59,890 nt of DNA from an uncultured Planctomycetia bacterium. GTDB lineage: Bacteria; Omnitrophota; Gorgyraeia; Pluralincolimonadales; Pluralincolimonadaceae. The translations under genes were made by a program, and so were the position numbers. Position 1 is the first letter of the stretch, and every line of letters begins with the position of its first letter. A model generated the notes under the pieces. It had not been told where the DNA came from. It ran no database searches and saw nothing but the letters and a program-made list of their open reading frames with translations. The DNA is taken from positions 1 to 59,890 of the forward strand of contig CAZAEH010000005.1 of the NCBI GenBank assembly GCA_964484255.1, read 5' to 3'. Shown here piece after piece: positions 1-59,890 of the stretch.

Positions 1-2547
1 GAAACTGCGGATGGCGACGGTAATACGGATATAATCTATTTTGCCCCAATAGAGGCGTCCGCGCTAAAGATAAACTGCGTACAGAGGGGAACAGGATGGG
101 GCAATTCCCTTTGGGACGTCACCTTCCTGGACGGTAATAGCCCTCCTATTGTCTCTTCAGCCGGTAAAGTCATAGATATCGATCTTCCTTCGAAGATGGA
201 CCTCGGCGGCATAGTGTTATCCTGGGGGGAGAGATATCCGAAAGATTATACTCTCGAGATATCCCCGGACGGGCAATACTGGAAAGAAGTGTTCAAGACA
301 TCGGAAGGTAACGGGAAGAAAGATTGGATATATTTCAAGTCTTCACCGGTAAAATTGTTCAGGATCAATTGTCTGGGTCCGCTGCCCAAGGGGGGTTTCG
401 AGCTTAAAGACTTTGAACCCAAGAGTTCCGAGGAGCAGGTTACTCCAATAAAGAGCTACCAGGCATTGGCCAAGGAAGCGCCGGCGGGATATTACCCGAT
501 GTGGCTCAGGAGGCTGCAGGAGTTCTGGACGGTAGTAGGCGACGCAGACTCCAACGATGAAGGCCTATTGAGCGAAACGGGGACATTCGAACCGTATAAG
601 AACGGTTTTTCGATCATGCCTTTCGTTTATGATGGTAAAGACCTTGTAACTTCCGAAAACTGCAAACTTGCTCAAAGCCTGCTTGACGATAACCTGCCCA
701 TACCGACCGCGACATGGGACCATGGCGATTGGATGCTGGATATAACGGCTGTAGCGGTATCTTCATCGGTATCAGAGGTCAGGTACCATTTTAAGAATAC
801 CGGTAAACAGGTCTTTACCGGGAATCTGTTCCTGGCCATAAGGCCTATCCAGGTCAATCCTGTATGGCAGAGGGGCGGGTTCAGCCCTATCAACAAGGTG
901 GAATGCAAGCCTCCGGTTTTATCCATAAACGGGCAGGACAAAATATTATCGGCGGAGCAGGACGTCAAGATGGGTGTATCCGGGATCACGACCGGTGATG
1001 TGGTTGAATACATGAAGAGAGGGGGTCTGCCGGCCTCGCAGGCGCTGTCTGACCCGGAAGGGATGATCTCAGCCGGACTCTGCTATGAACTGGTATCCGC
1101 TCCCGGCGAAGTCAGGGATTTTGTGATACAGGTACCGGCTTCCCGGCCGGTAATTGATTTCACGAAAGCTTTTGACCAGCAGCGCGCATACTGGTCCGAT
1201 ATCGAGAACAGGGTATTGATAGACATACCGGAGAAGAGGCTGATAGATGTGATGAGGACGAATATCGCCTATATCTTGATAAATAAGGACGGCCCGTGGA
1301 TAAAGCCCGGCTCGCGTAATTACAGCCATTCATGGATACGCGACGGGGCGCTTACCAGCGCGGCCCTCTTGAGGATGGGTATCGATAAACCCGTAAAACA
1401 GTGGCTCGATGCAGTCGCATCGAAAGTCGGTGCTAATGGTTATGTCCCATACATAGTATTCGAGGACGGGAATCCCGTCGGTTTTAACGATAACGGTTCG
1501 GGTGAAGGGGTTGAATGGGATGCCCAGGGAGAGTTTGTATACGCGGTCCGTAACTACGTGGATTATTCCGGGGACAGGGAATACCTGCCGGCCGTATATC
1601 CAAAAGTCGTAAAAGCGCTCGAGTTCATAAGGACACTCCGCCGCCGTACTATGACAAGCGAATTTTCCGGCGATCCCGCCATGAAAGCTTATTACGGGAT
1701 ATTGCCGAAATCCAACAGCCATGAGGGGTACTATCCCGCCCAGCACAGCTACTGGGATGATTTCTTCGCGATCAGGGGATTTAAGGACGGCATCTATCTT
1801 GCTGAAATGATGGGTGATACCGAGAACGCCGCTTGGATGCAGGAGGAGCTCGATGACCTTCGTAAATGCGTTTACGGTTCAATAGAGATCGTGGTTAAGA
1901 AGGGTAAACTCGATTATATCCCCGGATGTGTGGAAAAAGGCGATTTTGACGCTACATCTACGGCGATAGCCATAGTTGCCGCCGGAGAGCTTGATTATAT
2001 GCCAAAGGACCTGCTGAAAAAGACGTTCGATAAGTACTATAATGATTTCAAAAAAGGCATGGTGCCCGGGCACGAGAGGACCTTTACCCCGTATGAGGTC
2101 CGTTCTGCCAATGCTTTCTTCAAGATGGGCATGCGTGACCACGGGTTGACGATGCTGCGTTACTTCGTAAAAGATTCGGTCAGGCCTTACGGATGGAACC
2201 ACATGGCAGAGGTCGTGCATGCCAAGCCGCGGGCGCCGTCATATATTGGAGACATGCCTCATACCTGGGTGAGTTCCGGTTACATAGACGCCGTCCGGAC
2301 GATGTTCGTGTACGAGGACAACGGCAAGCTTGTGCTCGGCGCCGGGCTTGACCCGGAGTGGTTCGAGAAGGGGATAGAGGTAAGGGACCTTCCCACGCTT
2401 TACGGAAAAGTATGTTATAAAATAGTAAAAAAGGAAGATAAGATAGTATATTTTATATACGGTAACGCCAAACCTCCGAGGGGTTTCAAGTTCGTCCTTC
2501 CAAAAGAACTCGAAGGTTATAAGATCGAAGAGATGCGGGCTGAATGA
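1..2547 (+). CDS. Discoidin (F5/8 type C) domain-containing six-hairpin (alpha/alpha)6 glycosidase-like protein, 5'-truncated by the window edge
   Basis: Frame 1 is open from base 1 (ETADGDGNTDIIYFAP...GTGWGNSLWDV) into the listed ORF at 196, giving two discoidin-like units. The C-terminal part has PGSRNYSHSWIRDG, SHEGY, HSYWDD, TPYE and GDMPHTW motifs typical of GH15/GH63-like barrels. Confidence 0.7.
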   Translation, partial: ETADGDGNTDIIYFAPIEASALKINCVQRGTGWGNSLWDVTFLDGNSPPIVSSAGKVIDIDLPSKMDLGGIVLSWGERYPKDYTLEISPDGQYWKEVFKTSEGNGKKDWIYFKSSPVKLFRINCLGPLPKGGFELKDFEPKSSEEQVTPIKSYQALAKEAPAGYYPMWLRRLQEFWTVVGDADSNDEGLLSETGTFEPYKNGFSIMPFVYDGKDLVTSENCKLAQSLLDDNLPIPTATWDHGDWMLDITAVAVSSSVSEVRYHFKNTGKQVFTGNLFLAIRPIQVNPVWQRGGFSPINKVECKPPVLSINGQDKILSAEQDVKMGVSGITTGDVVEYMKRGGLPASQALSDPEGMISAGLCYELVSAPGEVRDFVIQVPASRPVIDFTKAFDQQRAYWSDIENRVLIDIPEKRLIDVMRTNIAYILINKDGPWIKPGSRNYSHSWIRDGALTSAALLRMGIDKPVKQWLDAVASKVGANGYVPYIVFEDGNPVGFNDNGSGEGVEWDAQGEFVYAVRNYVDYSGDREYLPAVYPKVVKALEFIRTLRRRTMTSEFSGDPAMKAYYGILPKSNSHEGYYPAQHSYWDDFFAIRGFKDGIYLAEMMGDTENAAWMQEELDDLRKCVYGSIEIVVKKGKLDYIPGCVEKGDFDATSTAIAIVAAGELDYMPKDLLKKTFDKYYNDFKKGMVPGHERTFTPYEVRSANAFFKMGMRDHGLTMLRYFVKDSVRPYGWNHMAEVVHAKPRAPSYIGDMPHTWVSSGYIDAVRTMFVYEDNGKLVLGAGLDPEWFEKGIEVRDLPTLYGKVCYKIVKKEDKIVYFIYGNAKPPRGFKFVLPKELEGYKIEEMRAE

Positions 2548-3341
2548 TAATCGATATCCATACGCATGCCTGGCCCGATAAGGTATCGGACAGGGCCAGG
2601 CATAACCTTGAATCGCTGTTTGGTGAAAAGATGGTCTGCGACCCCACGATAGACAACCTTCTCAGGCATATGGACAAAAATTCCATAGGCGTGAGCGTCA
2701 TATGTTCCGTGGCCACTAGACCGGTGCAGGTCCCGGCAATAAATAACTGGCTCTTTAAGACCCGCAGCAAAAGGTTGCGGGTCTTTTGCGCCATACACCC
2801 TGCTTACGACAAATGGAAGGAAGAGCTTAAAAGAATAAAAGACTCGGGGGACGGCATAAAGCTGCAGCCGGAGTTCCAGGATTTTTTTGTTGATGACGAT
2901 AAGGTAATGCCGCTTTACGAGGAAATGGAGAGACTTGATATACCTGTATTGTTCCATTGCGGCGAAGAACTTTCAGGGACGATGAAGGTACGCTCATCCC
3001 CGTCCAGGATATCGCGTATAAGGGAGAAATTCCCTGGCTTGAAGATGGTAGGTGCTCATTTCGGCGGTTTCAGGTTTTGGGAGGAGACTAAAAAATATCT
3101 GATAGGCAAGGATATATACCTGGATACTTCATTCTTTTTCGGCTACTTGCCTGATGCGGATGCCAGGCAGATGTTGCTGGCCCACCGACCGGACAGGATA
3201 CTCTTCGGAACGGATTTCCCCCTTACTGATCAGAGGAAGGATCTCGAGTATATCAGGAAGCTGGATATTCCTGCGGGACTCAAAGAAAGGATACTGGGTA
3301 TTAACGCCGAAGGATTATTGGAACAGAAGGCGGGCGTTTGA
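2544..3341 (+). CDS. Amidohydrolase_2 family metal-dependent TIM-barrel hydrolase
   Basis: N-terminal IIDIHTH (HxH), GIKLQP, VLFHCG, AHFGG, DTS and LFGTDFP motifs. ATGA overlap with the upstream gene. Confidence 0.85.
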   Translation: MIIDIHTHAWPDKVSDRARHNLESLFGEKMVCDPTIDNLLRHMDKNSIGVSVICSVATRPVQVPAINNWLFKTRSKRLRVFCAIHPAYDKWKEELKRIKDSGDGIKLQPEFQDFFVDDDKVMPLYEEMERLDIPVLFHCGEELSGTMKVRSSPSRISRIREKFPGLKMVGAHFGGFRFWEETKKYLIGKDIYLDTSFFFGYLPDADARQMLLAHRPDRILFGTDFPLTDQRKDLEYIRKLDIPAGLKERILGINAEGLLEQKAGV

Positions 3342-3370
3342 GTTGCGATAAAACGTTTTCCTGATTTTCC

Positions 3371-3399
3371 TTTACAACACGGCTCCCCAATCGTATAAT
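3371..3399 (+). promoter_or_regulatory. sigma70-type promoter upstream of recA
   Basis: TTTACA (3371-3376), 17 nt, TATAAT (3394-3399) in an AT-rich intergenic region. RBS GGAGG at 3521-3525. Confidence 0.7.
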
Positions 3400-3532
3400 A
3401 TTTACATAAAATCGGAGAAAAACAGCCCCGCCGAACAATTAATTTGAAAGAAAATCCCTCAAAGCTTCGTCTTTGAAATATGACAGGCGAAGTTCTTTGA
3501 TCATAACCCGTAAACCTTAAGGAGGGTAAAAT

Positions 3533-4558
3533 ATGGCAAGGAAGGAAGATAAACAGCAGGAGAAAGAGAAGGCTACTTCGGAGCGCACCAAGGCCCTTGA
3601 GCTTGCATTGGCACACATTGAAAAACAGTTCGGCAAGGGTTCTATAATGAAGCTTGGCGAAGAGACCCATGCGAAGGTCGAATCCATTCCTACCGGGGCC
3701 CTGTCTCTGGACATGGCCATAGGAGTAGGGGGTATACCCAGAGGACGAGTAATAGAGATATATGGGCCGGAATCATCCGGGAAGACCACTTTATCCCTGA
3801 GTATAATATCGGAAGCGCAAAAGAGGGGCGGCGTGGCAGCTTTTATAGATGCTGAGCATGCTTTCGACTCGTCATATGCTAGGAAACTCGGGGTGAACCT
3901 CGATGACCTTTTGATATCCCAACCCGACTCCGGCGAACAGGCGTTGGAGATCTGTGAGACCCTGGTAAAATCAAGCGCGGTTGACGTAGTCGTTGTGGAT
4001 TCCGTAGCGGCCCTTGTTCCGCGCGCAGAAATAGAAGGTGAGATGGGTGATTCACACGTAGGTTTACAGGCAAGGCTCATGTCACAGGCCCTTCGCAAAC
4101 TTACTTCATCGATAAGTAAATCGAAGACCGCCGTCATATTCATCAACCAGATAAGGGAAAAAATAGGCGTTATGTTCGGCAACCCGGAGACCACACCGGG
4201 AGGCCGCGCCCTGAAATTCTACTCATCGGTCAGGCTTGATATCAGGCGTATAGACAACATTAAGCAAAATGACCAATCGGTGGGCAGCAGGGTAAGGGTC
4301 AAGGTCGTAAAGAACAAAGTCGCTGCGCCTTTCAGGCAGGCGGAATTTGACATAATTTTCAACGAGGGCATATCAAGAACGGGTGACATTATAGATATAG
4401 CTGCTAATCTCGGGATAATTGAGAAGAGCGGGTCGTGGCTGACTTACGGTGATGAGAAGATAGGTCAGGGAAGGGAAAATGCCAAGACCTTCCTCAAGGA
4501 AAACCCGAAGCTTTTACATGAACTCGAGAAGAAGATCAGGGAAACAGCTACCGCATAA
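3533..4558 (+). CDS. recA: Recombinase A
   Basis: GPESSGKT Walker [33 protein letters not shown]. Confidence 0.99.
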
Positions 4559-4585
4559 TAAATGAAATTTTAAGGGGGGATCGAA

Positions 4586-5992
4586 ATGTTTAGGCGATCA
4601 GTGATAGCGGTTTTTAGTGTTTCGTTGTCGTTTTGGTTTAGTTACGGTGTTTTTGCCGAAACACAGGATATTGCTTCCGTAAAATCACTGGAGAATGCCT
4701 TTGCAAATGTCGCGGACAGCGTCGGCCCGTCAGTGGTCTCTATCTCGACCGTCCATACTGCGAAGATCGGCGGTTCAAGACTCGGGAACGATGAGATGTT
4801 CCGGCAATTCTTCAAGGATTTTTTCGGAGATATCCCTGAACGTGAGTACATGCAAAGGGGGATCGGATCGGGGTTCATAATCGATAAAGACGGCTATATA
4901 CTGACTAACCAGCATGTTGTGGGATCGGCCGATAAGATCGAGGTAATACTGCCCGACGGCAGAAAATTTTCCGCGAGGATAATGGGGCAGGACATGAGAG
5001 CCGACCTGGCGGTGCTGAAAATAGACGCGACCGATCTTAAGGCCCTTGAGCTTGACGACTCGGACAGTGTAAGGATCGGTCAATTTGCGATAGCCATAGG
5101 TAACCCGTTTGGCATAGCCGCCAAACCTACGGTGACCGTAGGTGTTATAAGCGCCCTTAACAGGTCGCTACCCAGGTCCTCAAAGGGTGACCGCGACTAC
5201 TCTGACCTTATACAGACAGATGCGGCTATCAATCCCGGTAACAGCGGCGGGCCGCTTGTTGATATCGATGGAAAGGTAATCGGCATCAATGTAGCTATAA
5301 TATCGACTACCGGCGGCTACCAGGGAATAGGATTTGCCATACCCATAAATGTAGCCAAGAGGGTCCTTAATGACCTCATATCGGGCAAGAAGGTGCTTTA
5401 CGGCTGGCTCGGAGTAAATGTCCAGGACATTGACGAGGATCTTGCCAAGAGCTTTGGGATAGCAGATACCAAAGGCGTTGTAGTTGCCAAGGTCATGCCG
5501 GACAGCCCTGCCGAACAAGGCAAGATGAAGACGGGTGATATCATAAAGAGTTTTGACGGTAAGCCGGTTGAGAATGTGCGCGAACTTTTGAAGCTGGTAG
5601 GGCGGGCGCCTATAGGCAGTAAGGTAAAAGTCGGCGTCATTAGGGACAAGAAGAATTTGGCCCTCGATATAGTCATAGCCCAAAGGCCGGATTCGTTAGA
5701 GGATACCGCAGGAAACGAACCGGAAGGTGGGGTCTGGCGCGGCATAAGCGTTACCGAGAAAGAAGGTCAGGTCATAGTCTCTGATGTTGAACCCGGGACT
5801 CCGGCTGACATTGCAGGCCTGAGGCCGGGAGACAGGATAATTGAGCTCAACAGGCAGGCCATAAAATCGGCGGCTGACTACAATAGAATTATAAAGGCTG
5901 CCAAGGGAGATGTCCTGTTATTGACCACAAGGGGTTACGCCGTTATCAAGGAAGAGATGAAAGAAGGGCGGGGAAACAACGGAAACCGGTGA
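4586..5992 (+). CDS. degP: DegP/HtrA (Do family) periplasmic serine protease with two PDZ domains
   Basis: Signal peptide; triad motifs TNQHVV, ADLAVLK, GNSGGPL; QTDAAIN; two PDZ-like C-terminal regions. Confidence 0.93.
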   Translation: MFRRSVIAVFSVSLSFWFSYGVFAETQDIASVKSLENAFANVADSVGPSVVSISTVHTAKIGGSRLGNDEMFRQFFKDFFGDIPEREYMQRGIGSGFIIDKDGYILTNQHVVGSADKIEVILPDGRKFSARIMGQDMRADLAVLKIDATDLKALELDDSDSVRIGQFAIAIGNPFGIAAKPTVTVGVISALNRSLPRSSKGDRDYSDLIQTDAAINPGNSGGPLVDIDGKVIGINVAIISTTGGYQGIGFAIPINVAKRVLNDLISGKKVLYGWLGVNVQDIDEDLAKSFGIADTKGVVVAKVMPDSPAEQGKMKTGDIIKSFDGKPVENVRELLKLVGRAPIGSKVKVGVIRDKKNLALDIVIAQRPDSLEDTAGNEPEGGVWRGISVTEKEGQVIVSDVEPGTPADIAGLRPGDRIIELNRQAIKSAADYNRIIKAAKGDVLLLTTRGYAVIKEEMKEGRGNNGNR

Positions 5993-6482
5993 GAGCGGCG
6001 GGGACAAGGAATTACAAAGAGCGAGGGCGGATGCCTTAAGGCTTTTAAGGTTCCGCCCCCGCAGTATAAAGGAGATGGCCCTGCGTTTGAAGCAGAAGGG
6101 CCATCGCGGCATTATAATAGCTGCGACCATAGACAGCCTCAAAACTAAGGGTATGCTTGACGATCTGGCTTTCGCGAAATTGTGGATAGGCGACAGGATC
6201 TCGCTGAAACCCGCAGGGAAGAGCCTTATAGAGGGGGAACTCAGGTCTAAAGGTATCGACGATGCTACGATCGATGAGGCTTTCGGCGGATACGAAGGTT
6301 TATATGACGAATACGAGTTGGCGCTGCCGCTTGCCCGCAAAAAGATAAGAACGATCAGAGGGGTTGAGCCCGAGAAGGCCAAGAGGAAGGTCTTTGATTT
6401 TTTATTAAGAAGGGGCTTTTCCCGCAATACCATCTGGAAAGTTATCAAGGATAATTATGACTACGGACCAACTGAGGAGTAA
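5979..6482 (+). CDS. recX: Regulatory protein RecX (start uncertain: ACG at 5979 or ATG at 6075)
   Basis: The frame upstream of the listed ATG encodes ELQRARADALRLLRFRPRSIKE (RecX N-terminal repeat); further LDDLAFAKLW and FLLRRGFS motifs; recA...alaS context. Confidence 0.88.
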   Translation, partial: TETGESGGDKELQRARADALRLLRFRPRSIKEMALRLKQKGHRGIIIAATIDSLKTKGMLDDLAFAKLWIGDRISLKPAGKSLIEGELRSKGIDDATIDEAFGGYEGLYDEYELALPLARKKIRTIRGVEPEKAKRKVFDFLLRRGFSRNTIWKVIKDNYDYGPTEE

Positions 6483-9084
6483 ATTCCTGGCTTTTTTTGA
6501 AAGCAAAGGGCATCCCGTGATCCCTTCGGATTCCCTTGTTCCCAAGGACGATCCGACGGTCTTATTTACAAGTGCCGGGATGAACCAGTTCAAAGATTAT
6601 TTTCTCGGCAAACGCAAGGACCTTAGGCGCGCAGCCAGCTGCCAGAAATGCTTAAGGACCGGCGACCTGGATAATGTCGGTAAGACCCCTTCACACCATT
6701 CTTTCTTCGAAATGCTGGGTAATTTCTCTTTTGGAGACTATTTCAAGGAAGAAGCGATAGCATGGGCGTGGGAATTCCTTACAAAAGAGCTTGGAATGAA
6801 AGAAAAGGACCTGTGGGTATCTGTTTACAAGGATGACGATGAGGCCTACAGGATATGGAAGGACAAAATAAAGGTCCCGGAAGAGCGAATAGTCAAGTTT
6901 GGGGCTAAAGATAATTTCTGGCCTGCCAATGCGCCTGAAGACGGCCCGAATGGTCCATGCGGTCCGTGCTCCGAGATATATTTTGACCGTGGCGAAAAAT
7001 ACGGGTGCGGAAAACCCGATTGCAAGCCGGGTTGCTGCCGCAGGCATGTTGAGGTCTGGAACCTGGTCTTTACACAATTTAACAGGACCGGTTTGAATAC
7101 GTTGGAACCTTTGCCTAATAAGAATATCGATACCGGTATGGGCCTTGAGAGGCTTGCGTCGGTTATGCAGGGAGTTTCTACAAATTTTGAGACGGATATA
7201 TTCAAGCCTATAATCGATGGGATCGAATGCCTGGCCGGAAAAGCGGATATTGCCCACAGGAATGCTATTGCCGACCATGTAAGGGCCGCAGTGTTCTGTA
7301 TAACCGACGGTGTTTTGCCCGCCAATACCGGCAGGGGTTATGTGCTCAAGACCCTTATAAGGCGTTCTCTCGTGCACGGCAAGTTCCTCGGCCTTAACGA
7401 GCCTTTTCTCTATAAGCTCGTGGACAGTGTCCTGTTGGCCATGAAAGGCGGATACCCGGATATAGGCGAACGCAGGGAGAATATCAGTATAATCATAAAG
7501 TCCGAGGAGGAAAAGTTTTTCCAGATAAACGAAGATGTCAGGGTTGATCTCGAGATGCTTGCCGTTGCGCTCAAAAAGATCGGTAAAGATTTAGTATCCG
7601 GCGACAAGGTATTCTATTTCCATGATACCCGCGGACTTCCAATAGACCTGATGAAGGAGTTTGCCTCCGATGAAGGCCTGACACTCGATATGGACGGCTA
7701 TGAAAAACTTATGGATGAGCAGCGTAGGAAATCCCGCGGGTCGACGAAATTGACCGGGGAGGTCTTCGCTGAAACCCTTAGCGCGGCAGTGATGGGAACC
7801 GGCAGCAGATCGGAGTTTACCGGTTATGAGGCGTTGGCCTGTGATGCCAAGATCATAGCTTTGTTTAAGGGCAATAAGGCAGTAGGATCGATAACTGGCG
7901 CAGGTGAATTTGCAGCAGTTCTCGATGCCACCCCTTTTTACGGTGAGACCGGCGGGCAGGTAGGGGATACGGGTATTATAAAGGGAAACGGATACGAGAT
8001 AGAAGTTACGGATACCAAGCTCGCGGAGAAGATTCCGGTGCACATGTGCCGTATCGGATCGGGCGAAGTAAAGACCGGAGATAAAGTAAAGGCGGAGGTA
8101 GACGGTCCGAGGAGGGCGGCAATAGCGCGCCACCATACAGCCACTCATTTATTGCAGGCAGCCTTAAGGCAGGTTTTAGGAAAACATGTTAACCAGTCGG
8201 GTTCCCTTGTGGCGCCTGACAAACTGAGGTTCGATTTTACCCATTTTAAGCCTATGAGCTCCGAAGAGCTTCATGACGTCGAAGCCCTGGTAAATGAGAA
8301 TATACGGAAAGATTCCGCGCTCAGTATAAGCATAATGGACATAGATGAAGCGAAAAAAACCGGGGCAACGGCATTGTTCGGTGAAAAATACGACAAAAAA
8401 GTCCGCGTTGTAGATATAAAGGGCATATCAAAAGAATTCTGCGGTGGTACCCACCTGCGGGCTACCGGAGAGATAGGCCTCTTCAAGATCCTTAATGAAG
8501 GTTCGGTCGCCGCCGGTATAAGGAGGATAGAGGCAGTAGCCGGTGAAGCGGCGTATAAGAACGTGAAGGAATCGGAAGCCCTCCTGAAAGAGGTTGCGGA
8601 TTCCCTTATGGTCAGCCCCGAGATGCTGCCTGACCAGATCGAAAAGCTGCTTTTAAAAGTTGGCGATCTCGAGAAGAAGCTTAAGAACTTCCAATCGGGA
8701 TGGCTTAAAGACAAAGCAAAAGAACTTGTCTCAGGAAAGGAATTATTGGATAATGGTATTGCTATTGTAGCAAGAAGGATAGACGGTTGCGGCCCTGATA
8801 CGCTTGTAAACCTCACTGATGCTGTCAAATCCTCTCTTGGGAAGAGGGTTGTAAGTATCTTTGCCGGTGCTTATGAGGGCAAGGCGTTCATAGTCGCCGG
8901 GGTAACAAAGGACCTTGCCGGAGAAGGTCTTGATGCGCGCTTAGCGGTAAAAGCGATGTCGAAACTGATATCTGGCGGCGGCGGCGGCCGGCCGGACCTC
9001 TCGCAAGCAGGAGGCAGGGACATATCCAGGATCGATGAAGCGATAAAGGCCGGGGTCGAGGCCGTAAAAGGGATGGTCAAATGA
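6457..9084 (+). CDS. alaS: Alanine--tRNA ligase
   Basis: LFTSAGMNQFK, HHSFFEMLGNFSFGDYFK, DTGMGLER; editing domain HHTATHL and FCGGTH; C-terminal GGGGG. Confidence 0.99.
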   Translation: MTTDQLRSKFLAFFESKGHPVIPSDSLVPKDDPTVLFTSAGMNQFKDYFLGKRKDLRRAASCQKCLRTGDLDNVGKTPSHHSFFEMLGNFSFGDYFKEEAIAWAWEFLTKELGMKEKDLWVSVYKDDDEAYRIWKDKIKVPEERIVKFGAKDNFWPANAPEDGPNGPCGPCSEIYFDRGEKYGCGKPDCKPGCCRRHVEVWNLVFTQFNRTGLNTLEPLPNKNIDTGMGLERLASVMQGVSTNFETDIFKPIIDGIECLAGKADIAHRNAIADHVRAAVFCITDGVLPANTGRGYVLKTLIRRSLVHGKFLGLNEPFLYKLVDSVLLAMKGGYPDIGERRENISIIIKSEEEKFFQINEDVRVDLEMLAVALKKIGKDLVSGDKVFYFHDTRGLPIDLMKEFASDEGLTLDMDGYEKLMDEQRRKSRGSTKLTGEVFAETLSAAVMGTGSRSEFTGYEALACDAKIIALFKGNKAVGSITGAGEFAAVLDATPFYGETGGQVGDTGIIKGNGYEIEVTDTKLAEKIPVHMCRIGSGEVKTGDKVKAEVDGPRRAAIARHHTATHLLQAALRQVLGKHVNQSGSLVAPDKLRFDFTHFKPMSSEELHDVEALVNENIRKDSALSISIMDIDEAKKTGATALFGEKYDKKVRVVDIKGISKEFCGGTHLRATGEIGLFKILNEGSVAAGIRRIEAVAGEAAYKNVKESEALLKEVADSLMVSPEMLPDQIEKLLLKVGDLEKKLKNFQSGWLKDKAKELVSGKELLDNGIAIVARRIDGCGPDTLVNLTDAVKSSLGKRVVSIFAGAYEGKAFIVAGVTKDLAGEGLDARLAVKAMSKLISGGGGGRPDLSQAGGRDISRIDEAIKAGVEAVKGMVK

Positions 9085-10304
9085 AGATAGTCAAGATATA
9101 CGGTAAAGAGTTCGAGAAACTTTGCAACAGGTATAACAACCGCAAGAAAAGGGTAACGGAGAGCGTCTCGAAGATAGTTGAGGATGTAAGGCTTAATGGT
9201 GATGAAGCGCTCATAAAATATACCAGGAAATTCGATAAGGTAAAAATTCCCCAGAGGCAACTGCGTGTTACCGAGAGCGAGGCGAGCGGGGCTTTCCAGG
9301 ATATAGACTCCGAGTTCATCTCCGAGCTCAAGAATATAATTGATAACGTCACGAAGTTCTATAAGAAACAAGTCAGAAGCAAAAAGTCCTGGAGGATAGT
9401 CGATGAAGACGGTGTTGTCCTCGGGGAGAAATATGAACCTATAGAAAGGGTAGGTATATACGTACCTGCCGGTACGGCGCCTTTGGTGTCTACGGTCTAT
9501 ATGACCGTACTTCCGGCCAGGGTCGCAGGGGTCAAGTCCATTGTCCTGTGCACTCCCCCTAACAAGTTCCAGAGTGTCGATCCGTACATATTGGCTGTTG
9601 CAAACCTGCTTAAGGTTGACGAGATATACAAGGTGGGAGGGGCCCAGGCTATTGCCGCCCTTGCTTTCGGGACAAAGAGCATCCCGAAAGTGGATAAGAT
9701 AGTCGGTCCCGGCAATGACTACGTAACGGAGGCCAAGAGACAGGTTTTCGGTTATGCTGATATCGATATGATAGCAGGTCCCTCGGAAGTCGTTATTATG
9801 GCGAACAGGTCCACCAACCCGCTTTATGTCATCAAAGACCTTGAAGCGCAAAGCGAACACTATAAGGGCCTCTCGATACTCGTAACTACATCCAAGCCGC
9901 TCGCAAAGACCGTGAAAAAGGAAGTTTCCAGGGGCTATATTATACTTGTCAAGAATATGGAAGAAGCATGTGATGTGGTAAACAAGCTTGCCCCCGAGCA
10001 CTTGCAGATAATGGTAAAGAACCCGCAGACATGGTCCAAGAGGATCAATAACGCAGGGGCTATATTCCTGGGGCAGTATTCACCTACTGCGATCGGTGAT
10101 TATGTCGCAGGCCCGAGCCATGTGCTTCCGACAAGCGGCACGGCCCGTTTCTTTTCCGGGCTTGGCATAGAGGATTTCATGAAGTCGTCACATATTGTCT
10201 CATATTCAAAAAAGGCCCTGGAGAAGACCAGGAAGTCCATAGAGAAGATAACCAAGCTTGAGGGCCTCAACAAGCACATGGAATCGATCAAAGCGAGGTT
10301 TTAG
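9081..10304 (+). CDS. hisD: Histidinol dehydrogenase
   Basis: GIYVPAG, KIVGPGNDYV, DMIAGPSE, APEHL, GDYVAGPSHVLPT. Confidence 0.97.
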   Translation: MKIVKIYGKEFEKLCNRYNNRKKRVTESVSKIVEDVRLNGDEALIKYTRKFDKVKIPQRQLRVTESEASGAFQDIDSEFISELKNIIDNVTKFYKKQVRSKKSWRIVDEDGVVLGEKYEPIERVGIYVPAGTAPLVSTVYMTVLPARVAGVKSIVLCTPPNKFQSVDPYILAVANLLKVDEIYKVGGAQAIAALAFGTKSIPKVDKIVGPGNDYVTEAKRQVFGYADIDMIAGPSEVVIMANRSTNPLYVIKDLEAQSEHYKGLSILVTTSKPLAKTVKKEVSRGYIILVKNMEEACDVVNKLAPEHLQIMVKNPQTWSKRINNAGAIFLGQYSPTAIGDYVAGPSHVLPTSGTARFFSGLGIEDFMKSSHIVSYSKKALEKTRKSIEKITKLEGLNKHMESIKARF

Positions 10305-10913
10305 ATGAAGAACAGGCTCGTAAGGCACAAGAGGAAGACAACCGAGACAAACATTTCGGTAGAGCTTAATATCGACGGAACCGGTAAATTCCGTATTTAT
10401 ACCGGAATAGGTTTTCTTGATCATATGTTGTCTCTTTTTGCCAGGCACGGCTGTTTCGACTTAAAAGTCATGGCAAAAGGCGATTTGGACGTGGATATCC
10501 ACCATACCAACGAGGATGTCGGAATAGTTTTAGGCGAAGCATTTGCCAAGGCTCTTGGTGATAAGAAGGGCATACGCCGTTTTGGGTCTAAGGATATCGC
10601 GGTGCCTATGGAAGAGGCCTTGGCCCGCATAGCTTTGGACATAAGCGGAAGGCCGTCATTATATATGCGCTGTGTAGGAAAGCCTGTGCCTCCTACTCTG
10701 CTAGACAGGCAGGGTTATAATTTATCAAGCGCCAAACAATTCCTTGAAGCTTTCGTCAGGAATTCAGGGGTCAACCTGCATGTCGAATACCGCGGAGAAG
10801 ACCTGCACCATGTACTTGAGGCAGTATTTAAGGGATTCGGAAGGGCATTATGCGATGCAACCAGGAAAGATCCCAGGATAAAAGGTGTTCCTTCCACAAA
10901 AGGGAGACTATGA
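10305..10913 (+). CDS. hisB: Imidazoleglycerol-phosphate dehydratase (monofunctional)
   Basis: RKTTETNI, GFLDHML, HHTNED, HHVLEAVFK, PSTKG. Confidence 0.97.
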   Translation: MKNRLVRHKRKTTETNISVELNIDGTGKFRIYTGIGFLDHMLSLFARHGCFDLKVMAKGDLDVDIHHTNEDVGIVLGEAFAKALGDKKGIRRFGSKDIAVPMEEALARIALDISGRPSLYMRCVGKPVPPTLLDRQGYNLSSAKQFLEAFVRNSGVNLHVEYRGEDLHHVLEAVFKGFGRALCDATRKDPRIKGVPSTKGRL

Positions 10914-11521
10914 AACAAAGGATAGCCGTTGTAGATTACGGGATGGGTAACCTTAGGAGTGCGTCCAAGGCCCTGGAGGCCGTCGGGGCTAAGGTGCAGG
11001 TTTCTGACAAGCCCCGGGATATACTTAAGGCTGATAAACTGGTATTCCCCGGAGTGGGGGCTTTTAAAGATGCCATGGAAGAACTCAAGGCACGAAAACT
11101 CATAGACCCTATAAAAGAATTCGTTTTTTCGGGAAGGCCTTTTTTGGGGCTCTGCCTGGGCCTGCAGTTGTTGTTCCCCAAGAGCGAAGAAGCCGGTTCA
11201 TGCAGGGGTCTGAGTCTTATCGAAGGGAAGGTCCTTAAATTCAAGCCCGGAAGATTAAAGGTGCCCCATATGGGATGGAACCGGCTTTATGCTATGAACG
11301 GTTGCCCTCTCTTTAAGGGTATACGCGATGGGACTTACGTTTATTTCGTCCACTCATATTATGCTTTACCTGAAGACAAGGGATCCGTAGCCGCTTACAC
11401 GGATTACGGGGTTAGATTCGCATCGGCTATCTGGTCTGATAACATATACGCGACCCAGTTCCACCCTGAAAAGAGCCAGGAGTTGGGTTTGCAAATACTG
11501 AGGAATTTTTTGAAGATATGA
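10910..11521 (+). CDS. hisH: Imidazole glycerol phosphate synthase glutaminase subunit
   Basis: VVDYGMGNL, GLCLGLQ, PHMGWN, YFVHSY, QFHPEKS. Start taken at the ATGA overlap with hisB (10910), not the ORF-track 10850. Confidence 0.96.
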   Translation: MKQRIAVVDYGMGNLRSASKALEAVGAKVQVSDKPRDILKADKLVFPGVGAFKDAMEELKARKLIDPIKEFVFSGRPFLGLCLGLQLLFPKSEEAGSCRGLSLIEGKVLKFKPGRLKVPHMGWNRLYAMNGCPLFKGIRDGTYVYFVHSYYALPEDKGSVAAYTDYGVRFASAIWSDNIYATQFHPEKSQELGLQILRNFLKI

Positions 11522-12249
11522 TAGTGATACCTGCTGTTGACATAAGGGGCGGCAATGTTGTAAGGCTTTTTAGGGGGGATTTCTCCAGGGAGACCGTATA
11601 TTCGGATAATCCCGTGAAAATGGCGCTCTGGTGGCAGAGTGAGGGGGCAAAGCGGTTGCATGTAGTAGACCTGGACGGGGCGCTGGAAGGAAAACTCAAG
11701 AACCTCAACTGGATAAGGAAAATAACGGCTTCACTGGATATTCCCATAGAAGTGGGGGGCGGCATAAGGACCGAGTCCGACCTGCAGACGGTGATAAAGG
11801 CCGGGGCCTCCTATGCGATACTCGGGACAAAAGCCTGCGAGGATGAGGAATTCCTAAGGAAAGCGGTCGATAAATACAAAGACAAGATAATCGTAAGCCT
11901 TGACGTAAGGGACGGTTACCTGCAGACAAAGGGATGGGTCAATCCGACAGAGATAAAAGCGATCGATTTCGCCCAAAGGATAAAGATGCTGGGGGTCCAG
12001 ACTGTCGAATATACCGATATCTCCCGTGACGGGACACTCCAAGGGCCGGGCTTCGGCAATATCCTCAAGTTCCTGGGCGATGTAAAGATCGATATGATAG
12101 TTTCCGGCGGAATATCAACCCTTGCCGACTTGAAGATACTCAGGGATTACAACAGGAAAGAGATAACGGGTGTAATAGTGGGCCGAGCCCTGTACGACAA
12201 GAAGATATTGATAAAGGATGCCAACAAGATATGCTCGCAAAAAGGATAA
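11518..12249 (+). CDS. hisA: ProFAR isomerase
   Basis: [35 protein letters not shown]. Confidence 0.96.
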
Positions 12250-12986
12250 TACCCTGCCTGGACGTGAAGGACGGCAGAGTAGTAAAAGGGGTTAACTTCG
12301 TCAATCTGCGCGATGCGGGAGACCCTGTCGTCAACGCCTCTTTCTATGAAAAAGAGGGTGCCGACGAACTCGTATTCCTGGATATCACGGCAAGTTATGA
12401 GGACAGGGACACAATGGTCAGCGTAGTGCGCAGAACGGCGGAACAGGTCTTCATGCCCTTGACCGTCGGAGGCGGCATAAGGAACATATCGGATATCAGG
12501 AACCTGCTTAACGCGGGTGCTGACAAGGTTTCGATCAATACGGCTGCCGTTAAGGATCCCGGGCTTATATCTGAATCGTCCAGGAGGTTCGGGAGCCAGT
12601 GTATAGTTGTTGCTATAGATGCCAAGAAACGAGCCAAGGGCTGGGAAGTTTTTATCCACGGAGGCAGGACGCCGACCGGAATAGATGCCGTAAAATGGGC
12701 CAGGCAAGCCGAAAGAAGGGGCGCAGGAGAGATCCTGCTGACATCCATGGACAGGGACGGCACCAAGGCAGGCTATGACCTGCGTCTGACCAGGGAGATA
12801 TCAAGGAGCGTAGGGATACCTGTTATTGCCTCGGGAGGGGCAGGATCCCCGAAACATCTTTTTGATGGGCTGACCGAGGGAAAAGCGGATGCCGTTCTCG
12901 CGGCATCAATCTTCCATTTCAGGGAATACTCCATAAAGCAAATTAAACAATACTTAAAGAGAAAGGGAGTAGCGGTAAGGATATGA
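12231..12986 (+). CDS. hisF: Imidazole glycerol phosphate synthase cyclase subunit
   Basis: [40 protein letters not shown]. Confidence 0.98.
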
Positions 12987-13372
12987 ATAAATTCGTTAAA
13001 GGACTGAAGTTCAACGGGAACGGGCTGGTACCGGCAGTCATACAGGACGCGAAGAACAACGAAGTACTTATGGTCGCTTATATGAACGATGAGGCCGTGA
13101 AAAAGACATTAAAGACAAAGAAAGCCCATTTTTATTCCAGGTCAAGGAAGAAACTCTGGCTTAAAGGTGAGTCATCGGGGCATGTGCAGAAGGTAAAAGA
13201 AATACGTTTTGACTGCGATGCCGATTGCTTGCTTGTAAAGGTTGACCAGGTCGGCGGTGCATGCCATACGGGTTACAGGTCATGTTTTTACAGGAAACTA
13301 AAGGACAATAGGGGCAGCATTTGCATATCCGGCAAGAAGATGTTCGACCCGGATAAAGTCTATAAAAAATGA
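12983..13372 (+). CDS. hisI: Phosphoribosyl-AMP cyclohydrolase (not fused to HisE)
   Basis: [30 protein letters not shown]; 129 aa. Confidence 0.95.
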
Positions 13373-14847
13373 CAGATTATAAGCCGTCAAAAGATGAATT
13401 CATAAAGCTCTCAAAGAAAGGCAATCTTATCCCGGTTTTCAGGGAGATAACCGCTGATCTCGAGACGCCTGTTTCTGCCTTCATGAAGATAGATAGAGGC
13501 GGTTATTCATTCCTGTTGGAGTCGGTCGAGGGAGGAGAAAAAATAGCAAGGTATTCTTTCCTGGGCTCGAACCCTTATCTTGTCTTCAAGAGCAAGGGTA
13601 GGAAGATAGAGATAACCGAGGGCGGGAAAAGGAGGTGTTTCGAGACAGCTTCCGATCCTTTGTCCGAGATGAAGAAGATAATGCAAAGATACAAGTTTGT
13701 TCGTACTGAAGGCCTTCCGCGTTTTTGCGGAGGGCTTGTCGGTTTTATGGGATACGATATGGTGCGTTTTTTCGAAAACCTCCCGTCCAAGAACCCGGAT
13801 GATCTTGGGTTGCCGGATTCCGTATTCCTGCTGACAGACACCATACTTATATTTGACCACGTCATGCATAAGATAAAAGTGGTCTCGAACGCTTTTGTCG
13901 ATAATGATCCTTCCGGGGCCTATGATGAGGCCGTGAGAAAGATAGACGCCCTGATAAAGCTCATGAATGCCCCCCTGAAGGTAAAATATGCAGGGCCCCG
14001 CCGCCTGGAGCAGAAAGTTACATCGAATTTTACCAGAGAAGGTTTTATGGGCATAGTCAAGAAGGCGAAGAGCTATATCAGGATAGGCGACATAATCCAG
14101 GTAGTACCTTCCCAGAGGTTTGTTACTGCAACCAGGTGTAAGGGAATAGACTTATACAGGTCCCTAAGGATGATTAACCCGTCGCCTTACATGTATTACC
14201 TTAAACTTGGTGATATGGCTCTTATAGGCGCTTCACCCGAACTTATGGTCAGATGCGAAGACGGCATCGTCGAACTCAGGCCTATTGCGGGTACACGCCC
14301 GAGAGGAAGGACGAAAGAGGAGGAAAAGCGCCTGGAAAAGAACCTCCTCTCCAGTATCAAAGAAAGGGCCGAGCATATAATGCTTGTCGATCTGGGCCGC
14401 AATGATATCGGAAGGGTTTGCAGATATGGCAGCGTAAAGGTATCCGAACTTATGGTAGTAGAGAAGTATTCCCATGTCATGCATATAGTCAGTGAATGCA
14501 CGGGAAAGCTCAAATCAAACAAGGATATGTTCGATGTAATAAGGGCGACTTTTCCTGCCGGGACCGTTTCTGGCGCGCCAAAGGTGAGGGCGATGGAGAT
14601 CATAGATGAGCTCGAGAACACCATGCGCGGCCCATATGCCGGACTTGTAGGCTACTTTAGTTTTTCAGGAAATACAGACACCTGTATCAATATCAGGACC
14701 ATCGTCCTTAAAGACGGAATGGCATATGTACAGGCAGGCGGCGGCGTTGTGGCTGATTCGGATCCTTCAAAGGAATACCAGGAAACGGTCAATAAGGCAA
14801 AAGCAACCATAAAAGCCATCGAAGCCGCAGAGAGAGGTATTTTGTAA
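13369..14847 (+). CDS. trpE: Anthranilate synthase component I
   Basis: [53 protein letters not shown]. Confidence 0.96.
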
Positions 14848-14848
14848 T

Positions 14849-15418
14849 ATGATATTGATGATAGATAATTATGATTCTTTCACTTATAATCTCGTCCAGT
14901 ATTTCGGGGAGATGGGCGCGTCGCTGAAAGTCATCAGGAACGACAAAATATCGCTCAGAGAAATAACAGACATGGGACCAGGCGGCATAGTGATCTCCCC
15001 CGGACCGGGCTTCCCGAAAGATGCGGGGATATCTAACTCCGTTATAAAAGAATTTGCAGGGAAGATACCTCTGCTGGGAGTTTGTCTCGGGCACCAATGC
15101 ATAGGCGAGGTGTTCGGGGGCCGGGTGATCAAAGCGGCGCGGCCAATGCACGGAAAGACCTCAAAGATTTACCACGACGGCAAAGGTATATTCAGGGGCT
15201 TGCCAAACCCGTTCGAAGCGATAAGATACCACTCGCTAGTGGTCGAGCGTAAGTCCCTGCCGGATTGCCTGGAAATAACCGCCCAGACCAAGGAAAAGGA
15301 GATAATGGGGCTCAAGCACAGGAAATATCCCGTTTTGGGGGTGCAGTTCCATCCGGAATCCATCCTTACATCCGGAGGGAAGAAAATGCTGAAGAATTTT
15401 ATGGAGCTTGCCAAATGA
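14849..15418 (+). CDS. trpG: Anthranilate synthase component II (glutamine amidotransferase)
   Basis: [33 protein letters not shown]. Confidence 0.96.
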
Positions 15419-16425
15419 TAAGAGAGGCTATTTCCAAGCTCGTCAGGTCCGAAGACCTTACAAGGAAAGAGATCGAATTGACCATGGACGAGATCATGAC
15501 TGGCCAGGCCCTTCCTGCGCAGATCGGATCGTTCCTTACCGCCATGAGGATGAAAGGCGAGACCATAGACGAGATAGCTGGTGCGGCCGAAGTAATGAGG
15601 AAGTATGCGACAAATATAAGGACAAGACACACATGTGTCCTCGATACCTGCGGCACGGGAGGGGACGAGTCCCGGACATTCAATGTTTCTACCGTAGCAG
15701 CTTTTGTTGCAGCCGGCGCCGGAGTTGCAGTCGCGAAACACGGCAATAAATCGGTGTCGTCAAAATGCGGCAGCGCGGATCTTCTTAAGGCTCTCGGCGT
15801 CAATATCGATGTAAGCGAACATATGGTATCCAAATGTCTCGATGAACTTGGCATTGGTTTCCTTTTCGCGCCGGCATTACATAGGGCAATGCAATATGCT
15901 ATAGGTCCCCGTAAGGAGATAGGCATACGTACCATATTCAATATTTTGGGTCCTTTGACAAATCCTGCAAAGGCTTCTCACCAGCTGCTGGGGGTTTACG
16001 ATTATAAGCTGACCGAACCCATAGCACGGGCTCTGGGTAAATTGGGTTCCAGGCACGCATTAGTGGTCCACGGCGACGATGGTCTCGACGAGGTCACAAC
16101 GACAGACATGACGCAGGTATCGGAGCTAAGGGACGGAAAAGTAAAGAATTATGAGATCTCCCCTAAACATTTCGGTATAAAGAAAGCAAAACCTGCAGAT
16201 TTAAAAGGCGGCGACGCGGCCTATAATGCAAAGCTGGCGATGTCCATCCTTGGGGGAGAAAGAGGACCCCAATACGATATAGTGATATTTAACGCCGGTT
16301 GCGCAATTTATGCTGCAGATAAGGCACAAAACATTAAAGAGGGTATAGAACTGGCTGCGGAATCCGTCGAATCCGGAGAAGCCTTGAAAAAACTCGAACA
16401 GCTCAAGGAGGTAACTAGCTCATGA
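15415..16425 (+). CDS. trpD: Anthranilate phosphoribosyltransferase
   Basis: [32 protein letters not shown]. Start at the ATGA overlap with trpG (15415). Confidence 0.96.
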
Positions 16426-17198
16426 TAACCCTCGATGATATTATAGAGCATAAAAAACATAAGTTGGAACGTTTGCAGGAAATGCTTTCCCTCCACGATA
16501 TCGAAAAGAAAGCCTTACCCGTAAAGAACAGGGGTTTTAAAACCGCAATATCACGCGGCAACAAAGTGAACTTAATAGCCGAAATAAAGAAAGCTTCCCC
16601 CTCGCACGGCATAATAAGGCATGATTTTGACCCGGTAAGCATAGCCTCCGCATACAAAGAAAGCGGAGCAAGCGCCCTTTCCATCCTGACGGAGGATAAA
16701 TATTTCCAGGGCAGTTTGGATATACTCACCAATGTAAGAGATGCAGTAAGGCTACCCATAATGCGCAAAGACTTCATAATATCGGAATACCAGATATTCG
16801 AATCGGCCATTGCCGGCGCGGATGCGGTTCTCCTTATTGCTGCGGCATTGGACAGGGGTATGCTCAAAGCGCTTTTACATGAGGCGTCTTCCCTGGGAAT
16901 GGAGACAATGGTTGAAGTCCATGATGAGCGCGACCTGGATAAAGCCCTCGGCGCAGGCGCGGAAATAATAGGGATAAACAACCGTAATCTAAGGACCATG
17001 GAAGTAGATCTGGCCGCCACCATTGAACTTATGCCGAAAATCCCTGAAGGTAAAATTGCCGTGTCGGAAAGCGGTATCGGGGAACCGGAAGATATCAGGA
17101 CCCTATCTCAATGCGGAATAAAAGCGGTCCTGGTAGGTACCGCGTTCATGGAGGCTGATGATATTGCTTCAGAGGTCAAACGGGTGATGGATTGGTAA
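16422..17198 (+). CDS. trpC: Indole-3-glycerol phosphate synthase
   Basis: IAEIKKASPS, LSILT, RKDF, GINNRNL, SESG. Confidence 0.96.
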   Translation: MITLDDIIEHKKHKLERLQEMLSLHDIEKKALPVKNRGFKTAISRGNKVNLIAEIKKASPSHGIIRHDFDPVSIASAYKESGASALSILTEDKYFQGSLDILTNVRDAVRLPIMRKDFIISEYQIFESAIAGADAVLLIAAALDRGMLKALLHEASSLGMETMVEVHDERDLDKALGAGAEIIGINNRNLRTMEVDLAATIELMPKIPEGKIAVSESGIGEPEDIRTLSQCGIKAVLVGTAFMEADDIASEVKRVMDW

Positions 17199-17824
17199 GA
17201 GTAAAGATCTGCGGGATCACTAATCTTGCCGATGCCCAGGCGGCGTGCAGGCTTGGGGCCGATGCGATCGGTTTTATATTTACGGAGAGTCCAAGGAGGG
17301 TGAACGCCGCAAAGGTAAGGGCCATAGCAGCAAAACTCCCTCCTTATATCACTACGGTCGGGGTATTTGCCGATGAAAAAATGTCTAACGTCTTAAGGAC
17401 GGCGAAATACTGCAGGCTCGATTGTCTCCAGCTTCACGGAGATGAATCGCCTGACTATTGCAGGAAGCTCAAGAAATATTATAAAATAATAAAAGTAATA
17501 AGGATAAAAGATGCCCGGAGCATAAGCAAAGCAAAGACTACGGATGCCGATGCGTTCTTGCTTGATGCATACATTTGCGGGAAGAAAGGCGGCACCGGAA
17601 CGGTTTTTAACTGGAAATTGGTTTCCGTGGCTAAGAGACTGGGAAAGCCCGTCATATTATCGGGCGGGTTGAATCCCGGGAATATCCGGAAAGCCGTAAA
17701 GCAGTCAAGGCCTTACGCCGTCGATGTCTCCAGCGGCGTGGAAGCCCGGCCTGGAAAAAAAGATATAATACTTATGGGTGATTTCATCAGGAAAATAAGG
17801 TCGGACAACTCAGGAAAGGGATGA
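17192..17824 (+). CDS. trpF: Phosphoribosylanthranilate isomerase (TTG start)
   Basis: VKICGIT, QLHGDE, GGTG, LSGGLNP, VDVSSGVE. Confidence 0.95.
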   Translation: MVRVKICGITNLADAQAACRLGADAIGFIFTESPRRVNAAKVRAIAAKLPPYITTVGVFADEKMSNVLRTAKYCRLDCLQLHGDESPDYCRKLKKYYKIIKVIRIKDARSISKAKTTDADAFLLDAYICGKKGGTGTVFNWKLVSVAKRLGKPVILSGGLNPGNIRKAVKQSRPYAVDVSSGVEARPGKKDIILMGDFIRKIRSDNSGKG

Positions 17825-17827
17825 CAA

Positions 17828-18370
17828 ATGGGTTCGAATAAACGCATGCACCGTCGCCTGGCGCTTGATGTAGAAGTCAAGTGGCACAGGAAAAAGGATA
17901 AGTCCTCAAGCAGCAAAGCTTACATGTTAAGAAGCAAGAATTTCGCTCAACATGGGCTGTTCTTGAAGACGGACAAGAAGTTCAGGATCGGAATGGATAT
18001 GGACCTCGAATTCATCCTGCCGACTATATCCCATCCCGTCTGCGTATCGGGAAAAGTCGCATGGATCGCAGATAAAGACAGGAATCCCACATATTATCCC
18101 GGCATAGGCGTAAAATTCGTTAAAATAGATCCGGAAGACAAGAAAGAGCTCATGAAATTCCTTAACCGCAAGTTCCGCAATTACAAAGACGCGCAGGAGC
18201 TTAAAAAGATGTACCTGACCCTTATAGATATGGGCGCAAGGCTTGTGGAACTCGGAGAAAGGCACCCTGGGGCCATCTATTTTAAGAAAGCGGTAGATAA
18301 CTCAATAAAGGAGATCTCTGAGGTGGCCCATCTTATAGACAAGGAAGTATCCGAGATAAAGAACCTCTAG
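17828..18370 (+). CDS. PilZ-domain protein with C-terminal helical extension
   Basis: RMHRR (RxxxR) followed by NFAQHG (degenerate D/NxSxxG), GKVAW and GIGVKF. Confidence 0.75.
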
Positions 18371-18381
18371 GAGATTTTTTA

Positions 18382-19230
18382 ATGAACATATTCAAGACGG
18401 TTTTCTTCCTGAGCCTCCTTACACTGCTTCTGATTTTCGTCGGCGGGATGATAGGAGGCAAACAAGGCATGATAATAGCTTTTGTTTTTGCCCTGGTGAT
18501 GAATTTTGTGTCATATTGGTTCTCTGATAAGATCGTCCTGGCCATGTACCGGGCTAAAGAGGTGGACAGGAAAGAATACCCTAAACTTGCCATGATAGTC
18601 TCAAACCTCTCCACGAAAGCCGGTTTACCTGTACCCAGGCTTTATATGATCCCTATGCAGACCCCAAATGCCTTTGCTACGGGCAGGGACCCTTCCCACG
18701 CAGCAGTAGCGGTAACATCAGGCATCATGGACATCCTTTCCGACGATGAACTCGAAGGAGTGATATCTCACGAGCTTTCCCACGTCAGGAACAGGGATAC
18801 TCTGTTAATGACGCTTGTCGCCACTATTGCAGGCGCCATATACATGCTCTCTAATATGGCCAGATGGGCAATGATATTAGGCGGAAGGGATGACGACAGG
18901 GAAGGAGGCAACGTATTCGGTATGCTCATAATAGCGATACTTGCTCCTATAGTAGCGACCCTTATCCAGCTGGCCATATCGCGCTCACGCGAATACATGG
19001 CGGATGAATCCGGCGCGGGCATCAGCGGAAGGCCTCTTTCGCTTGCCAATGCCCTTAGAAAGTTACATCAATATTCAAAACAGGTCCCGATGAACGCCAG
19101 CCCTACTACGGCGCACTTGTTTATCGTAAACCCGCTTACGGGCGGGGGGTTGCTCTCCCTTTTCAGCACGCATCCTCCTATAGAGCGCAGGATAGCGCGG
19201 CTGGAAGAATTCGCCATTAGACCGAAATAA
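18382..19230 (+). CDS. htpX: Zinc metalloprotease HtpX (M48)
   Basis: [31 protein letters not shown]; N-terminal TM helices. Confidence 0.96.
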
Positions 19231-19231
19231 G

Positions 19232-21216
19232 ATGATCCTGCCGAGCGGTCTGTTCGCCAACAAGGACCCCTTCGCAGAAGAAGGGATCTCCTGTGCCCTC
19301 ATTTTTGGAAAGAGCGGAGTACTTTCAAAATCTTTCAGGGATTACGAGTTCAGGCCGCAGCAGAAGGAGATGGCCGAATCTGTGGAAAGGGCGATCCGGG
19401 CAGGCCGCCATCTTATTGTCGAAGCCGGTACCGGGGTCGGAAAATCGTTCGCATATCTTGTGCCGGCAGCTGATTTCGCGATAAACTCACGCAGGAAAAC
19501 CGTCATATCCACCGATACCATCAGCCTGCAGGAACAGCTTGTAAGAAAAGACCTTCCTCTTGTCTCGAAGATATTGCCGGGTGAATTTAAGTTCTGCCTG
19601 GTTAAGGGCCGGTCCAATTATCTTTGCTTGAGGAGGCTCAACAGGGTCTTCTCATCAAAAAATGACCTCTTCGATTCAAAACAAGAGGTCGGGGAGATGG
19701 GTAATATACTCGCGTGGTCGAAGGTCACCACTGACGGCTCCATATCGGACTTTTCTGCTGAGCCCTCGCGCAAGGTATGGGAAAAGGTATGTTGCGAACA
19801 CGATACCTGCCTGGGCAAGAAATGCCCGTACAGGAACGAATGTTTCCTGATGCAGGCCCGCCGGAACATGCAGGAATCCGACCTGATAGTCGTGAACCAT
19901 CACCTGTTCTTCTCCGACTTGGCCCTGCGCAAATCCGATTGGGCCCTGCTGCCTGATTATTCGTGCGTGATATTAGATGAAGCCCATACGATCGAGGACG
20001 TTGCGACAGAACACCTGGGCTTTGAGGTCTCCAATTACAAAGTAAAATATCTGTTGGATTCCCTTTATAACCCGTCAAAAAGGAAAGGGTTCCTTGCATC
20101 GATAAAGGATAACTCGCTTAAAAGGACGGTAGCTGATGTCCGCGAAGCTTCGGAAAACTTCTTCGCGGATATCACGGATTGGCTTGGCGCCGACGGCATA
20201 AAGAGGGTAAGGGAACCGGGTTTTATAGAAGATACGCTATCCGTCCCCATGAAAGAACTTTACGGAAGCCTTAAAAATGCCGTGAAAGGTTCCCGCTCCA
20301 AGGATGAAGAACTGGATTTCAGATATTACATGAATAGGCTGGAAGGATTATCCCAGGCCCTGGAAATCTTCATGGACCAGAAGTTGGGGGATTACGTATA
20401 TTGGTCCGAAGTATCGGGCGGCAGGTCCCGCAGGGCGGCACTCGATTGTGCGCCGGTCAATATAGCCACGGCTTTAAGGGAAAGCCTTTTCTCAAGGATA
20501 GGGACCGTGATCCTTACAAGCGCCACCCTGTCAACAGAAGGGAATTTTGAATATATAAAAGGCAGACTCGGCCTCGATAAGTGCTCGGAAAAACTCCTCG
20601 GTTCACCGTTCGATTATGAGAATAATGTAAAGATATACATTCCCAGGAACATGCCGGACCCTAACGATTATGCAAAATACAAGACGGAAGCCGTAGCCAG
20701 GATAAAAGACTATGTATCAAGGACTGAAGGCAGGGCGTTCGTCCTTTTTACCAGTTACAAGTTCATGGACGATGCCTATAATGAGACATCTGCTTTTTTT
20801 GAGAAGATGGGCATCCCAATACTTAAACAGGGTGCCGGTTTGCCAAGGATGAAGATGCTGGAGGCCTTCAAGCGGGATAAGGGCTCCGTGATATTCGGGG
20901 TGGATTCTTTCTGGACGGGCGTAGATGTGCCCGGGGAAGCCCTCAGCAACGTAATAATAACAAAGTTGCCTTTTGCCGTGCCTGACCATCCCATATCTGA
21001 AGCCAGGATGGAAAGGATAAGAGAGGCGGGGGGAGATCCCTTTAATATGTACAGCCTGCCACAGGCGATACTCAAGCTCAAACAGGGATTCGGAAGGCTT
21101 ATCCGCACGAAGCTCGATACCGGTATGGTGGTCATACTTGACAGCAGGATACTTCATAAACCTTACGGAAGAAAGTTTTGTCGGCGCTGCCTAATTGTGA
21201 GATAATAATCCAATGA
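19232..21216 (+). CDS. dinG: DinG/YoaA-family Fe-S helicase, with an apparent 1-nt deletion near the 3' end (as sequenced, stop at 21205)
   Basis: EAGTGVGKS, four Fe-S cysteines (YLCL...CEHDTC...C...C), ILDEAH, SATL, FWTGVDVPG, QGFGRLIR. The C-terminus resumes in another frame as LSALPNCEIIIQ-stop (21216). Confidence 0.88.
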
Positions 21217-23111
21217 TGAAGAAGCACGGCGGGATAATTATAGGGTTCGTTTGCGCTGTTGTCATAGCCATACCCTACTTTCTGGGCTTTTTTGAGCTTG
21301 CGGAATATCAGGGACTTGATCTCCTGTTCAAGGTACGAGGGCCCAAGCAGGTAAGCCAGGATATAGTTATCGTGGAAATAGACGACAGGGCAATAAACGA
21401 CTTCGGCCGGTGGCCGTGGCCGAGGGGCTATCATGCCGAGTTCCTGGACATGATAGAAGAATTCGAGCCGAAAGCCGTCGTCTTTGATATCCTTTTCAGC
21501 GAAAAGGATGTGGAACATCCTGATGATGATATGCAGCTTGCCGCTATGACGAAGAAGTTGGGTAATGTATTCTTCGCCTCGTTCTTTGACTTAAGCAGTG
21601 ATAAAGTCGCCAGGAGAAAAAACCTGAGGGCCCACAAGGAAACCATACCTTTCAAGATGTTGGCGGATAACGCCAGGGGATTCGGTTTCGTGAATATACT
21701 GGTGGAACCCGACGGGAAGGTAAGGAAGATACCTCTTTTCATCTCGCGTGACGGCCAGCTCAAACCCTCAATAGATCTTCTTGCCGCCTCATACTTCATG
21801 GAATTGGATCCTTTCAAGCTATATGCCCCGACTGACGGAAAAGGGTTCATGTGGATCAATTACCCCGGGCCTTTCAACCTTTTCAAGAAAATATCCTTCT
21901 CAGATATACCTATTTCCATAGACCAGCTTGAAAAAGGGGAGAAACCCGTTATAGACCTTAATATACTCAAGGGAAAAATAGTCCTCGTTGGCTTAACCTC
22001 TACAGCCTCGGAGGATTACTGGTCGACATCTTTCTCGTCCTTATACCCCGGGGTAGGCATAAGAGCAAGCTCTATCGATACCATGCTCAGGAAAGATTAT
22101 CTTTACCGCATATTCGTCCCGGAGGTATGTCTTATCATCATAGCCATAGGCCTGGCATTCGGCATGGTACTACCAAGGCGCACTCCCATGCAGGGACTCG
22201 CCTTCTTCTTTGTGATCATTTCGGGAGTGGCTGCCCTGGCAATAATAGATTTTGCGTTTTTTAACATCTGGATGGATTTTGTGTCTATAATTATCCTTTG
22301 TTTCATAGCCTACCCCGCTATCACCTTGAACCAGTTCATAATAACCCGGTTCGAAAAAGGCATGATCGAAAAAGAACTCCAGATCGCCAGCCGTATACAG
22401 CAGTCCATATTGCCGCAGGGCCTGCCGCAGGTCCCAGGAGTGGAAGTCGGTGTCAAATGCATGCCTGCGAAACATGTAGGAGGGGATTTTTACGATTTTA
22501 TCAAACTGTTCTATGATTTTGTAAAATTGAAAGAGGACAGGCTGGGGGTGGTAATAGGCGATGTCTCGGGCAAGGGCGTCCCCGCCGCTCTTTTTATGGC
22601 AAAATCCATGGCGGATTTCAGGGGCATTTCCCATAATTATAACGAAACCGACCGGGCCCTTTCCGCCATAAACGACAGGCTTACGGAGGAAGGTGTTTCG
22701 GGCATGTTCGTGACCATGCAGTACCTGATCTATAAACCCCAGGAACGCAAGATAGAATACTCTAACGGAGGGCATAACCCATTGGTAAAAGTGGATGCCA
22801 TGGGCAATGCCTGCCTCTTGACCCAATCTGTGGGTACCCCTATAGGGATAATACCGGGCTCTGATTTTATCTCCGATGAATTTCCTGTAACGGCTGGAGA
22901 ACTTTTTCTGATGTATACTGACGGCATTTCCGAAGCAAGGGACAAGAATGGCAAGGAGTTTGGCGAAGACAGGATACTGGAAAGCGCCAAAAAATACAGG
23001 GATGGCAAAGCGCAGGAGATCGCGGATAAAATAGTCGCGGATGTCGTGGAATTCAGCAGGGGAATGCCTCAGCACGACGATATGACGGTGATAGCTATCA
23101 AGATTTTATAG
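21213..23111 (+). CDS. CHASE2 sensor domain + 3 TM helices + SpoIIE/RsbU-type PP2C phosphatase
   Basis: N-terminal TM; CHASE2 motifs IVIVEIDD, WPWPR...HA, DILFSE, GKIVLVG, YPGV; three hydrophobic helices; PP2C motifs ASRIQQSILP, VGGDFYD, GDVSGKG, YTDGISEA, DDMT. Confidence 0.88.
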   Translation: MMKKHGGIIIGFVCAVVIAIPYFLGFFELAEYQGLDLLFKVRGPKQVSQDIVIVEIDDRAINDFGRWPWPRGYHAEFLDMIEEFEPKAVVFDILFSEKDVEHPDDDMQLAAMTKKLGNVFFASFFDLSSDKVARRKNLRAHKETIPFKMLADNARGFGFVNILVEPDGKVRKIPLFISRDGQLKPSIDLLAASYFMELDPFKLYAPTDGKGFMWINYPGPFNLFKKISFSDIPISIDQLEKGEKPVIDLNILKGKIVLVGLTSTASEDYWSTSFSSLYPGVGIRASSIDTMLRKDYLYRIFVPEVCLIIIAIGLAFGMVLPRRTPMQGLAFFFVIISGVAALAIIDFAFFNIWMDFVSIIILCFIAYPAITLNQFIITRFEKGMIEKELQIASRIQQSILPQGLPQVPGVEVGVKCMPAKHVGGDFYDFIKLFYDFVKLKEDRLGVVIGDVSGKGVPAALFMAKSMADFRGISHNYNETDRALSAINDRLTEEGVSGMFVTMQYLIYKPQERKIEYSNGGHNPLVKVDAMGNACLLTQSVGTPIGIIPGSDFISDEFPVTAGELFLMYTDGISEARDKNGKEFGEDRILESAKKYRDGKAQEIADKIVADVVEFSRGMPQHDDMTVIAIKIL

Positions 23112-23134
23112 AATGATCGCGATCTTATTTTATC

Positions 23135-23163
23135 TTGACATAACAGCTTTTAAATGTTAAACT
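23135..23163 (+). promoter_or_regulatory. sigma70-type promoter with extended -10 for the TPR/barrel-FecR giant-lipoprotein operon
   Basis: TTGACA (23135-23140), 17 nt, TGn-TAAACT (23155-23163). Confidence 0.65.
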
Positions 23164-23236
23164 TATCTCAATGTAGATCAAACTTCTGACACCTTCTTTA
23201 AAAACAAACCTTAGTTAACCAAAAAGGGGTTCCGTA

Positions 23237-24751
23237 ATGCCGGTAAGGTCCAAATCTGCAGTGGCGGTATTGGTAATATTGTCAGCGGTTTTTCTTATCC
23301 CTCTACAGCAAGCTCGATCAGATACAAACCCGGATATCGAACAAGGTGTAACTCTTTACAGGCAGGAAAATTACGATGAAGCGGCGGTTGTCCTGCGAAA
23401 AGCCAGGAAAGAGGATCCAAGCTCCTCGCTTGCAGCCTATTATCTCGGGATCACCTATAAACAACTGCAGGACTACAGACAGGCAAAGACCCAGCTCATA
23501 GATGCGGTCACCATTACCCCCCGCATTAAAGAAGCCCTGGTAGAGCTCATCGATGTCCTCTACCAGCTGGGAGACCTTAAAGAAGCTAAAGAGTACATCG
23601 AGATCGCCGAGAGGGAAAACATAAAACCCGCTCAAGTGGCTTTCCTCAAAGGCCTCGTGCTGTTAAAGGACGGCAAGACCTCGGATGCCATAACTGCCTT
23701 TGAACAGGCGAAGGGGTTTGATAATTCTTTGACCCAGGCCGCAGATTACCAAATTGGCATTGCCAACCTGAAAGAGAAGAATTATAAGGATGCGAAGAAG
23801 GTTTTTCAAGAAATAATAATCCTGGACCCGAATTCCGATTTAGCAGGGTTATCGTATGAATACATGGATGCATTAAAGCGGAAAGAAGAAGCCGAGAGGC
23901 CGTTCAGGGCCACGCTTAATGTATCGGGCCAATACGATACGAACGTCCTCCTTAAACCCGGCGATGACACTGTGGCTACCGGCATTACCGACGAAAGCGA
24001 TTGGCGGGAAGTGACAAATTTCATGGGACAGTATAAGCAGAAATTCGGAGAGAATTTCGGCATAGACAGCCAGTATTCGATGTATTGGGCCCACCAGAAC
24101 AAGATAGGCGCTTACGATGTCCTTAGCCATACCGTGACAGTCACCCCAAATTATTACATAAAGAACGGTACGATAGGCCTGGCTACGGGTTACAACTATA
24201 CGGACGTGGGTGAATCAAAATACATGACGACTATCACGGCCAGCCCTCTCGTGAATTATATTATCGGTAATAACCATATGCTCCAGGCTAATTTCAAATA
24301 TCAGAAAAAGGACTTCGCCAGGGACCCGTTCATACAGGATGAGGACAGGAACTCGAACGATTATGGCGGCGGGTTAGGTTATTACTTTTTCTTTGCGCAG
24401 AACAAGGGTTTCTTTGGGCTCCACTACGGGCTCAACAAGGAGGATACTAAAGGGCGGAATTGGGAATATCTCGGCAACAGGATAACTGCTACTGCGCTTA
24501 TCCCGTTCCTTAAAAAATTCAGGCTCAGCCTGGCGGGCGACGTGTTCCTCCAGGATTTTTCGAATACGAACACCATATTTAACGTCGACCGAAATGACGA
24601 GACATATACGGCATCTTCCATGCTCGGCTATACATTCTGGAAGGAAGCCGAATTGCAGTTCAGGTATACATACGTAAAGGACCATTCAAATATAAAAGTG
24701 TACGATTACGACAGAAGCATTTACAGTATAGGCATAGAATATAAATTTTAA
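23237..24751 (+). CDS. Exported TPR + C-terminal beta-barrel outer-membrane protein (Slam/DUF560-like architecture)
   Basis: Signal peptide (…QQARS/DT); about 5 TPR-like repeats (AYYLGITY, YQIGIAN); C-terminal ~285 aa of alternating aromatic-rich beta strands ending YSIGIEYKF (BamA-type terminal Phe). Confidence 0.75.
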   Translation: MPVRSKSAVAVLVILSAVFLIPLQQARSDTNPDIEQGVTLYRQENYDEAAVVLRKARKEDPSSSLAAYYLGITYKQLQDYRQAKTQLIDAVTITPRIKEALVELIDVLYQLGDLKEAKEYIEIAERENIKPAQVAFLKGLVLLKDGKTSDAITAFEQAKGFDNSLTQAADYQIGIANLKEKNYKDAKKVFQEIIILDPNSDLAGLSYEYMDALKRKEEAERPFRATLNVSGQYDTNVLLKPGDDTVATGITDESDWREVTNFMGQYKQKFGENFGIDSQYSMYWAHQNKIGAYDVLSHTVTVTPNYYIKNGTIGLATGYNYTDVGESKYMTTITASPLVNYIIGNNHMLQANFKYQKKDFARDPFIQDEDRNSNDYGGGLGYYFFFAQNKGFFGLHYGLNKEDTKGRNWEYLGNRITATALIPFLKKFRLSLAGDVFLQDFSNTNTIFNVDRNDETYTASSMLGYTFWKEAELQFRYTYVKDHSNIKVYDYDRSIYSIGIEYKF

Positions 24752-24768
24752 CGGAGGAAACGCTTAAA

Positions 24769-27700
24769 ATGAAAAAATTCGCCCTGAAATCCCCGGCCTT
24801 GGCGTTGCTGCTTATAACTATACTATTTTCCGCCCCCGCGGTTCCTGCGGCCAGCGCTGAACCTGTCGGCACGATATCCGCCGTCGAAGGCCGAGTTGAC
24901 CTTTTGAAATCGGGGAACAGCGAGTTCTTCGATGTTAAATCTGGGGTCAGCGTCTCTGCCGGAGATACGCTCAGGACAAAGAGCGGTTCGAAGGCCGAGA
25001 TAGCCTTTATGGACAAGACGATAGTGCGTCTTTCGGACAGCACTTTACTGGAGATCAAAGATTATGTAATAGATCCCAATGGCAACAGGTCCGGCGCTAA
25101 CCTTTTCCTCGGCAGGGGCAAGATAAGGGCTGTCGTATCAAGATCCGGTAACGGCAACTTCCTTGTAACCACCCCTAATGCACTGGGAAGCGTAAAAGGA
25201 ACAGACATAGTGGCGGTATACCAAAGGTCTTCGACCTCCCTCGCGGTCCTTGATGGAAAACTTTCAGCCGCAAATGTGTCTGCCCCAGGAGATACGGTCG
25301 ACATAAAGAGCGGTCAGTCATCCATCATATCAGGGGAATCTGAACCGACTGCTCCCAGGGCCCTGTTATCAATGGAAATAAAGGCACACGAATCCGATAC
25401 GAACGTGCCAAAAGCAACTGCAGTTGCCGCCAGCCCGGCGCAGGAAAGGATGTCTGCGGAAGGTTATAATGCCCCAGGCGCCATGAAGGCCGTTGTCATA
25501 AAGTTAGCCGGAAGCGTCAAGATAAAGAACCGAGGGTCGATAACCTGGCACGATGCTAAAATGAATGAAGTCCTTACCGCAGGGGACACCATAGAGACAA
25601 AGGATAAGGGGAAGATAGAAATAAGACTGGAAAACGGCAATGTCGTAACGCTCCAGCAGAACTCGAACCTTATTCTTGAAAAACTGTCCTCGGACAATAA
25701 GACAGGCGATTATGAGAACCTGCTGGAATCAAAAAGCGGTAAATTAAGGGCCCAGGTCCAGAAGATAAAAGGTAATTCAAAGTTTGAAATAAAGACACCT
25801 AACGCAGTTGCGTGCGTCCGCGGAACGATAATGTATTTGAACATATTACCCAACCTTACCAATTCGTATTTTGAAGAGGGCAACGGAGTGTTGCGCAGCC
25901 TCATATCCAATACGGTAAAAGACGTGCCCCTCGGTACCGGTGCCTCGGCCGACAATGCAGGAAACGTTTCCGATCCGACCCCTCCGAACGATAACCAAAT
26001 GTCAGAATGGCACCAGGGTTGGGATGTAAGTGATAGCGGAGAAGGATATTCAAGCCCTTCCGGCGACTTGGGTCAGGACCGCGGTTCGGATGAGGGCGAT
26101 GATACAGGGTTCCAAAATAAAGTATTTGATGAAAAACCGGTCACGGAAATCATAAACACGACGGAAGAGAACGGGGACGGTGACCAGGGCGCAGGCGAAG
26201 AGGAGACCCCTGAAATAGATTATTATATTACCGGCACCGCAACCGGCAGTTTCGGTTTTGTTGAAGCTTATGACAACAACAGCTTTGACGCGTATTTATC
26301 GAGCGAGACAGTATTGTCCTCCGCATGGTCGGGATCGTTCAATCTTTCCGTCGACGGTGAGTTCTCGAGCCCCGGGTACAGGATATTTGAAGGCGACGTG
26401 TCAGCGGAAAGTATAGACGGCGGCGCGGCTTTCGGGTGGGTTGGGGGCATATTCCACAGCTGGGAAGGGATATTGTCAACGATATATATAGATCCCAGCG
26501 GGAGGGCAGGTACGCTTTTTGGCTATCTATCCGGTACTAACACTATAAACGAAGGGCAGGAATGGTATTACGGCGACTTTTCGGGAAACGGTGATATTTA
26601 CGTAATACCGATGGCCCAACTCGAGACCGGTGTTGAATATCCTGTGGAATACGGGGGCGGTTACGGCAACCTTTGGCTGTCTTTTGGCGAGAACGGCGGG
26701 TTTAACGTGGATTTTGACAGACAGATGGCAAGGATAGTGGGGCAGAACTGGGGAATATGGAGGGATGCTTATTACGGAGGATACTATAATCCTGAAGGGC
26801 TTGCCGAATGGTTCGGGAATGCCGGCGGTTATTATGGCGATGACGGCTATTTCTTCGCTACCGCAGAAGGTATCGATGACCTTGACGGAGGATTAAGGAT
26901 CGATATCATAGGTACATACCTGGACACTCATACGCTGGGCGCCTATTACGGATCCATACTTGCCGAAACATACGCAGAGGGGATGGTTGAGGGCGTTGGG
27001 CTCGGAGGATACGCGGAAGAACCGCTCGCGTTCAGCGGCAATTGGGGAAGCGATGGCTGGGGCCTTTATTACGATTGCGGAGAATGCTGCCTTACTTGGG
27101 CAGGTGAAAAGTACGGCCTCATAGGTTCCCCGACAGTAGAATGGTGGAATGAAGCTTCTTTTCCTGTAGTCGCCATGGGGGAATCTTACTGCTACGATTA
27201 TCGGAATACGCCTTTGCTTTGGGTCACACCTATCGGCAGCTATAACGCGGACAACGAGGACTATACCTCGCTTGACGGTTCGGCTTTCTGGGGGATCAGC
27301 ACCGGTATCTGGAAAGACGGCCTTATGTCCAACGGGAAAGTAGTCGCTTTCTATGTCACGCCGGAGGGGACCGTTGGGTTGCTGAAAGGTGATCTTAGCG
27401 GTGTTTACGATCCGGAAATATGCATGTGGATGGCAGAAGGTGAACTTTCTCCTGAAGCAAAAGACTCCTCTTTAATAGACCCTGCCTCACTCTATGAAAG
27501 CATAACCGAATACCGGCTCCATAACCTTTGCATGGGCGGATCTGTCGGTGGATCAGCCTTATACGGATATACTACATATGGCGTATCCTATGCAATTGAT
27601 GACGGATCGTGGGGCATATATGAGTTCGACGGCGGCGGTTATTACAACGGCGGAGAATGGGCGCAAACGAACGAGAACGGCCTTGCCTTCGGTTACATGG

Positions 27701-30153
27701 ACGGTCTTTATGATGAAGTGGTCTTCTTGACGTCAAATAATGCATTATTTGATGATGATAATATAACGGGAGCTCTCCGCGGTTCTTATATAAACATTAG
27801 CGACGGCTATATAGGGACTCTTAACGGAAATATCGTAGGCATATACGACGAGGATAGTTGGATCCTGTCTTCTATAGGCGAATGGGAAATGAGGGATTTG
27901 TCCTACGCCGGTGTTGCTTCCGAAGGCGGTTTCGGGTACTTCGACGGTGAGGGGGCGTATCTCGAGAACGGCGGTCTTTACGCTGCGATGGGTAGTGCGG
28001 ATGACCTTTTCTCCGGCCCGTCCGAATTCACTTTGATCGGCGGGTTCTATTATCCAGATTCCAACGAAGACGGTATAAGTGATGACAATTTGTGGGGCGG
28101 GGATTTCTATATGACCGCCAGTGACGGCGCCGGACTGATAGGAGCGGTCGGGGGAACTACACTGAATAATAAACTGTCTGGGGCGCTGTTGGGGATCTAT
28201 ATACGCTATACCGAGGACGGCTACCGGGCAGGATACGTGACCTCTTCCGATATTTCCGGTGGTCGCAGTTTCCTGACAGGCGATTTTTATCCGTCTATCG
28301 GGATGTTCGGCACGGAAGGCTATCTGACGGCCTTTCTCGATATGCCAACTAGTTTTACCCCCGAGGATTTGTTGAGCGAAAATGAAGAAGCGCTGTTAGG
28401 CGATGAATTTTACGACCCGGTTCATGGAGATCTTAAAGGTGATCTTTACGGCGATGATCTGCAGATCGCGGACCAGGATTGGGGCATATGGCGCGCGGGA
28501 TGCGGCGGTTGGTTCGATTCCGCCCCGGACGGCAATTGGAATTCTTACATAGCCGAGAGTTTTGAAGACCAGTACGGGGAATATTCGTTCCCGTACTATT
28601 CGCTCATCTATATCGACGGGACTACCACCGCGGACAACGGGCTTGAGGCCGTCATACACGGTTATGACCTCGGCATGACATACCTAAGCGAAGCTTCGGG
28701 GTTGATGGCCGGCGATTACGATGCCGATGAGATGAGTTGGGAAGGCCTTAGTATGGGGACCTGGGTCGAGAAAGAATTAACTCTTAGCGGACTCGGCTAC
28801 GGGGGAGTAAGAGCCGCTGGAGACTGGGATAACTGGTTTGACCCGGGCGATAGTTATGAAGATTTCTCCGGAGAATTCTCCGGTATTATAGGATCTACGC
28901 AGACCGGCTGGCAGGACGGAAGTTTCAAGGCTGTAGCGATGGGTGATTATGCGATCAATGGGTCCGCCGATTCATACCTGTTTAACGCTCAAATCGGGAG
29001 TTTCAACGCTCGAGAGATATCGTCGCTTACCCTCGATGAGGAAGGCGCTTTCTACGGGTTCGTTCACGCGGCTGTAGGGGATTCTTCCGACGGCAGGCTT
29101 ACGGATACCGCCTCGGGATTGAGGTTGGCCGCCATATATATAGCTTCTGACGGAACCGGCGGCTATAATGCGGGAGTGCTAAGGGGCGGGCTTGACATGG
29201 ACCTCGTGGAGATCCCCGATGACGGTGAAGTCGGCATGTGGATAGCCGAAGGCTACCTGACTCCTTATGTGATGGAAACTGATATCGACATCTCTCCTGA
29301 AGAGCTATCGGACTATATATCCTGGGACTGGGACGTGCTCGGGGCTTCGGGTGTCGGCTCCTTCTCAAACGGCGGCGCCATCCAGGCCGATTACTTTACC
29401 GGAGACACGATGTCCATAGAAGGCTACGACCAGTGGGGAATAATGCAGGCTGCTCTCACCGGGCAAACATCCTCGGCCGTCGATTCGGATTGGAGATTGG
29501 CCTTGGGAGGAGCCTCTTATACCGACGATTCGCATGAAATCGCGGACGGTTATTTCCTGATCTCAGCCAGTGGAGATTCCTGGTCGAATAACGTATTTGA
29601 CGGGACTTTCAAGGGCGTATACTTCAGCGAGATAGACGAAAATACCTTTAACGTCGGAAAAATAGAAGGTGATGTCGTAGGTAATTACCAGGAGGTTGAA
29701 GGCGTAGACACAGTATTCCAGGCACAGATGCTCGGGGAATGGGTTGACCTTGTCGAGTTAAGCACAGATGTCCTAGGATTTGATAATGAGGCATTAGCGG
29801 AAATGGTCCAGGTCCCGATTACCGAAACTTATACAGCGCTCCTGCAAAATGCAGGTATTAATGGTAGTCTTGATATAAGTATATACAACAACGAGATACT
29901 TACCGGTTTAATACAATTTACTCTTGCGGATCTTCCGATGGTAGGAAGTACGATTGATTTCAACGCTGGTTCAGACAATCTTGGACTGACATTCACAAAT
30001 ATCGATACAGTTGCTATGACATGGACTGCGGATGCGTTAGGCCAAATTAATAATATGCAAGCTACAGGTGGTGGAGGTGGTTCGATAACTGCCGCCGAAA
30101 ATGTATACAATTTTGACGGCGTGATAGGAGCAGTCGTTACCCCAATACAATGA
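24769..30153 (+). CDS. 1794-aa exported protein: signal peptide, two FecR-like domains, acidic linker, four ~265-325 aa acidic Gly/Tyr/Trp repeats, distinct C-terminal tip
   Basis: SPI (PAASA/EP). FecR motifs GDTLRT..AEI.F.D...F.VTTPNA..VKGT and GDTIET..IEI.LENG...FEIKTPNA..VRGT. Recurring WGI(W/Y/M), (I/F)Y(I/V)..G..G and terminal G(E/T)W motifs. Confidence 0.8.
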   Translation: MKKFALKSPALALLLITILFSAPAVPAASAEPVGTISAVEGRVDLLKSGNSEFFDVKSGVSVSAGDTLRTKSGSKAEIAFMDKTIVRLSDSTLLEIKDYVIDPNGNRSGANLFLGRGKIRAVVSRSGNGNFLVTTPNALGSVKGTDIVAVYQRSSTSLAVLDGKLSAANVSAPGDTVDIKSGQSSIISGESEPTAPRALLSMEIKAHESDTNVPKATAVAASPAQERMSAEGYNAPGAMKAVVIKLAGSVKIKNRGSITWHDAKMNEVLTAGDTIETKDKGKIEIRLENGNVVTLQQNSNLILEKLSSDNKTGDYENLLESKSGKLRAQVQKIKGNSKFEIKTPNAVACVRGTIMYLNILPNLTNSYFEEGNGVLRSLISNTVKDVPLGTGASADNAGNVSDPTPPNDNQMSEWHQGWDVSDSGEGYSSPSGDLGQDRGSDEGDDTGFQNKVFDEKPVTEIINTTEENGDGDQGAGEEETPEIDYYITGTATGSFGFVEAYDNNSFDAYLSSETVLSSAWSGSFNLSVDGEFSSPGYRIFEGDVSAESIDGGAAFGWVGGIFHSWEGILSTIYIDPSGRAGTLFGYLSGTNTINEGQEWYYGDFSGNGDIYVIPMAQLETGVEYPVEYGGGYGNLWLSFGENGGFNVDFDRQMARIVGQNWGIWRDAYYGGYYNPEGLAEWFGNAGGYYGDDGYFFATAEGIDDLDGGLRIDIIGTYLDTHTLGAYYGSILAETYAEGMVEGVGLGGYAEEPLAFSGNWGSDGWGLYYDCGECCLTWAGEKYGLIGSPTVEWWNEASFPVVAMGESYCYDYRNTPLLWVTPIGSYNADNEDYTSLDGSAFWGISTGIWKDGLMSNGKVVAFYVTPEGTVGLLKGDLSGVYDPEICMWMAEGELSPEAKDSSLIDPASLYESITEYRLHNLCMGGSVGGSALYGYTTYGVSYAIDDGSWGIYEFDGGGYYNGGEWAQTNENGLAFGYMDGLYDEVVFLTSNNALFDDDNITGALRGSYINISDGYIGTLNGNIVGIYDEDSWILSSIGEWEMRDLSYAGVASEGGFGYFDGEGAYLENGGLYAAMGSADDLFSGPSEFTLIGGFYYPDSNEDGISDDNLWGGDFYMTASDGAGLIGAVGGTTLNNKLSGALLGIYIRYTEDGYRAGYVTSSDISGGRSFLTGDFYPSIGMFGTEGYLTAFLDMPTSFTPEDLLSENEEALLGDEFYDPVHGDLKGDLYGDDLQIADQDWGIWRAGCGGWFDSAPDGNWNSYIAESFEDQYGEYSFPYYSLIYIDGTTTADNGLEAVIHGYDLGMTYLSEASGLMAGDYDADEMSWEGLSMGTWVEKELTLSGLGYGGVRAAGDWDNWFDPGDSYEDFSGEFSGIIGSTQTGWQDGSFKAVAMGDYAINGSADSYLFNAQIGSFNAREISSLTLDEEGAFYGFVHAAVGDSSDGRLTDTASGLRLAAIYIASDGTGGYNAGVLRGGLDMDLVEIPDDGEVGMWIAEGYLTPYVMETDIDISPEELSDYISWDWDVLGASGVGSFSNGGAIQADYFTGDTMSIEGYDQWGIMQAALTGQTSSAVDSDWRLALGGASYTDDSHEIADGYFLISASGDSWSNNVFDGTFKGVYFSEIDENTFNVGKIEGDVVGNYQEVEGVDTVFQAQMLGEWVDLVELSTDVLGFDNEALAEMVQVPITETYTALLQNAGINGSLDISIYNNEILTGLIQFTLADLPMVGSTIDFNAGSDNLGLTFTNIDTVAMTWTADALGQINNMQATGGGGGSITAAENVYNFDGVIGAVVTPIQ
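26218..29742 (+). repeat. Four degenerate protein-level tandem repeats (~26218-27012, 27013-27885, 27886-28764, 28765-29742)
   Basis: WGI motif Trp codons at 26749, 27610, 28480 and 29434 (spacing 861, 870, 954 nt). Shared IYIDPSGRAG / FYVTPEGTVG / IYIRYTEDGYRAG / IYIASDGTGGYNAG; M(W/F).(A/T)EG.L in units 2-4. No obvious nucleotide-level identity. Confidence 0.75.
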
Positions 30154-30431
30154 GAATAACACCTTTTCTCTTAATGTTCTTACTATTGGGCTGTGGGAAG
30201 CCGGCTGAAAAACCGGCTTCCCCGCAGGCCGCGTCCAGGGTAATCGCTACTGTCAACGGCGAACCCGTGTTCGAAAAAGACCTGAAACTTTCCCTTGCCA
30301 TACGCCTTAAGGACGATCCGGGTTTTAGGGTAACTCCCTCCACAAAGAACGAACAGATACAGTTGATCATCAACGAACGCCTGAAACTCCAGCACAAGGA
30401 CAGGGCCTCTTCGGACATCAAGATATTCTGA
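30150..30431 (+). CDS. Small lipoprotein with SurA/PrsA N-terminal-like segment, no PPIase domain
   Basis: Lipobox LLLGC (Cys15); VIATVNGEPV..KDL motif; ATGA overlap with the giant gene. Confidence 0.65.
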   Translation: MRITPFLLMFLLLGCGKPAEKPASPQAASRVIATVNGEPVFEKDLKLSLAIRLKDDPGFRVTPSTKNEQIQLIINERLKLQHKDRASSDIKIF

Positions 30432-30460
30432 AATTTCTTCCGACTACCCCCGTAATATGA

Positions 30461-30489
30461 TTGACTAAGGCCCCACTCTGTGATAAACT
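30461..30489 (+). promoter_or_regulatory. sigma70-type promoter with extended -10 upstream of trpB
   Basis: TTGACT (30461-30466), 17 nt, TGn-TAAACT (30481-30489). Confidence 0.6.
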
Positions 30490-30524
30490 TTATTTTTATT
30501 CAATCAAAATAAAGAGGTTATGAC

Positions 30525-31715
30525 GTGAAACTGCCCGATAACAAAGGCCATTTCGGCGTTTTCGGAGGAAAGTATGTCCCGGAAACCCTGATGGTGGCCC
30601 TCGAAGAACTTGAGGCGGAATACTCCGCCGCTAAGCGAGACAAAAAGTTTGCCGAAAAATTCCGCTATTACCTGGAGGAGTATGCCGGCAGGCCCAGCGG
30701 TCTCTATTTTGCCGAAAAATTGACCAAAACTCTTAAGGGCCCAAAGATATACCTGAAGAGGGAAGACCTTCTGCATACCGGTTCCCATAAGATAAACAAT
30801 ACCCTGGGCCAGGGTCTGCTGACCGTACGCATGGGGAAGAAGAGGATAATTGCCGAAACCGGCGCCGGACAGCACGGCGTAGCCACCGCAACAATAGCGG
30901 CTCTCTTTGACCTTGATTGCGAGGTATTCATGGGCGAAGAAGATATCCGCCGCCAAGCCCTTAACGTCTTCAGGATGAAACTCCTTGGCGCAAAAGTTAC
31001 CCCCGTCACAAGCGGCAGCAAGACACTGAAGGACGCTATGAATGAAACAATGAGGGACTGGGTCACTAATGTGCGCACCACCCATTATTGTATCGGATCG
31101 GTCGCCGGACCGCACCCGTTCCCCATGATGGTAAGGGATTTTCAGTCCGTTATAGGGAAGGAAACAAGGCGCCAAATGCTGAAAGCAGAAGGCAGGCTCC
31201 CCGACTATCTTATCGCCTGCGTGGGAGGGGGTTCAAATTCCATGGGTCTCTTCTATGATTTCCTTTACGATAGAAAAGTGAGGTTCATAGGGGTTGAGGC
31301 CGCGGGCAAGGGCCTGAATACAGGCCTTCACGCAGCTACCCTGGAGAGGGGCGATATCGGGGTGCTCCACGGTAGCAAGAGTTATCTGCTGCAAGACGAT
31401 TTTGGGCAGATAAAGATCGCACACTCCTTATCCGCCGGATTGGATTATCCCGGAGTCGGACCTGAGCACTCCTTTTTCAAGGATATCGGCAGGGCAAAAT
31501 ATGTTTCGGCAACGGATACGGAGGCGTTGGATGCTTTCCGCCTTCTTTCGGAAACAGAAGGCATAATACCTGCCCTTGAATCCTCGCACGCGATAGCTTA
31601 CCTTGTTAAGACGGCAAGGAAGATGAAAAAGAATGACCTGGTTGCGGTATGCCTGTCCGGCAGAGGCGATAAAGATGTAGACATGGTCTCGCAGGTCCTT
31701 TCGGGAAAAATATGA
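30525..31715 (+). CDS. trpB: Tryptophan synthase beta chain (GTG start)
   Basis: HTGSHKINN (PLP lysine), [35 protein letters not shown]. Confidence 0.99.
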
Positions 31716-32509
31716 ACAGGATAGAAAAGAAATTCTCCGACCTCAAGAAGAATGGCGGTAAGGCCCTTATAGCCTTCTTCACTGCAGGCGACTATGGGCT
31801 TTCCGCCACTAAGAAACTCGTCCTTGAATTTGAACAGAGGGGCGTAGATATTATCGAGCTAGGCGTTCCTTTTTCGGACCCTGTCGCTGACGGGCCTACC
31901 ATACAAGCTTCCTCTGAAAGGTCCCTAAAAAGGGGGACAAAGCTTAAAGACATAATATCCGCCGTCGGGCAATTACGCAAGAAGACGCAAATACCAATAG
32001 TGCTGATGGGCTACTATAACCCTATACTCAAATACGGTCTCGCCAGCTTCATCTCGGATTGCGTAAGGAACGGCGTGGATGGAGCGATAATACCCGACCT
32101 GCCTCCCGAGGAAGCCGGGGAACTGACAGCGGCGGCAAAAGGCAAGGATTTCGATATCATATTCCTCCTAAGCCCCACAAGTTCCCCGAAGAGAATAAAG
32201 ATGCTCTCCGGGAGGACCAAGGGTTTTATCTATTATGTTTCCCTGACCGGGATCACCGGGGCAAGGTCTTCGTTGCCTGCCGGTCTCGCCGAACGCGTAA
32301 AACTGATCAAGAAGACCTCGGACAAGCCGGTGTGTGTCGGTTTCGGCATCTCAAAGGCTGAGCAGGTCAAACGTATTAACGCTGTGGCCGACGGTGTTAT
32401 CGTCGGTTCGGCTATAGTAAAACAGATGGAGAAAAATTCCTCAAAGAAGAGGTTCATTAAGAATGTCGGTGATTACGTCCGTAAACTTGCGGAGGCTTCC
32501 CATCGATAA
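31712..32509 (+). CDS. trpA: Tryptophan synthase alpha chain
   Basis: [46 protein letters not shown]. Confidence 0.98.
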
Positions 32510-33596
32510 GAATATCTATGCCGTAATAATCGCAGGAGGACGAGGTGAGAGGTTCTGGCCTAAAAGCAGGAGCAGAACACCAAAGCAGACCCTCAAACTC
32601 ATGGGAAAACGGTCCCTGATACAGGAAACGGTATCGAGGATAAAGACCATAGTGCCAAATGACCGTATATTTGTAATAACCAATAAAGAGCAGCTGGGTT
32701 CTATAAGAGCCGACCTTCCTCATATAAAGAACATAATTGCAGAACCCGCAGCCAGGAATACCGCGGCGGCCTGCGGTCTCGCCGCCATGCTGATAAAAAA
32801 AGCCGATCCCCGCGCAACCATGATAGTGCTGCCCTCCGACCACCTTATAAGAGAAAAGGATAAATTCATAGATGCACTGATGACCGGCGTAAAAGTCGCG
32901 GAAGCATCCAACGGGTTGGTGACAATAGGGGTCAAGCCCACTTTCCCGGCTACCGGATACGGCTACATGCGCATAGATACCAGCGGGCAGTTCAAGATAA
33001 GGGGTCCGGGACTTAAAGCGGTCGTCCACAGGGTACTGGCTTTTGTGGAGAAGCCTAGTTACCTCAATGCCGTGAAATTCCTGAAGGAAAAGAGGTATTA
33101 CTGGAACAGCGGTATCTTCATATGGAAGGCCACAAGTATACTCGATGCCATTAAAGAGAACCTACCCAGGCTTTACTTGGGCCTGCAGCTTCTTGAGCCG
33201 AGCATCGGCCGTTTGAATTTCAATTGCAAATTGAACGAGGTCTATCCCAACCTCGAGGAGATATCCATTGACTACGGCGTCCTCGAAAGGGAAAAGAGGA
33301 TCTTTGCCGTAGAAGGCAAATTCTATTGGGATGACCTGGGATCGTGGGATTCCCTGGCCAGGCATCTGTCCACGGACAAGTCCGGGAATTTCGCTATAGG
33401 CGCCCATAAAGCCATTGACACCAAGGATTCCGTCATAGTCTCCGAACAGGGTGTTATAGGGACCATAGGTATCGACAATGTTATAGTGGTAAGGGATGGC
33501 GATTGCGTACTCGTCTGCCGCAGGGACAGGGCGCAGGACGTAAAAAGGCTCGTCTCCCTCATGAAGGAAGGCAAGGAGCTTAAAAAATATCTCTAA
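32463..33596 (+). CDS. manC: Mannose-1-phosphate guanylyltransferase (no cupin isomerase domain); start uncertain
   Basis: IIAGGRGERFWPKSR..PKQ, EPAARNTA, PSDH, FVEKP, WNSGIF, SIDYGVLE, WDDLGSW. Confidence 0.9.
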   Translation: MSVITSVNLRRLPIDKNIYAVIIAGGRGERFWPKSRSRTPKQTLKLMGKRSLIQETVSRIKTIVPNDRIFVITNKEQLGSIRADLPHIKNIIAEPAARNTAAACGLAAMLIKKADPRATMIVLPSDHLIREKDKFIDALMTGVKVAEASNGLVTIGVKPTFPATGYGYMRIDTSGQFKIRGPGLKAVVHRVLAFVEKPSYLNAVKFLKEKRYYWNSGIFIWKATSILDAIKENLPRLYLGLQLLEPSIGRLNFNCKLNEVYPNLEEISIDYGVLEREKRIFAVEGKFYWDDLGSWDSLARHLSTDKSGNFAIGAHKAIDTKDSVIVSEQGVIGTIGIDNVIVVRDGDCVLVCRRDRAQDVKRLVSLMKEGKELKKYL

Positions 33597-34021
33597 TGAG
33601 AATAATAGGCCTGGACATAGGTGAAAAACGGATCGGGGTGGCGATAAGCGACCCCCTCGGGATAATTGCCCAGGGGTTGACGGTTATTGAAAGGAAGGTC
33701 CCTGAAGAAGATATTCGTGCCATCGAGGATATAATAAACGAGTTCAAGGCAGATTCGATAGTAGTCGGAATGCCCATAAACATGGACGGCACCCGCGGTA
33801 AAAGTGCCGATAAGGTCACGGAATTTGTGAATACGCTCAAAACTGCCGTAAAGATACCAGTGGATACATATGACGAGCGGCTGTCCACTAAAGAAAGTGA
33901 ACGGTTCCTGATATCTTCGGACGTATCGCGCAAGAAACGCAAAAACGTAATAGACAAGATCGCCGCCCAGTTGATACTCGAGTCATACCTGGAAAGAATA
34001 AAGAACAATGTACGAACTTAA
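33596..34021 (+). CDS. ruvX: Putative Holliday junction resolvase / pre-16S rRNA nuclease (YqgF/RuvX)
   Basis: RIIGLDIGEKRIGVAISD, DERLST, IDKIAAQLILESYL. Confidence 0.93.
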   Translation: MRIIGLDIGEKRIGVAISDPLGIIAQGLTVIERKVPEEDIRAIEDIINEFKADSIVVGMPINMDGTRGKSADKVTEFVNTLKTAVKIPVDTYDERLSTKESERFLISSDVSRKKRKNVIDKIAAQLILESYLERIKNNVRT

Positions 34022-35279
34022 ATCTTTTAAGAACGGCGCGCGTTGCGCTGCAAGGAGCCTCTCCGACAGGGATTCTGTCGCTATCGGTGTCTGGCTAAGC
34101 ACCGGCGGGCGCTACGAGCCGAAAAAAATATCCGGGGTCTCGCACTTTATCGAACACCTGCTCTTCAAGGGGACGAATAAGCGTTCCGCCGAGCAGATCA
34201 AGCAGGCAATAGAAGGCCGCGGCGGCGCCATGAACGGTTTTACTTCCGAAGAGTTTACCTGCTACCTGGTGAAAGTCCTGAACAGGGACATGGATAATGC
34301 GCTGGATATCCTTTCTGACATGGTCTTCAACGCACGATTTGCTCCACAGGACATAAAGAAAGAGAGGCAGGTAATAAAAGAGGAGATCAAGCTCTATGTA
34401 GACCTCCCGAACCATCACGTCCACGATCTCCTGATGGAACTTATGTGGCCCGGACAACCGCTCGGGAGGAACCTCGCAGGCACCTACGATACTGTGGGTG
34501 ACATGATGCGTGAAGATATAATCGGTTATAAACGCAAATATTACATCCCGCGCAATATCGTGATAGCCGCATGCGGGGACCTGGATACGCCAAGGTACCT
34601 ATCCTGTTGTGAAAAATATTTCGGCGCCGCAGTTGGAGCGGGTAAGTCGGCTTATGGGAAAGCGGCTGAGGCGCAAAAGAGGCCCATGCTCAAAACGCTT
34701 TCTAAAAAAACCGAACAGGCCCATATGGCTGTCGGGTTCCGCGCATTCGGCAGGTGTGACCCGGACAGGTACGCTCTTACCTTGCTGCATATTATCCTCG
34801 GCGGGAATATGTCAAGCCGCCTTTTCAGGGAGGTAAGGGAGAAGAAGGGTTTGGCTTACGAGATAGCTACTTCTACAAAAAAATTCCACGATACCGGAGC
34901 GTTCTTCATCTCCGCCGGGCTTGATAACAAGAATATCGTAAAGACACTGGATATAATAATGAGGGAGTTGAAAAAGATCAAGACGGCATACGTAGGCAAA
35001 AACGAGTTCGAAAGAGCGCGTGAATACTACAAGGGCCAAATGCTCCTGGGCTTGGAAGACACCCTGGACCAGATGTTGTGGATGGGAGAACATTTGTCTT
35101 CCAGGGGCGATATACCTACACCGCAGGAAGTCGTGAACAGGATATCCTCCATCACAAGGGAAGATATAAAGCGGGTGGCGGGAAAGGTGCTTACGAATTC
35201 GCGCCTAAACATGGCTTTAATAGGGTCAATTGACGATAAATCGGAGAAGGAGATCTCCAAAGCGCTTAATATCGGGTGA
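34008..35279 (+). CDS. M16 (pitrilysin) family zinc peptidase
   Basis: GVSHFIEHLLFKGT (HxxEH), NGFTSEEFTCY, SSRLFREVREKKGLAY. Confidence 0.92.
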   Translation: MYELKSFKNGARCAARSLSDRDSVAIGVWLSTGGRYEPKKISGVSHFIEHLLFKGTNKRSAEQIKQAIEGRGGAMNGFTSEEFTCYLVKVLNRDMDNALDILSDMVFNARFAPQDIKKERQVIKEEIKLYVDLPNHHVHDLLMELMWPGQPLGRNLAGTYDTVGDMMREDIIGYKRKYYIPRNIVIAACGDLDTPRYLSCCEKYFGAAVGAGKSAYGKAAEAQKRPMLKTLSKKTEQAHMAVGFRAFGRCDPDRYALTLLHIILGGNMSSRLFREVREKKGLAYEIATSTKKFHDTGAFFISAGLDNKNIVKTLDIIMRELKKIKTAYVGKNEFERAREYYKGQMLLGLEDTLDQMLWMGEHLSSRGDIPTPQEVVNRISSITREDIKRVAGKVLTNSRLNMALIGSIDDKSEKEISKALNIG

Positions 35280-35305
35280 GGGAGCGCAACCAAAGGAGAC
35301 CTGGA

Positions 35306-36757
35306 ATGGCAAGAGAAAAGAAAGAGCGAACACAAGCTATCAAGTTCGGGACAGACGGCTGGAGAGGGCTTATAGCGGATGACTTCACTTTTGATAACCT
35401 CAGGATAGTCGCCCAGGCGTGCGCGGAATATTTCAATAAAGAGTTCAAGGCAAAACGCGGGATAATTGTCGGTTACGACACCCGGTTTATCTCGGATAAA
35501 TTCGCGCAGGCCGCCGCGGAAGTCCTTGCCGCCAACGGTATAAAGGTGTATCTCTCGGACAGGCCTTCCCCGACACCGACCACCAGCTATAATATCAGGC
35601 TGTTGGGGCTGAACGGCGGGCTTATAATAACGGCAAGCCATAATCCCGGCAGGTTCAGCGGCCTCAAGATCAAAACTCCGCAGGGTTCGCCGGCCGATCA
35701 GACCGTCACCTATAAGGTCGAATCCTACCTTTACAAAACGAAGGTAAAGTCCATCCCTCTCTCCGAAGCTGTCAAAGCAGGCAAGATCGAGATCATAAAC
35801 CCGATGCCTAAATATATCGAAGCCGTAAGGAAGTACCTCGACCTCGACCTGCTCAAGAATTGCGATCTCAAGGTGCTCGCGGAAGCGATGCATGGCGCCG
35901 GTGACAGTTACCACGCGCAGGTGCTTAAAGGCACAAAGGTAGCGATCGACGTCATCAACTCCGAGCCTAACCCGTTGTTCGAAGGGCTTAAACCTGAGCC
36001 TTTGCCGCATAACATGCCGAAATTCATGGCTATAATGAAAGAGGGTGAATACGATATCGGCATAGCCACCGACGGGGACGCGGACAGGGTGGGAGCGGCG
36101 GCGCCGGGAGGTAGGTTCATAACTCCGGGCGAGATAATGTGCCTGATAGCCCTGCATTTTATTGAGAACAGGCGCTGGAGAGGGGCTCTCGTTAAAAATA
36201 TCGCGGGTCCTATGCTCATGAACAAGATCGCCAAATACTATAACCTTAAATTCTTTGAAACGCCTGTAGGTTTCAAGCATATAGCCAAACTCATGCAGAC
36301 CGACAATGTCCTGGTTGGCGGCGAGGAGTCGGGCGGCATAGGCGTAAAGAACTACATACCTGAAAGGGACGGCATACTGACAGGGCTCCTGCTTGTCGAA
36401 ATGATGCAGCAGAGGAAAAAACCAGTTCTCGCGCTTATCGAGGACATGGAAAAAAGGTTTGGCAAGTTCAGGTACCACAGGCAGGATATAGAGATACCCC
36501 TCAAGACAAGGGAGAAGGTCGTCAAGACACTGTTCGCCAAACTCCAGGGTAAGGAATCAGGCAAGATATTCAAGAGAAAGATAACCGATATCAAGACGTA
36601 TGACGGGCTTAAATTCATATTCGATGACGAAAGCTGGCTGCTTATCAGGCCTTCGGGCACCGAACCTATCCTCAGGGTTTACAGCGAAGCCCACACCGAT
36701 AAAGAGGCGAAAGACCTTATCGGGACCGTGGATAAGCTGTCAAAAAGCATCAAATAA
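35306..36757 (+). CDS. Phosphoglucomutase/phosphomannomutase family (alpha-D-phosphohexomutase)
   Basis: [33 protein letters not shown]. Start set to ATG 35306 after AAGGAG. Confidence 0.93.
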
Positions 36758-38550
36758 TGGATAAATCCCTGATCCGTAATTTCTGCATCATTGCGCACAT
36801 TGACCACGGCAAGTCGACCCTGGCTGACAGGCTGCTGCTAAAGACAGGTGCAATCTCCCAAAGGGAATTCCATGACCAGATGCTCGATGGTATGGACCTG
36901 GAAAGAGAGCGCGGCATCACCATCAAGGCAAAAGCCGTAAGGCTCCTGCACCGGGACGATGATGATAAGGAATATGTGCTTAACCTGATAGATACACCCG
37001 GCCATGTTGATTTTACCTATGAGGTATCGAAAGCCCTTGCGGCTTGCGAGGGGGTGCTCTTGGTCGTTGATGCCGCGCAGGGCGTTGAAGCGCAGACCGT
37101 GGCAAACCTTTATCTTGCCCGCGAGCATGACCTTAAGATAATCCCTGTGATCAATAAGATAGATCTCCCGAGCGCCGAACCTGACCGTATACGCCAGCAG
37201 CTTAAGGATACCTTGCACATCTCCGGCGTGGAGCCGATAATGGCGAGCGCCAAGACAGGTATCGGTGTCGACGAGATAATGCACTCCATTGTCGAATTAG
37301 TTCCCCCTCCGAAGGGGGAACAGGATAATCCCTTGCAAGCCCTGATCTTTGATTCCGCGTTCGATACCTTCAGGGGCGTAGTCGTATACATAAGGGTAAA
37401 GAACGGTGCAATAAGAAAAAGCATGAAGATAAAGATGATGGGTACCGGCAGGGTCTACGACGTTGAAGAGGTCGGCGTCTTCAAACCTGCGCCCACCGCA
37501 ATCGATGAACTCGGCTGTGGAGAGGTAGGCTATATAACTTGCAATATCAAAGACCCTAAGGACATCAATGTGGGCGACACGGTCACTGATTTCCGCAAGC
37601 CCGCTGCCGATGCCCTTCCCGGTTATAAGAAGGTAAGGCCCCTCGTATTCTGCGGGCTGTATCCGGTAAACGCTAAGGATTTTCCGTTCCTCAGGGATGC
37701 GCTTGAAAAACTTGAATTGAGCGATTCGTCGTTCATATACGAGGTGGAATCTTCCGTATCTTTCGGGTTCGGTTTCAGGTGCGGTTTCCTCGGGCTCCTG
37801 CATATGGAAATAATACAGGAACGCCTCGAAAGGGAGTACGGCCTGAACCTTATAGCCACCACGCCAAGCGTTGTCTATAAAGTGAAGAAAAAGGGTGGGC
37901 AGGTGGTAGAGATAGAGAATCCCAGTAAATTGCCCGCGCCCCAGGAGATCGAACATATAGAAGAACCGTATATACGCGGTTTTATAATAAGCCCTGCGGA
38001 TTCCCTGGGAAGTGTCATGCAGCTCTGCCAGGAGAGGAGAGGGATATATAAGTCCACAGAATACCTCGACCAGACGCGCGCCATGCTGATATATGAATTC
38101 CCTTTATCGGAGATAATTGTGGATTTTTATGATAAAATAAAGTCAATGACCAGGGGCTATGGTTCCCTTGATTATGAATTCAAGGAATATGTGATAAGCG
38201 ACCTGGTAAAGCTTGACATACTGATAAACGGAAATCCTTGCGACGCTCTTTCTTTCATAGTCCATAAAGACAGCGCATATACGAAAGGTAACCAGCTTGT
38301 TACTAAGTTAAGGGAGCTTATCCCCAGGCAGCTCTTTGAAGTCGCCATACAGGCCGCCATAGGAAGCAAGATAATCGCCAGGGAAACGGTAAGGCCGGTA
38401 GGCAAGAACGTGACAGCCAAATGTTACGGCGGTGACATAACCAGGAAACGTAAACTTTGGGAGAAACAAAAAGAAGGCAAGAAGCGGATGAAACAGTTCG
38501 GGAAAGTTGAGATACCGCAGGAAGCCTTCATGGCAATACTGAAAATCTAA
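36757..38550 (+). CDS. lepA: Elongation factor 4 (LepA)
   Basis: [44 protein letters not shown]. Confidence 0.99.
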
Positions 38551-38559
38551 GGAGAGCGG

Positions 38560-39162
38560 ATGGCTAAAGAGACGACGCACACGAAAAAGAAGAAGTCTTG
38601 GCTAAGGGAGATCGCGGAGATAATATTAACCGCTTTCATCCTTGCTTTTTTCATAAAGGTCTTCATCTTCGAGCTCTATAAGATACCTTCGGGTTCCATG
38701 ATACCGACCCTGTTGGTCGGTGACAGGATAATAGTTGTCAAATACGTCTACGGCGCGAGATTGCCCGGCATTAATATCCGCCTTCCGGGCTTAAGGGAAC
38801 CGAAGAGAGGCGAGATAGTCGTGTTCAAGTCGCCGGAAGATCCGGGCAAATCTTTCATAAAGAGGTTCGTCGCTACCGGCGGCGAGACCGTCGAAATAAA
38901 GGACGGCAAGATACTCGTGAACGGAAGGGCCGTTGAGGACCCTCCGGCTTTCAGGCAGGTATATTACTACAACAGGGGCCAGTTCGGTGAAGAAGGCAAA
39001 CCGATAACCGTGCCGAAGGATTGTTATTTTGTTCTTGGCGACAACTCCGCTTTCAGTAAGGACAGCAGGTACTGGGGATTCGTGCCGAAGAACTACCTTA
39101 TAGGCAAAGCGGTAATTGTAGTCCTGCCGCTTAACAGGATGCAGCTTATAACCGATAAATAG
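38560..39162 (+). CDS. lepB: Signal peptidase I
   Basis: IPSGSMIPTL, FIKR, LGDNSAFSKDSRYWG. Confidence 0.96.
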   Translation: MAKETTHTKKKKSWLREIAEIILTAFILAFFIKVFIFELYKIPSGSMIPTLLVGDRIIVVKYVYGARLPGINIRLPGLREPKRGEIVVFKSPEDPGKSFIKRFVATGGETVEIKDGKILVNGRAVEDPPAFRQVYYYNRGQFGEEGKPITVPKDCYFVLGDNSAFSKDSRYWGFVPKNYLIGKAVIVVLPLNRMQLITDK

Positions 39163-39714
39163 ATGAATCTGGCTAACAAGATCACTATACTAAGGGTACT
39201 GTTGACGCCCTTTTTTGTGGGCCTTGTTCTTTACTATAAACCTGACCAGGACTATTTAAGATATATAGCACTGTGCGTTTTCAGCATAGCTGTCCTTACC
39301 GACGCCCTCGATGGTTTTTTGGCAAGGTTCCTGAAGCAAAAAACGACCCTGGGCACGATAATGGACCCCATAGCCGATAAGCTCCTGTTGATAACAGCAT
39401 TCATCAGCCTGACGGTGTGGGACGCAGCCGTAAAACTTCCGCTCTGGCTGCCCATAATCGTGGTAAGCAGGGATATCATAATAGTCATCGGTGTGCTGGT
39501 GATATTCCTGCTTCACAGTGATATAAAGATATCTCCCAGCCCGCTCGGGAAGATCACTACTTTCACTCAGATGTCGGCCATAATCAGCGTATTGCTGCTA
39601 TGGGAACGTTCCGAATATGTCTGGAACACCGCGGTATTTTTTACTGCGCTTTCCGGGATCGATTACATCTATCGCGGGACCAGGCTTATGAACGGCAATA
39701 ACGGGAAAAAATAA
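39163..39714 (+). CDS. pgsA: CDP-alcohol phosphatidyltransferase (PgsA-like)
   Basis: NLANKITILR, TDALDGFLAR, GTIMDPIADK. Confidence 0.85.
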   Translation: MNLANKITILRVLLTPFFVGLVLYYKPDQDYLRYIALCVFSIAVLTDALDGFLARFLKQKTTLGTIMDPIADKLLLITAFISLTVWDAAVKLPLWLPIIVVSRDIIIVIGVLVIFLLHSDIKISPSPLGKITTFTQMSAIISVLLLWERSEYVWNTAVFFTALSGIDYIYRGTRLMNGNNGKK

Positions 39715-39715
39715 T

Positions 39716-40336
39716 ATGGCGTTTATCATCTCCTTGTTCACGTGTTACGTTATAGGGTCCATACCTACAAGCTACATTGTGGCCAGATATCTCAAGGGAA
39801 TAGATATAAGGCAGCATGGCAGCGGGAACGTAGGCGCTACGAATACCGCAAGGGTAGTCGGTAAAGGTTGGGGCCTCCTGGTCCTCGCATTTGATATACT
39901 CAAAGGCCTTGTCTGTGTAACGTTGGCAGCCAGGTTCTTTTCCAGGTTCGGCGTCCCTGTGAGCATGGACGTATATCCCCTTATGCTCGGAGCAATGGCC
40001 ATAATAGGCCACATATGGAGCGTGTTCCTGGGCTTCAACGGGGGAAAAGGCATAGCAACCTCTTCCGGAGTCTTCATCGGGGTCGCGCCGGGAGTATTCC
40101 TTGTAGCGCTTTGTATCTGGATAGCCGTATTCGTGTGGCGCAGGTATGTATCGCTGGCATCGATCATAAGCGCGGTCTCGATACCTATCATGCTTTCAGC
40201 CGAAGGATACCGCGCTCCCTTTGTAGCCATAGCATCCCTGCTGAGCATAATTACCGTACTGAAACATTATCCTAACATAAAGAGACTGGTGCGCGGGGAA
40301 GAGCGCCGTTTCGAACTGAGGAAAAATGCAGACTAA
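39716..40336 (+). CDS. plsY: Glycerol-3-phosphate acyltransferase PlsY
   Basis: GSIP, GSGNVGATN, GH, GGKGIAT, KHYPNIKRL. Confidence 0.95.
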   Translation: MAFIISLFTCYVIGSIPTSYIVARYLKGIDIRQHGSGNVGATNTARVVGKGWGLLVLAFDILKGLVCVTLAARFFSRFGVPVSMDVYPLMLGAMAIIGHIWSVFLGFNGGKGIATSSGVFIGVAPGVFLVALCIWIAVFVWRRYVSLASIISAVSIPIMLSAEGYRAPFVAIASLLSIITVLKHYPNIKRLVRGEERRFELRKNAD

Positions 40337-41327
40337 AAAGATCTCGGTAATAGGCGACGGAGGCTGGGGGACTACTCTCGCAATGCTGCTTGTGTCGAAC
40401 GGGCATAAGGTAAACATGTGGGGCGCCTTTCCCGACTACATCAGGCAGATGGAAAAGACCAGGCAGAACGATAAGTTTCTCCCCGGAATAAAGCTGCCGG
40501 ACTCGCTCGAGCTTACCTCTGATATCGCTCCTGCAGTAAACGGCAGCGAGGTAGTCGTTACTGCGGTCCCATCTCAGCACATGCGGGAAGTAACGAAGAA
40601 ACTTAAAGGTCTGGACCTGCAAGGCAAACTTATCGTAAGCGTATCAAAAGGCATAGAGAACCAAAGCCTTATGAGGATGTCCGAAGTAATAACCGATGTG
40701 CTCGGCAACGTGAAGATCGGCGTACTTTCCGGTCCGACGATATCATATGAAGTTGCACGCGGGCTTCCGACTACGGTGGTCGCTGCCTCTGAAGATGAAA
40801 CGGCCGCAAAGCAGATACAGGACCTGTTCATGTCGGATAACTTCAGGATATATACTAATACCGACATCATAGGGGTCGAGCTCGGCGGTTCGCTTAAAAA
40901 CGTCATAGCTATTGCCGCCGGTATATCCGACGGCCTTGGTTTCGGGGTAAACACCAAATCCGGACTCCTTGTCAGGGGCATAGTAGAGATCTCTAGGCTT
41001 GGGGCCGCGCTTGGGGCAAAGGCCGATACATTCTACGGCATAAGCGGCCTCGGGGACCTGGTAACGACCTGTGTAAGTTCCCACGGCAGGAACAGGTGGT
41101 TCGGAGAGGAGATAGGTAAGGGCAGGACCTCCCGGGATATCCTTAGCAGCACGGAGATGGTCGTTGAGGGCGTGGGTACGGCAAAATCGTGCCACGAGCT
41201 TTGCAGAAAGAACGGTATCGAGATGCCTATTGCCAATGAGGTTTACAGCGTAATATTTGAGGGAAAAGACCCTTTGACCGCCGTAAAGAACCTGATGACC
41301 CGCAAAAAGAAATCGGAAGACCGGTAA
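40326..41327 (+). CDS. gpsA: NAD(P)H-dependent glycerol-3-phosphate dehydrogenase
   Basis: IGDGGWGT, SKGIE, SGP, KNVIAIAAG, GLGDLVTTC..SHGRN. Confidence 0.96.
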   Translation: MQTKKISVIGDGGWGTTLAMLLVSNGHKVNMWGAFPDYIRQMEKTRQNDKFLPGIKLPDSLELTSDIAPAVNGSEVVVTAVPSQHMREVTKKLKGLDLQGKLIVSVSKGIENQSLMRMSEVITDVLGNVKIGVLSGPTISYEVARGLPTTVVAASEDETAAKQIQDLFMSDNFRIYTNTDIIGVELGGSLKNVIAIAAGISDGLGFGVNTKSGLLVRGIVEISRLGAALGAKADTFYGISGLGDLVTTCVSSHGRNRWFGEEIGKGRTSRDILSSTEMVVEGVGTAKSCHELCRKNGIEMPIANEVYSVIFEGKDPLTAVKNLMTRKKKSEDR

Positions 41328-41355
41328 ATATCCTTCCTTCGATTCCCACTATACA

Positions 41356-41385
41356 TTTACACAGCAATTTGATATAATTTATAAT
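41356..41385 (+). promoter_or_regulatory. sigma70-type promoter upstream of tRNA-Pro
   Basis: TTTACA (41356-41361) with TATAAT at 41380-41385 (18-nt spacer), plus TGa-TATAAT at 41370-41378. Confidence 0.6.
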
Positions 41386-41406
41386 CTAAACTCATAAGAA
41401 TATCCT

Positions 41407-41483
41407 CGGGGCGTGGCTCAGTTTGGTAGAGCACTTGTATGGGGTACAAGTGGTCAGCGGTTCGAGTCCGCTCGCCCCGACCA
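41407..41483 (+). tRNA. tRNA-Pro (GGG), CCA encoded
   Basis: CGGGGCG acceptor stem pairing with CGCCCCG-A-CCA; D arm GCTCAGTTTGGTAGAGC; anticodon stem CTTGT/ACAAG with loop ATGGGGT (GGG at 41441-41443); T loop GGTTCGAGTCC. Confidence 0.97.
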
Positions 41484-41507
41484 TCTTTTTTTGCAGGAGA
41501 AATTGAA

Positions 41508-42800
41508 ATGGAAAAGATAAACGTAGGGTTGATAGGCTTCGGTACCGTGGGAGGCGGGGTTGCCCGCGCTCTTGTCGAAAAATCCGCCCATATCGAGCGG
41601 TTGGTTGGCGCTAAAGTTTCGCTCAAAGTTATATGCGACAATAACTTAAGAAAGAAACGCGCCGTCAAGATCAATAAGAAATTGCTGACCAATGACATAA
41701 ATAAGGTAGTTGGTAATCCTGATATAGATATTGTGGTCGAGCTCATAGGAGGTATACACCCGGCCAAGGAATTCGTTCTCAAAGCCATAAAATCCGGCCA
41801 ACATGTCGTTACCGCGAATAAGGCCTTGATAACCGAACACGGGCAAGAGATATTCGATTCCGCGAATAAGGAAGGGGTAGAGGTCTTCTACGAAGCATCC
41901 GTCGGCGGCGGCATACCAATAATCAAGGCCATGCGCGAAGGGCTCGTAGCTAACGAGATAGACACCATACTCGGCATAGTCAACGGTACTTCCAATTATA
42001 TTTTGTCGTGTATGGCGGAAGAGGGATTGAGCTTTTCAGATGCCCTGGACCAGGCAAAGAAAAAGGGATACGCCGAACGCAATCCCGCGCTGGACATCGA
42101 GGGGTACGACTCTGCCCATAAACTTGCCATACTGGCGTTGCTCGGTTTCGGGAAATTCGTCAAGATCGGCGATATATACGTCGAAGGCATACTTGATATA
42201 TCACAAAACGACATAAGGTATGCCGATGAGTTCGGTTATGCCATTAAACTCCTCGCGATAGCAAAAAGGAATGGCAAGGACCTTGAAGTCAGGGTCCACC
42301 CGACACTATTGTCGAAAGAACACCTTTTGGCTAACGTCAATGGTGTATATAACGCGATATACGTACATGGGGACATGGTAGGCGGCACACTTTTCTACGG
42401 CAGGGGAGCGGGGCAGAACCCGGCCGCAAGCTCCGTCGTCGGCGACGTCATAGACCTGGCCCGCAACCTCAGGTTTAACACCGTCGGCAGGGTCCCGATC
42501 TACATGAAAGACAAGTCGATCAACAGGATCAGCAGGATGGACGAGATAGAAGCCAGTTATTACATACGTATATCCTGCATAGACAAGCCGGGTATACTCG
42601 GAAAGATCGCGGGCATCCTGGGACACCATAAAATATCCATAGCCAGCGTGGGCCAGAAGGAAAGGAAGAAAGCAAGGATAGTTCCCGTGGTAATGATGAC
42701 CCACGAGGCAAAAGAAAAGAACATGAGGCAGGCGTTGGATGAGATAGACAGGCTGTCTGCCATAAGGCGCAAGACAGTGGCCATAAGGGTGGAGAGGTAG
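41508..42800 (+). CDS. hom: Homoserine dehydrogenase with C-terminal ACT domain
   Basis: GLIGFGTVG, VTANKA, EASVGGGIP, NGTSNY, GRGAGQNPAASSV, DKPGILG. True start is ATG 41508 after AGGAG; the ORF-track start lies inside the tRNA. Confidence 0.96.
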   Translation: MEKINVGLIGFGTVGGGVARALVEKSAHIERLVGAKVSLKVICDNNLRKKRAVKINKKLLTNDINKVVGNPDIDIVVELIGGIHPAKEFVLKAIKSGQHVVTANKALITEHGQEIFDSANKEGVEVFYEASVGGGIPIIKAMREGLVANEIDTILGIVNGTSNYILSCMAEEGLSFSDALDQAKKKGYAERNPALDIEGYDSAHKLAILALLGFGKFVKIGDIYVEGILDISQNDIRYADEFGYAIKLLAIAKRNGKDLEVRVHPTLLSKEHLLANVNGVYNAIYVHGDMVGGTLFYGRGAGQNPAASSVVGDVIDLARNLRFNTVGRVPIYMKDKSINRISRMDEIEASYYIRISCIDKPGILGKIAGILGHHKISIASVGQKERKKARIVPVVMMTHEAKEKNMRQALDEIDRLSAIRRKTVAIRVER

Positions 42801-42803
42801 GAC

Positions 42804-43868
42804 ATGTGGAAAGGCCTTATACACAGATACGGGAAATATCTCCCGGTATCTTCCAATACACCGGTCATAACCTTAAACGAAGGCGATACCCCGCTTATAT
42901 ATTCTTGCTGCCTGAGCGAAAAACTTGGAAAGGGCTATGAGGTATACCTGAAATTCGACGGGGCGAACCCTACCGGCTCGTTCAAGGACAGGGGTATGAC
43001 CATGGCTGTATCCAAGGCTCTTGAAGAAGGCTCAAAAGCTGTGATGTGCGCATCCACCGGTAACACTTCGGCATCTGCGGCTGCATATGCGGCGCGGGCA
43101 GGCATGAAGTGCGTCGTCCTTATACCCAACGGGAAGATAGCTCTCGGGAAATTGGCACAAGCCATAATATACGGGGCGCAGGTGCTGGAAATAGACGGCA
43201 ATTTCGATGATGCGCTTGAGATAGTCAGGAAGATCACCACGGATTATCCCATAACCCTGGTAAATTCCATAAACCCTTACAGGATAGAAGGACAAAAGAC
43301 CGGGGCATTCGAGATATGCGATGCGCTTGAGGAAAGCCCGGACTTCCATTTCATACCGGTGGGCAACGCCGGCAATATTACCGCCTATTGGAAGGGTTAC
43401 AAAGAATATAAGGAATTGGGCAAGATCAAATCACTGCCCAAGATGATGGGTTTCCAGGCTGAAGGAGCCGCTCCGATAGTCAAAGGGTGCGTCATAGAAA
43501 AACCCGAGACCATAGCCACCGCCATCAGGATAGGTAATCCTGCCAGCTGGAAACAGGCTGAAGCTGCGCGCGATGAATCCGGCGGCATCATAGATTCCGT
43601 GACTGACGATGAGATAATCGATGCCTACAAAATGCTGGCTGCAAAAGAAGGCATATTTGCCGAGCCTGCCTCGGCCGCGTCGGTAGCCGGACTGATAAAG
43701 ATGATCGAGAGGGGTTTTTTCAAACCTTCTCCAGAGAAAATGACCAGGATAGTGTGTATCCTTACCGGCCACGGCCTTAAGGACCCGGACAGGGCGATAT
43801 CGACCCTCAGCAAACCAAGATCGGTAAAGGCTGAGATGAGAGCCGTCCTGAATGCCATCGGCTTATGA
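42804..43868 (+). CDS. thrC: Threonine synthase
   Basis: [43 protein letters not shown]. Confidence 0.97.
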
Positions 43869-45067
43869 AATACATCCTGCTTGTCGGTGACGGGATGGCC
43901 GATTATCCGGTCAGGGAACTCGGAAATAAAACACCTCTCGAGACCGCCAAGATCCCGAACATGGATCTACTTGCCAAGAACGGCAAAGTGGGCCTGGTCA
44001 ATACCGTTCCGAAGGGTTTCGCCCCGGCTTCTGACGTGGCAAACCTTTCCATAATCGGCTACGACCCCAGGAAATACTATTCCGGGAGAGGCCCCTTGGA
44101 AGCGGCTAATATGGGTATAAAATTGGGCCCCGACGACATAGCCTTCAGGTGCAACCTCGTTACCATCGATAACGGCTTGATGGCGGATTATTCCGCAGGA
44201 CATATAACCACCGAGGAGGCTTCTACCCTGATAAAGCTGCTGGACATGAAACTCGGTTCTGATAAAATAAAGTTTTATCCCGGCGTAAGCTACAGACACC
44301 TTATGATCGTCAGCGATGCCTCACTTAAGGATACACTTATGGACCTCGAGTGTATACCTCCCCATGATATTACCGGGGAAGCGATCAAGGGCCGCCTCCC
44401 GAAGGGCAAGGGAAGCGAATTTATCGCAAAATTGATAGAAGATTCGAAACCGGTACTGTCGTCCCACGAGATCAACCAGGTAAGGATAGACCTGAAAGAA
44501 AATCCCGCGAACATGATCTGGCTGTGGGGACAGGGAGTCAACGCCAATATGCCGAAATTCAAGGACCTTTTCGGGGTTGAGGGGTCTGTAATATCTGCGG
44601 TAGACCTCATAAAAGGCATAGGAAAGATAATAGGCCTTGAGGTTATCGAGGTCCCGGGCGCCACAGGATATTACGATACTAACTACCAGGGGAAAGCAAG
44701 GTACGCGGTCGATTCCCTCGGACGCAGGGATTTTGTCTTTGTACATGTCGAAGCCCCGGATGAGGCGGGCCACAACGGCGACCTCAGGGCCAAGATAAAC
44801 GCTATCGAGAACTTCGACAGGTTCGTCGTAGGGGGCATCCTCGAAAAGTTCTCGGGCAGGAAAGATTTCAGGATAATGGTCCTTCCGGACCATTTTACCC
44901 CGGTGACCCTGAGGACACACACCAGGGAACCCGTGCCGTTCCTCATGTTCGGGAATGGGATAAGCGCGAACGGGGCTGAAGGGTTCAGTGAAGCCTCCGC
45001 GAAGAACAGCGGTATAAGTTTTTCGCACGGCGAAGAACTTATGCGGGATTTTATGGCTTCAAATTAA
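43865..45067 (+). CDS. ApgM-type cofactor-independent phosphoglycerate mutase family protein; proposed homoserine kinase in this context
   Basis: [53 protein letters not shown]. Confidence 0.85.
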
Positions 45068-45086
45068 AGGAGAAAGCGGAATAAAA

Positions 45087-46334
45087 GTGGGACAATCGAA
45101 AAAAGGCCTAGTGGTCCAGAAGTTCGGGGGTTCCTCTGTGGCAAACCCCGAGAGGATAAAAAAGGTCGCCGAAAGGGTCGTTAAATACAGGAAACTTGGC
45201 CATGATGTGGTGGTTGTTGTATCTGCGCTGGGCGACACCACCGATGAGTTGATAGAACTTGCATCTAAGGTCACCGGTGACCCGTCCGAACGCGAGATGG
45301 ATATGCTCATATCGACCGGCGAGCAGATATCATGTGCGCTGCTAGCCATGGCCATACAGAAACTAGGCGTCCCGTCCATATCCTTCACGGGCGCGCAGGT
45401 CGGAATAATCACCGATACAACACATACAAAAGCCCGTATCATCGACATATCCGCTTCTGACAGGATAAAGGAGCAGCTTAGGGGAGGCAAAGTGGTTGTC
45501 GTTGCCGGGTTCCAGGGTATAAGCATAAAGAAAGAGATAACCACACTGGGCCGCGGAGGCAGCGACCTGACAGCAGTAGCCCTTGCTAAAGCCCTCGGCG
45601 CAGGTATCTGCGAGATATATACGGATGTTGACGGCGTCTATACCGCAGACCCGCGTATAGTAAAGGATGCCAGGAAACTTCCCAGGATAAGCTACGATGA
45701 GATGCTCGAACTCGCATCATTGGGAGCAAAAGTGATGCAGGCCAGATCTGTCGAATACGGAAAACGCTACGATATACCCATACATGTGCGTTCGAGCTTT
45801 TCAGACGCCGAAGGTACGGTAATATGCAAGGAGGTAAAATCAATGGAGAAGATAGACGTCAGCGGTGTGGCATTGCAAAAAGACGAAGCCAAGGTCACCA
45901 TCTGTGATGTCCCGGACAAACCCGGGATAGCCGCGACCATATTCAGGGAACTCGGTGCAAATAATGTAGTCATAGACATGATAGTCCAAAACGTCGGAAG
46001 GACCGGTACCACCGATGTCTCTTTCACCGTCGTCAGCGAAGAATTGGCAAAGACCATGAAGGTTGCCAAGAGGGTCGCCCGCGAGATAGGCGCCGGGGAA
46101 GTGATCAAAGATGAGAGCATTGCTAAAATATCGATCGTCGGCATAGGGATGAGGAGCCACGCCGGCATCGCGGCCAGGATGTTCAACGCCCTGGCAGCCA
46201 GGAAGATAAACATCGGGATGATATCAACCTCCGAGATAAAGATATCCTGCGTCATTAATAAGAAGTACGCGGAGGGTGCGCTTAAAGCGCTGCATGATGA
46301 ATTCGGACTGAAGAAGGCCAACAAGGAAAAATAA
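45087..46334 (+). CDS. lysC: Aspartate kinase (GTG start)
   Basis: VQKFGGSSV, VVVSALG, TLGRGGSD, YTDVDG, two ACT domains, TSEIKIS. Confidence 0.97.
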   Translation: MGQSKKGLVVQKFGGSSVANPERIKKVAERVVKYRKLGHDVVVVVSALGDTTDELIELASKVTGDPSEREMDMLISTGEQISCALLAMAIQKLGVPSISFTGAQVGIITDTTHTKARIIDISASDRIKEQLRGGKVVVVAGFQGISIKKEITTLGRGGSDLTAVALAKALGAGICEIYTDVDGVYTADPRIVKDARKLPRISYDEMLELASLGAKVMQARSVEYGKRYDIPIHVRSSFSDAEGTVICKEVKSMEKIDVSGVALQKDEAKVTICDVPDKPGIAATIFRELGANNVVIDMIVQNVGRTGTTDVSFTVVSEELAKTMKVAKRVAREIGAGEVIKDESIAKISIVGIGMRSHAGIAARMFNALAARKINIGMISTSEIKISCVINKKYAEGALKALHDEFGLKKANKEK

Positions 46335-46335
46335 A

Positions 46336-47898
46336 ATGAAGCACGTCACGCTTTATGATACGACGCTCCGTGACGGGGCACAGACAGAAGGCATCTCATA
46401 TTCCGTAAACGATAAGCTCCATATTACGGAAAAACTGGACCAACTTGGGATCCGTTTCATTGAGGGCGGATGGCCGGCTACCCCCAAGGAGATGGCCTTT
46501 TTCAAAGCCGCGAAGAAACTTAAACTGAAGAACTCTGAAGTCACCGCGTTCGGCTCAACGAGGAGACCTGAGACTGACGTAAAGCGAGACGTATTCACTA
46601 AAGGACTGCTCGATTCCGGAACGCGCTGCGTTACTATTTTCGGCAAGACCTGGGACCTTCACGTAAAGGATGTCTTCAAGGTACCTCTGGATGAGAACCT
46701 CAGGATGATCAACGAAACCGTCTCTTACCTTAAGTCAAAAGGCAGGACGGTCTTCTATGACGCCGAGCATTTCTTTGACGGCTATAAGAATAATCCCGAG
46801 TACGCGATGAAAACCGTTTTCGCTGCCCGCGATGCGGGAGCCGACTGCGTGATCTTATGCGATACTAACGGCGGCACGATAATGCCCGCGCTCGGCGAAA
46901 TCGTAAAAGAGGTGGTGGCCAAGCTTGATTGCGAGGTAGGCATCCATTGCCATAACGACTGTGACATGGCCGTAGCCAATTCCATTGCCGCGGTCCAGGC
47001 CGGATGCGTGCACGTCCAAGGCACGTTCAACGGTTACGGGGAACGCTGTGGAAATGCAGACCTGGTATCCATCATCGGCAACCTCAAATTGAAACTCGGC
47101 ATCGATTGCGTCAGCGATGAACAGCTCAAGTCCTTGACGGAAGTATCCCGCTATGTTGCGGAAGTAAGCAACGTTAAGCAGCGCGATAACCAGCCGTTCG
47201 TAGGGAACACAGCCTTTACCCATAAGGGCGGTGTACACATCAACGCTATGATGAAAAATCCCGTTACGTACGAGCATATCGATCCCCATCTGATAGGCAA
47301 CAAGAGGAAGTTGTTGGTATCGGAGATGTCAGGCAAAAGCTCTATCATGATGAAGGCCAAGTCCCTCGAGTTGGACCTTGAAAGCAAGACTAACAGCACG
47401 AAAAAGATCCTCAATACGTTGCAAAAACTCGAACATGAGGGTTACCATTTCGAGATAGCCGAGGGTTCCCTCGAGCTCCTTATCAAGCGCGCCCTCAAGA
47501 AATACAAAAAGTTCTTCGAACTGGAGGGCTTCAAGGTCGTCACGGAGAATAAGGGCAGCAAGCTGCTATCGGAAGCAACCATCAAGGTAAAGGTCAACAA
47601 GGTCATCGAGCACACGGCGGCCGAGGGCGACGGCCCGGTCAATGCCCTTGATGCGGCACTGCGTAAGGCTCTCATGGAATTTTACCCGTCGCTGGCCGAG
47701 ATGCGCCTCTCAGACTTCAGGGTCCGCGTACTGGACGAAAAAGCCGGCACCGCTGCAAAGGTCCGGGTGCTTATCCAGTCTTCCGACTCCAAGGATTCCT
47801 GGTGGACAATCGGTGTTTCGGAGAACATAATCGAAGCGTCGTGGGAAGCTCTGGTCGATTCCATAGAATATAAACTGCTCAAAGACCATAAACAATAA
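46336..47898 (+). CDS. cimA: Citramalate synthase (LeuA/CimA family)
   Basis: YDTTLRDGAQTEG, EGGWP, YDAEHFFDG, HCHND, GYGERCGN, HKGGVH, GDGPVNALD. EGGWP and DAEHFFDG are typical of the bacterial citramalate synthase branch. Confidence 0.85.
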   Translation: MKHVTLYDTTLRDGAQTEGISYSVNDKLHITEKLDQLGIRFIEGGWPATPKEMAFFKAAKKLKLKNSEVTAFGSTRRPETDVKRDVFTKGLLDSGTRCVTIFGKTWDLHVKDVFKVPLDENLRMINETVSYLKSKGRTVFYDAEHFFDGYKNNPEYAMKTVFAARDAGADCVILCDTNGGTIMPALGEIVKEVVAKLDCEVGIHCHNDCDMAVANSIAAVQAGCVHVQGTFNGYGERCGNADLVSIIGNLKLKLGIDCVSDEQLKSLTEVSRYVAEVSNVKQRDNQPFVGNTAFTHKGGVHINAMMKNPVTYEHIDPHLIGNKRKLLVSEMSGKSSIMMKAKSLELDLESKTNSTKKILNTLQKLEHEGYHFEIAEGSLELLIKRALKKYKKFFELEGFKVVTENKGSKLLSEATIKVKVNKVIEHTAAEGDGPVNALDAALRKALMEFYPSLAEMRLSDFRVRVLDEKAGTAAKVRVLIQSSDSKDSWWTIGVSENIIEASWEALVDSIEYKLLKDHKQ

Positions 47899-47899
47899 A

Positions 47900-50575
47900 A
47901 TGCGAGAGATACCCTCGGCTTATAACCCGAAAGATACGGAAGAGAAATGGTATAAGACCTGGGAGGCTGCTAAATATTTTCACGCGGAACCTTCCGATAC
48001 TAAAAAACCGTATACCATCGTGATACCGCCCCCTAATGTGACCGGCATCCTGCACATGGGCCACGCGCTCAACGATACCGTGCAGGACATCCTGGTCAGG
48101 TGGAGAAGGATGCAGGGCTGGAACGCCGAATGGCTTCCCGGGACGGACCATGCGGGAATCGCAACGCAGAACGTTGTCGAAAAGAAGATAGCCAAAGAGG
48201 GTTTAAAGCGCCAGGACCTCGGCAGGGAGGATTTCATCAAGAGGGTCTGGCAATGGCGCGAAGAGTACGGCTCAACGATCATAACCCAACTCAAACGCCT
48301 CGGCTGCTCATGCGATTGGGAGCGGACCAGGTTTACCATGGACGAAGGGCTCTCCAACGCCGTAAAGGAGGTCTTCATTCGCCTTTATGAAAAAGACCTT
48401 ATATATCGCGGAAACTACATAATCAATTGGTGCCCAAGGTGCCAGACTGCCCTCAGTGACGAGGAGGCGCAGCATAAGGACCTGAACGGTTCGCTTTACT
48501 ACATAAAATATCCCGTAAAAGGCGAGAAGAGGTACGTTACCGTAGCCACTACGCGCCCGGAGACAATGCTCGGCGACGTTGCGGTCGCAGTAAACCCCGC
48601 CGACCCGCGCTTCAAAAACCTTATAGGCGAAACGTTGATACTCCCGATAATCGGCAGGGAGATAAAGGTCATCACCGACGGTTTCGTTGACATGGAATTT
48701 GGCACAGGTGCGGTAAAGGTCACTCCTGCGCATGATCCCAATGACTTTGAAATGGGCAGGCGCCATAGCCTTGAACCCGTGGTAGTGATGTCTCCGGACG
48801 GCACGATGAATGACAAGGCCGGTGATTACGCCGGCATGGACAGGTTCGAGGCCCGCGAGGCCATAATAGAGGACCTTAAGGACATTAAACTCCTCGAGAA
48901 GGTCGAGCCGCATGCCCACTCGGTAGGTCATTGCTACAGGTGCCATACCGTAGTGGAGCCGTATCTTTCGGAACAATGGTTTGTTAGGATGAAGCCCCTC
49001 GCTAAGCCCGGCATTGAAGCGGTAAGAAACGGGAAGATAAAGTTCCACCCCGAACGCTGGACCAAAGTCTACCTCGAATGGATGGAGAACATACGGGACT
49101 GGTGCATCTCGCGCCAGATATGGTGGGGCCACAGGATACCCGTATATTACTGCAATGAATGTAAAACCGCAGGGAAGAAGGGAATAATAGTCTCCCGCAC
49201 AAAACCCGAAAAATGCCCGGAATGCGGGAACTCGGAACTCTTTCAGGATGAGGACGTGCTCGATACATGGTTCTCATCATGGCTTTGGCCCTTCTCGACG
49301 TTCGGCTGGCCGGAGAAGACCGGAGACCTTTCGTATTTTTACCCGACTTCCACTCTCGCCACGGCACAGGAGATCATATTCTTCTGGGTCGCGAGGATGA
49401 TAATGGCCGGGTATGAGTTCATGGGAGATGCACCTTTCCGCGACGTTTATATCCACGGGACGGTAAGGGATGAGACGGGAGCGAAGATGTCAAAATCGCT
49501 CGGCAACATCATAGACCCCATAGATATAATAGACGAATACGGTACCGACGCGCTGCGTTTCAGCCTTATATCTATTACCGCGAGCGGCCAGGACGTATAC
49601 CTTTCCAGGGAAAAATTCGAACTCGGCAGGAACTTTGCCAACAAGGTATGGAATGCTTCGCGCTTCATACTGATGAATGTCGAGGGTGACATCATCCTGC
49701 CGCAGGAACTTTCCGGGGCAGGTCTTTCCTTCGCCGATAAATGGATAATCTCTCGCCTTAACAGGACGATCTCTTCGGTCGATTCCTCGCTTGAGAACTT
49801 CAGGTTTAACGAGGCTGCCAATACCATCTATGAATTCTTCTGGCACGAATTCTGCGACTGGTACGTCGAGCTGGCAAAACCGGAGATGACAAAGGATGAG
49901 TTCAAAGCTACCGCAAGAAAGAAGGTTCTCCAGTCGGTATTGATACACTGCATTGACAGCACCCTCAGGATGCTCCACCCGTTCATGCCGTTCGTCACCG
50001 AAGAAATATGGCAAAGCTTGCCGATAAATGATAGCCACGGGACCGGCTCCATAATGCTCGCCGAATGGCCGCAAGCGCAACCCGCCCTGCTCGATGAGTG
50101 TATCGAAAATGACATGGCGGTTACCATAGGTGTCATAACCTCTATACGCAATATACGTTCCGAGCTGAATATACAGCCGCAGAAGTTATGCAAAGCGTTA
50201 GTGTCGGGGAACACCAATAACCGCACAATACTCGGCGCTTCTGCGGAATATATAAAGAACCTTGCTCGCCTCGAGTCGTTCGAAGTAACAGAAAAACTCG
50301 TCCGCCCCAAGTTATCCTCTGTGGCCGTCTTTGGGGAATGCGAGATATGCGTTCCTCTTGAGGGCCTGGTAGACCTGGAGGCTGAGACAAGGAAGCTGTC
50401 CGGCAGGATAGGAGAGCTTGAAAAATATGCCAAATCGATTGAAAACAAACTCAATAACAGGAATTTTGCCGAAAGAGCGCCAAAGGCGGTGATCGACGGC
50501 GAGAAGGCAAAGCTTTCTGAAACAAGGATATCACTGGATAAATTGAAGGAGAACCTGAAACGATTAGAGACCTAG
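47900..50575 (+). CDS. valS: Valine--tRNA ligase
   Basis: PPPNVTGILHMGH, DHAGIATQ, WCISRQIWWGH, KMSKS, C-terminal coiled coil. Confidence 0.99.
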   Translation: MREIPSAYNPKDTEEKWYKTWEAAKYFHAEPSDTKKPYTIVIPPPNVTGILHMGHALNDTVQDILVRWRRMQGWNAEWLPGTDHAGIATQNVVEKKIAKEGLKRQDLGREDFIKRVWQWREEYGSTIITQLKRLGCSCDWERTRFTMDEGLSNAVKEVFIRLYEKDLIYRGNYIINWCPRCQTALSDEEAQHKDLNGSLYYIKYPVKGEKRYVTVATTRPETMLGDVAVAVNPADPRFKNLIGETLILPIIGREIKVITDGFVDMEFGTGAVKVTPAHDPNDFEMGRRHSLEPVVVMSPDGTMNDKAGDYAGMDRFEAREAIIEDLKDIKLLEKVEPHAHSVGHCYRCHTVVEPYLSEQWFVRMKPLAKPGIEAVRNGKIKFHPERWTKVYLEWMENIRDWCISRQIWWGHRIPVYYCNECKTAGKKGIIVSRTKPEKCPECGNSELFQDEDVLDTWFSSWLWPFSTFGWPEKTGDLSYFYPTSTLATAQEIIFFWVARMIMAGYEFMGDAPFRDVYIHGTVRDETGAKMSKSLGNIIDPIDIIDEYGTDALRFSLISITASGQDVYLSREKFELGRNFANKVWNASRFILMNVEGDIILPQELSGAGLSFADKWIISRLNRTISSVDSSLENFRFNEAANTIYEFFWHEFCDWYVELAKPEMTKDEFKATARKKVLQSVLIHCIDSTLRMLHPFMPFVTEEIWQSLPINDSHGTGSIMLAEWPQAQPALLDECIENDMAVTIGVITSIRNIRSELNIQPQKLCKALVSGNTNNRTILGASAEYIKNLARLESFEVTEKLVRPKLSSVAVFGECEICVPLEGLVDLEAETRKLSGRIGELEKYAKSIENKLNNRNFAERAPKAVIDGEKAKLSETRISLDKLKENLKRLET

Positions 50576-50586
50576 CAGATAAAGAG

Positions 50587-51423
50587 ATGCTTGACCTTAT
50601 CCGCCGCGCGATCGAAGAGGATGTCAACGGAGGCGATATAACTTCCAGACTGCTGTTCCCCAGGCCCGGTAAAGCGCAGGCAGTAATAACCGCGAAGGAA
50701 GAAGGCGTAGTCGCCGGCATGATGGTGGCGATGGCAGTCTTTGTTATGCGCGACTCGAAAGTGAAGTTCATGCCTCTCGTCATGGACGGAAGCAGGGTAA
50801 AACCCGGGCAGCAAATAGCCTATATAGAAGCGGACCTGGGCTCGATACTGACCGCCGAAAGGACCGCCCTTAATTTCCTGAGCAGGCTCTCCGGAATAGC
50901 CACCCTTACGGCCAGGTTCGTCGATGCAGTAGTCCCGTACAAGACCAGGATACTGGATACAAGAAAAACCACCCCAGGAATGCGGCTACTCGAAAAATAC
51001 GCCGTAAGCGCGGGAGGCGGGAGCAACCACAGGATAGGGCTCTTTGACCAGGTACTCATAAAAGATAACCATATAGCCGCATCCGGAAACAACTGGGACC
51101 TTATAGCTGAAGCCGTGAAGTCCGCCAGGAAGAAGAGGATAAAGTCCGAGGTAGAAGTCCAGGACATTACCCAATTCAGAAAAGTCCTTGAAATGGGTCC
51201 GGACATAATAATGCTCGATAACATGACCCTTAAGGAAATTAAACAAGCCGTAAAGCTGCGCGATAACGGGCATTTTGAAGTGAAACTTGAAGTTTCCGGA
51301 GGGGTGAACCTTAGGAATATAAGGAAGTTCGCTTCCTCGGGCGTAGACCTTATATCCATAGGCGCCTTGACCCATTCCGCGAAAGCAATAGATTTTTCTC
51401 TCGAGATCGTAGAAAACCAATGA
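50587..51423 (+). CDS. nadC: Nicotinate-nucleotide pyrophosphorylase (quinolinate phosphoribosyltransferase)
   Basis: ERTALN, DTRKTTPG, NHRIGL, LIKDNH, MLDN, SIGALTHS. Confidence 0.97.
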   Translation: MLDLIRRAIEEDVNGGDITSRLLFPRPGKAQAVITAKEEGVVAGMMVAMAVFVMRDSKVKFMPLVMDGSRVKPGQQIAYIEADLGSILTAERTALNFLSRLSGIATLTARFVDAVVPYKTRILDTRKTTPGMRLLEKYAVSAGGGSNHRIGLFDQVLIKDNHIAASGNNWDLIAEAVKSARKKRIKSEVEVQDITQFRKVLEMGPDIIMLDNMTLKEIKQAVKLRDNGHFEVKLEVSGGVNLRNIRKFASSGVDLISIGALTHSAKAIDFSLEIVENQ

Positions 51424-51794
51424 GCCAGCTGCTCCAGATTATAATCGGAGGCGCGCTCGGGACGGTCTCCAGGTATGCCGTCTCTGTGCTCGTTTACAGG
51501 TCTGCCGGTGCAGATTTTCCTTACGGCACCCTGGTTGTCAACTTGACAGGATGTTTCCTTATCGGTTTCCTGGCATCGGTTACGGAAGACAGGCTTCTCC
51601 TCGGTTCCAATATCAGGGCTTTCCTAATGATAGGATTTTGCGGGGCCTTTACTACATTTTCCACCTTCATACTCGAAACTGCCAACCTGATAAAGGACGG
51701 GGAGACGTCCAGGGCGCTTGCCAATGTCCTTTTAAGCGTAATTGCCGGGTTTATCGTATTCAGGCTGGGAGTGCTGGCAGGAGACCTGGTATAG
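51420..51794 (+). CDS. crcB: Fluoride efflux channel Fluc/CrcB
   Basis: GGALG..SRY, PYGTLVVN, GFCGAFTTFSTF; four TM helices. Confidence 0.95.
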   Translation: MSQLLQIIIGGALGTVSRYAVSVLVYRSAGADFPYGTLVVNLTGCFLIGFLASVTEDRLLLGSNIRAFLMIGFCGAFTTFSTFILETANLIKDGETSRALANVLLSVIAGFIVFRLGVLAGDLV

Positions 51795-51812
51795 AAAAAA
51801 GGGGGCTAATAC

Positions 51813-52151
51813 ATGAAGATACCTGCGGACGGAAAACTGCTCAGGATATTCATCGGCGAGGCCGACAAATTTAGCGGTAAGCCGCTTTATGAAGAGATAG
51901 TCCTTCTCGCAAAGAAGGAAGGCATGGCGGGCGCTACGGTCATCAAGGGATCCATGGGTTTTGGCTGCAAAAGCCGCATGCACACCGCAAAATTACTTGA
52001 GCTTTCTTCGGACCTGCCCGTGGTTATCGAAATAGTCGACAGCGAAGAAAAGATCAGCGGTTTTATACCTCATCTTGATGAAATGGTAAAGGAAGGCCTC
52101 GTGACACTTGAAAAGGCCAACGTTATAATGTACAGGGCCGGAAGTAAATAG
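51813..52151 (+). CDS. DUF190 (PII-like) protein
   Basis: LLRIFIGEAD, GMAGATV.KG.MGFG, LSSDLPVVIEIVD, GLVTLE; 112 aa; follows crcB. Confidence 0.85.
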   Translation: MKIPADGKLLRIFIGEADKFSGKPLYEEIVLLAKKEGMAGATVIKGSMGFGCKSRMHTAKLLELSSDLPVVIEIVDSEEKISGFIPHLDEMVKEGLVTLEKANVIMYRAGSK

Positions 52152-52166
52152 GTCTCGCAAACTGCA

Positions 52167-54221
52167 ATGAAAAAGATCGAACCCAAGAACTGGGAAGAGA
52201 TAGCCAAGCATAAGGGTATGGACAAAGCCAGGGGGCTCGCAGGATGGGAGGGCAGCCGCGACAGGACATTCATAGGCAAAGACGGTTCCTTCGCTGTTTA
52301 CCCGTATCCTTTCAGGTTAAGCTTCTGGATATACGACAGGCACACCGACAGGTTATATACCCCTGAGACCCTTGAAACACGATGGAACCTGGTCGAAGGC
52401 GGTTATCCCGTCACCGTCGTCAGTTGGAAAGACTCCGATATCGAAGTATCTACAACTATATTCTCGTGGCTTGATGAAAAACTGGGGAAAGTACTGACCT
52501 ATGCCAGGGAGTCGGTAACCAATACCGGCAAGAGGGATAGAGAGGTCTCCATATATGCAGTAATACGCGAGAACCCGCTATATCCGAAATGGAAGGTAGA
52601 AGGCGTAAAGACGGTAGAATACGACTCCGACCATACCGTCACCATAAACAGCACGGCACGCCTTTTCCTGGACGAAAGGGCTGACGGGCCTTTCGGCAAA
52701 GATATCAAGGGCGGCCTGTCTTTTACCAGAAATATACCGGTGGCGGGCACCGAGAGCCTCGATTTCATGGTTCCTTCCCCGGAAGGCAAGCCGGTAAATT
52801 TCAATGATATAAAAGATCTGGGGTTCGACGAGGCGCTTGATTTGACGATCGCCTTCTGGAAAGAGCGGATCCCGGTAAAACTGGACCTTCCCGATAAGAG
52901 ATACTCCGATTGTTTTTATTCGTCACTCTATTATATCCTCATGATGAACGAACAGCACAAGCTCTACCCCGGGCCCTATGAATACGTATCGCTCTTCCTG
53001 CACGACGCCATAGACATGGATAATGCTCTCGATAAAGCAGGCCTGAAAGAGGAGGCAAGGGATTCTACCGATTACTTCGATTACAAGGAAGGCGGCGGAT
53101 ACGTAGACGAACTCGGCGGGAGCATATTCGGCCTTTATGAGCATTACCGGCTCAGCGGGGACAGGGAATTCCTTGAAGGCGCCTATCCGCGCATGAGGTC
53201 CGCGTGCGAGCTCATAAAAAAACTCAGGGCGCCCCAGCTCGAACTGCCGAAAGATGATCCTTCATACGGTTTGCTGCCCAAGGGGGTAAGCCAGGACAAT
53301 TTCAAGATACCTGCGCATCTATACGTAGACAACTGGTGGGCCATAATAGGGCTCAAAGCGGCATATGAATCCGCGCTTGTCCTCGGACATGCCGAAGACG
53401 CCAAGTTGATAAGATCGGAATACGACAGCCTCCATTCTTCGACCATTGCCAGCATAGAGAAGGTCATGAAGAAGGAAGGGTTGTCCTTCATGCCCGGGTT
53501 CGCGGACTACTGGCCGGAATCGATGAGGATAATAGACCGGGAGCACAGGATACTCGGTGATGCGCAAATGGCATGGGCACACAGGCCGGCCCTGGTCCCG
53601 GGGCAGAACATGGGCATACCGCTGCCCATGAAACTCTTTGAGGTATCCTATAGGTATTACTGGAAGAACGCGGGAAAGTTCTCTAATCATGACGGCGGAT
53701 GGTTCGTAGAATACGAAAAGGTCTTCTGGGGTTACAATTTCAAACTGGCGCACCCTCTGATATACCTCGGCATGGAGGATATTGCCCTCAAAAATATCGA
53801 ATGGGGCATCGAGCACCAGTCCTGCCCGGGAGGATGGATGGAAGCTATGCCCAGCAAGATCAATGAAAAGGGCCTGCGCGAGATCTCTGAGGGTATAATA
53901 GGGGACGTACCGCACGGCTGGTCGGCTGCGCATTATGTCCTGCTGCTTCGCGACATGATATTAAGGGAAGACGGCCAGAAATTACTCCTGTTATCATGTA
54001 TCCCGGAACAATGGATGGATGATGGTAAAACCGTAAGCATAAGCAATGCGCCTACATATTTCGGGAACATGACTTTCAAGGCGGAGAGCTTCAGGAGTAA
54101 GGGTTTCCTAAGGCTGACCATAGACACCGAAACCCCGCCGCCCGGAGGATATACATTGTTCATGGGCAAAAAGAGGGTGGAGATACCGCCCCAGACAAAG
54201 ACCCTGGATATAGTATTTTAA
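52167..54221 (+). CDS. Six-hairpin (alpha/alpha)6 glycosidase-like protein, cytoplasmic, without discoidin domains
   Basis: [47 protein letters not shown]. These motifs are colinear with the C-terminal half of the gene at 1-2547. Confidence 0.6.
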
Positions 54222-54222
54222 G

Positions 54223-56199
54223 ATGGCCAAGTTCAAGTTAGTTTCGTCTTTCAAACCGGAAGGCGACCAGCCGCAGGCCATAAAGTCGCTTAAGGAAGGC
54301 TTGCGATCCGGTAAAAAATTCCAGACACTCTTAGGCGTCACCGGTTCGGGCAAAACATTCACCATGGCCAACGTCATAGCCGGCGTCGGCAAACCCGCCC
54401 TTGTCATATCACATAACAAGACACTGGCCGCGCAGCTTTACAGCGAGTTCCGGGAATTCTTTCCCGGGAACGCCGTGGAATACTTCGTCAGCTACTACGA
54501 CTATTACCAGCCCGAGGCCTATATACCCCAAACCGATACTTATATCGAAAAAGACTCCTCGGTAAACGACCGCCTCGATCGCCTCCGTTTATCCGCGACC
54601 TCATCGCTCATGTCCCGCAACGATGTCATAATAGTCGCAAGCGTATCATGCATATACAACCTCGGCTCCCCGGAAGATTATTCATCGATGATGGTCGCCC
54701 TGGAAAAAGGGCAAAAAACGGACAGGGATGAGTTGATACGCAAGCTCATAGGCATACAATACGAGCGCAACGATGTTGATTTTGCGCGCGGGAAGATCAG
54801 GGTCCGCGGCGATACAGTAGAGATCTTTCCTGCCTATTCGGAAAGAGCGATCAGGTTCTCGCTGTTTGGCGATGATATAGAGAAGATAACGGAGTTCGAC
54901 CCGGTATCCCAAAAAACTGTCTCGGAACTCGATCGCACAGCCATATATCCCGCCAAACATTTTCTTACTTCTGCCCCCAGGATAGAAGAGGCCCTGAAAG
55001 CGATAAAGGCAGAACTCGCCGAACGCCTGGAAACCCTGCGCGCAAAGAACAAACTTCTCGAGGCGCAGAGACTGGAGCAGAGGACGAATTACGACATGGA
55101 GATGCTCAGGGAGATAGGCTATTGCCACGGCGTCGAGAATTATTCAAGGCACTTGGGGGGCAGGCCGTCAGGAGCCAGGCCTTATTGCCTTATAGATTAT
55201 TTCCCGGATGATTTCCTGATGATAATAGATGAATCCCACGTGACCATCCCCCAGATCAGGGGTATGTTCGAAGGCGACCGCGCAAGGAAGACGACGCTTG
55301 TCGATTTCGGTTTCCGCCTGCCTTCTTGCCTCGATAACAGGCCCCTAAGGTTCGATGAGTTCGAGGGTCTGATGAAACAGGCCGTATTCGCCTCAGCCAC
55401 ACCGTCAGAATATGAGATACGCAAGTCCGGGGCAAGGGTCATAGAGCAGGTCATCAGGCCTACCGGACTTGTCGACCCTGAGATCATCATTAAGCCGGTA
55501 GGGAACCAGGTAGATGACATAATCGAACGCACAAAGGAAAGGGCCGCTAAGAAAGAGCGGGTGCTCGTAACAACACTGACCAAGCGTATGGCCGAAGACC
55601 TGTCGGGATACCTTGAAGACCTTGGCCTGCGCGTCAAATACATACATTCGGACATAGATGCCATTGAACGTGTAAAGATACTCAAAGAACTGCGGCTTGG
55701 GGAATTCGATTGCCTGGTGGGTGTAAACCTGCTCAGGGAAGGGCTCGACCTGCCGGAGGTATCGCTTGTTGCCGTCCTGGACGCAGATAAGGAAGGATTT
55801 CTGCGCTCTGAAACCTCGCTTATCCAGTTGGCCGGGCGCGCTGCCCGGCATATCAACGGGCAGGTCATAATGTATGCGGACAACATTACAGGTTCGCTCA
55901 AGAGGGCGATAGATGAAACAAACCGTAGACGAAACCTGCAATTAGAGTATAATATGAAAAACGATATAACCCCGAGATCCATAAATAAAGCTATACGCGA
56001 AGGCATAGAGATGCTGCAGGATGCCGAAGAGGTGGAGATGGAAGCGGCAGGGATAGGGGTCGAGGGCTATGATACTGAAAAAGTAATAGAGGAACTTGAA
56101 TACGAGATGGACCTGGCGGCGCGTAACCTGCAGTTCGAAAAAGCGGCCGCTATAAGGGATAAAATAATTGAGCTAAAGGACAGATTGAATGGACGATAA
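54223..56199 (+). CDS. uvrB: Excinuclease ABC subunit B
   Basis: [38 protein letters not shown]-terminal UVR domain. Confidence 0.99.
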
Positions 56200-57148
56200 G
56201 ATATTGAACATGTTCCGCGCCTCTAACGGTGAGTTCATATCGGGGGAGGACATAAGCGAGAAGTTCGGGATATCCCGCGCTGCTGTATGGAAACACATCG
56301 AACAACTGCGCAAAGACGGCTACGATATAACAGGGGAACCTCACGTCGGTTACCGTCTTACCGGCACCCCGGACAAGCTGATACCGGAAGAGCTTTCATA
56401 CAAACTTGATACAAAGATGATCGGCAGGAAGATATATTCCTACGAATCTACGGACTCGACAAACGACGTTGCGCACAGGCTCGCGCAGTCGGGGTCACCG
56501 GAAGGCACGACGGTGTTCAGCGAGAGCCAATCCAGGGGACGCGGGAGGATGGGCAGGCATTGGGTATCTCCCAAAGGCAAAGGGATATATTTTTCGTTCA
56601 TATTAAGGCCGGACGTCCCTCCGGCAGAGGCCCCGAAGATAACATTGATGTCCGCCGTAGGCGTAGCGCTTGCCATAAGGAAAATAACGCACCTCGGGGC
56701 CCTGATAAAATGGCCCAACGATATATTGGTGAACGAGCGGAAGGCAGTCGGGATACTTACCGAGATGAGCGCCGAGGTCAATACGGTCAACTACATCGTC
56801 CTGGGCATCGGGATAAACGTCAATACCTCCAGGAGCGACCTGCCGAAAGAGGCCACTTCACTTAAGGCCGAGGCAGGCGGAGAAGTGCCCCGTGTCGAGC
56901 TTGCCCGGGAGGTCCTAAGAGAGCTTGACAGGCAGTATCGCGTATTCAATGAAAAAGGGTTCAAGAAGATAATAAACGAGTGGAAAGGTCTTTCGCATAC
57001 CCTCGGAGAGGAAGTAAATATAACCTGCCATGGCAGGAAGATAGAAGGCACCGCCGTTGATCTCGATATGTCAGGCGCTTTAGTAGTTCGACTCGATAAC
57101 GGCTTCACGCAGCACGTCACTGCCGGCGACGTACTTATGGCAAGGTAA
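56189..57148 (+). CDS. birA: Bifunctional biotin protein ligase/repressor BirA
   Basis: N-terminal wHTH ([10 protein letters not shown]), [31 protein letters not shown]. Confidence 0.96.
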
Positions 57149-57153
57149 ATTAT

Positions 57154-57864
57154 ATGAGTACCGTAATATCCGATACCAAAGGCCTTAAGGACTTTTATAA
57201 CGGCGTCTACGCCAAAGGCGACATCCGCGACAACGAAAAACTCTACAGGTGGATCGTCAAGCTTTGTGATCCCAAACCAGGCAATAAACTGCTCGATATC
57301 GCCTGCGGCATAGGGCTGGTGCTGAAAGCAGGGAATGAATCGGGACTAAGGACCTGCGGCCTGGATATATCGGACGAAGCGATAAAACGCGCGAAGGCAA
57401 TATCCCCGGAGTCCGAATTGGTCGTTGGGGACGGCGAGAACCTTCCGTGGCCTGACGGTTCATTTGATCATGTTACTTCTCTCGGAAGCCTTGAGCACTA
57501 CCTGGACCCCGAAAAGGGCATGAGAGAGATAGCCAGGATGCTCAAGCCCGGCGCAACGGCGGTCGTAATGCTGCCGAACAGCTATTCCTTTGGAGAAATA
57601 ATACAGGTTGCTTTTACCGGAAAGAGCTCTGATGAATGGCAGGCGGTCGAGCGCCACGCTACGGTTTTACAGTGGAAGGACCTCCTCGGGAAAAACGGGC
57701 TAAGGGTCAGAAGGATAAAGGGTTATAACAAGTATCCAGAATTCTTTAAACCCGGAACTCGCAAGATAAAATCACTAAGGAAATTCATCATTACCTGTTT
57801 TTTCCGTTACCTGACACCTTTCAACCTTTCGCAGCAGTTCGTATATATATGCGAAAAGAAATAA
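57154..57864 (+). CDS. Class I SAM-dependent methyltransferase
   Basis: LLDIACGIG, GLDIS, GDGENLPW..GSFD, LEH, LKPG. Confidence 0.88.
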   Translation: MSTVISDTKGLKDFYNGVYAKGDIRDNEKLYRWIVKLCDPKPGNKLLDIACGIGLVLKAGNESGLRTCGLDISDEAIKRAKAISPESELVVGDGENLPWPDGSFDHVTSLGSLEHYLDPEKGMREIARMLKPGATAVVMLPNSYSFGEIIQVAFTGKSSDEWQAVERHATVLQWKDLLGKNGLRVRRIKGYNKYPEFFKPGTRKIKSLRKFIITCFFRYLTPFNLSQQFVYICEKK

Positions 57865-57873
57865 GGATGTAAT

Positions 57874-58599
57874 ATGCTTTTAACCGTTGATATAGGAAAT
57901 ACCAGTGTTGCGTTCGGGATGTTCAGTGGGAAGACCCTCGTCCGCAACTGGAAGGTACCGACCCAGGAGATATTGTCCGGGAAAGCGCTAAAGCTTCCTA
58001 AGGCGAAAGTAACCCGCTCGATAATATCGAGCGTAGTACCTAAAGCGACGCCTGCAGTCAAACGGGCGTCGGCGCGCGAATACGGGATAGCCCCGCTTGT
58101 ACTCGGAGAGAATATAAAAGCGCCGATAAAGAACCTTTACAAGAAACCGCGGCAGGTCGGGCAGGACCGTCTCGTGAACGCAATAGCGGCAAAAGAACTA
58201 TACGGATGCCCTGCCATAGTCGTGGATTTTGGGACGGCAATAACTTTTGACGTCGTATCCAAAAAAGGAGAGTACCTCGGCGGATTGATCTTCCCCGGGA
58301 TAGAGACATCTCTCAATGCCCTGTCTGAAAAAGCCGCGCTACTTCCTAAAATAAGCGTAACACCCCCTAAGGGCCTGATCGGTCGCGATACCGCCGACAG
58401 CATCAAGAGCGGGGTATTTTATGGGATCGGGTCACTCTGCGACGGGATCATATCAAGACTCGATTCCGTAAAATCCGTAAGGATGACAGTCATAGCCACC
58501 GGCGGACATGCCTTAGTTATATCGAAATTTACCAAGAACATAAGGCTTATCGATCCGCACCTGACCCTGCAAGGCCTAAGGATAATCGCTCAAAAATAA
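57874..58599 (+). CDS. coaX: Type III pantothenate kinase
   Basis: VDIGNT, SSVVP, VGQDRL, VDFGTAITFD, GGLIFPG, ATGG. Confidence 0.95.
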   Translation: MLLTVDIGNTSVAFGMFSGKTLVRNWKVPTQEILSGKALKLPKAKVTRSIISSVVPKATPAVKRASAREYGIAPLVLGENIKAPIKNLYKKPRQVGQDRLVNAIAAKELYGCPAIVVDFGTAITFDVVSKKGEYLGGLIFPGIETSLNALSEKAALLPKISVTPPKGLIGRDTADSIKSGVFYGIGSLCDGIISRLDSVKSVRMTVIATGGHALVISKFTKNIRLIDPHLTLQGLRIIAQK

Positions 58600-58608
58600 A
58601 AATTTTTC

Positions 58609-58636
58609 TTGACAAAATTGCCAGGAATCGTATAAT
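58609..58636 (+). promoter_or_regulatory. sigma70-type promoter of groESL
   Basis: TTGACA (58609-58614), 16 nt, TATAAT (58631-58636). Confidence 0.8.
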
Positions 58637-58647
58637 AATATCCAAAA

Positions 58648-58674
58648 TTAGCACTCTGAATATTGGAGTGCTAA
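58648..58674 (+). promoter_or_regulatory. CIRCE element (HrcA operator)
   Basis: Perfect TTAGCACTC-N9-GAGTGCTAA between the promoter and groES. Confidence 0.97.
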
Positions 58675-58718
58675 TTTCTTCGTTTTTCCCGGCAAATCAA
58701 ACCAATCGGAGGTGTTAA

Positions 58719-59006
58719 ATGGCAGTTCAACCGTTAGGCGACAGGCTTCTTGTCAAGCCCATGGAGAGTGAGGAGAAGACCAAGGGCGGCATTATCCTGC
58801 CGGATACGGCCAAGGAGAAACCATCCAAGGGCAAGGTAGTTGCCGTTGGCAAAGGCAAGCTCCTTGACGACGGCAAGGTCAAGGAACTTGAAGTTAAAGT
58901 TGGCGACGTGGTACTGTACGGACGCTACGGCGGCACCGAGATCAAATATAAGGATGAAGAGTTGCTCATCCTCAGGGAATCGGAAATATTGGCGGTAGTC
59001 AAATAA
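58719..59006 (+). CDS. groES: Co-chaperonin GroES
   Basis: [36 protein letters not shown]; RBS GGAGG. Confidence 0.99.

Positions 59007-59890
<884 letters not shown>

Follow-up and report, generated by a model that had tools for sequence, protein, structure and literature searches.

Between trpF and trpB of an uncultured Omnitrophota bacterium (contig CAZAEH010000005.1), four adjacent genes had been proposed, from a reading of the sequence alone, to encode an undescribed trans-envelope system. Do these genes belong together, and is the system they may form a new one? In the following, the window denotes the whole 59,890-nt stretch of DNA that was analysed.

Layout of the locus

An ORF check bore out four co-oriented genes on the + strand at 21213-30431:

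21213..23111, + strand: inner-membrane sensor phosphatase, 632 aa (Pfam CHASE2 and SpoIIE/PP2C, hydropathy, PP2C motifs)
23135..23163, + strand: putative promoter-like site, TTGACA-17-TAAACT with TG (consensus scan)
23237..24751, + strand: outer-membrane protein, 504 aa, with signal peptide, periplasmic TPR and 14-stranded beta-barrel (AF2, Foldseek, Pfam TPR)
24769..30153, + strand: Sec-exported protein, 1794 aa, with signal peptide, two FecR-like domains, acidic linker and ~300-aa beta repeats
30150..30431, + strand: lipoprotein, 93 aa, lipobox LLLGC, its start overlapping the stop of the giant gene by 4 nt

The barrel, giant protein and lipoprotein genes (23237-30431) form a single tightly spaced unit, with 17 nt between the first two, the 4-nt overlap between the last two, and 93 nt to trpB. 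The only sizeable gap upstream of this unit is the 125 nt 5' of the barrel gene. It contains the site at 23135-23163, which the sequence-only reading had called a clear promoter; as a consensus match, it is better described as promoter-like. The position of the block between trpF (17192-17824) and trpB (30525-31715) is confirmed, albeit with further genes between trpF and the CHASE2 gene. These encode a PilZ protein (17828-18370), an M48 peptidase of HtpX type (18382-19230) and a helicase resembling DinG (19232-21205), and the CHASE2 gene starts 7 nt 3' of the last of these. Because the gaps along the trpF-PilZ-M48-DinG-CHASE2 string amount to only 1-11 nt, the CHASE2 gene is assigned to this upstream string. 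Overall, the insert in the trp operon spans 12.7 kb and is heterogeneous in look.

The four encoded proteins

The domains and repeat units within the three larger products are as follows:

21255..22160, + strand: CHASE2 domain, aa 15-316 (Pfam PF05226, E=1.4e-50, profile positions 3-254 of 257)
22533..23105, + strand: PP2C (SpoIIE) domain, aa 441-631 (Pfam PF07228, E=2.2e-48, profile positions 2-191 of 192)
23330..23893, + strand: TPR domain, aa 32-219, 11 helices (Pfam TPR families, AF2 secondary structure)
23903..24745, + strand: 14-stranded beta-barrel, aa 223-503, C-terminal ...YKF (AF2 strand list)
24868..25368, + strand: FecR-like domain 1, aa ~34-200 (alignment A5, hhalign to the NsrA N-terminus, tblastn, RIN profile match)
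25486..25878, + strand: FecR-like domain 2, aa ~240-370 (internal duplication, z about 10)
25966..26154, + strand: acidic Gly/Ser/Asp/Glu-rich linker, aa ~400-462, about 80 aa (sequence)
26155..26604, + strand: half repeat unit (second half), aa 463-612 (jackhmmer HMM positions 156-281, E=1e-17)
26659..27456, + strand: repeat unit 1, aa 631-896 (jackhmmer E=1e-70)
27490..28335, + strand: repeat unit 2, aa 908-1189 (jackhmmer E=2e-46)
28366..29268, + strand: repeat unit 3, aa 1200-1500 (AF2-modelled unit)
29332..29874, + strand: partial repeat unit (first half), aa 1522-1702 (jackhmmer HMM positions 17-141, E=8e-26)

Hydropathy predicts for the 632-aa sensor a transmembrane helix (aa 8-26), a periplasmic CHASE2 domain, three further helices (aa 302-365) and a cytoplasmic RsbU/SpoIIE-type PP2C. 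A search for relatives of the CHASE2 domain with a solved structure gave none. Alignment with orthologues shows conservation of the PP2C motifs GGD..YD, GDVSGKG, NGGH, YTDG and QHDD. The complete phosphatase with its metal-binding motifs is thus like that of RsbU/SpoIIE partner-switching modules, and RsbW-like kinase and STAS genes adjoin orthologous CHASE2-PP2C genes at five loci (L011, L014, L021, L031 and L041). The present protein differs in that its sensor domain is CHASE2, and no STAS or RsbW gene was found within the 60-kb window.

The AF2 model of the barrel protein (pLDDT 89, pTM 0.65) shows 11 helices, or ~5.5 TPRs, followed by 14 beta strands. Foldseek matched the barrel to OmpG and CymA, both 14-stranded, and TPR plus barrel to BcsC and PelBC. 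A word search returned 291 homologues, and the barrel part alone gave 826 clusters at 50% identity. Among 36 barrel-only sequences, Pfam assigned BBP2_2 to 32, DUF2860 to 21 and SlipAM to 6; PF04575 (DUF560) matched 6 of the 36 (best 1e-6) and missed the window protein, for which PF24575 TPR_Slam gave a weak match below its cutoff (E=8.8e-4). The description as Slam-like therefore stands for architecture and shape, that is TPRs and 14 strands, but not for family, the Pfam affinities being to BBP2_2 and DUF2860 rather than DUF560.

The proposed link to type XI secretion did not hold up. Periplasmic chaperones are needed by Slam cargo too, and a true Slam translocating its neighbour as cargo would account for the TPR domain, the 14-stranded barrel, the adjacent putative cargo gene and the faint TPR_Slam and PF04575 signals. 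Yet BBP2_2 and DUF2860 fit the barrel better, and the giant protein lacks the defining C-terminal eight-stranded barrel of TbpBBD or lipoprotein-C type: no TbpB-like cargo barrel was found by Pfam or among the 50 best Foldseek matches, none of which was significant. The conserved, putative recognition element is N-terminal instead. Moreover, the T11SS is described for Proteobacteria, whereas the present loci belong to other phyla, and a survey of its cargo mentions neither FecR nor CHASE2 (PMC12282271). Membership in this pathway is considered very unlikely.

The twin FecR domains claimed for the 1794-aa protein are supported by two Pfam stretches (E=1.5e-26). Domain 1 forms the head that all members of the family conserve in alignment A5. 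Domain 2 is confined to the Omnitrophota branch, and in that alignment neither Desulfobacterota nor Nitrospirota homologues have it; it resembles the NCBIfam families Lsa33 and LipL45 (E~1e-27 to 1e-29, neither coming near its cutoff) and retention_LapA (E=1e-7, below cutoff). The linker, with a conserved motif W..GW(D/E)..G.EGYS.P (alignment A5), is probably disordered and may span the barrel. The repeats are real, albeit as diverged ~300-aa units that were found by local alignment and jackhmmer and missed by TRF and self-BLAST; a ~90-aa tail follows the last, partial unit up to 30150. Unit 3 was modelled with 16 strands in two blocks (pLDDT 87.1, pTM 0.85). Its sequence had no Pfam or PDB match and its fold no PDB match in Foldseek (best E=7.6e-3, TM below 0.2). 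This all-beta repeat, present in about four copies, is novel. The protein is extremely acidic (212 D+E vs 31 K+R), homologues of 900-3756 aa carry anywhere between 3 and 11 units, and the passenger sequence diverges fast. These properties are typical of surface proteins. Many other FecR-headed homologues are short, at 300-600 aa (e.g. L057, L060, L061, L065 and L066).

The label "mini-SurA" for the 93-aa lipoprotein is drawn from homology: the protein has no Pfam match of its own, but corresponds to the N-terminal ~90 aa of ~266-aa lipoproteins encoded downstream of the FecR gene at 29 loci, which match SurA_N_3 and SurA_N_2. The short form is kept in L001, L002, L005 and L006, with dN/dS of 0.15-0.25.

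Conservation across related loci

The comparison of gene neighbourhoods covered Omnitrophota, Nitrospirota and Desulfobacterota, with 80 related loci in all. The FecR-headed gene adjoins the TPR-barrel gene in 71 of these, and the remaining nine are contigs that break off at the barrel gene or shortly beyond it. The two are obligate neighbours across three phyla, a strong result for the expected co-occurrence, and paralogous cassettes in one MAG each carry their own barrel (L008/L039, L052/L063 and L053/L067). Support for the SurA-like lipoprotein gene is moderate (29 of 80 loci), with OmpH/Skp genes in 5. That unrelated envelope genes came together by chance within the trp operon might be suggested by the heterogeneous look of the 12.7-kb insert, but is contradicted by this conservation of the barrel-FecR(-SurA) order and is regarded as extremely improbable.

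The link to CHASE2 is facultative. Of the 80 loci, 25 have a CHASE2 sensor gene no more than 10 kb away; where at least 8 kb is available on both sides, it is present in 8 of 24 and absent from 16. Its output domain is PP2C in most loci and a class III cyclase in L025, L029, L049, L070 and L076. Such swapping of the output while the neighbours stay fits a coupling via the periplasmic CHASE2 domain. The sensor gene is found upstream of the barrel gene (L014, L016, L020, L021, L041, L058 and L076), after the FecR gene (L049 and L070) or at the downstream end of the cassette (L011, L028 and L031), and a divergent PEP-CTERM gene separates it from the barrel gene in L001-L005 and L007.

These observations bear on the question whether barrel and FecR protein are a dedicated display or secretion pair with its chaperone, functionally unlinked to the CHASE2-PP2C protein, whose gene would be the last of an upstream operon. 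The intervening PEP-CTERM gene, the 16 full-flank loci devoid of CHASE2 and, in the window, the 1-11 nt gaps on one side of the sensor gene and the 125-nt gap with its promoter-like site on the other are in line with this notion. Conversely, CHASE2 genes with differing outputs directly adjoin the cassette in distant lineages, and FecR and CHASE2 are linked in the published architectures considered below. On balance, an unlinked pair appears unlikely.

Known systems and a proposed mechanism

The FecA-FecR-FecI pathway shares with the cassette the Pfam FecR domain and the idea of an outer-to-inner-membrane relay. In classical anti-sigma factors, FecR domains work in the periplasm. The window protein differs by having neither an anti-sigma domain nor a transmembrane helix before its FecR domain, and the reported absence of an ECF sigma factor or TonB-dependent transducer from the window was confirmed.

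A closer precedent is found in Sinorhizobium meliloti, where NsrA, in the outer membrane, passes a plant or uL2 signal on to the CHASE2 adenylate cyclases CyaK, CyaD1 and CyaD2. NsrA is genetically required for this signalling (PMC7529298, PMC13001267), and its barrel loops alone are said to be surface exposed (PMC7529298); its FecR and TPR parts, N-terminal to the barrel, are presumably periplasmic. The FecR head aligns with the N-terminus of an S. meliloti "FecR domain-containing protein" encoded directly upstream of cyaK (hhalign 97%, E=8e-11), and FecR-like domain 1 matches an Ensifer NsrA-like gene (tblastn E=8e-9). From its size and position beside cyaK, we infer that the S. meliloti protein (L082 4977-8570) is NsrA. 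The Ensifer orthologue comprises FecR and TPR plus ~600 aa, and adjoins the CHASE2 cyclase gene (cyaK in S. meliloti). Common to both systems are a FecR domain immediately after the signal peptide, TPRs, an outer-membrane beta-barrel and an adjoining CHASE2 sensor gene, and CHASE2 cyclases also occur among the cassette's relatives. However, NsrA is one polypeptide of ~1200 aa, whereas FecR and TPR-barrel are separate proteins here, and the barrels lack detectable homology (hhalign probability 0.3% for the window barrel vs the C-terminal part of an NsrA-type protein). The window further adds a second FecR domain, a 1300-aa repeat passenger and a SurA-like lipoprotein, with PP2C rather than cyclase output.

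In Campylobacterota, a CHASE2 adenylate cyclase, a phosphodiesterase, a FecR-domain protein of the outer membrane and a TPR protein are encoded in one cluster, for which the authors propose a single pathway and horizontal spread to other phyla (PMC9239204). Compared by description only, it has the same three extracytoplasmic domain types beside a CHASE2 sensor, in other fusions (FecR outer-membrane protein and separate TPR protein) and without a giant passenger, PP2C or SurA-like gene. The "BiofilmReg" operon of Burkholderia and relatives pairs a LysM-FecR protein with a CHASE2 histidine kinase (PMC5192318). It differs in having no barrel, TPR or passenger, in peptidoglycan anchoring by LysM and in its kinase output; still, a secreted FecR protein beside a CHASE2 sensor supports FecR as the CHASE2 partner. 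The FecR-CHASE2 link thus recurs in three other architectures (PMC5192318, PMC9239204 and NsrA-CyaK).

How the passenger may be held is suggested by LapA/MpIBP RTX adhesins, whose N-terminal retention module (RIN) plugs a TolC-like pore, with the protease LapG and receptor LapD as further components. RIN sits in the periplasm as a plug and is too bulky to pass the pore (PMC5550230; bioRxiv 10.1101/198937). Searched against the PDB at E<=1, the FecR-family profile matched only MpIBP RIN (5ix9) and no FecR- or PupR-type chain; the match is modest (E=8.3e-5, 25 bits) and does not extend beyond the first half of FecR domain 1. Both systems have a giant repeat protein with an N-terminal beta-sandwich, resembling RIN in the present case, and then a flexible linker, and cassettes of relatives add genes for a 2TM-HAMP and a secreted HExxH protein, recalling LapD and LapG. 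These two genes are missing from the window, as are T1SS genes, LapG and LapD; the window protein carries a Sec signal peptide and no RTX or C-terminal secretion signal, and the pore would be the 14-stranded TPR-barrel, not TolC.

We favour, with a probability of about 50%, the cassette being a split NsrA/CHASE2-type envelope-spanning sensory module with a giant surface passenger, held in the barrel by a FecR plug that CHASE2-PP2C reads. Barrel export, lipoprotein chaperoning and FecR-CHASE2 contact, all put forward in the sequence-only reading, are inferred steps. After Sec export, periplasmic chaperones (the 93-aa lipoprotein here, a full SurA-like protein and sometimes Skp in relatives) would keep the acidic passenger unfolded. 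The TPR domain would dock the FecR head, and the barrel would thread or hold the passenger, which would fold outside. Too large for passage, the FecR domains would remain as a periplasmic plug, so that the protein is displayed and not released, and CHASE2, in the periplasm, would have them as its protein partner. Binding to, or pulling on, the passenger may then alter the FecR-CHASE2 contact and set the activity of the cytoplasmic PP2C, which would dephosphorylate a partner-switch protein of STAS type whose gene lies elsewhere in the genome.

Several points count against this module. Two thirds of the full-flank loci have no CHASE2 gene within 10 kb, and in the window that gene sits in the upstream trp-PilZ-M48-DinG string, with the gap that holds the promoter-like site between it and the barrel gene; in L001-L005 the divergent PEP-CTERM gene intervenes. 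A 14-stranded barrel is narrow, and its predicted model gives no sign of an open pore. At the level of sequence, the similarity to RIN is modest, the window lacks STAS and RsbW genes, and the barrel shows no detectable homology to the C-terminal part of the NsrA-type protein.

Alternatively, signalling could be purely periplasmic and NsrA-like: the FecR protein would stay on the TPR domain, nothing would be exported through the barrel, and the barrel would act as surface receptor or channel, with the FecR protein passing the signal to CHASE2 or other inner-membrane partners. The presumed location of the NsrA FecR and TPR parts, the site of action of FecR in classical anti-sigma factors, the many short homologues and the mere 14 strands of the barrel all speak for this. 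On the other hand, the periplasm would hardly accommodate passengers that reach 3756 aa and 11 units of 300 aa; the extreme acidity, varying copy number and rapid divergence point to surface exposure; the SurA-like and Skp chaperones encoded alongside point to a substrate that transits unfolded; and a threaded topology is suggested by the resemblance to the RIN plug. We consider this alternative possible, if somewhat unlikely.

In either case, "undescribed" was too strong a word for the system, because its FecR head is homologous to that of NsrA and a similar cluster has been published for Campylobacterota (PMC9239204). Rather than a wholly new system, the cassette looks like a variant of the NsrA-to-CHASE2 signalling that is known, and little understood, in rhizobia.

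Gene layout and trp context

The sequence-only reading had described four adjacent, co-oriented genes between trpF and trpB, and all four are present as open reading frames (ORFs) on one strand:

21213-23111, CHASE2-PP2C sensor protein, 632 aa
23237-24751, TPR-barrel protein, 504 aa, with signal peptide and TPRs
24769-30153, giant FecR-headed protein, 1794 aa, with signal peptide and two FecR stretches
30150-30431, lipoprotein, 93 aa, with lipobox

The last three are referred to as the cassette. The block does lie between trpF and trpB, albeit not alone, as genes for a PilZ protein, an HtpX-type M48 peptidase and a DinG-like helicase are also found between trpF and the CHASE2 gene. From trpE (13369) through the CHASE2 gene every intergenic gap measures -20 to +11 nt. 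The first real gap, 125 nt long, lies ahead of the barrel gene, and within it is a promoter-like TTGACA-17-TAAACT site; the barrel gene is followed by 17 nt, then a 4-nt overlap, and finally 93 nt to trpB. Pfam scans of the window bore out the claimed absence of a TonB-dependent receptor and an ECF sigma factor, and likewise returned no STAS, RsbW or type I secretion genes, the latter including ABC, MFP and TolC-like components.

The trp operon itself (13369-32509) is split, with trpE, trpG, trpD, trpC and trpF at 13369-17824 and trpB and trpA at 30525-32509; seven unrelated genes, a string of 12.7 kb, lie between its halves. The PilZ gene (17828-18370) is a member of this string upstream of the cassette. 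The order PilZ, M48, DinG-like, CHASE2-PP2C, barrel, FecR protein, mini-lipoprotein, trpB is the same in the closest relatives (loci L001, L002, L005 and L006 from other genomes). A divergent gene for a PEP-CTERM secreted protein of ~173 aa (VPEP...GRRLLRRK) separates the CHASE2 and barrel genes in L001 (9300-9821, minus strand) and is also found in L002-L005, L007 and L012, while the window has only the 125-nt gap there. The M48 peptidase was set aside as a candidate release protease, being an HtpX-type polytopic membrane protease kept only in the closest relatives. The remainder of the window consists of housekeeping genes, amid which two ORFs (196-2547, 783 aa; 52167-54221, 684 aa) gave no Pfam match at E<=1e-4. 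Nearly all long Pfam-supported ORFs in positions 1-59890 are on the plus strand. All 2-kb bins have positive GC skew, so that the cumulative curve climbs throughout; this agrees with a piece of chromosome on the leading strand, and nothing points to a mobile element near the insert.

Properties of the four proteins

The 632-aa sensor matched Pfam CHASE2 (E=1.4e-50) and SpoIIE/PP2C (E=2.2e-48), and hydropathy predicts one N-terminal transmembrane (TM) helix and three further ones separating CHASE2 from PP2C. The CHASE2 domain had no match among PDB sequences. The PP2C domain is near complete, covering positions 2-191 of the 192 in the SpoIIE profile, and alignment with orthologues showed all RsbU-type metal-binding motifs to be conserved. 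The catalytic motifs are thereby intact as in RsbU-type partner switching, whereas hmmsearch and Pfam scans found neither a cognate STAS protein nor an RsbW-like kinase in the window. A 7-aa tandem duplication, FYDFIKL / FYDFVKL, was noted in the region of the first PP2C metal-binding motif (22488-22529, aa 426-439); it is common to L001, L005 and L006 and missing from more distant CHASE2-PP2C orthologues.

The outer-membrane component had been called a Slam-like barrel. An alignment of 28 homologues, mostly from Candidatus Omnitrophota metagenome-assembled genomes (MAGs) and the closest 90% identical, provided the basis for an AlphaFold2 model (pLDDT 89) with eleven helices (aa 32-219) followed by fourteen long strands (aa 223-503); the protein ends in YKF. 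In Foldseek, the barrel of this model matched OmpG and CymA, both 14-stranded, and the protein as a whole matched BcsC and PelBC, which are TPR-porins; no Slam structure was among the PDB matches. The Pfam matches to the barrel were weak. BBP2_2 and TPR_Slam scored below cutoff on the window protein in every Pfam scan, and DUF2860 did so on the whole protein while reaching 23.4 bits against a cutoff of 22.9 on the barrel part alone. Among 36 barrel-only sequences, BBP2_2 matched 32, DUF2860 21 and SlipAM (Slam/DUF560, PF04575) six, the best of these six at 1e-6; SlipAM gave no match to the window protein at E<=0.1. The full-length profile retrieved only TPR proteins from the PDB and is uninformative for the barrel. 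The window protein hence shares with Slam of type XI secretion (T11SS) the N-terminal TPRs and, in the model, the 14-stranded barrel, whereas it does not match the DUF560 family that defines the Slam barrel. As to cargo, no TbpB-like fold was found among the 50 Foldseek matches listed for the repeat-unit model described below, none of which reached E<=0.001, and no Pfam family of the cargo barrel type matched the giant protein or its units. In view of the generic Foldseek matches and the minority SlipAM signal, we rejected Slam membership, which appears highly improbable, and kept the description of a Slam-like shape; the architecture stands, and affiliation with DUF560 is not demonstrable. 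Searched by itself, the barrel domain yielded 826 clusters at 50% identity, of which 351 had E<=1e-10, and since most of the best 150 of these are proteins of ~500 aa, the architecture is apparently stable.

The giant protein begins with a head of duplicated FecR domain, of which FecR1 is conserved family-wide and FecR2 in the Omnitrophota branch only. The head is followed by a ~80-aa acidic Gly/Ser-rich linker with the conserved motif W..GW..G.EGYS.P. The rest consists of units of ~300 aa (three of them complete, preceded by a half unit and followed by a partial one), detected by windowed Smith-Waterman comparison, which gave offsets of 600 and 300 aa, and then defined with jackhmmer; TRF found nothing relevant and self-BLAST produced no output. 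Among homologues the number of units ranges from 3 to 11, and the longest protein has 3756 aa. In composition the repeat part is strongly acidic, with 212 acidic versus 31 basic residues. A one-unit model built from 26 unit sequences (pLDDT 87, pTM 0.85) is all-beta, with 16 strands in two blocks. It had no significant Foldseek counterpart in the PDB (best E=7.6e-3, TM below 0.2), and the unit had neither a PDB sequence match by HMM search nor a Pfam family; the 300-aa unit is an undescribed repeat domain.

The only solved structure matched by the FecR profile was 5ix9 (E=8.3e-5, 25 bits), the NMR structure of RIN. In the Marinomonas adhesin MpIBP, RIN forms the periplasmic plug; it is also the template used for the retention module of LapA. 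The NCBIfam retention-module model NF033682 scored 32 bits on FecR2, below its cutoff of 50, and the Leptospira models Lsa33 and LipL45 (FecR-domain adhesin and lipoprotein) gave low E-values on the FecR region at scores far below their own cutoffs. Retained RTX adhesins of the LapA type leave the cell by type I secretion with a C-terminal RTX signal and no Sec signal peptide, whereas the window protein has a signal peptide. FecR anti-sigma proteins of cell-surface signalling differ as well: they combine a cytoplasmic anti-sigma domain with a TM helix and are encoded close to an ECF sigma factor and a TonB-dependent transducer, whereas the FecR domain here follows a cleavable signal peptide and neither partner is encoded in the window.

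The 93-aa lipoprotein had no Pfam match of its own and corresponds by homology to the first ~90 aa of a SurA-like family, whose ~266-aa members match SurA_N_3 (31.9 bits, cutoff 27.2) and also SurA_N_2. The short form is common to the four closest genomes and evolves under purifying selection (dN/dS 0.15-0.25).

Conservation of the cassette in related loci

Scanning one genome per GTDB species yielded 80 loci with a barrel homologue, from MAGs of Omnitrophota, Nitrospirota/Thermodesulfovibrionia and Desulfobacterota, in which ORFs were called, searched with the window proteins and clustered all against all. A FecR-headed gene accompanies the barrel gene in 71 of the 80, nearly always immediately downstream and on the same strand; in the other nine the contig runs out at the barrel gene or just beyond it. 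Co-occurrence in other genomes, named beforehand as a test of the proposed system, was thereby established for this pair. Three MAGs hold two cassettes each, every one with its own barrel. Variants of the arrangement were also seen: two consecutive FecR-headed genes follow a single barrel gene in L011, L055, L071 and L079, and in L064 the FecR gene lies upstream of the barrel gene, not downstream.

The gene for the ~266-aa SurA-like lipoprotein comes next in 29 loci, followed in 23-24 loci by two further genes; OmpH/Skp is found in five. The products of these two genes (L009, 15409-16476, and 22-23 other loci) are a 2TM-HAMP-coiled-coil protein of ~189 aa and a secreted protein of ~165 aa with an invariant AHE..H...E. 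The latter is without relatives in Pfam, NCBIfam or the PDB and may represent an undescribed family of small metalloproteases. A search of the window for these accessory families found no HAMP, HExxH, Skp, RsbW/STAS or PEP-CTERM genes. With HAMP, HExxH, Skp and RsbW/STAS genes missing and the lipoprotein cut to ~90 aa, the window therefore holds a reduced cassette. In Desulfobacterota, the barrel gene is separated from the FecR gene by a LuxR-type (VpsT-like) HTH gene and one or two PilZ genes (L068 11546-12838; L071, L077, L079 and L080). Together with the PilZ gene of the window, such neighbours hint at a connection to c-di-GMP.

Linkage to CHASE2 is looser. A CHASE2 gene detected by HMM lies within 10 kb in 25 of the 80 loci, which upholds co-occurrence in part. 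Of the 24 loci whose flanks extend 8 kb or more to either side, eight have such a gene and 16 do not. Such a distribution could be read as a display system that, in this lineage, works independently of the CHASE2 gene next to it, which we consider improbable; we rather favour a functional coupling between cassette and CHASE2. Where CHASE2 is present, most loci have PP2C as its output domain, while L025, L029, L049, L070 and L076 have a class III cyclase. RsbW-like and STAS genes adjoin the CHASE2-PP2C gene in five loci (L011, L014, L021, L031 and L041). In L025 (7145-9052) and L029 (7150-9057), a gene for a dCache-HAMP-PP2C sensor phosphatase is situated just upstream of the barrel gene, the CHASE2 cyclase gene lying ~8 kb further upstream; PP2C sensors with another input domain therefore also associate with the cassette.

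Relation to NsrA and proposed function

A tblastn search of plasmids with FecR1 matched rhizobial chromids only (E=8e-9). The Ensifer match lies in an ORF of 1218 aa in which FecR occupies aa 67-160 and TPRs occupy aa 225-580, with another ~600 residues besides; the gene directly after it encodes a CHASE2 cyclase. Its Sinorhizobium meliloti orthologue (68% identity) is annotated "FecR domain-containing protein" and abuts a gene annotated cyaK. NsrA of S. meliloti is an outer-membrane protein of ~1200 aa with its barrel portion at 600-1200 (PMC7529298); transmission of plant or uL2 signals to three CHASE2 cyclases (CyaK, CyaD1 and CyaD2) depends on it (PMC7529298, PMC13001267). By size and position, the S. 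meliloti protein upstream of cyaK is probably NsrA, although none of the records consulted names the gene nsrA; the domain make-up used for comparison was reconstructed from plasmid records. This rhizobial protein upstream of cyaK, with FecR, TPRs and a C-terminal part of ~600 aa, is encoded at 8932-12588 in L081 and 4977-8570 in L082. PLSDB entries name it "FecR domain-containing protein" in some cases and "TonB-dependent receptor" in one, and a homologue of 36% identity is found on a Methylocystis plasmid.

The FecR-head family profile aligned with the S. meliloti protein by hhalign at 97% (E=8.2e-11, 170 columns), right after the signal peptide. Given this homology, the claim of an undescribed system does not hold as made; the system is a variant of the NsrA/CHASE2 kind and not categorically new. 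Both sets have FecR right after the signal peptide, TPRs plus barrel and an adjacent CHASE2 gene. Genetic evidence that signalling to the CHASE2 enzyme requires the outer-membrane component is confined to S. meliloti (PMC7529298). NsrA is a single ORF of 1197-1218 aa (Sinorhizobium, Ensifer), whereas the window distributes the parts over two genes (23237-24751 and 24769-30153), and its barrel part has no detectable homology to the NsrA-type C-terminal part (hhalign 0.3%; BLASTP matched TPRs only). As read from the sequences, the split form adds a giant, acidic passenger of variable copy number, whose head has some resemblance to a known periplasmic plug, together with putative dedicated chaperone genes.

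FecR and CHASE2 are linked in four architectures: LysM-FecR with a CHASE2 kinase, described as operons (PMC5192318); fused FecR-TPR-barrel (NsrA) with a CHASE2 cyclase; a FecR outer-membrane protein with a separate TPR protein and a CHASE2 cyclase, the Campylobacterota cluster for which a single pathway was proposed (PMC9239204); and the split form with giant passenger. The recurrence of a FecR-like domain, TPRs, an outer-membrane barrel and CHASE2 with exchangeable output suggests that the parts work together, with coupling via the periplasmic CHASE2 domain. As the recurring element is the FecR-like domain, a testable prediction follows, namely that FecR is the CHASE2 partner. We favour, at a probability of about one half, a three-part model for the window: the barrel would hold the surface-displayed passenger by its FecR head, CHASE2 would read this head, and PP2C would act on a STAS-type partner encoded elsewhere in the genome. 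What the data establish is the anatomy, the conservation and the homologies, whereas topology, export, chaperoning and a contact of FecR with CHASE2 belong to the model. A wholly periplasmic NsrA-like relay is, in our view, unlikely.

A more far-reaching version, in our view rather doubtful, would make the TPR/14-strand barrel both translocon and anchor of an unrecognised Sec-dependent, TolC-free outer-membrane display pathway for giant adhesins. The N-terminal FecR/RIN-type domain would then be periplasmic plug and CHASE2 ligand, and in the ancestral cassette the HExxH and 2TM-HAMP proteins would control release in the manner of LapG and LapD. If so, adhesin contact or pulling would be read as Ser/Thr dephosphorylation here and as cAMP synthesis in relatives.

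Our literature search found no description of the split architecture with a 14-stranded TPR-barrel, of the 300-aa repeat domain, of the similarity between head and RIN, or of the PP2C output. Neither FecR nor CHASE2 comes up in the survey of T11SS cargo (PMC12282271), and the word FecR does not occur in three papers on giant or very long Omnitrophota proteins.

CHASE2 is among the commonest bacterial extracytoplasmic sensor domains, and a FecR partner would bear both on its ligand and on the relay from NsrA to CHASE2 cyclases. With its parts on individually expressible proteins, the split form makes the FecR-CHASE2 partner test easier, and the high-confidence, unclassified 300-aa beta repeat is a further gain. 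Omnitrophota is a phylum of ultra-small, possibly host-dependent cells to which attachment is central; alongside type I secretion, the cassette may be a second route by which a periplasmic plug keeps giant adhesins on the surface.
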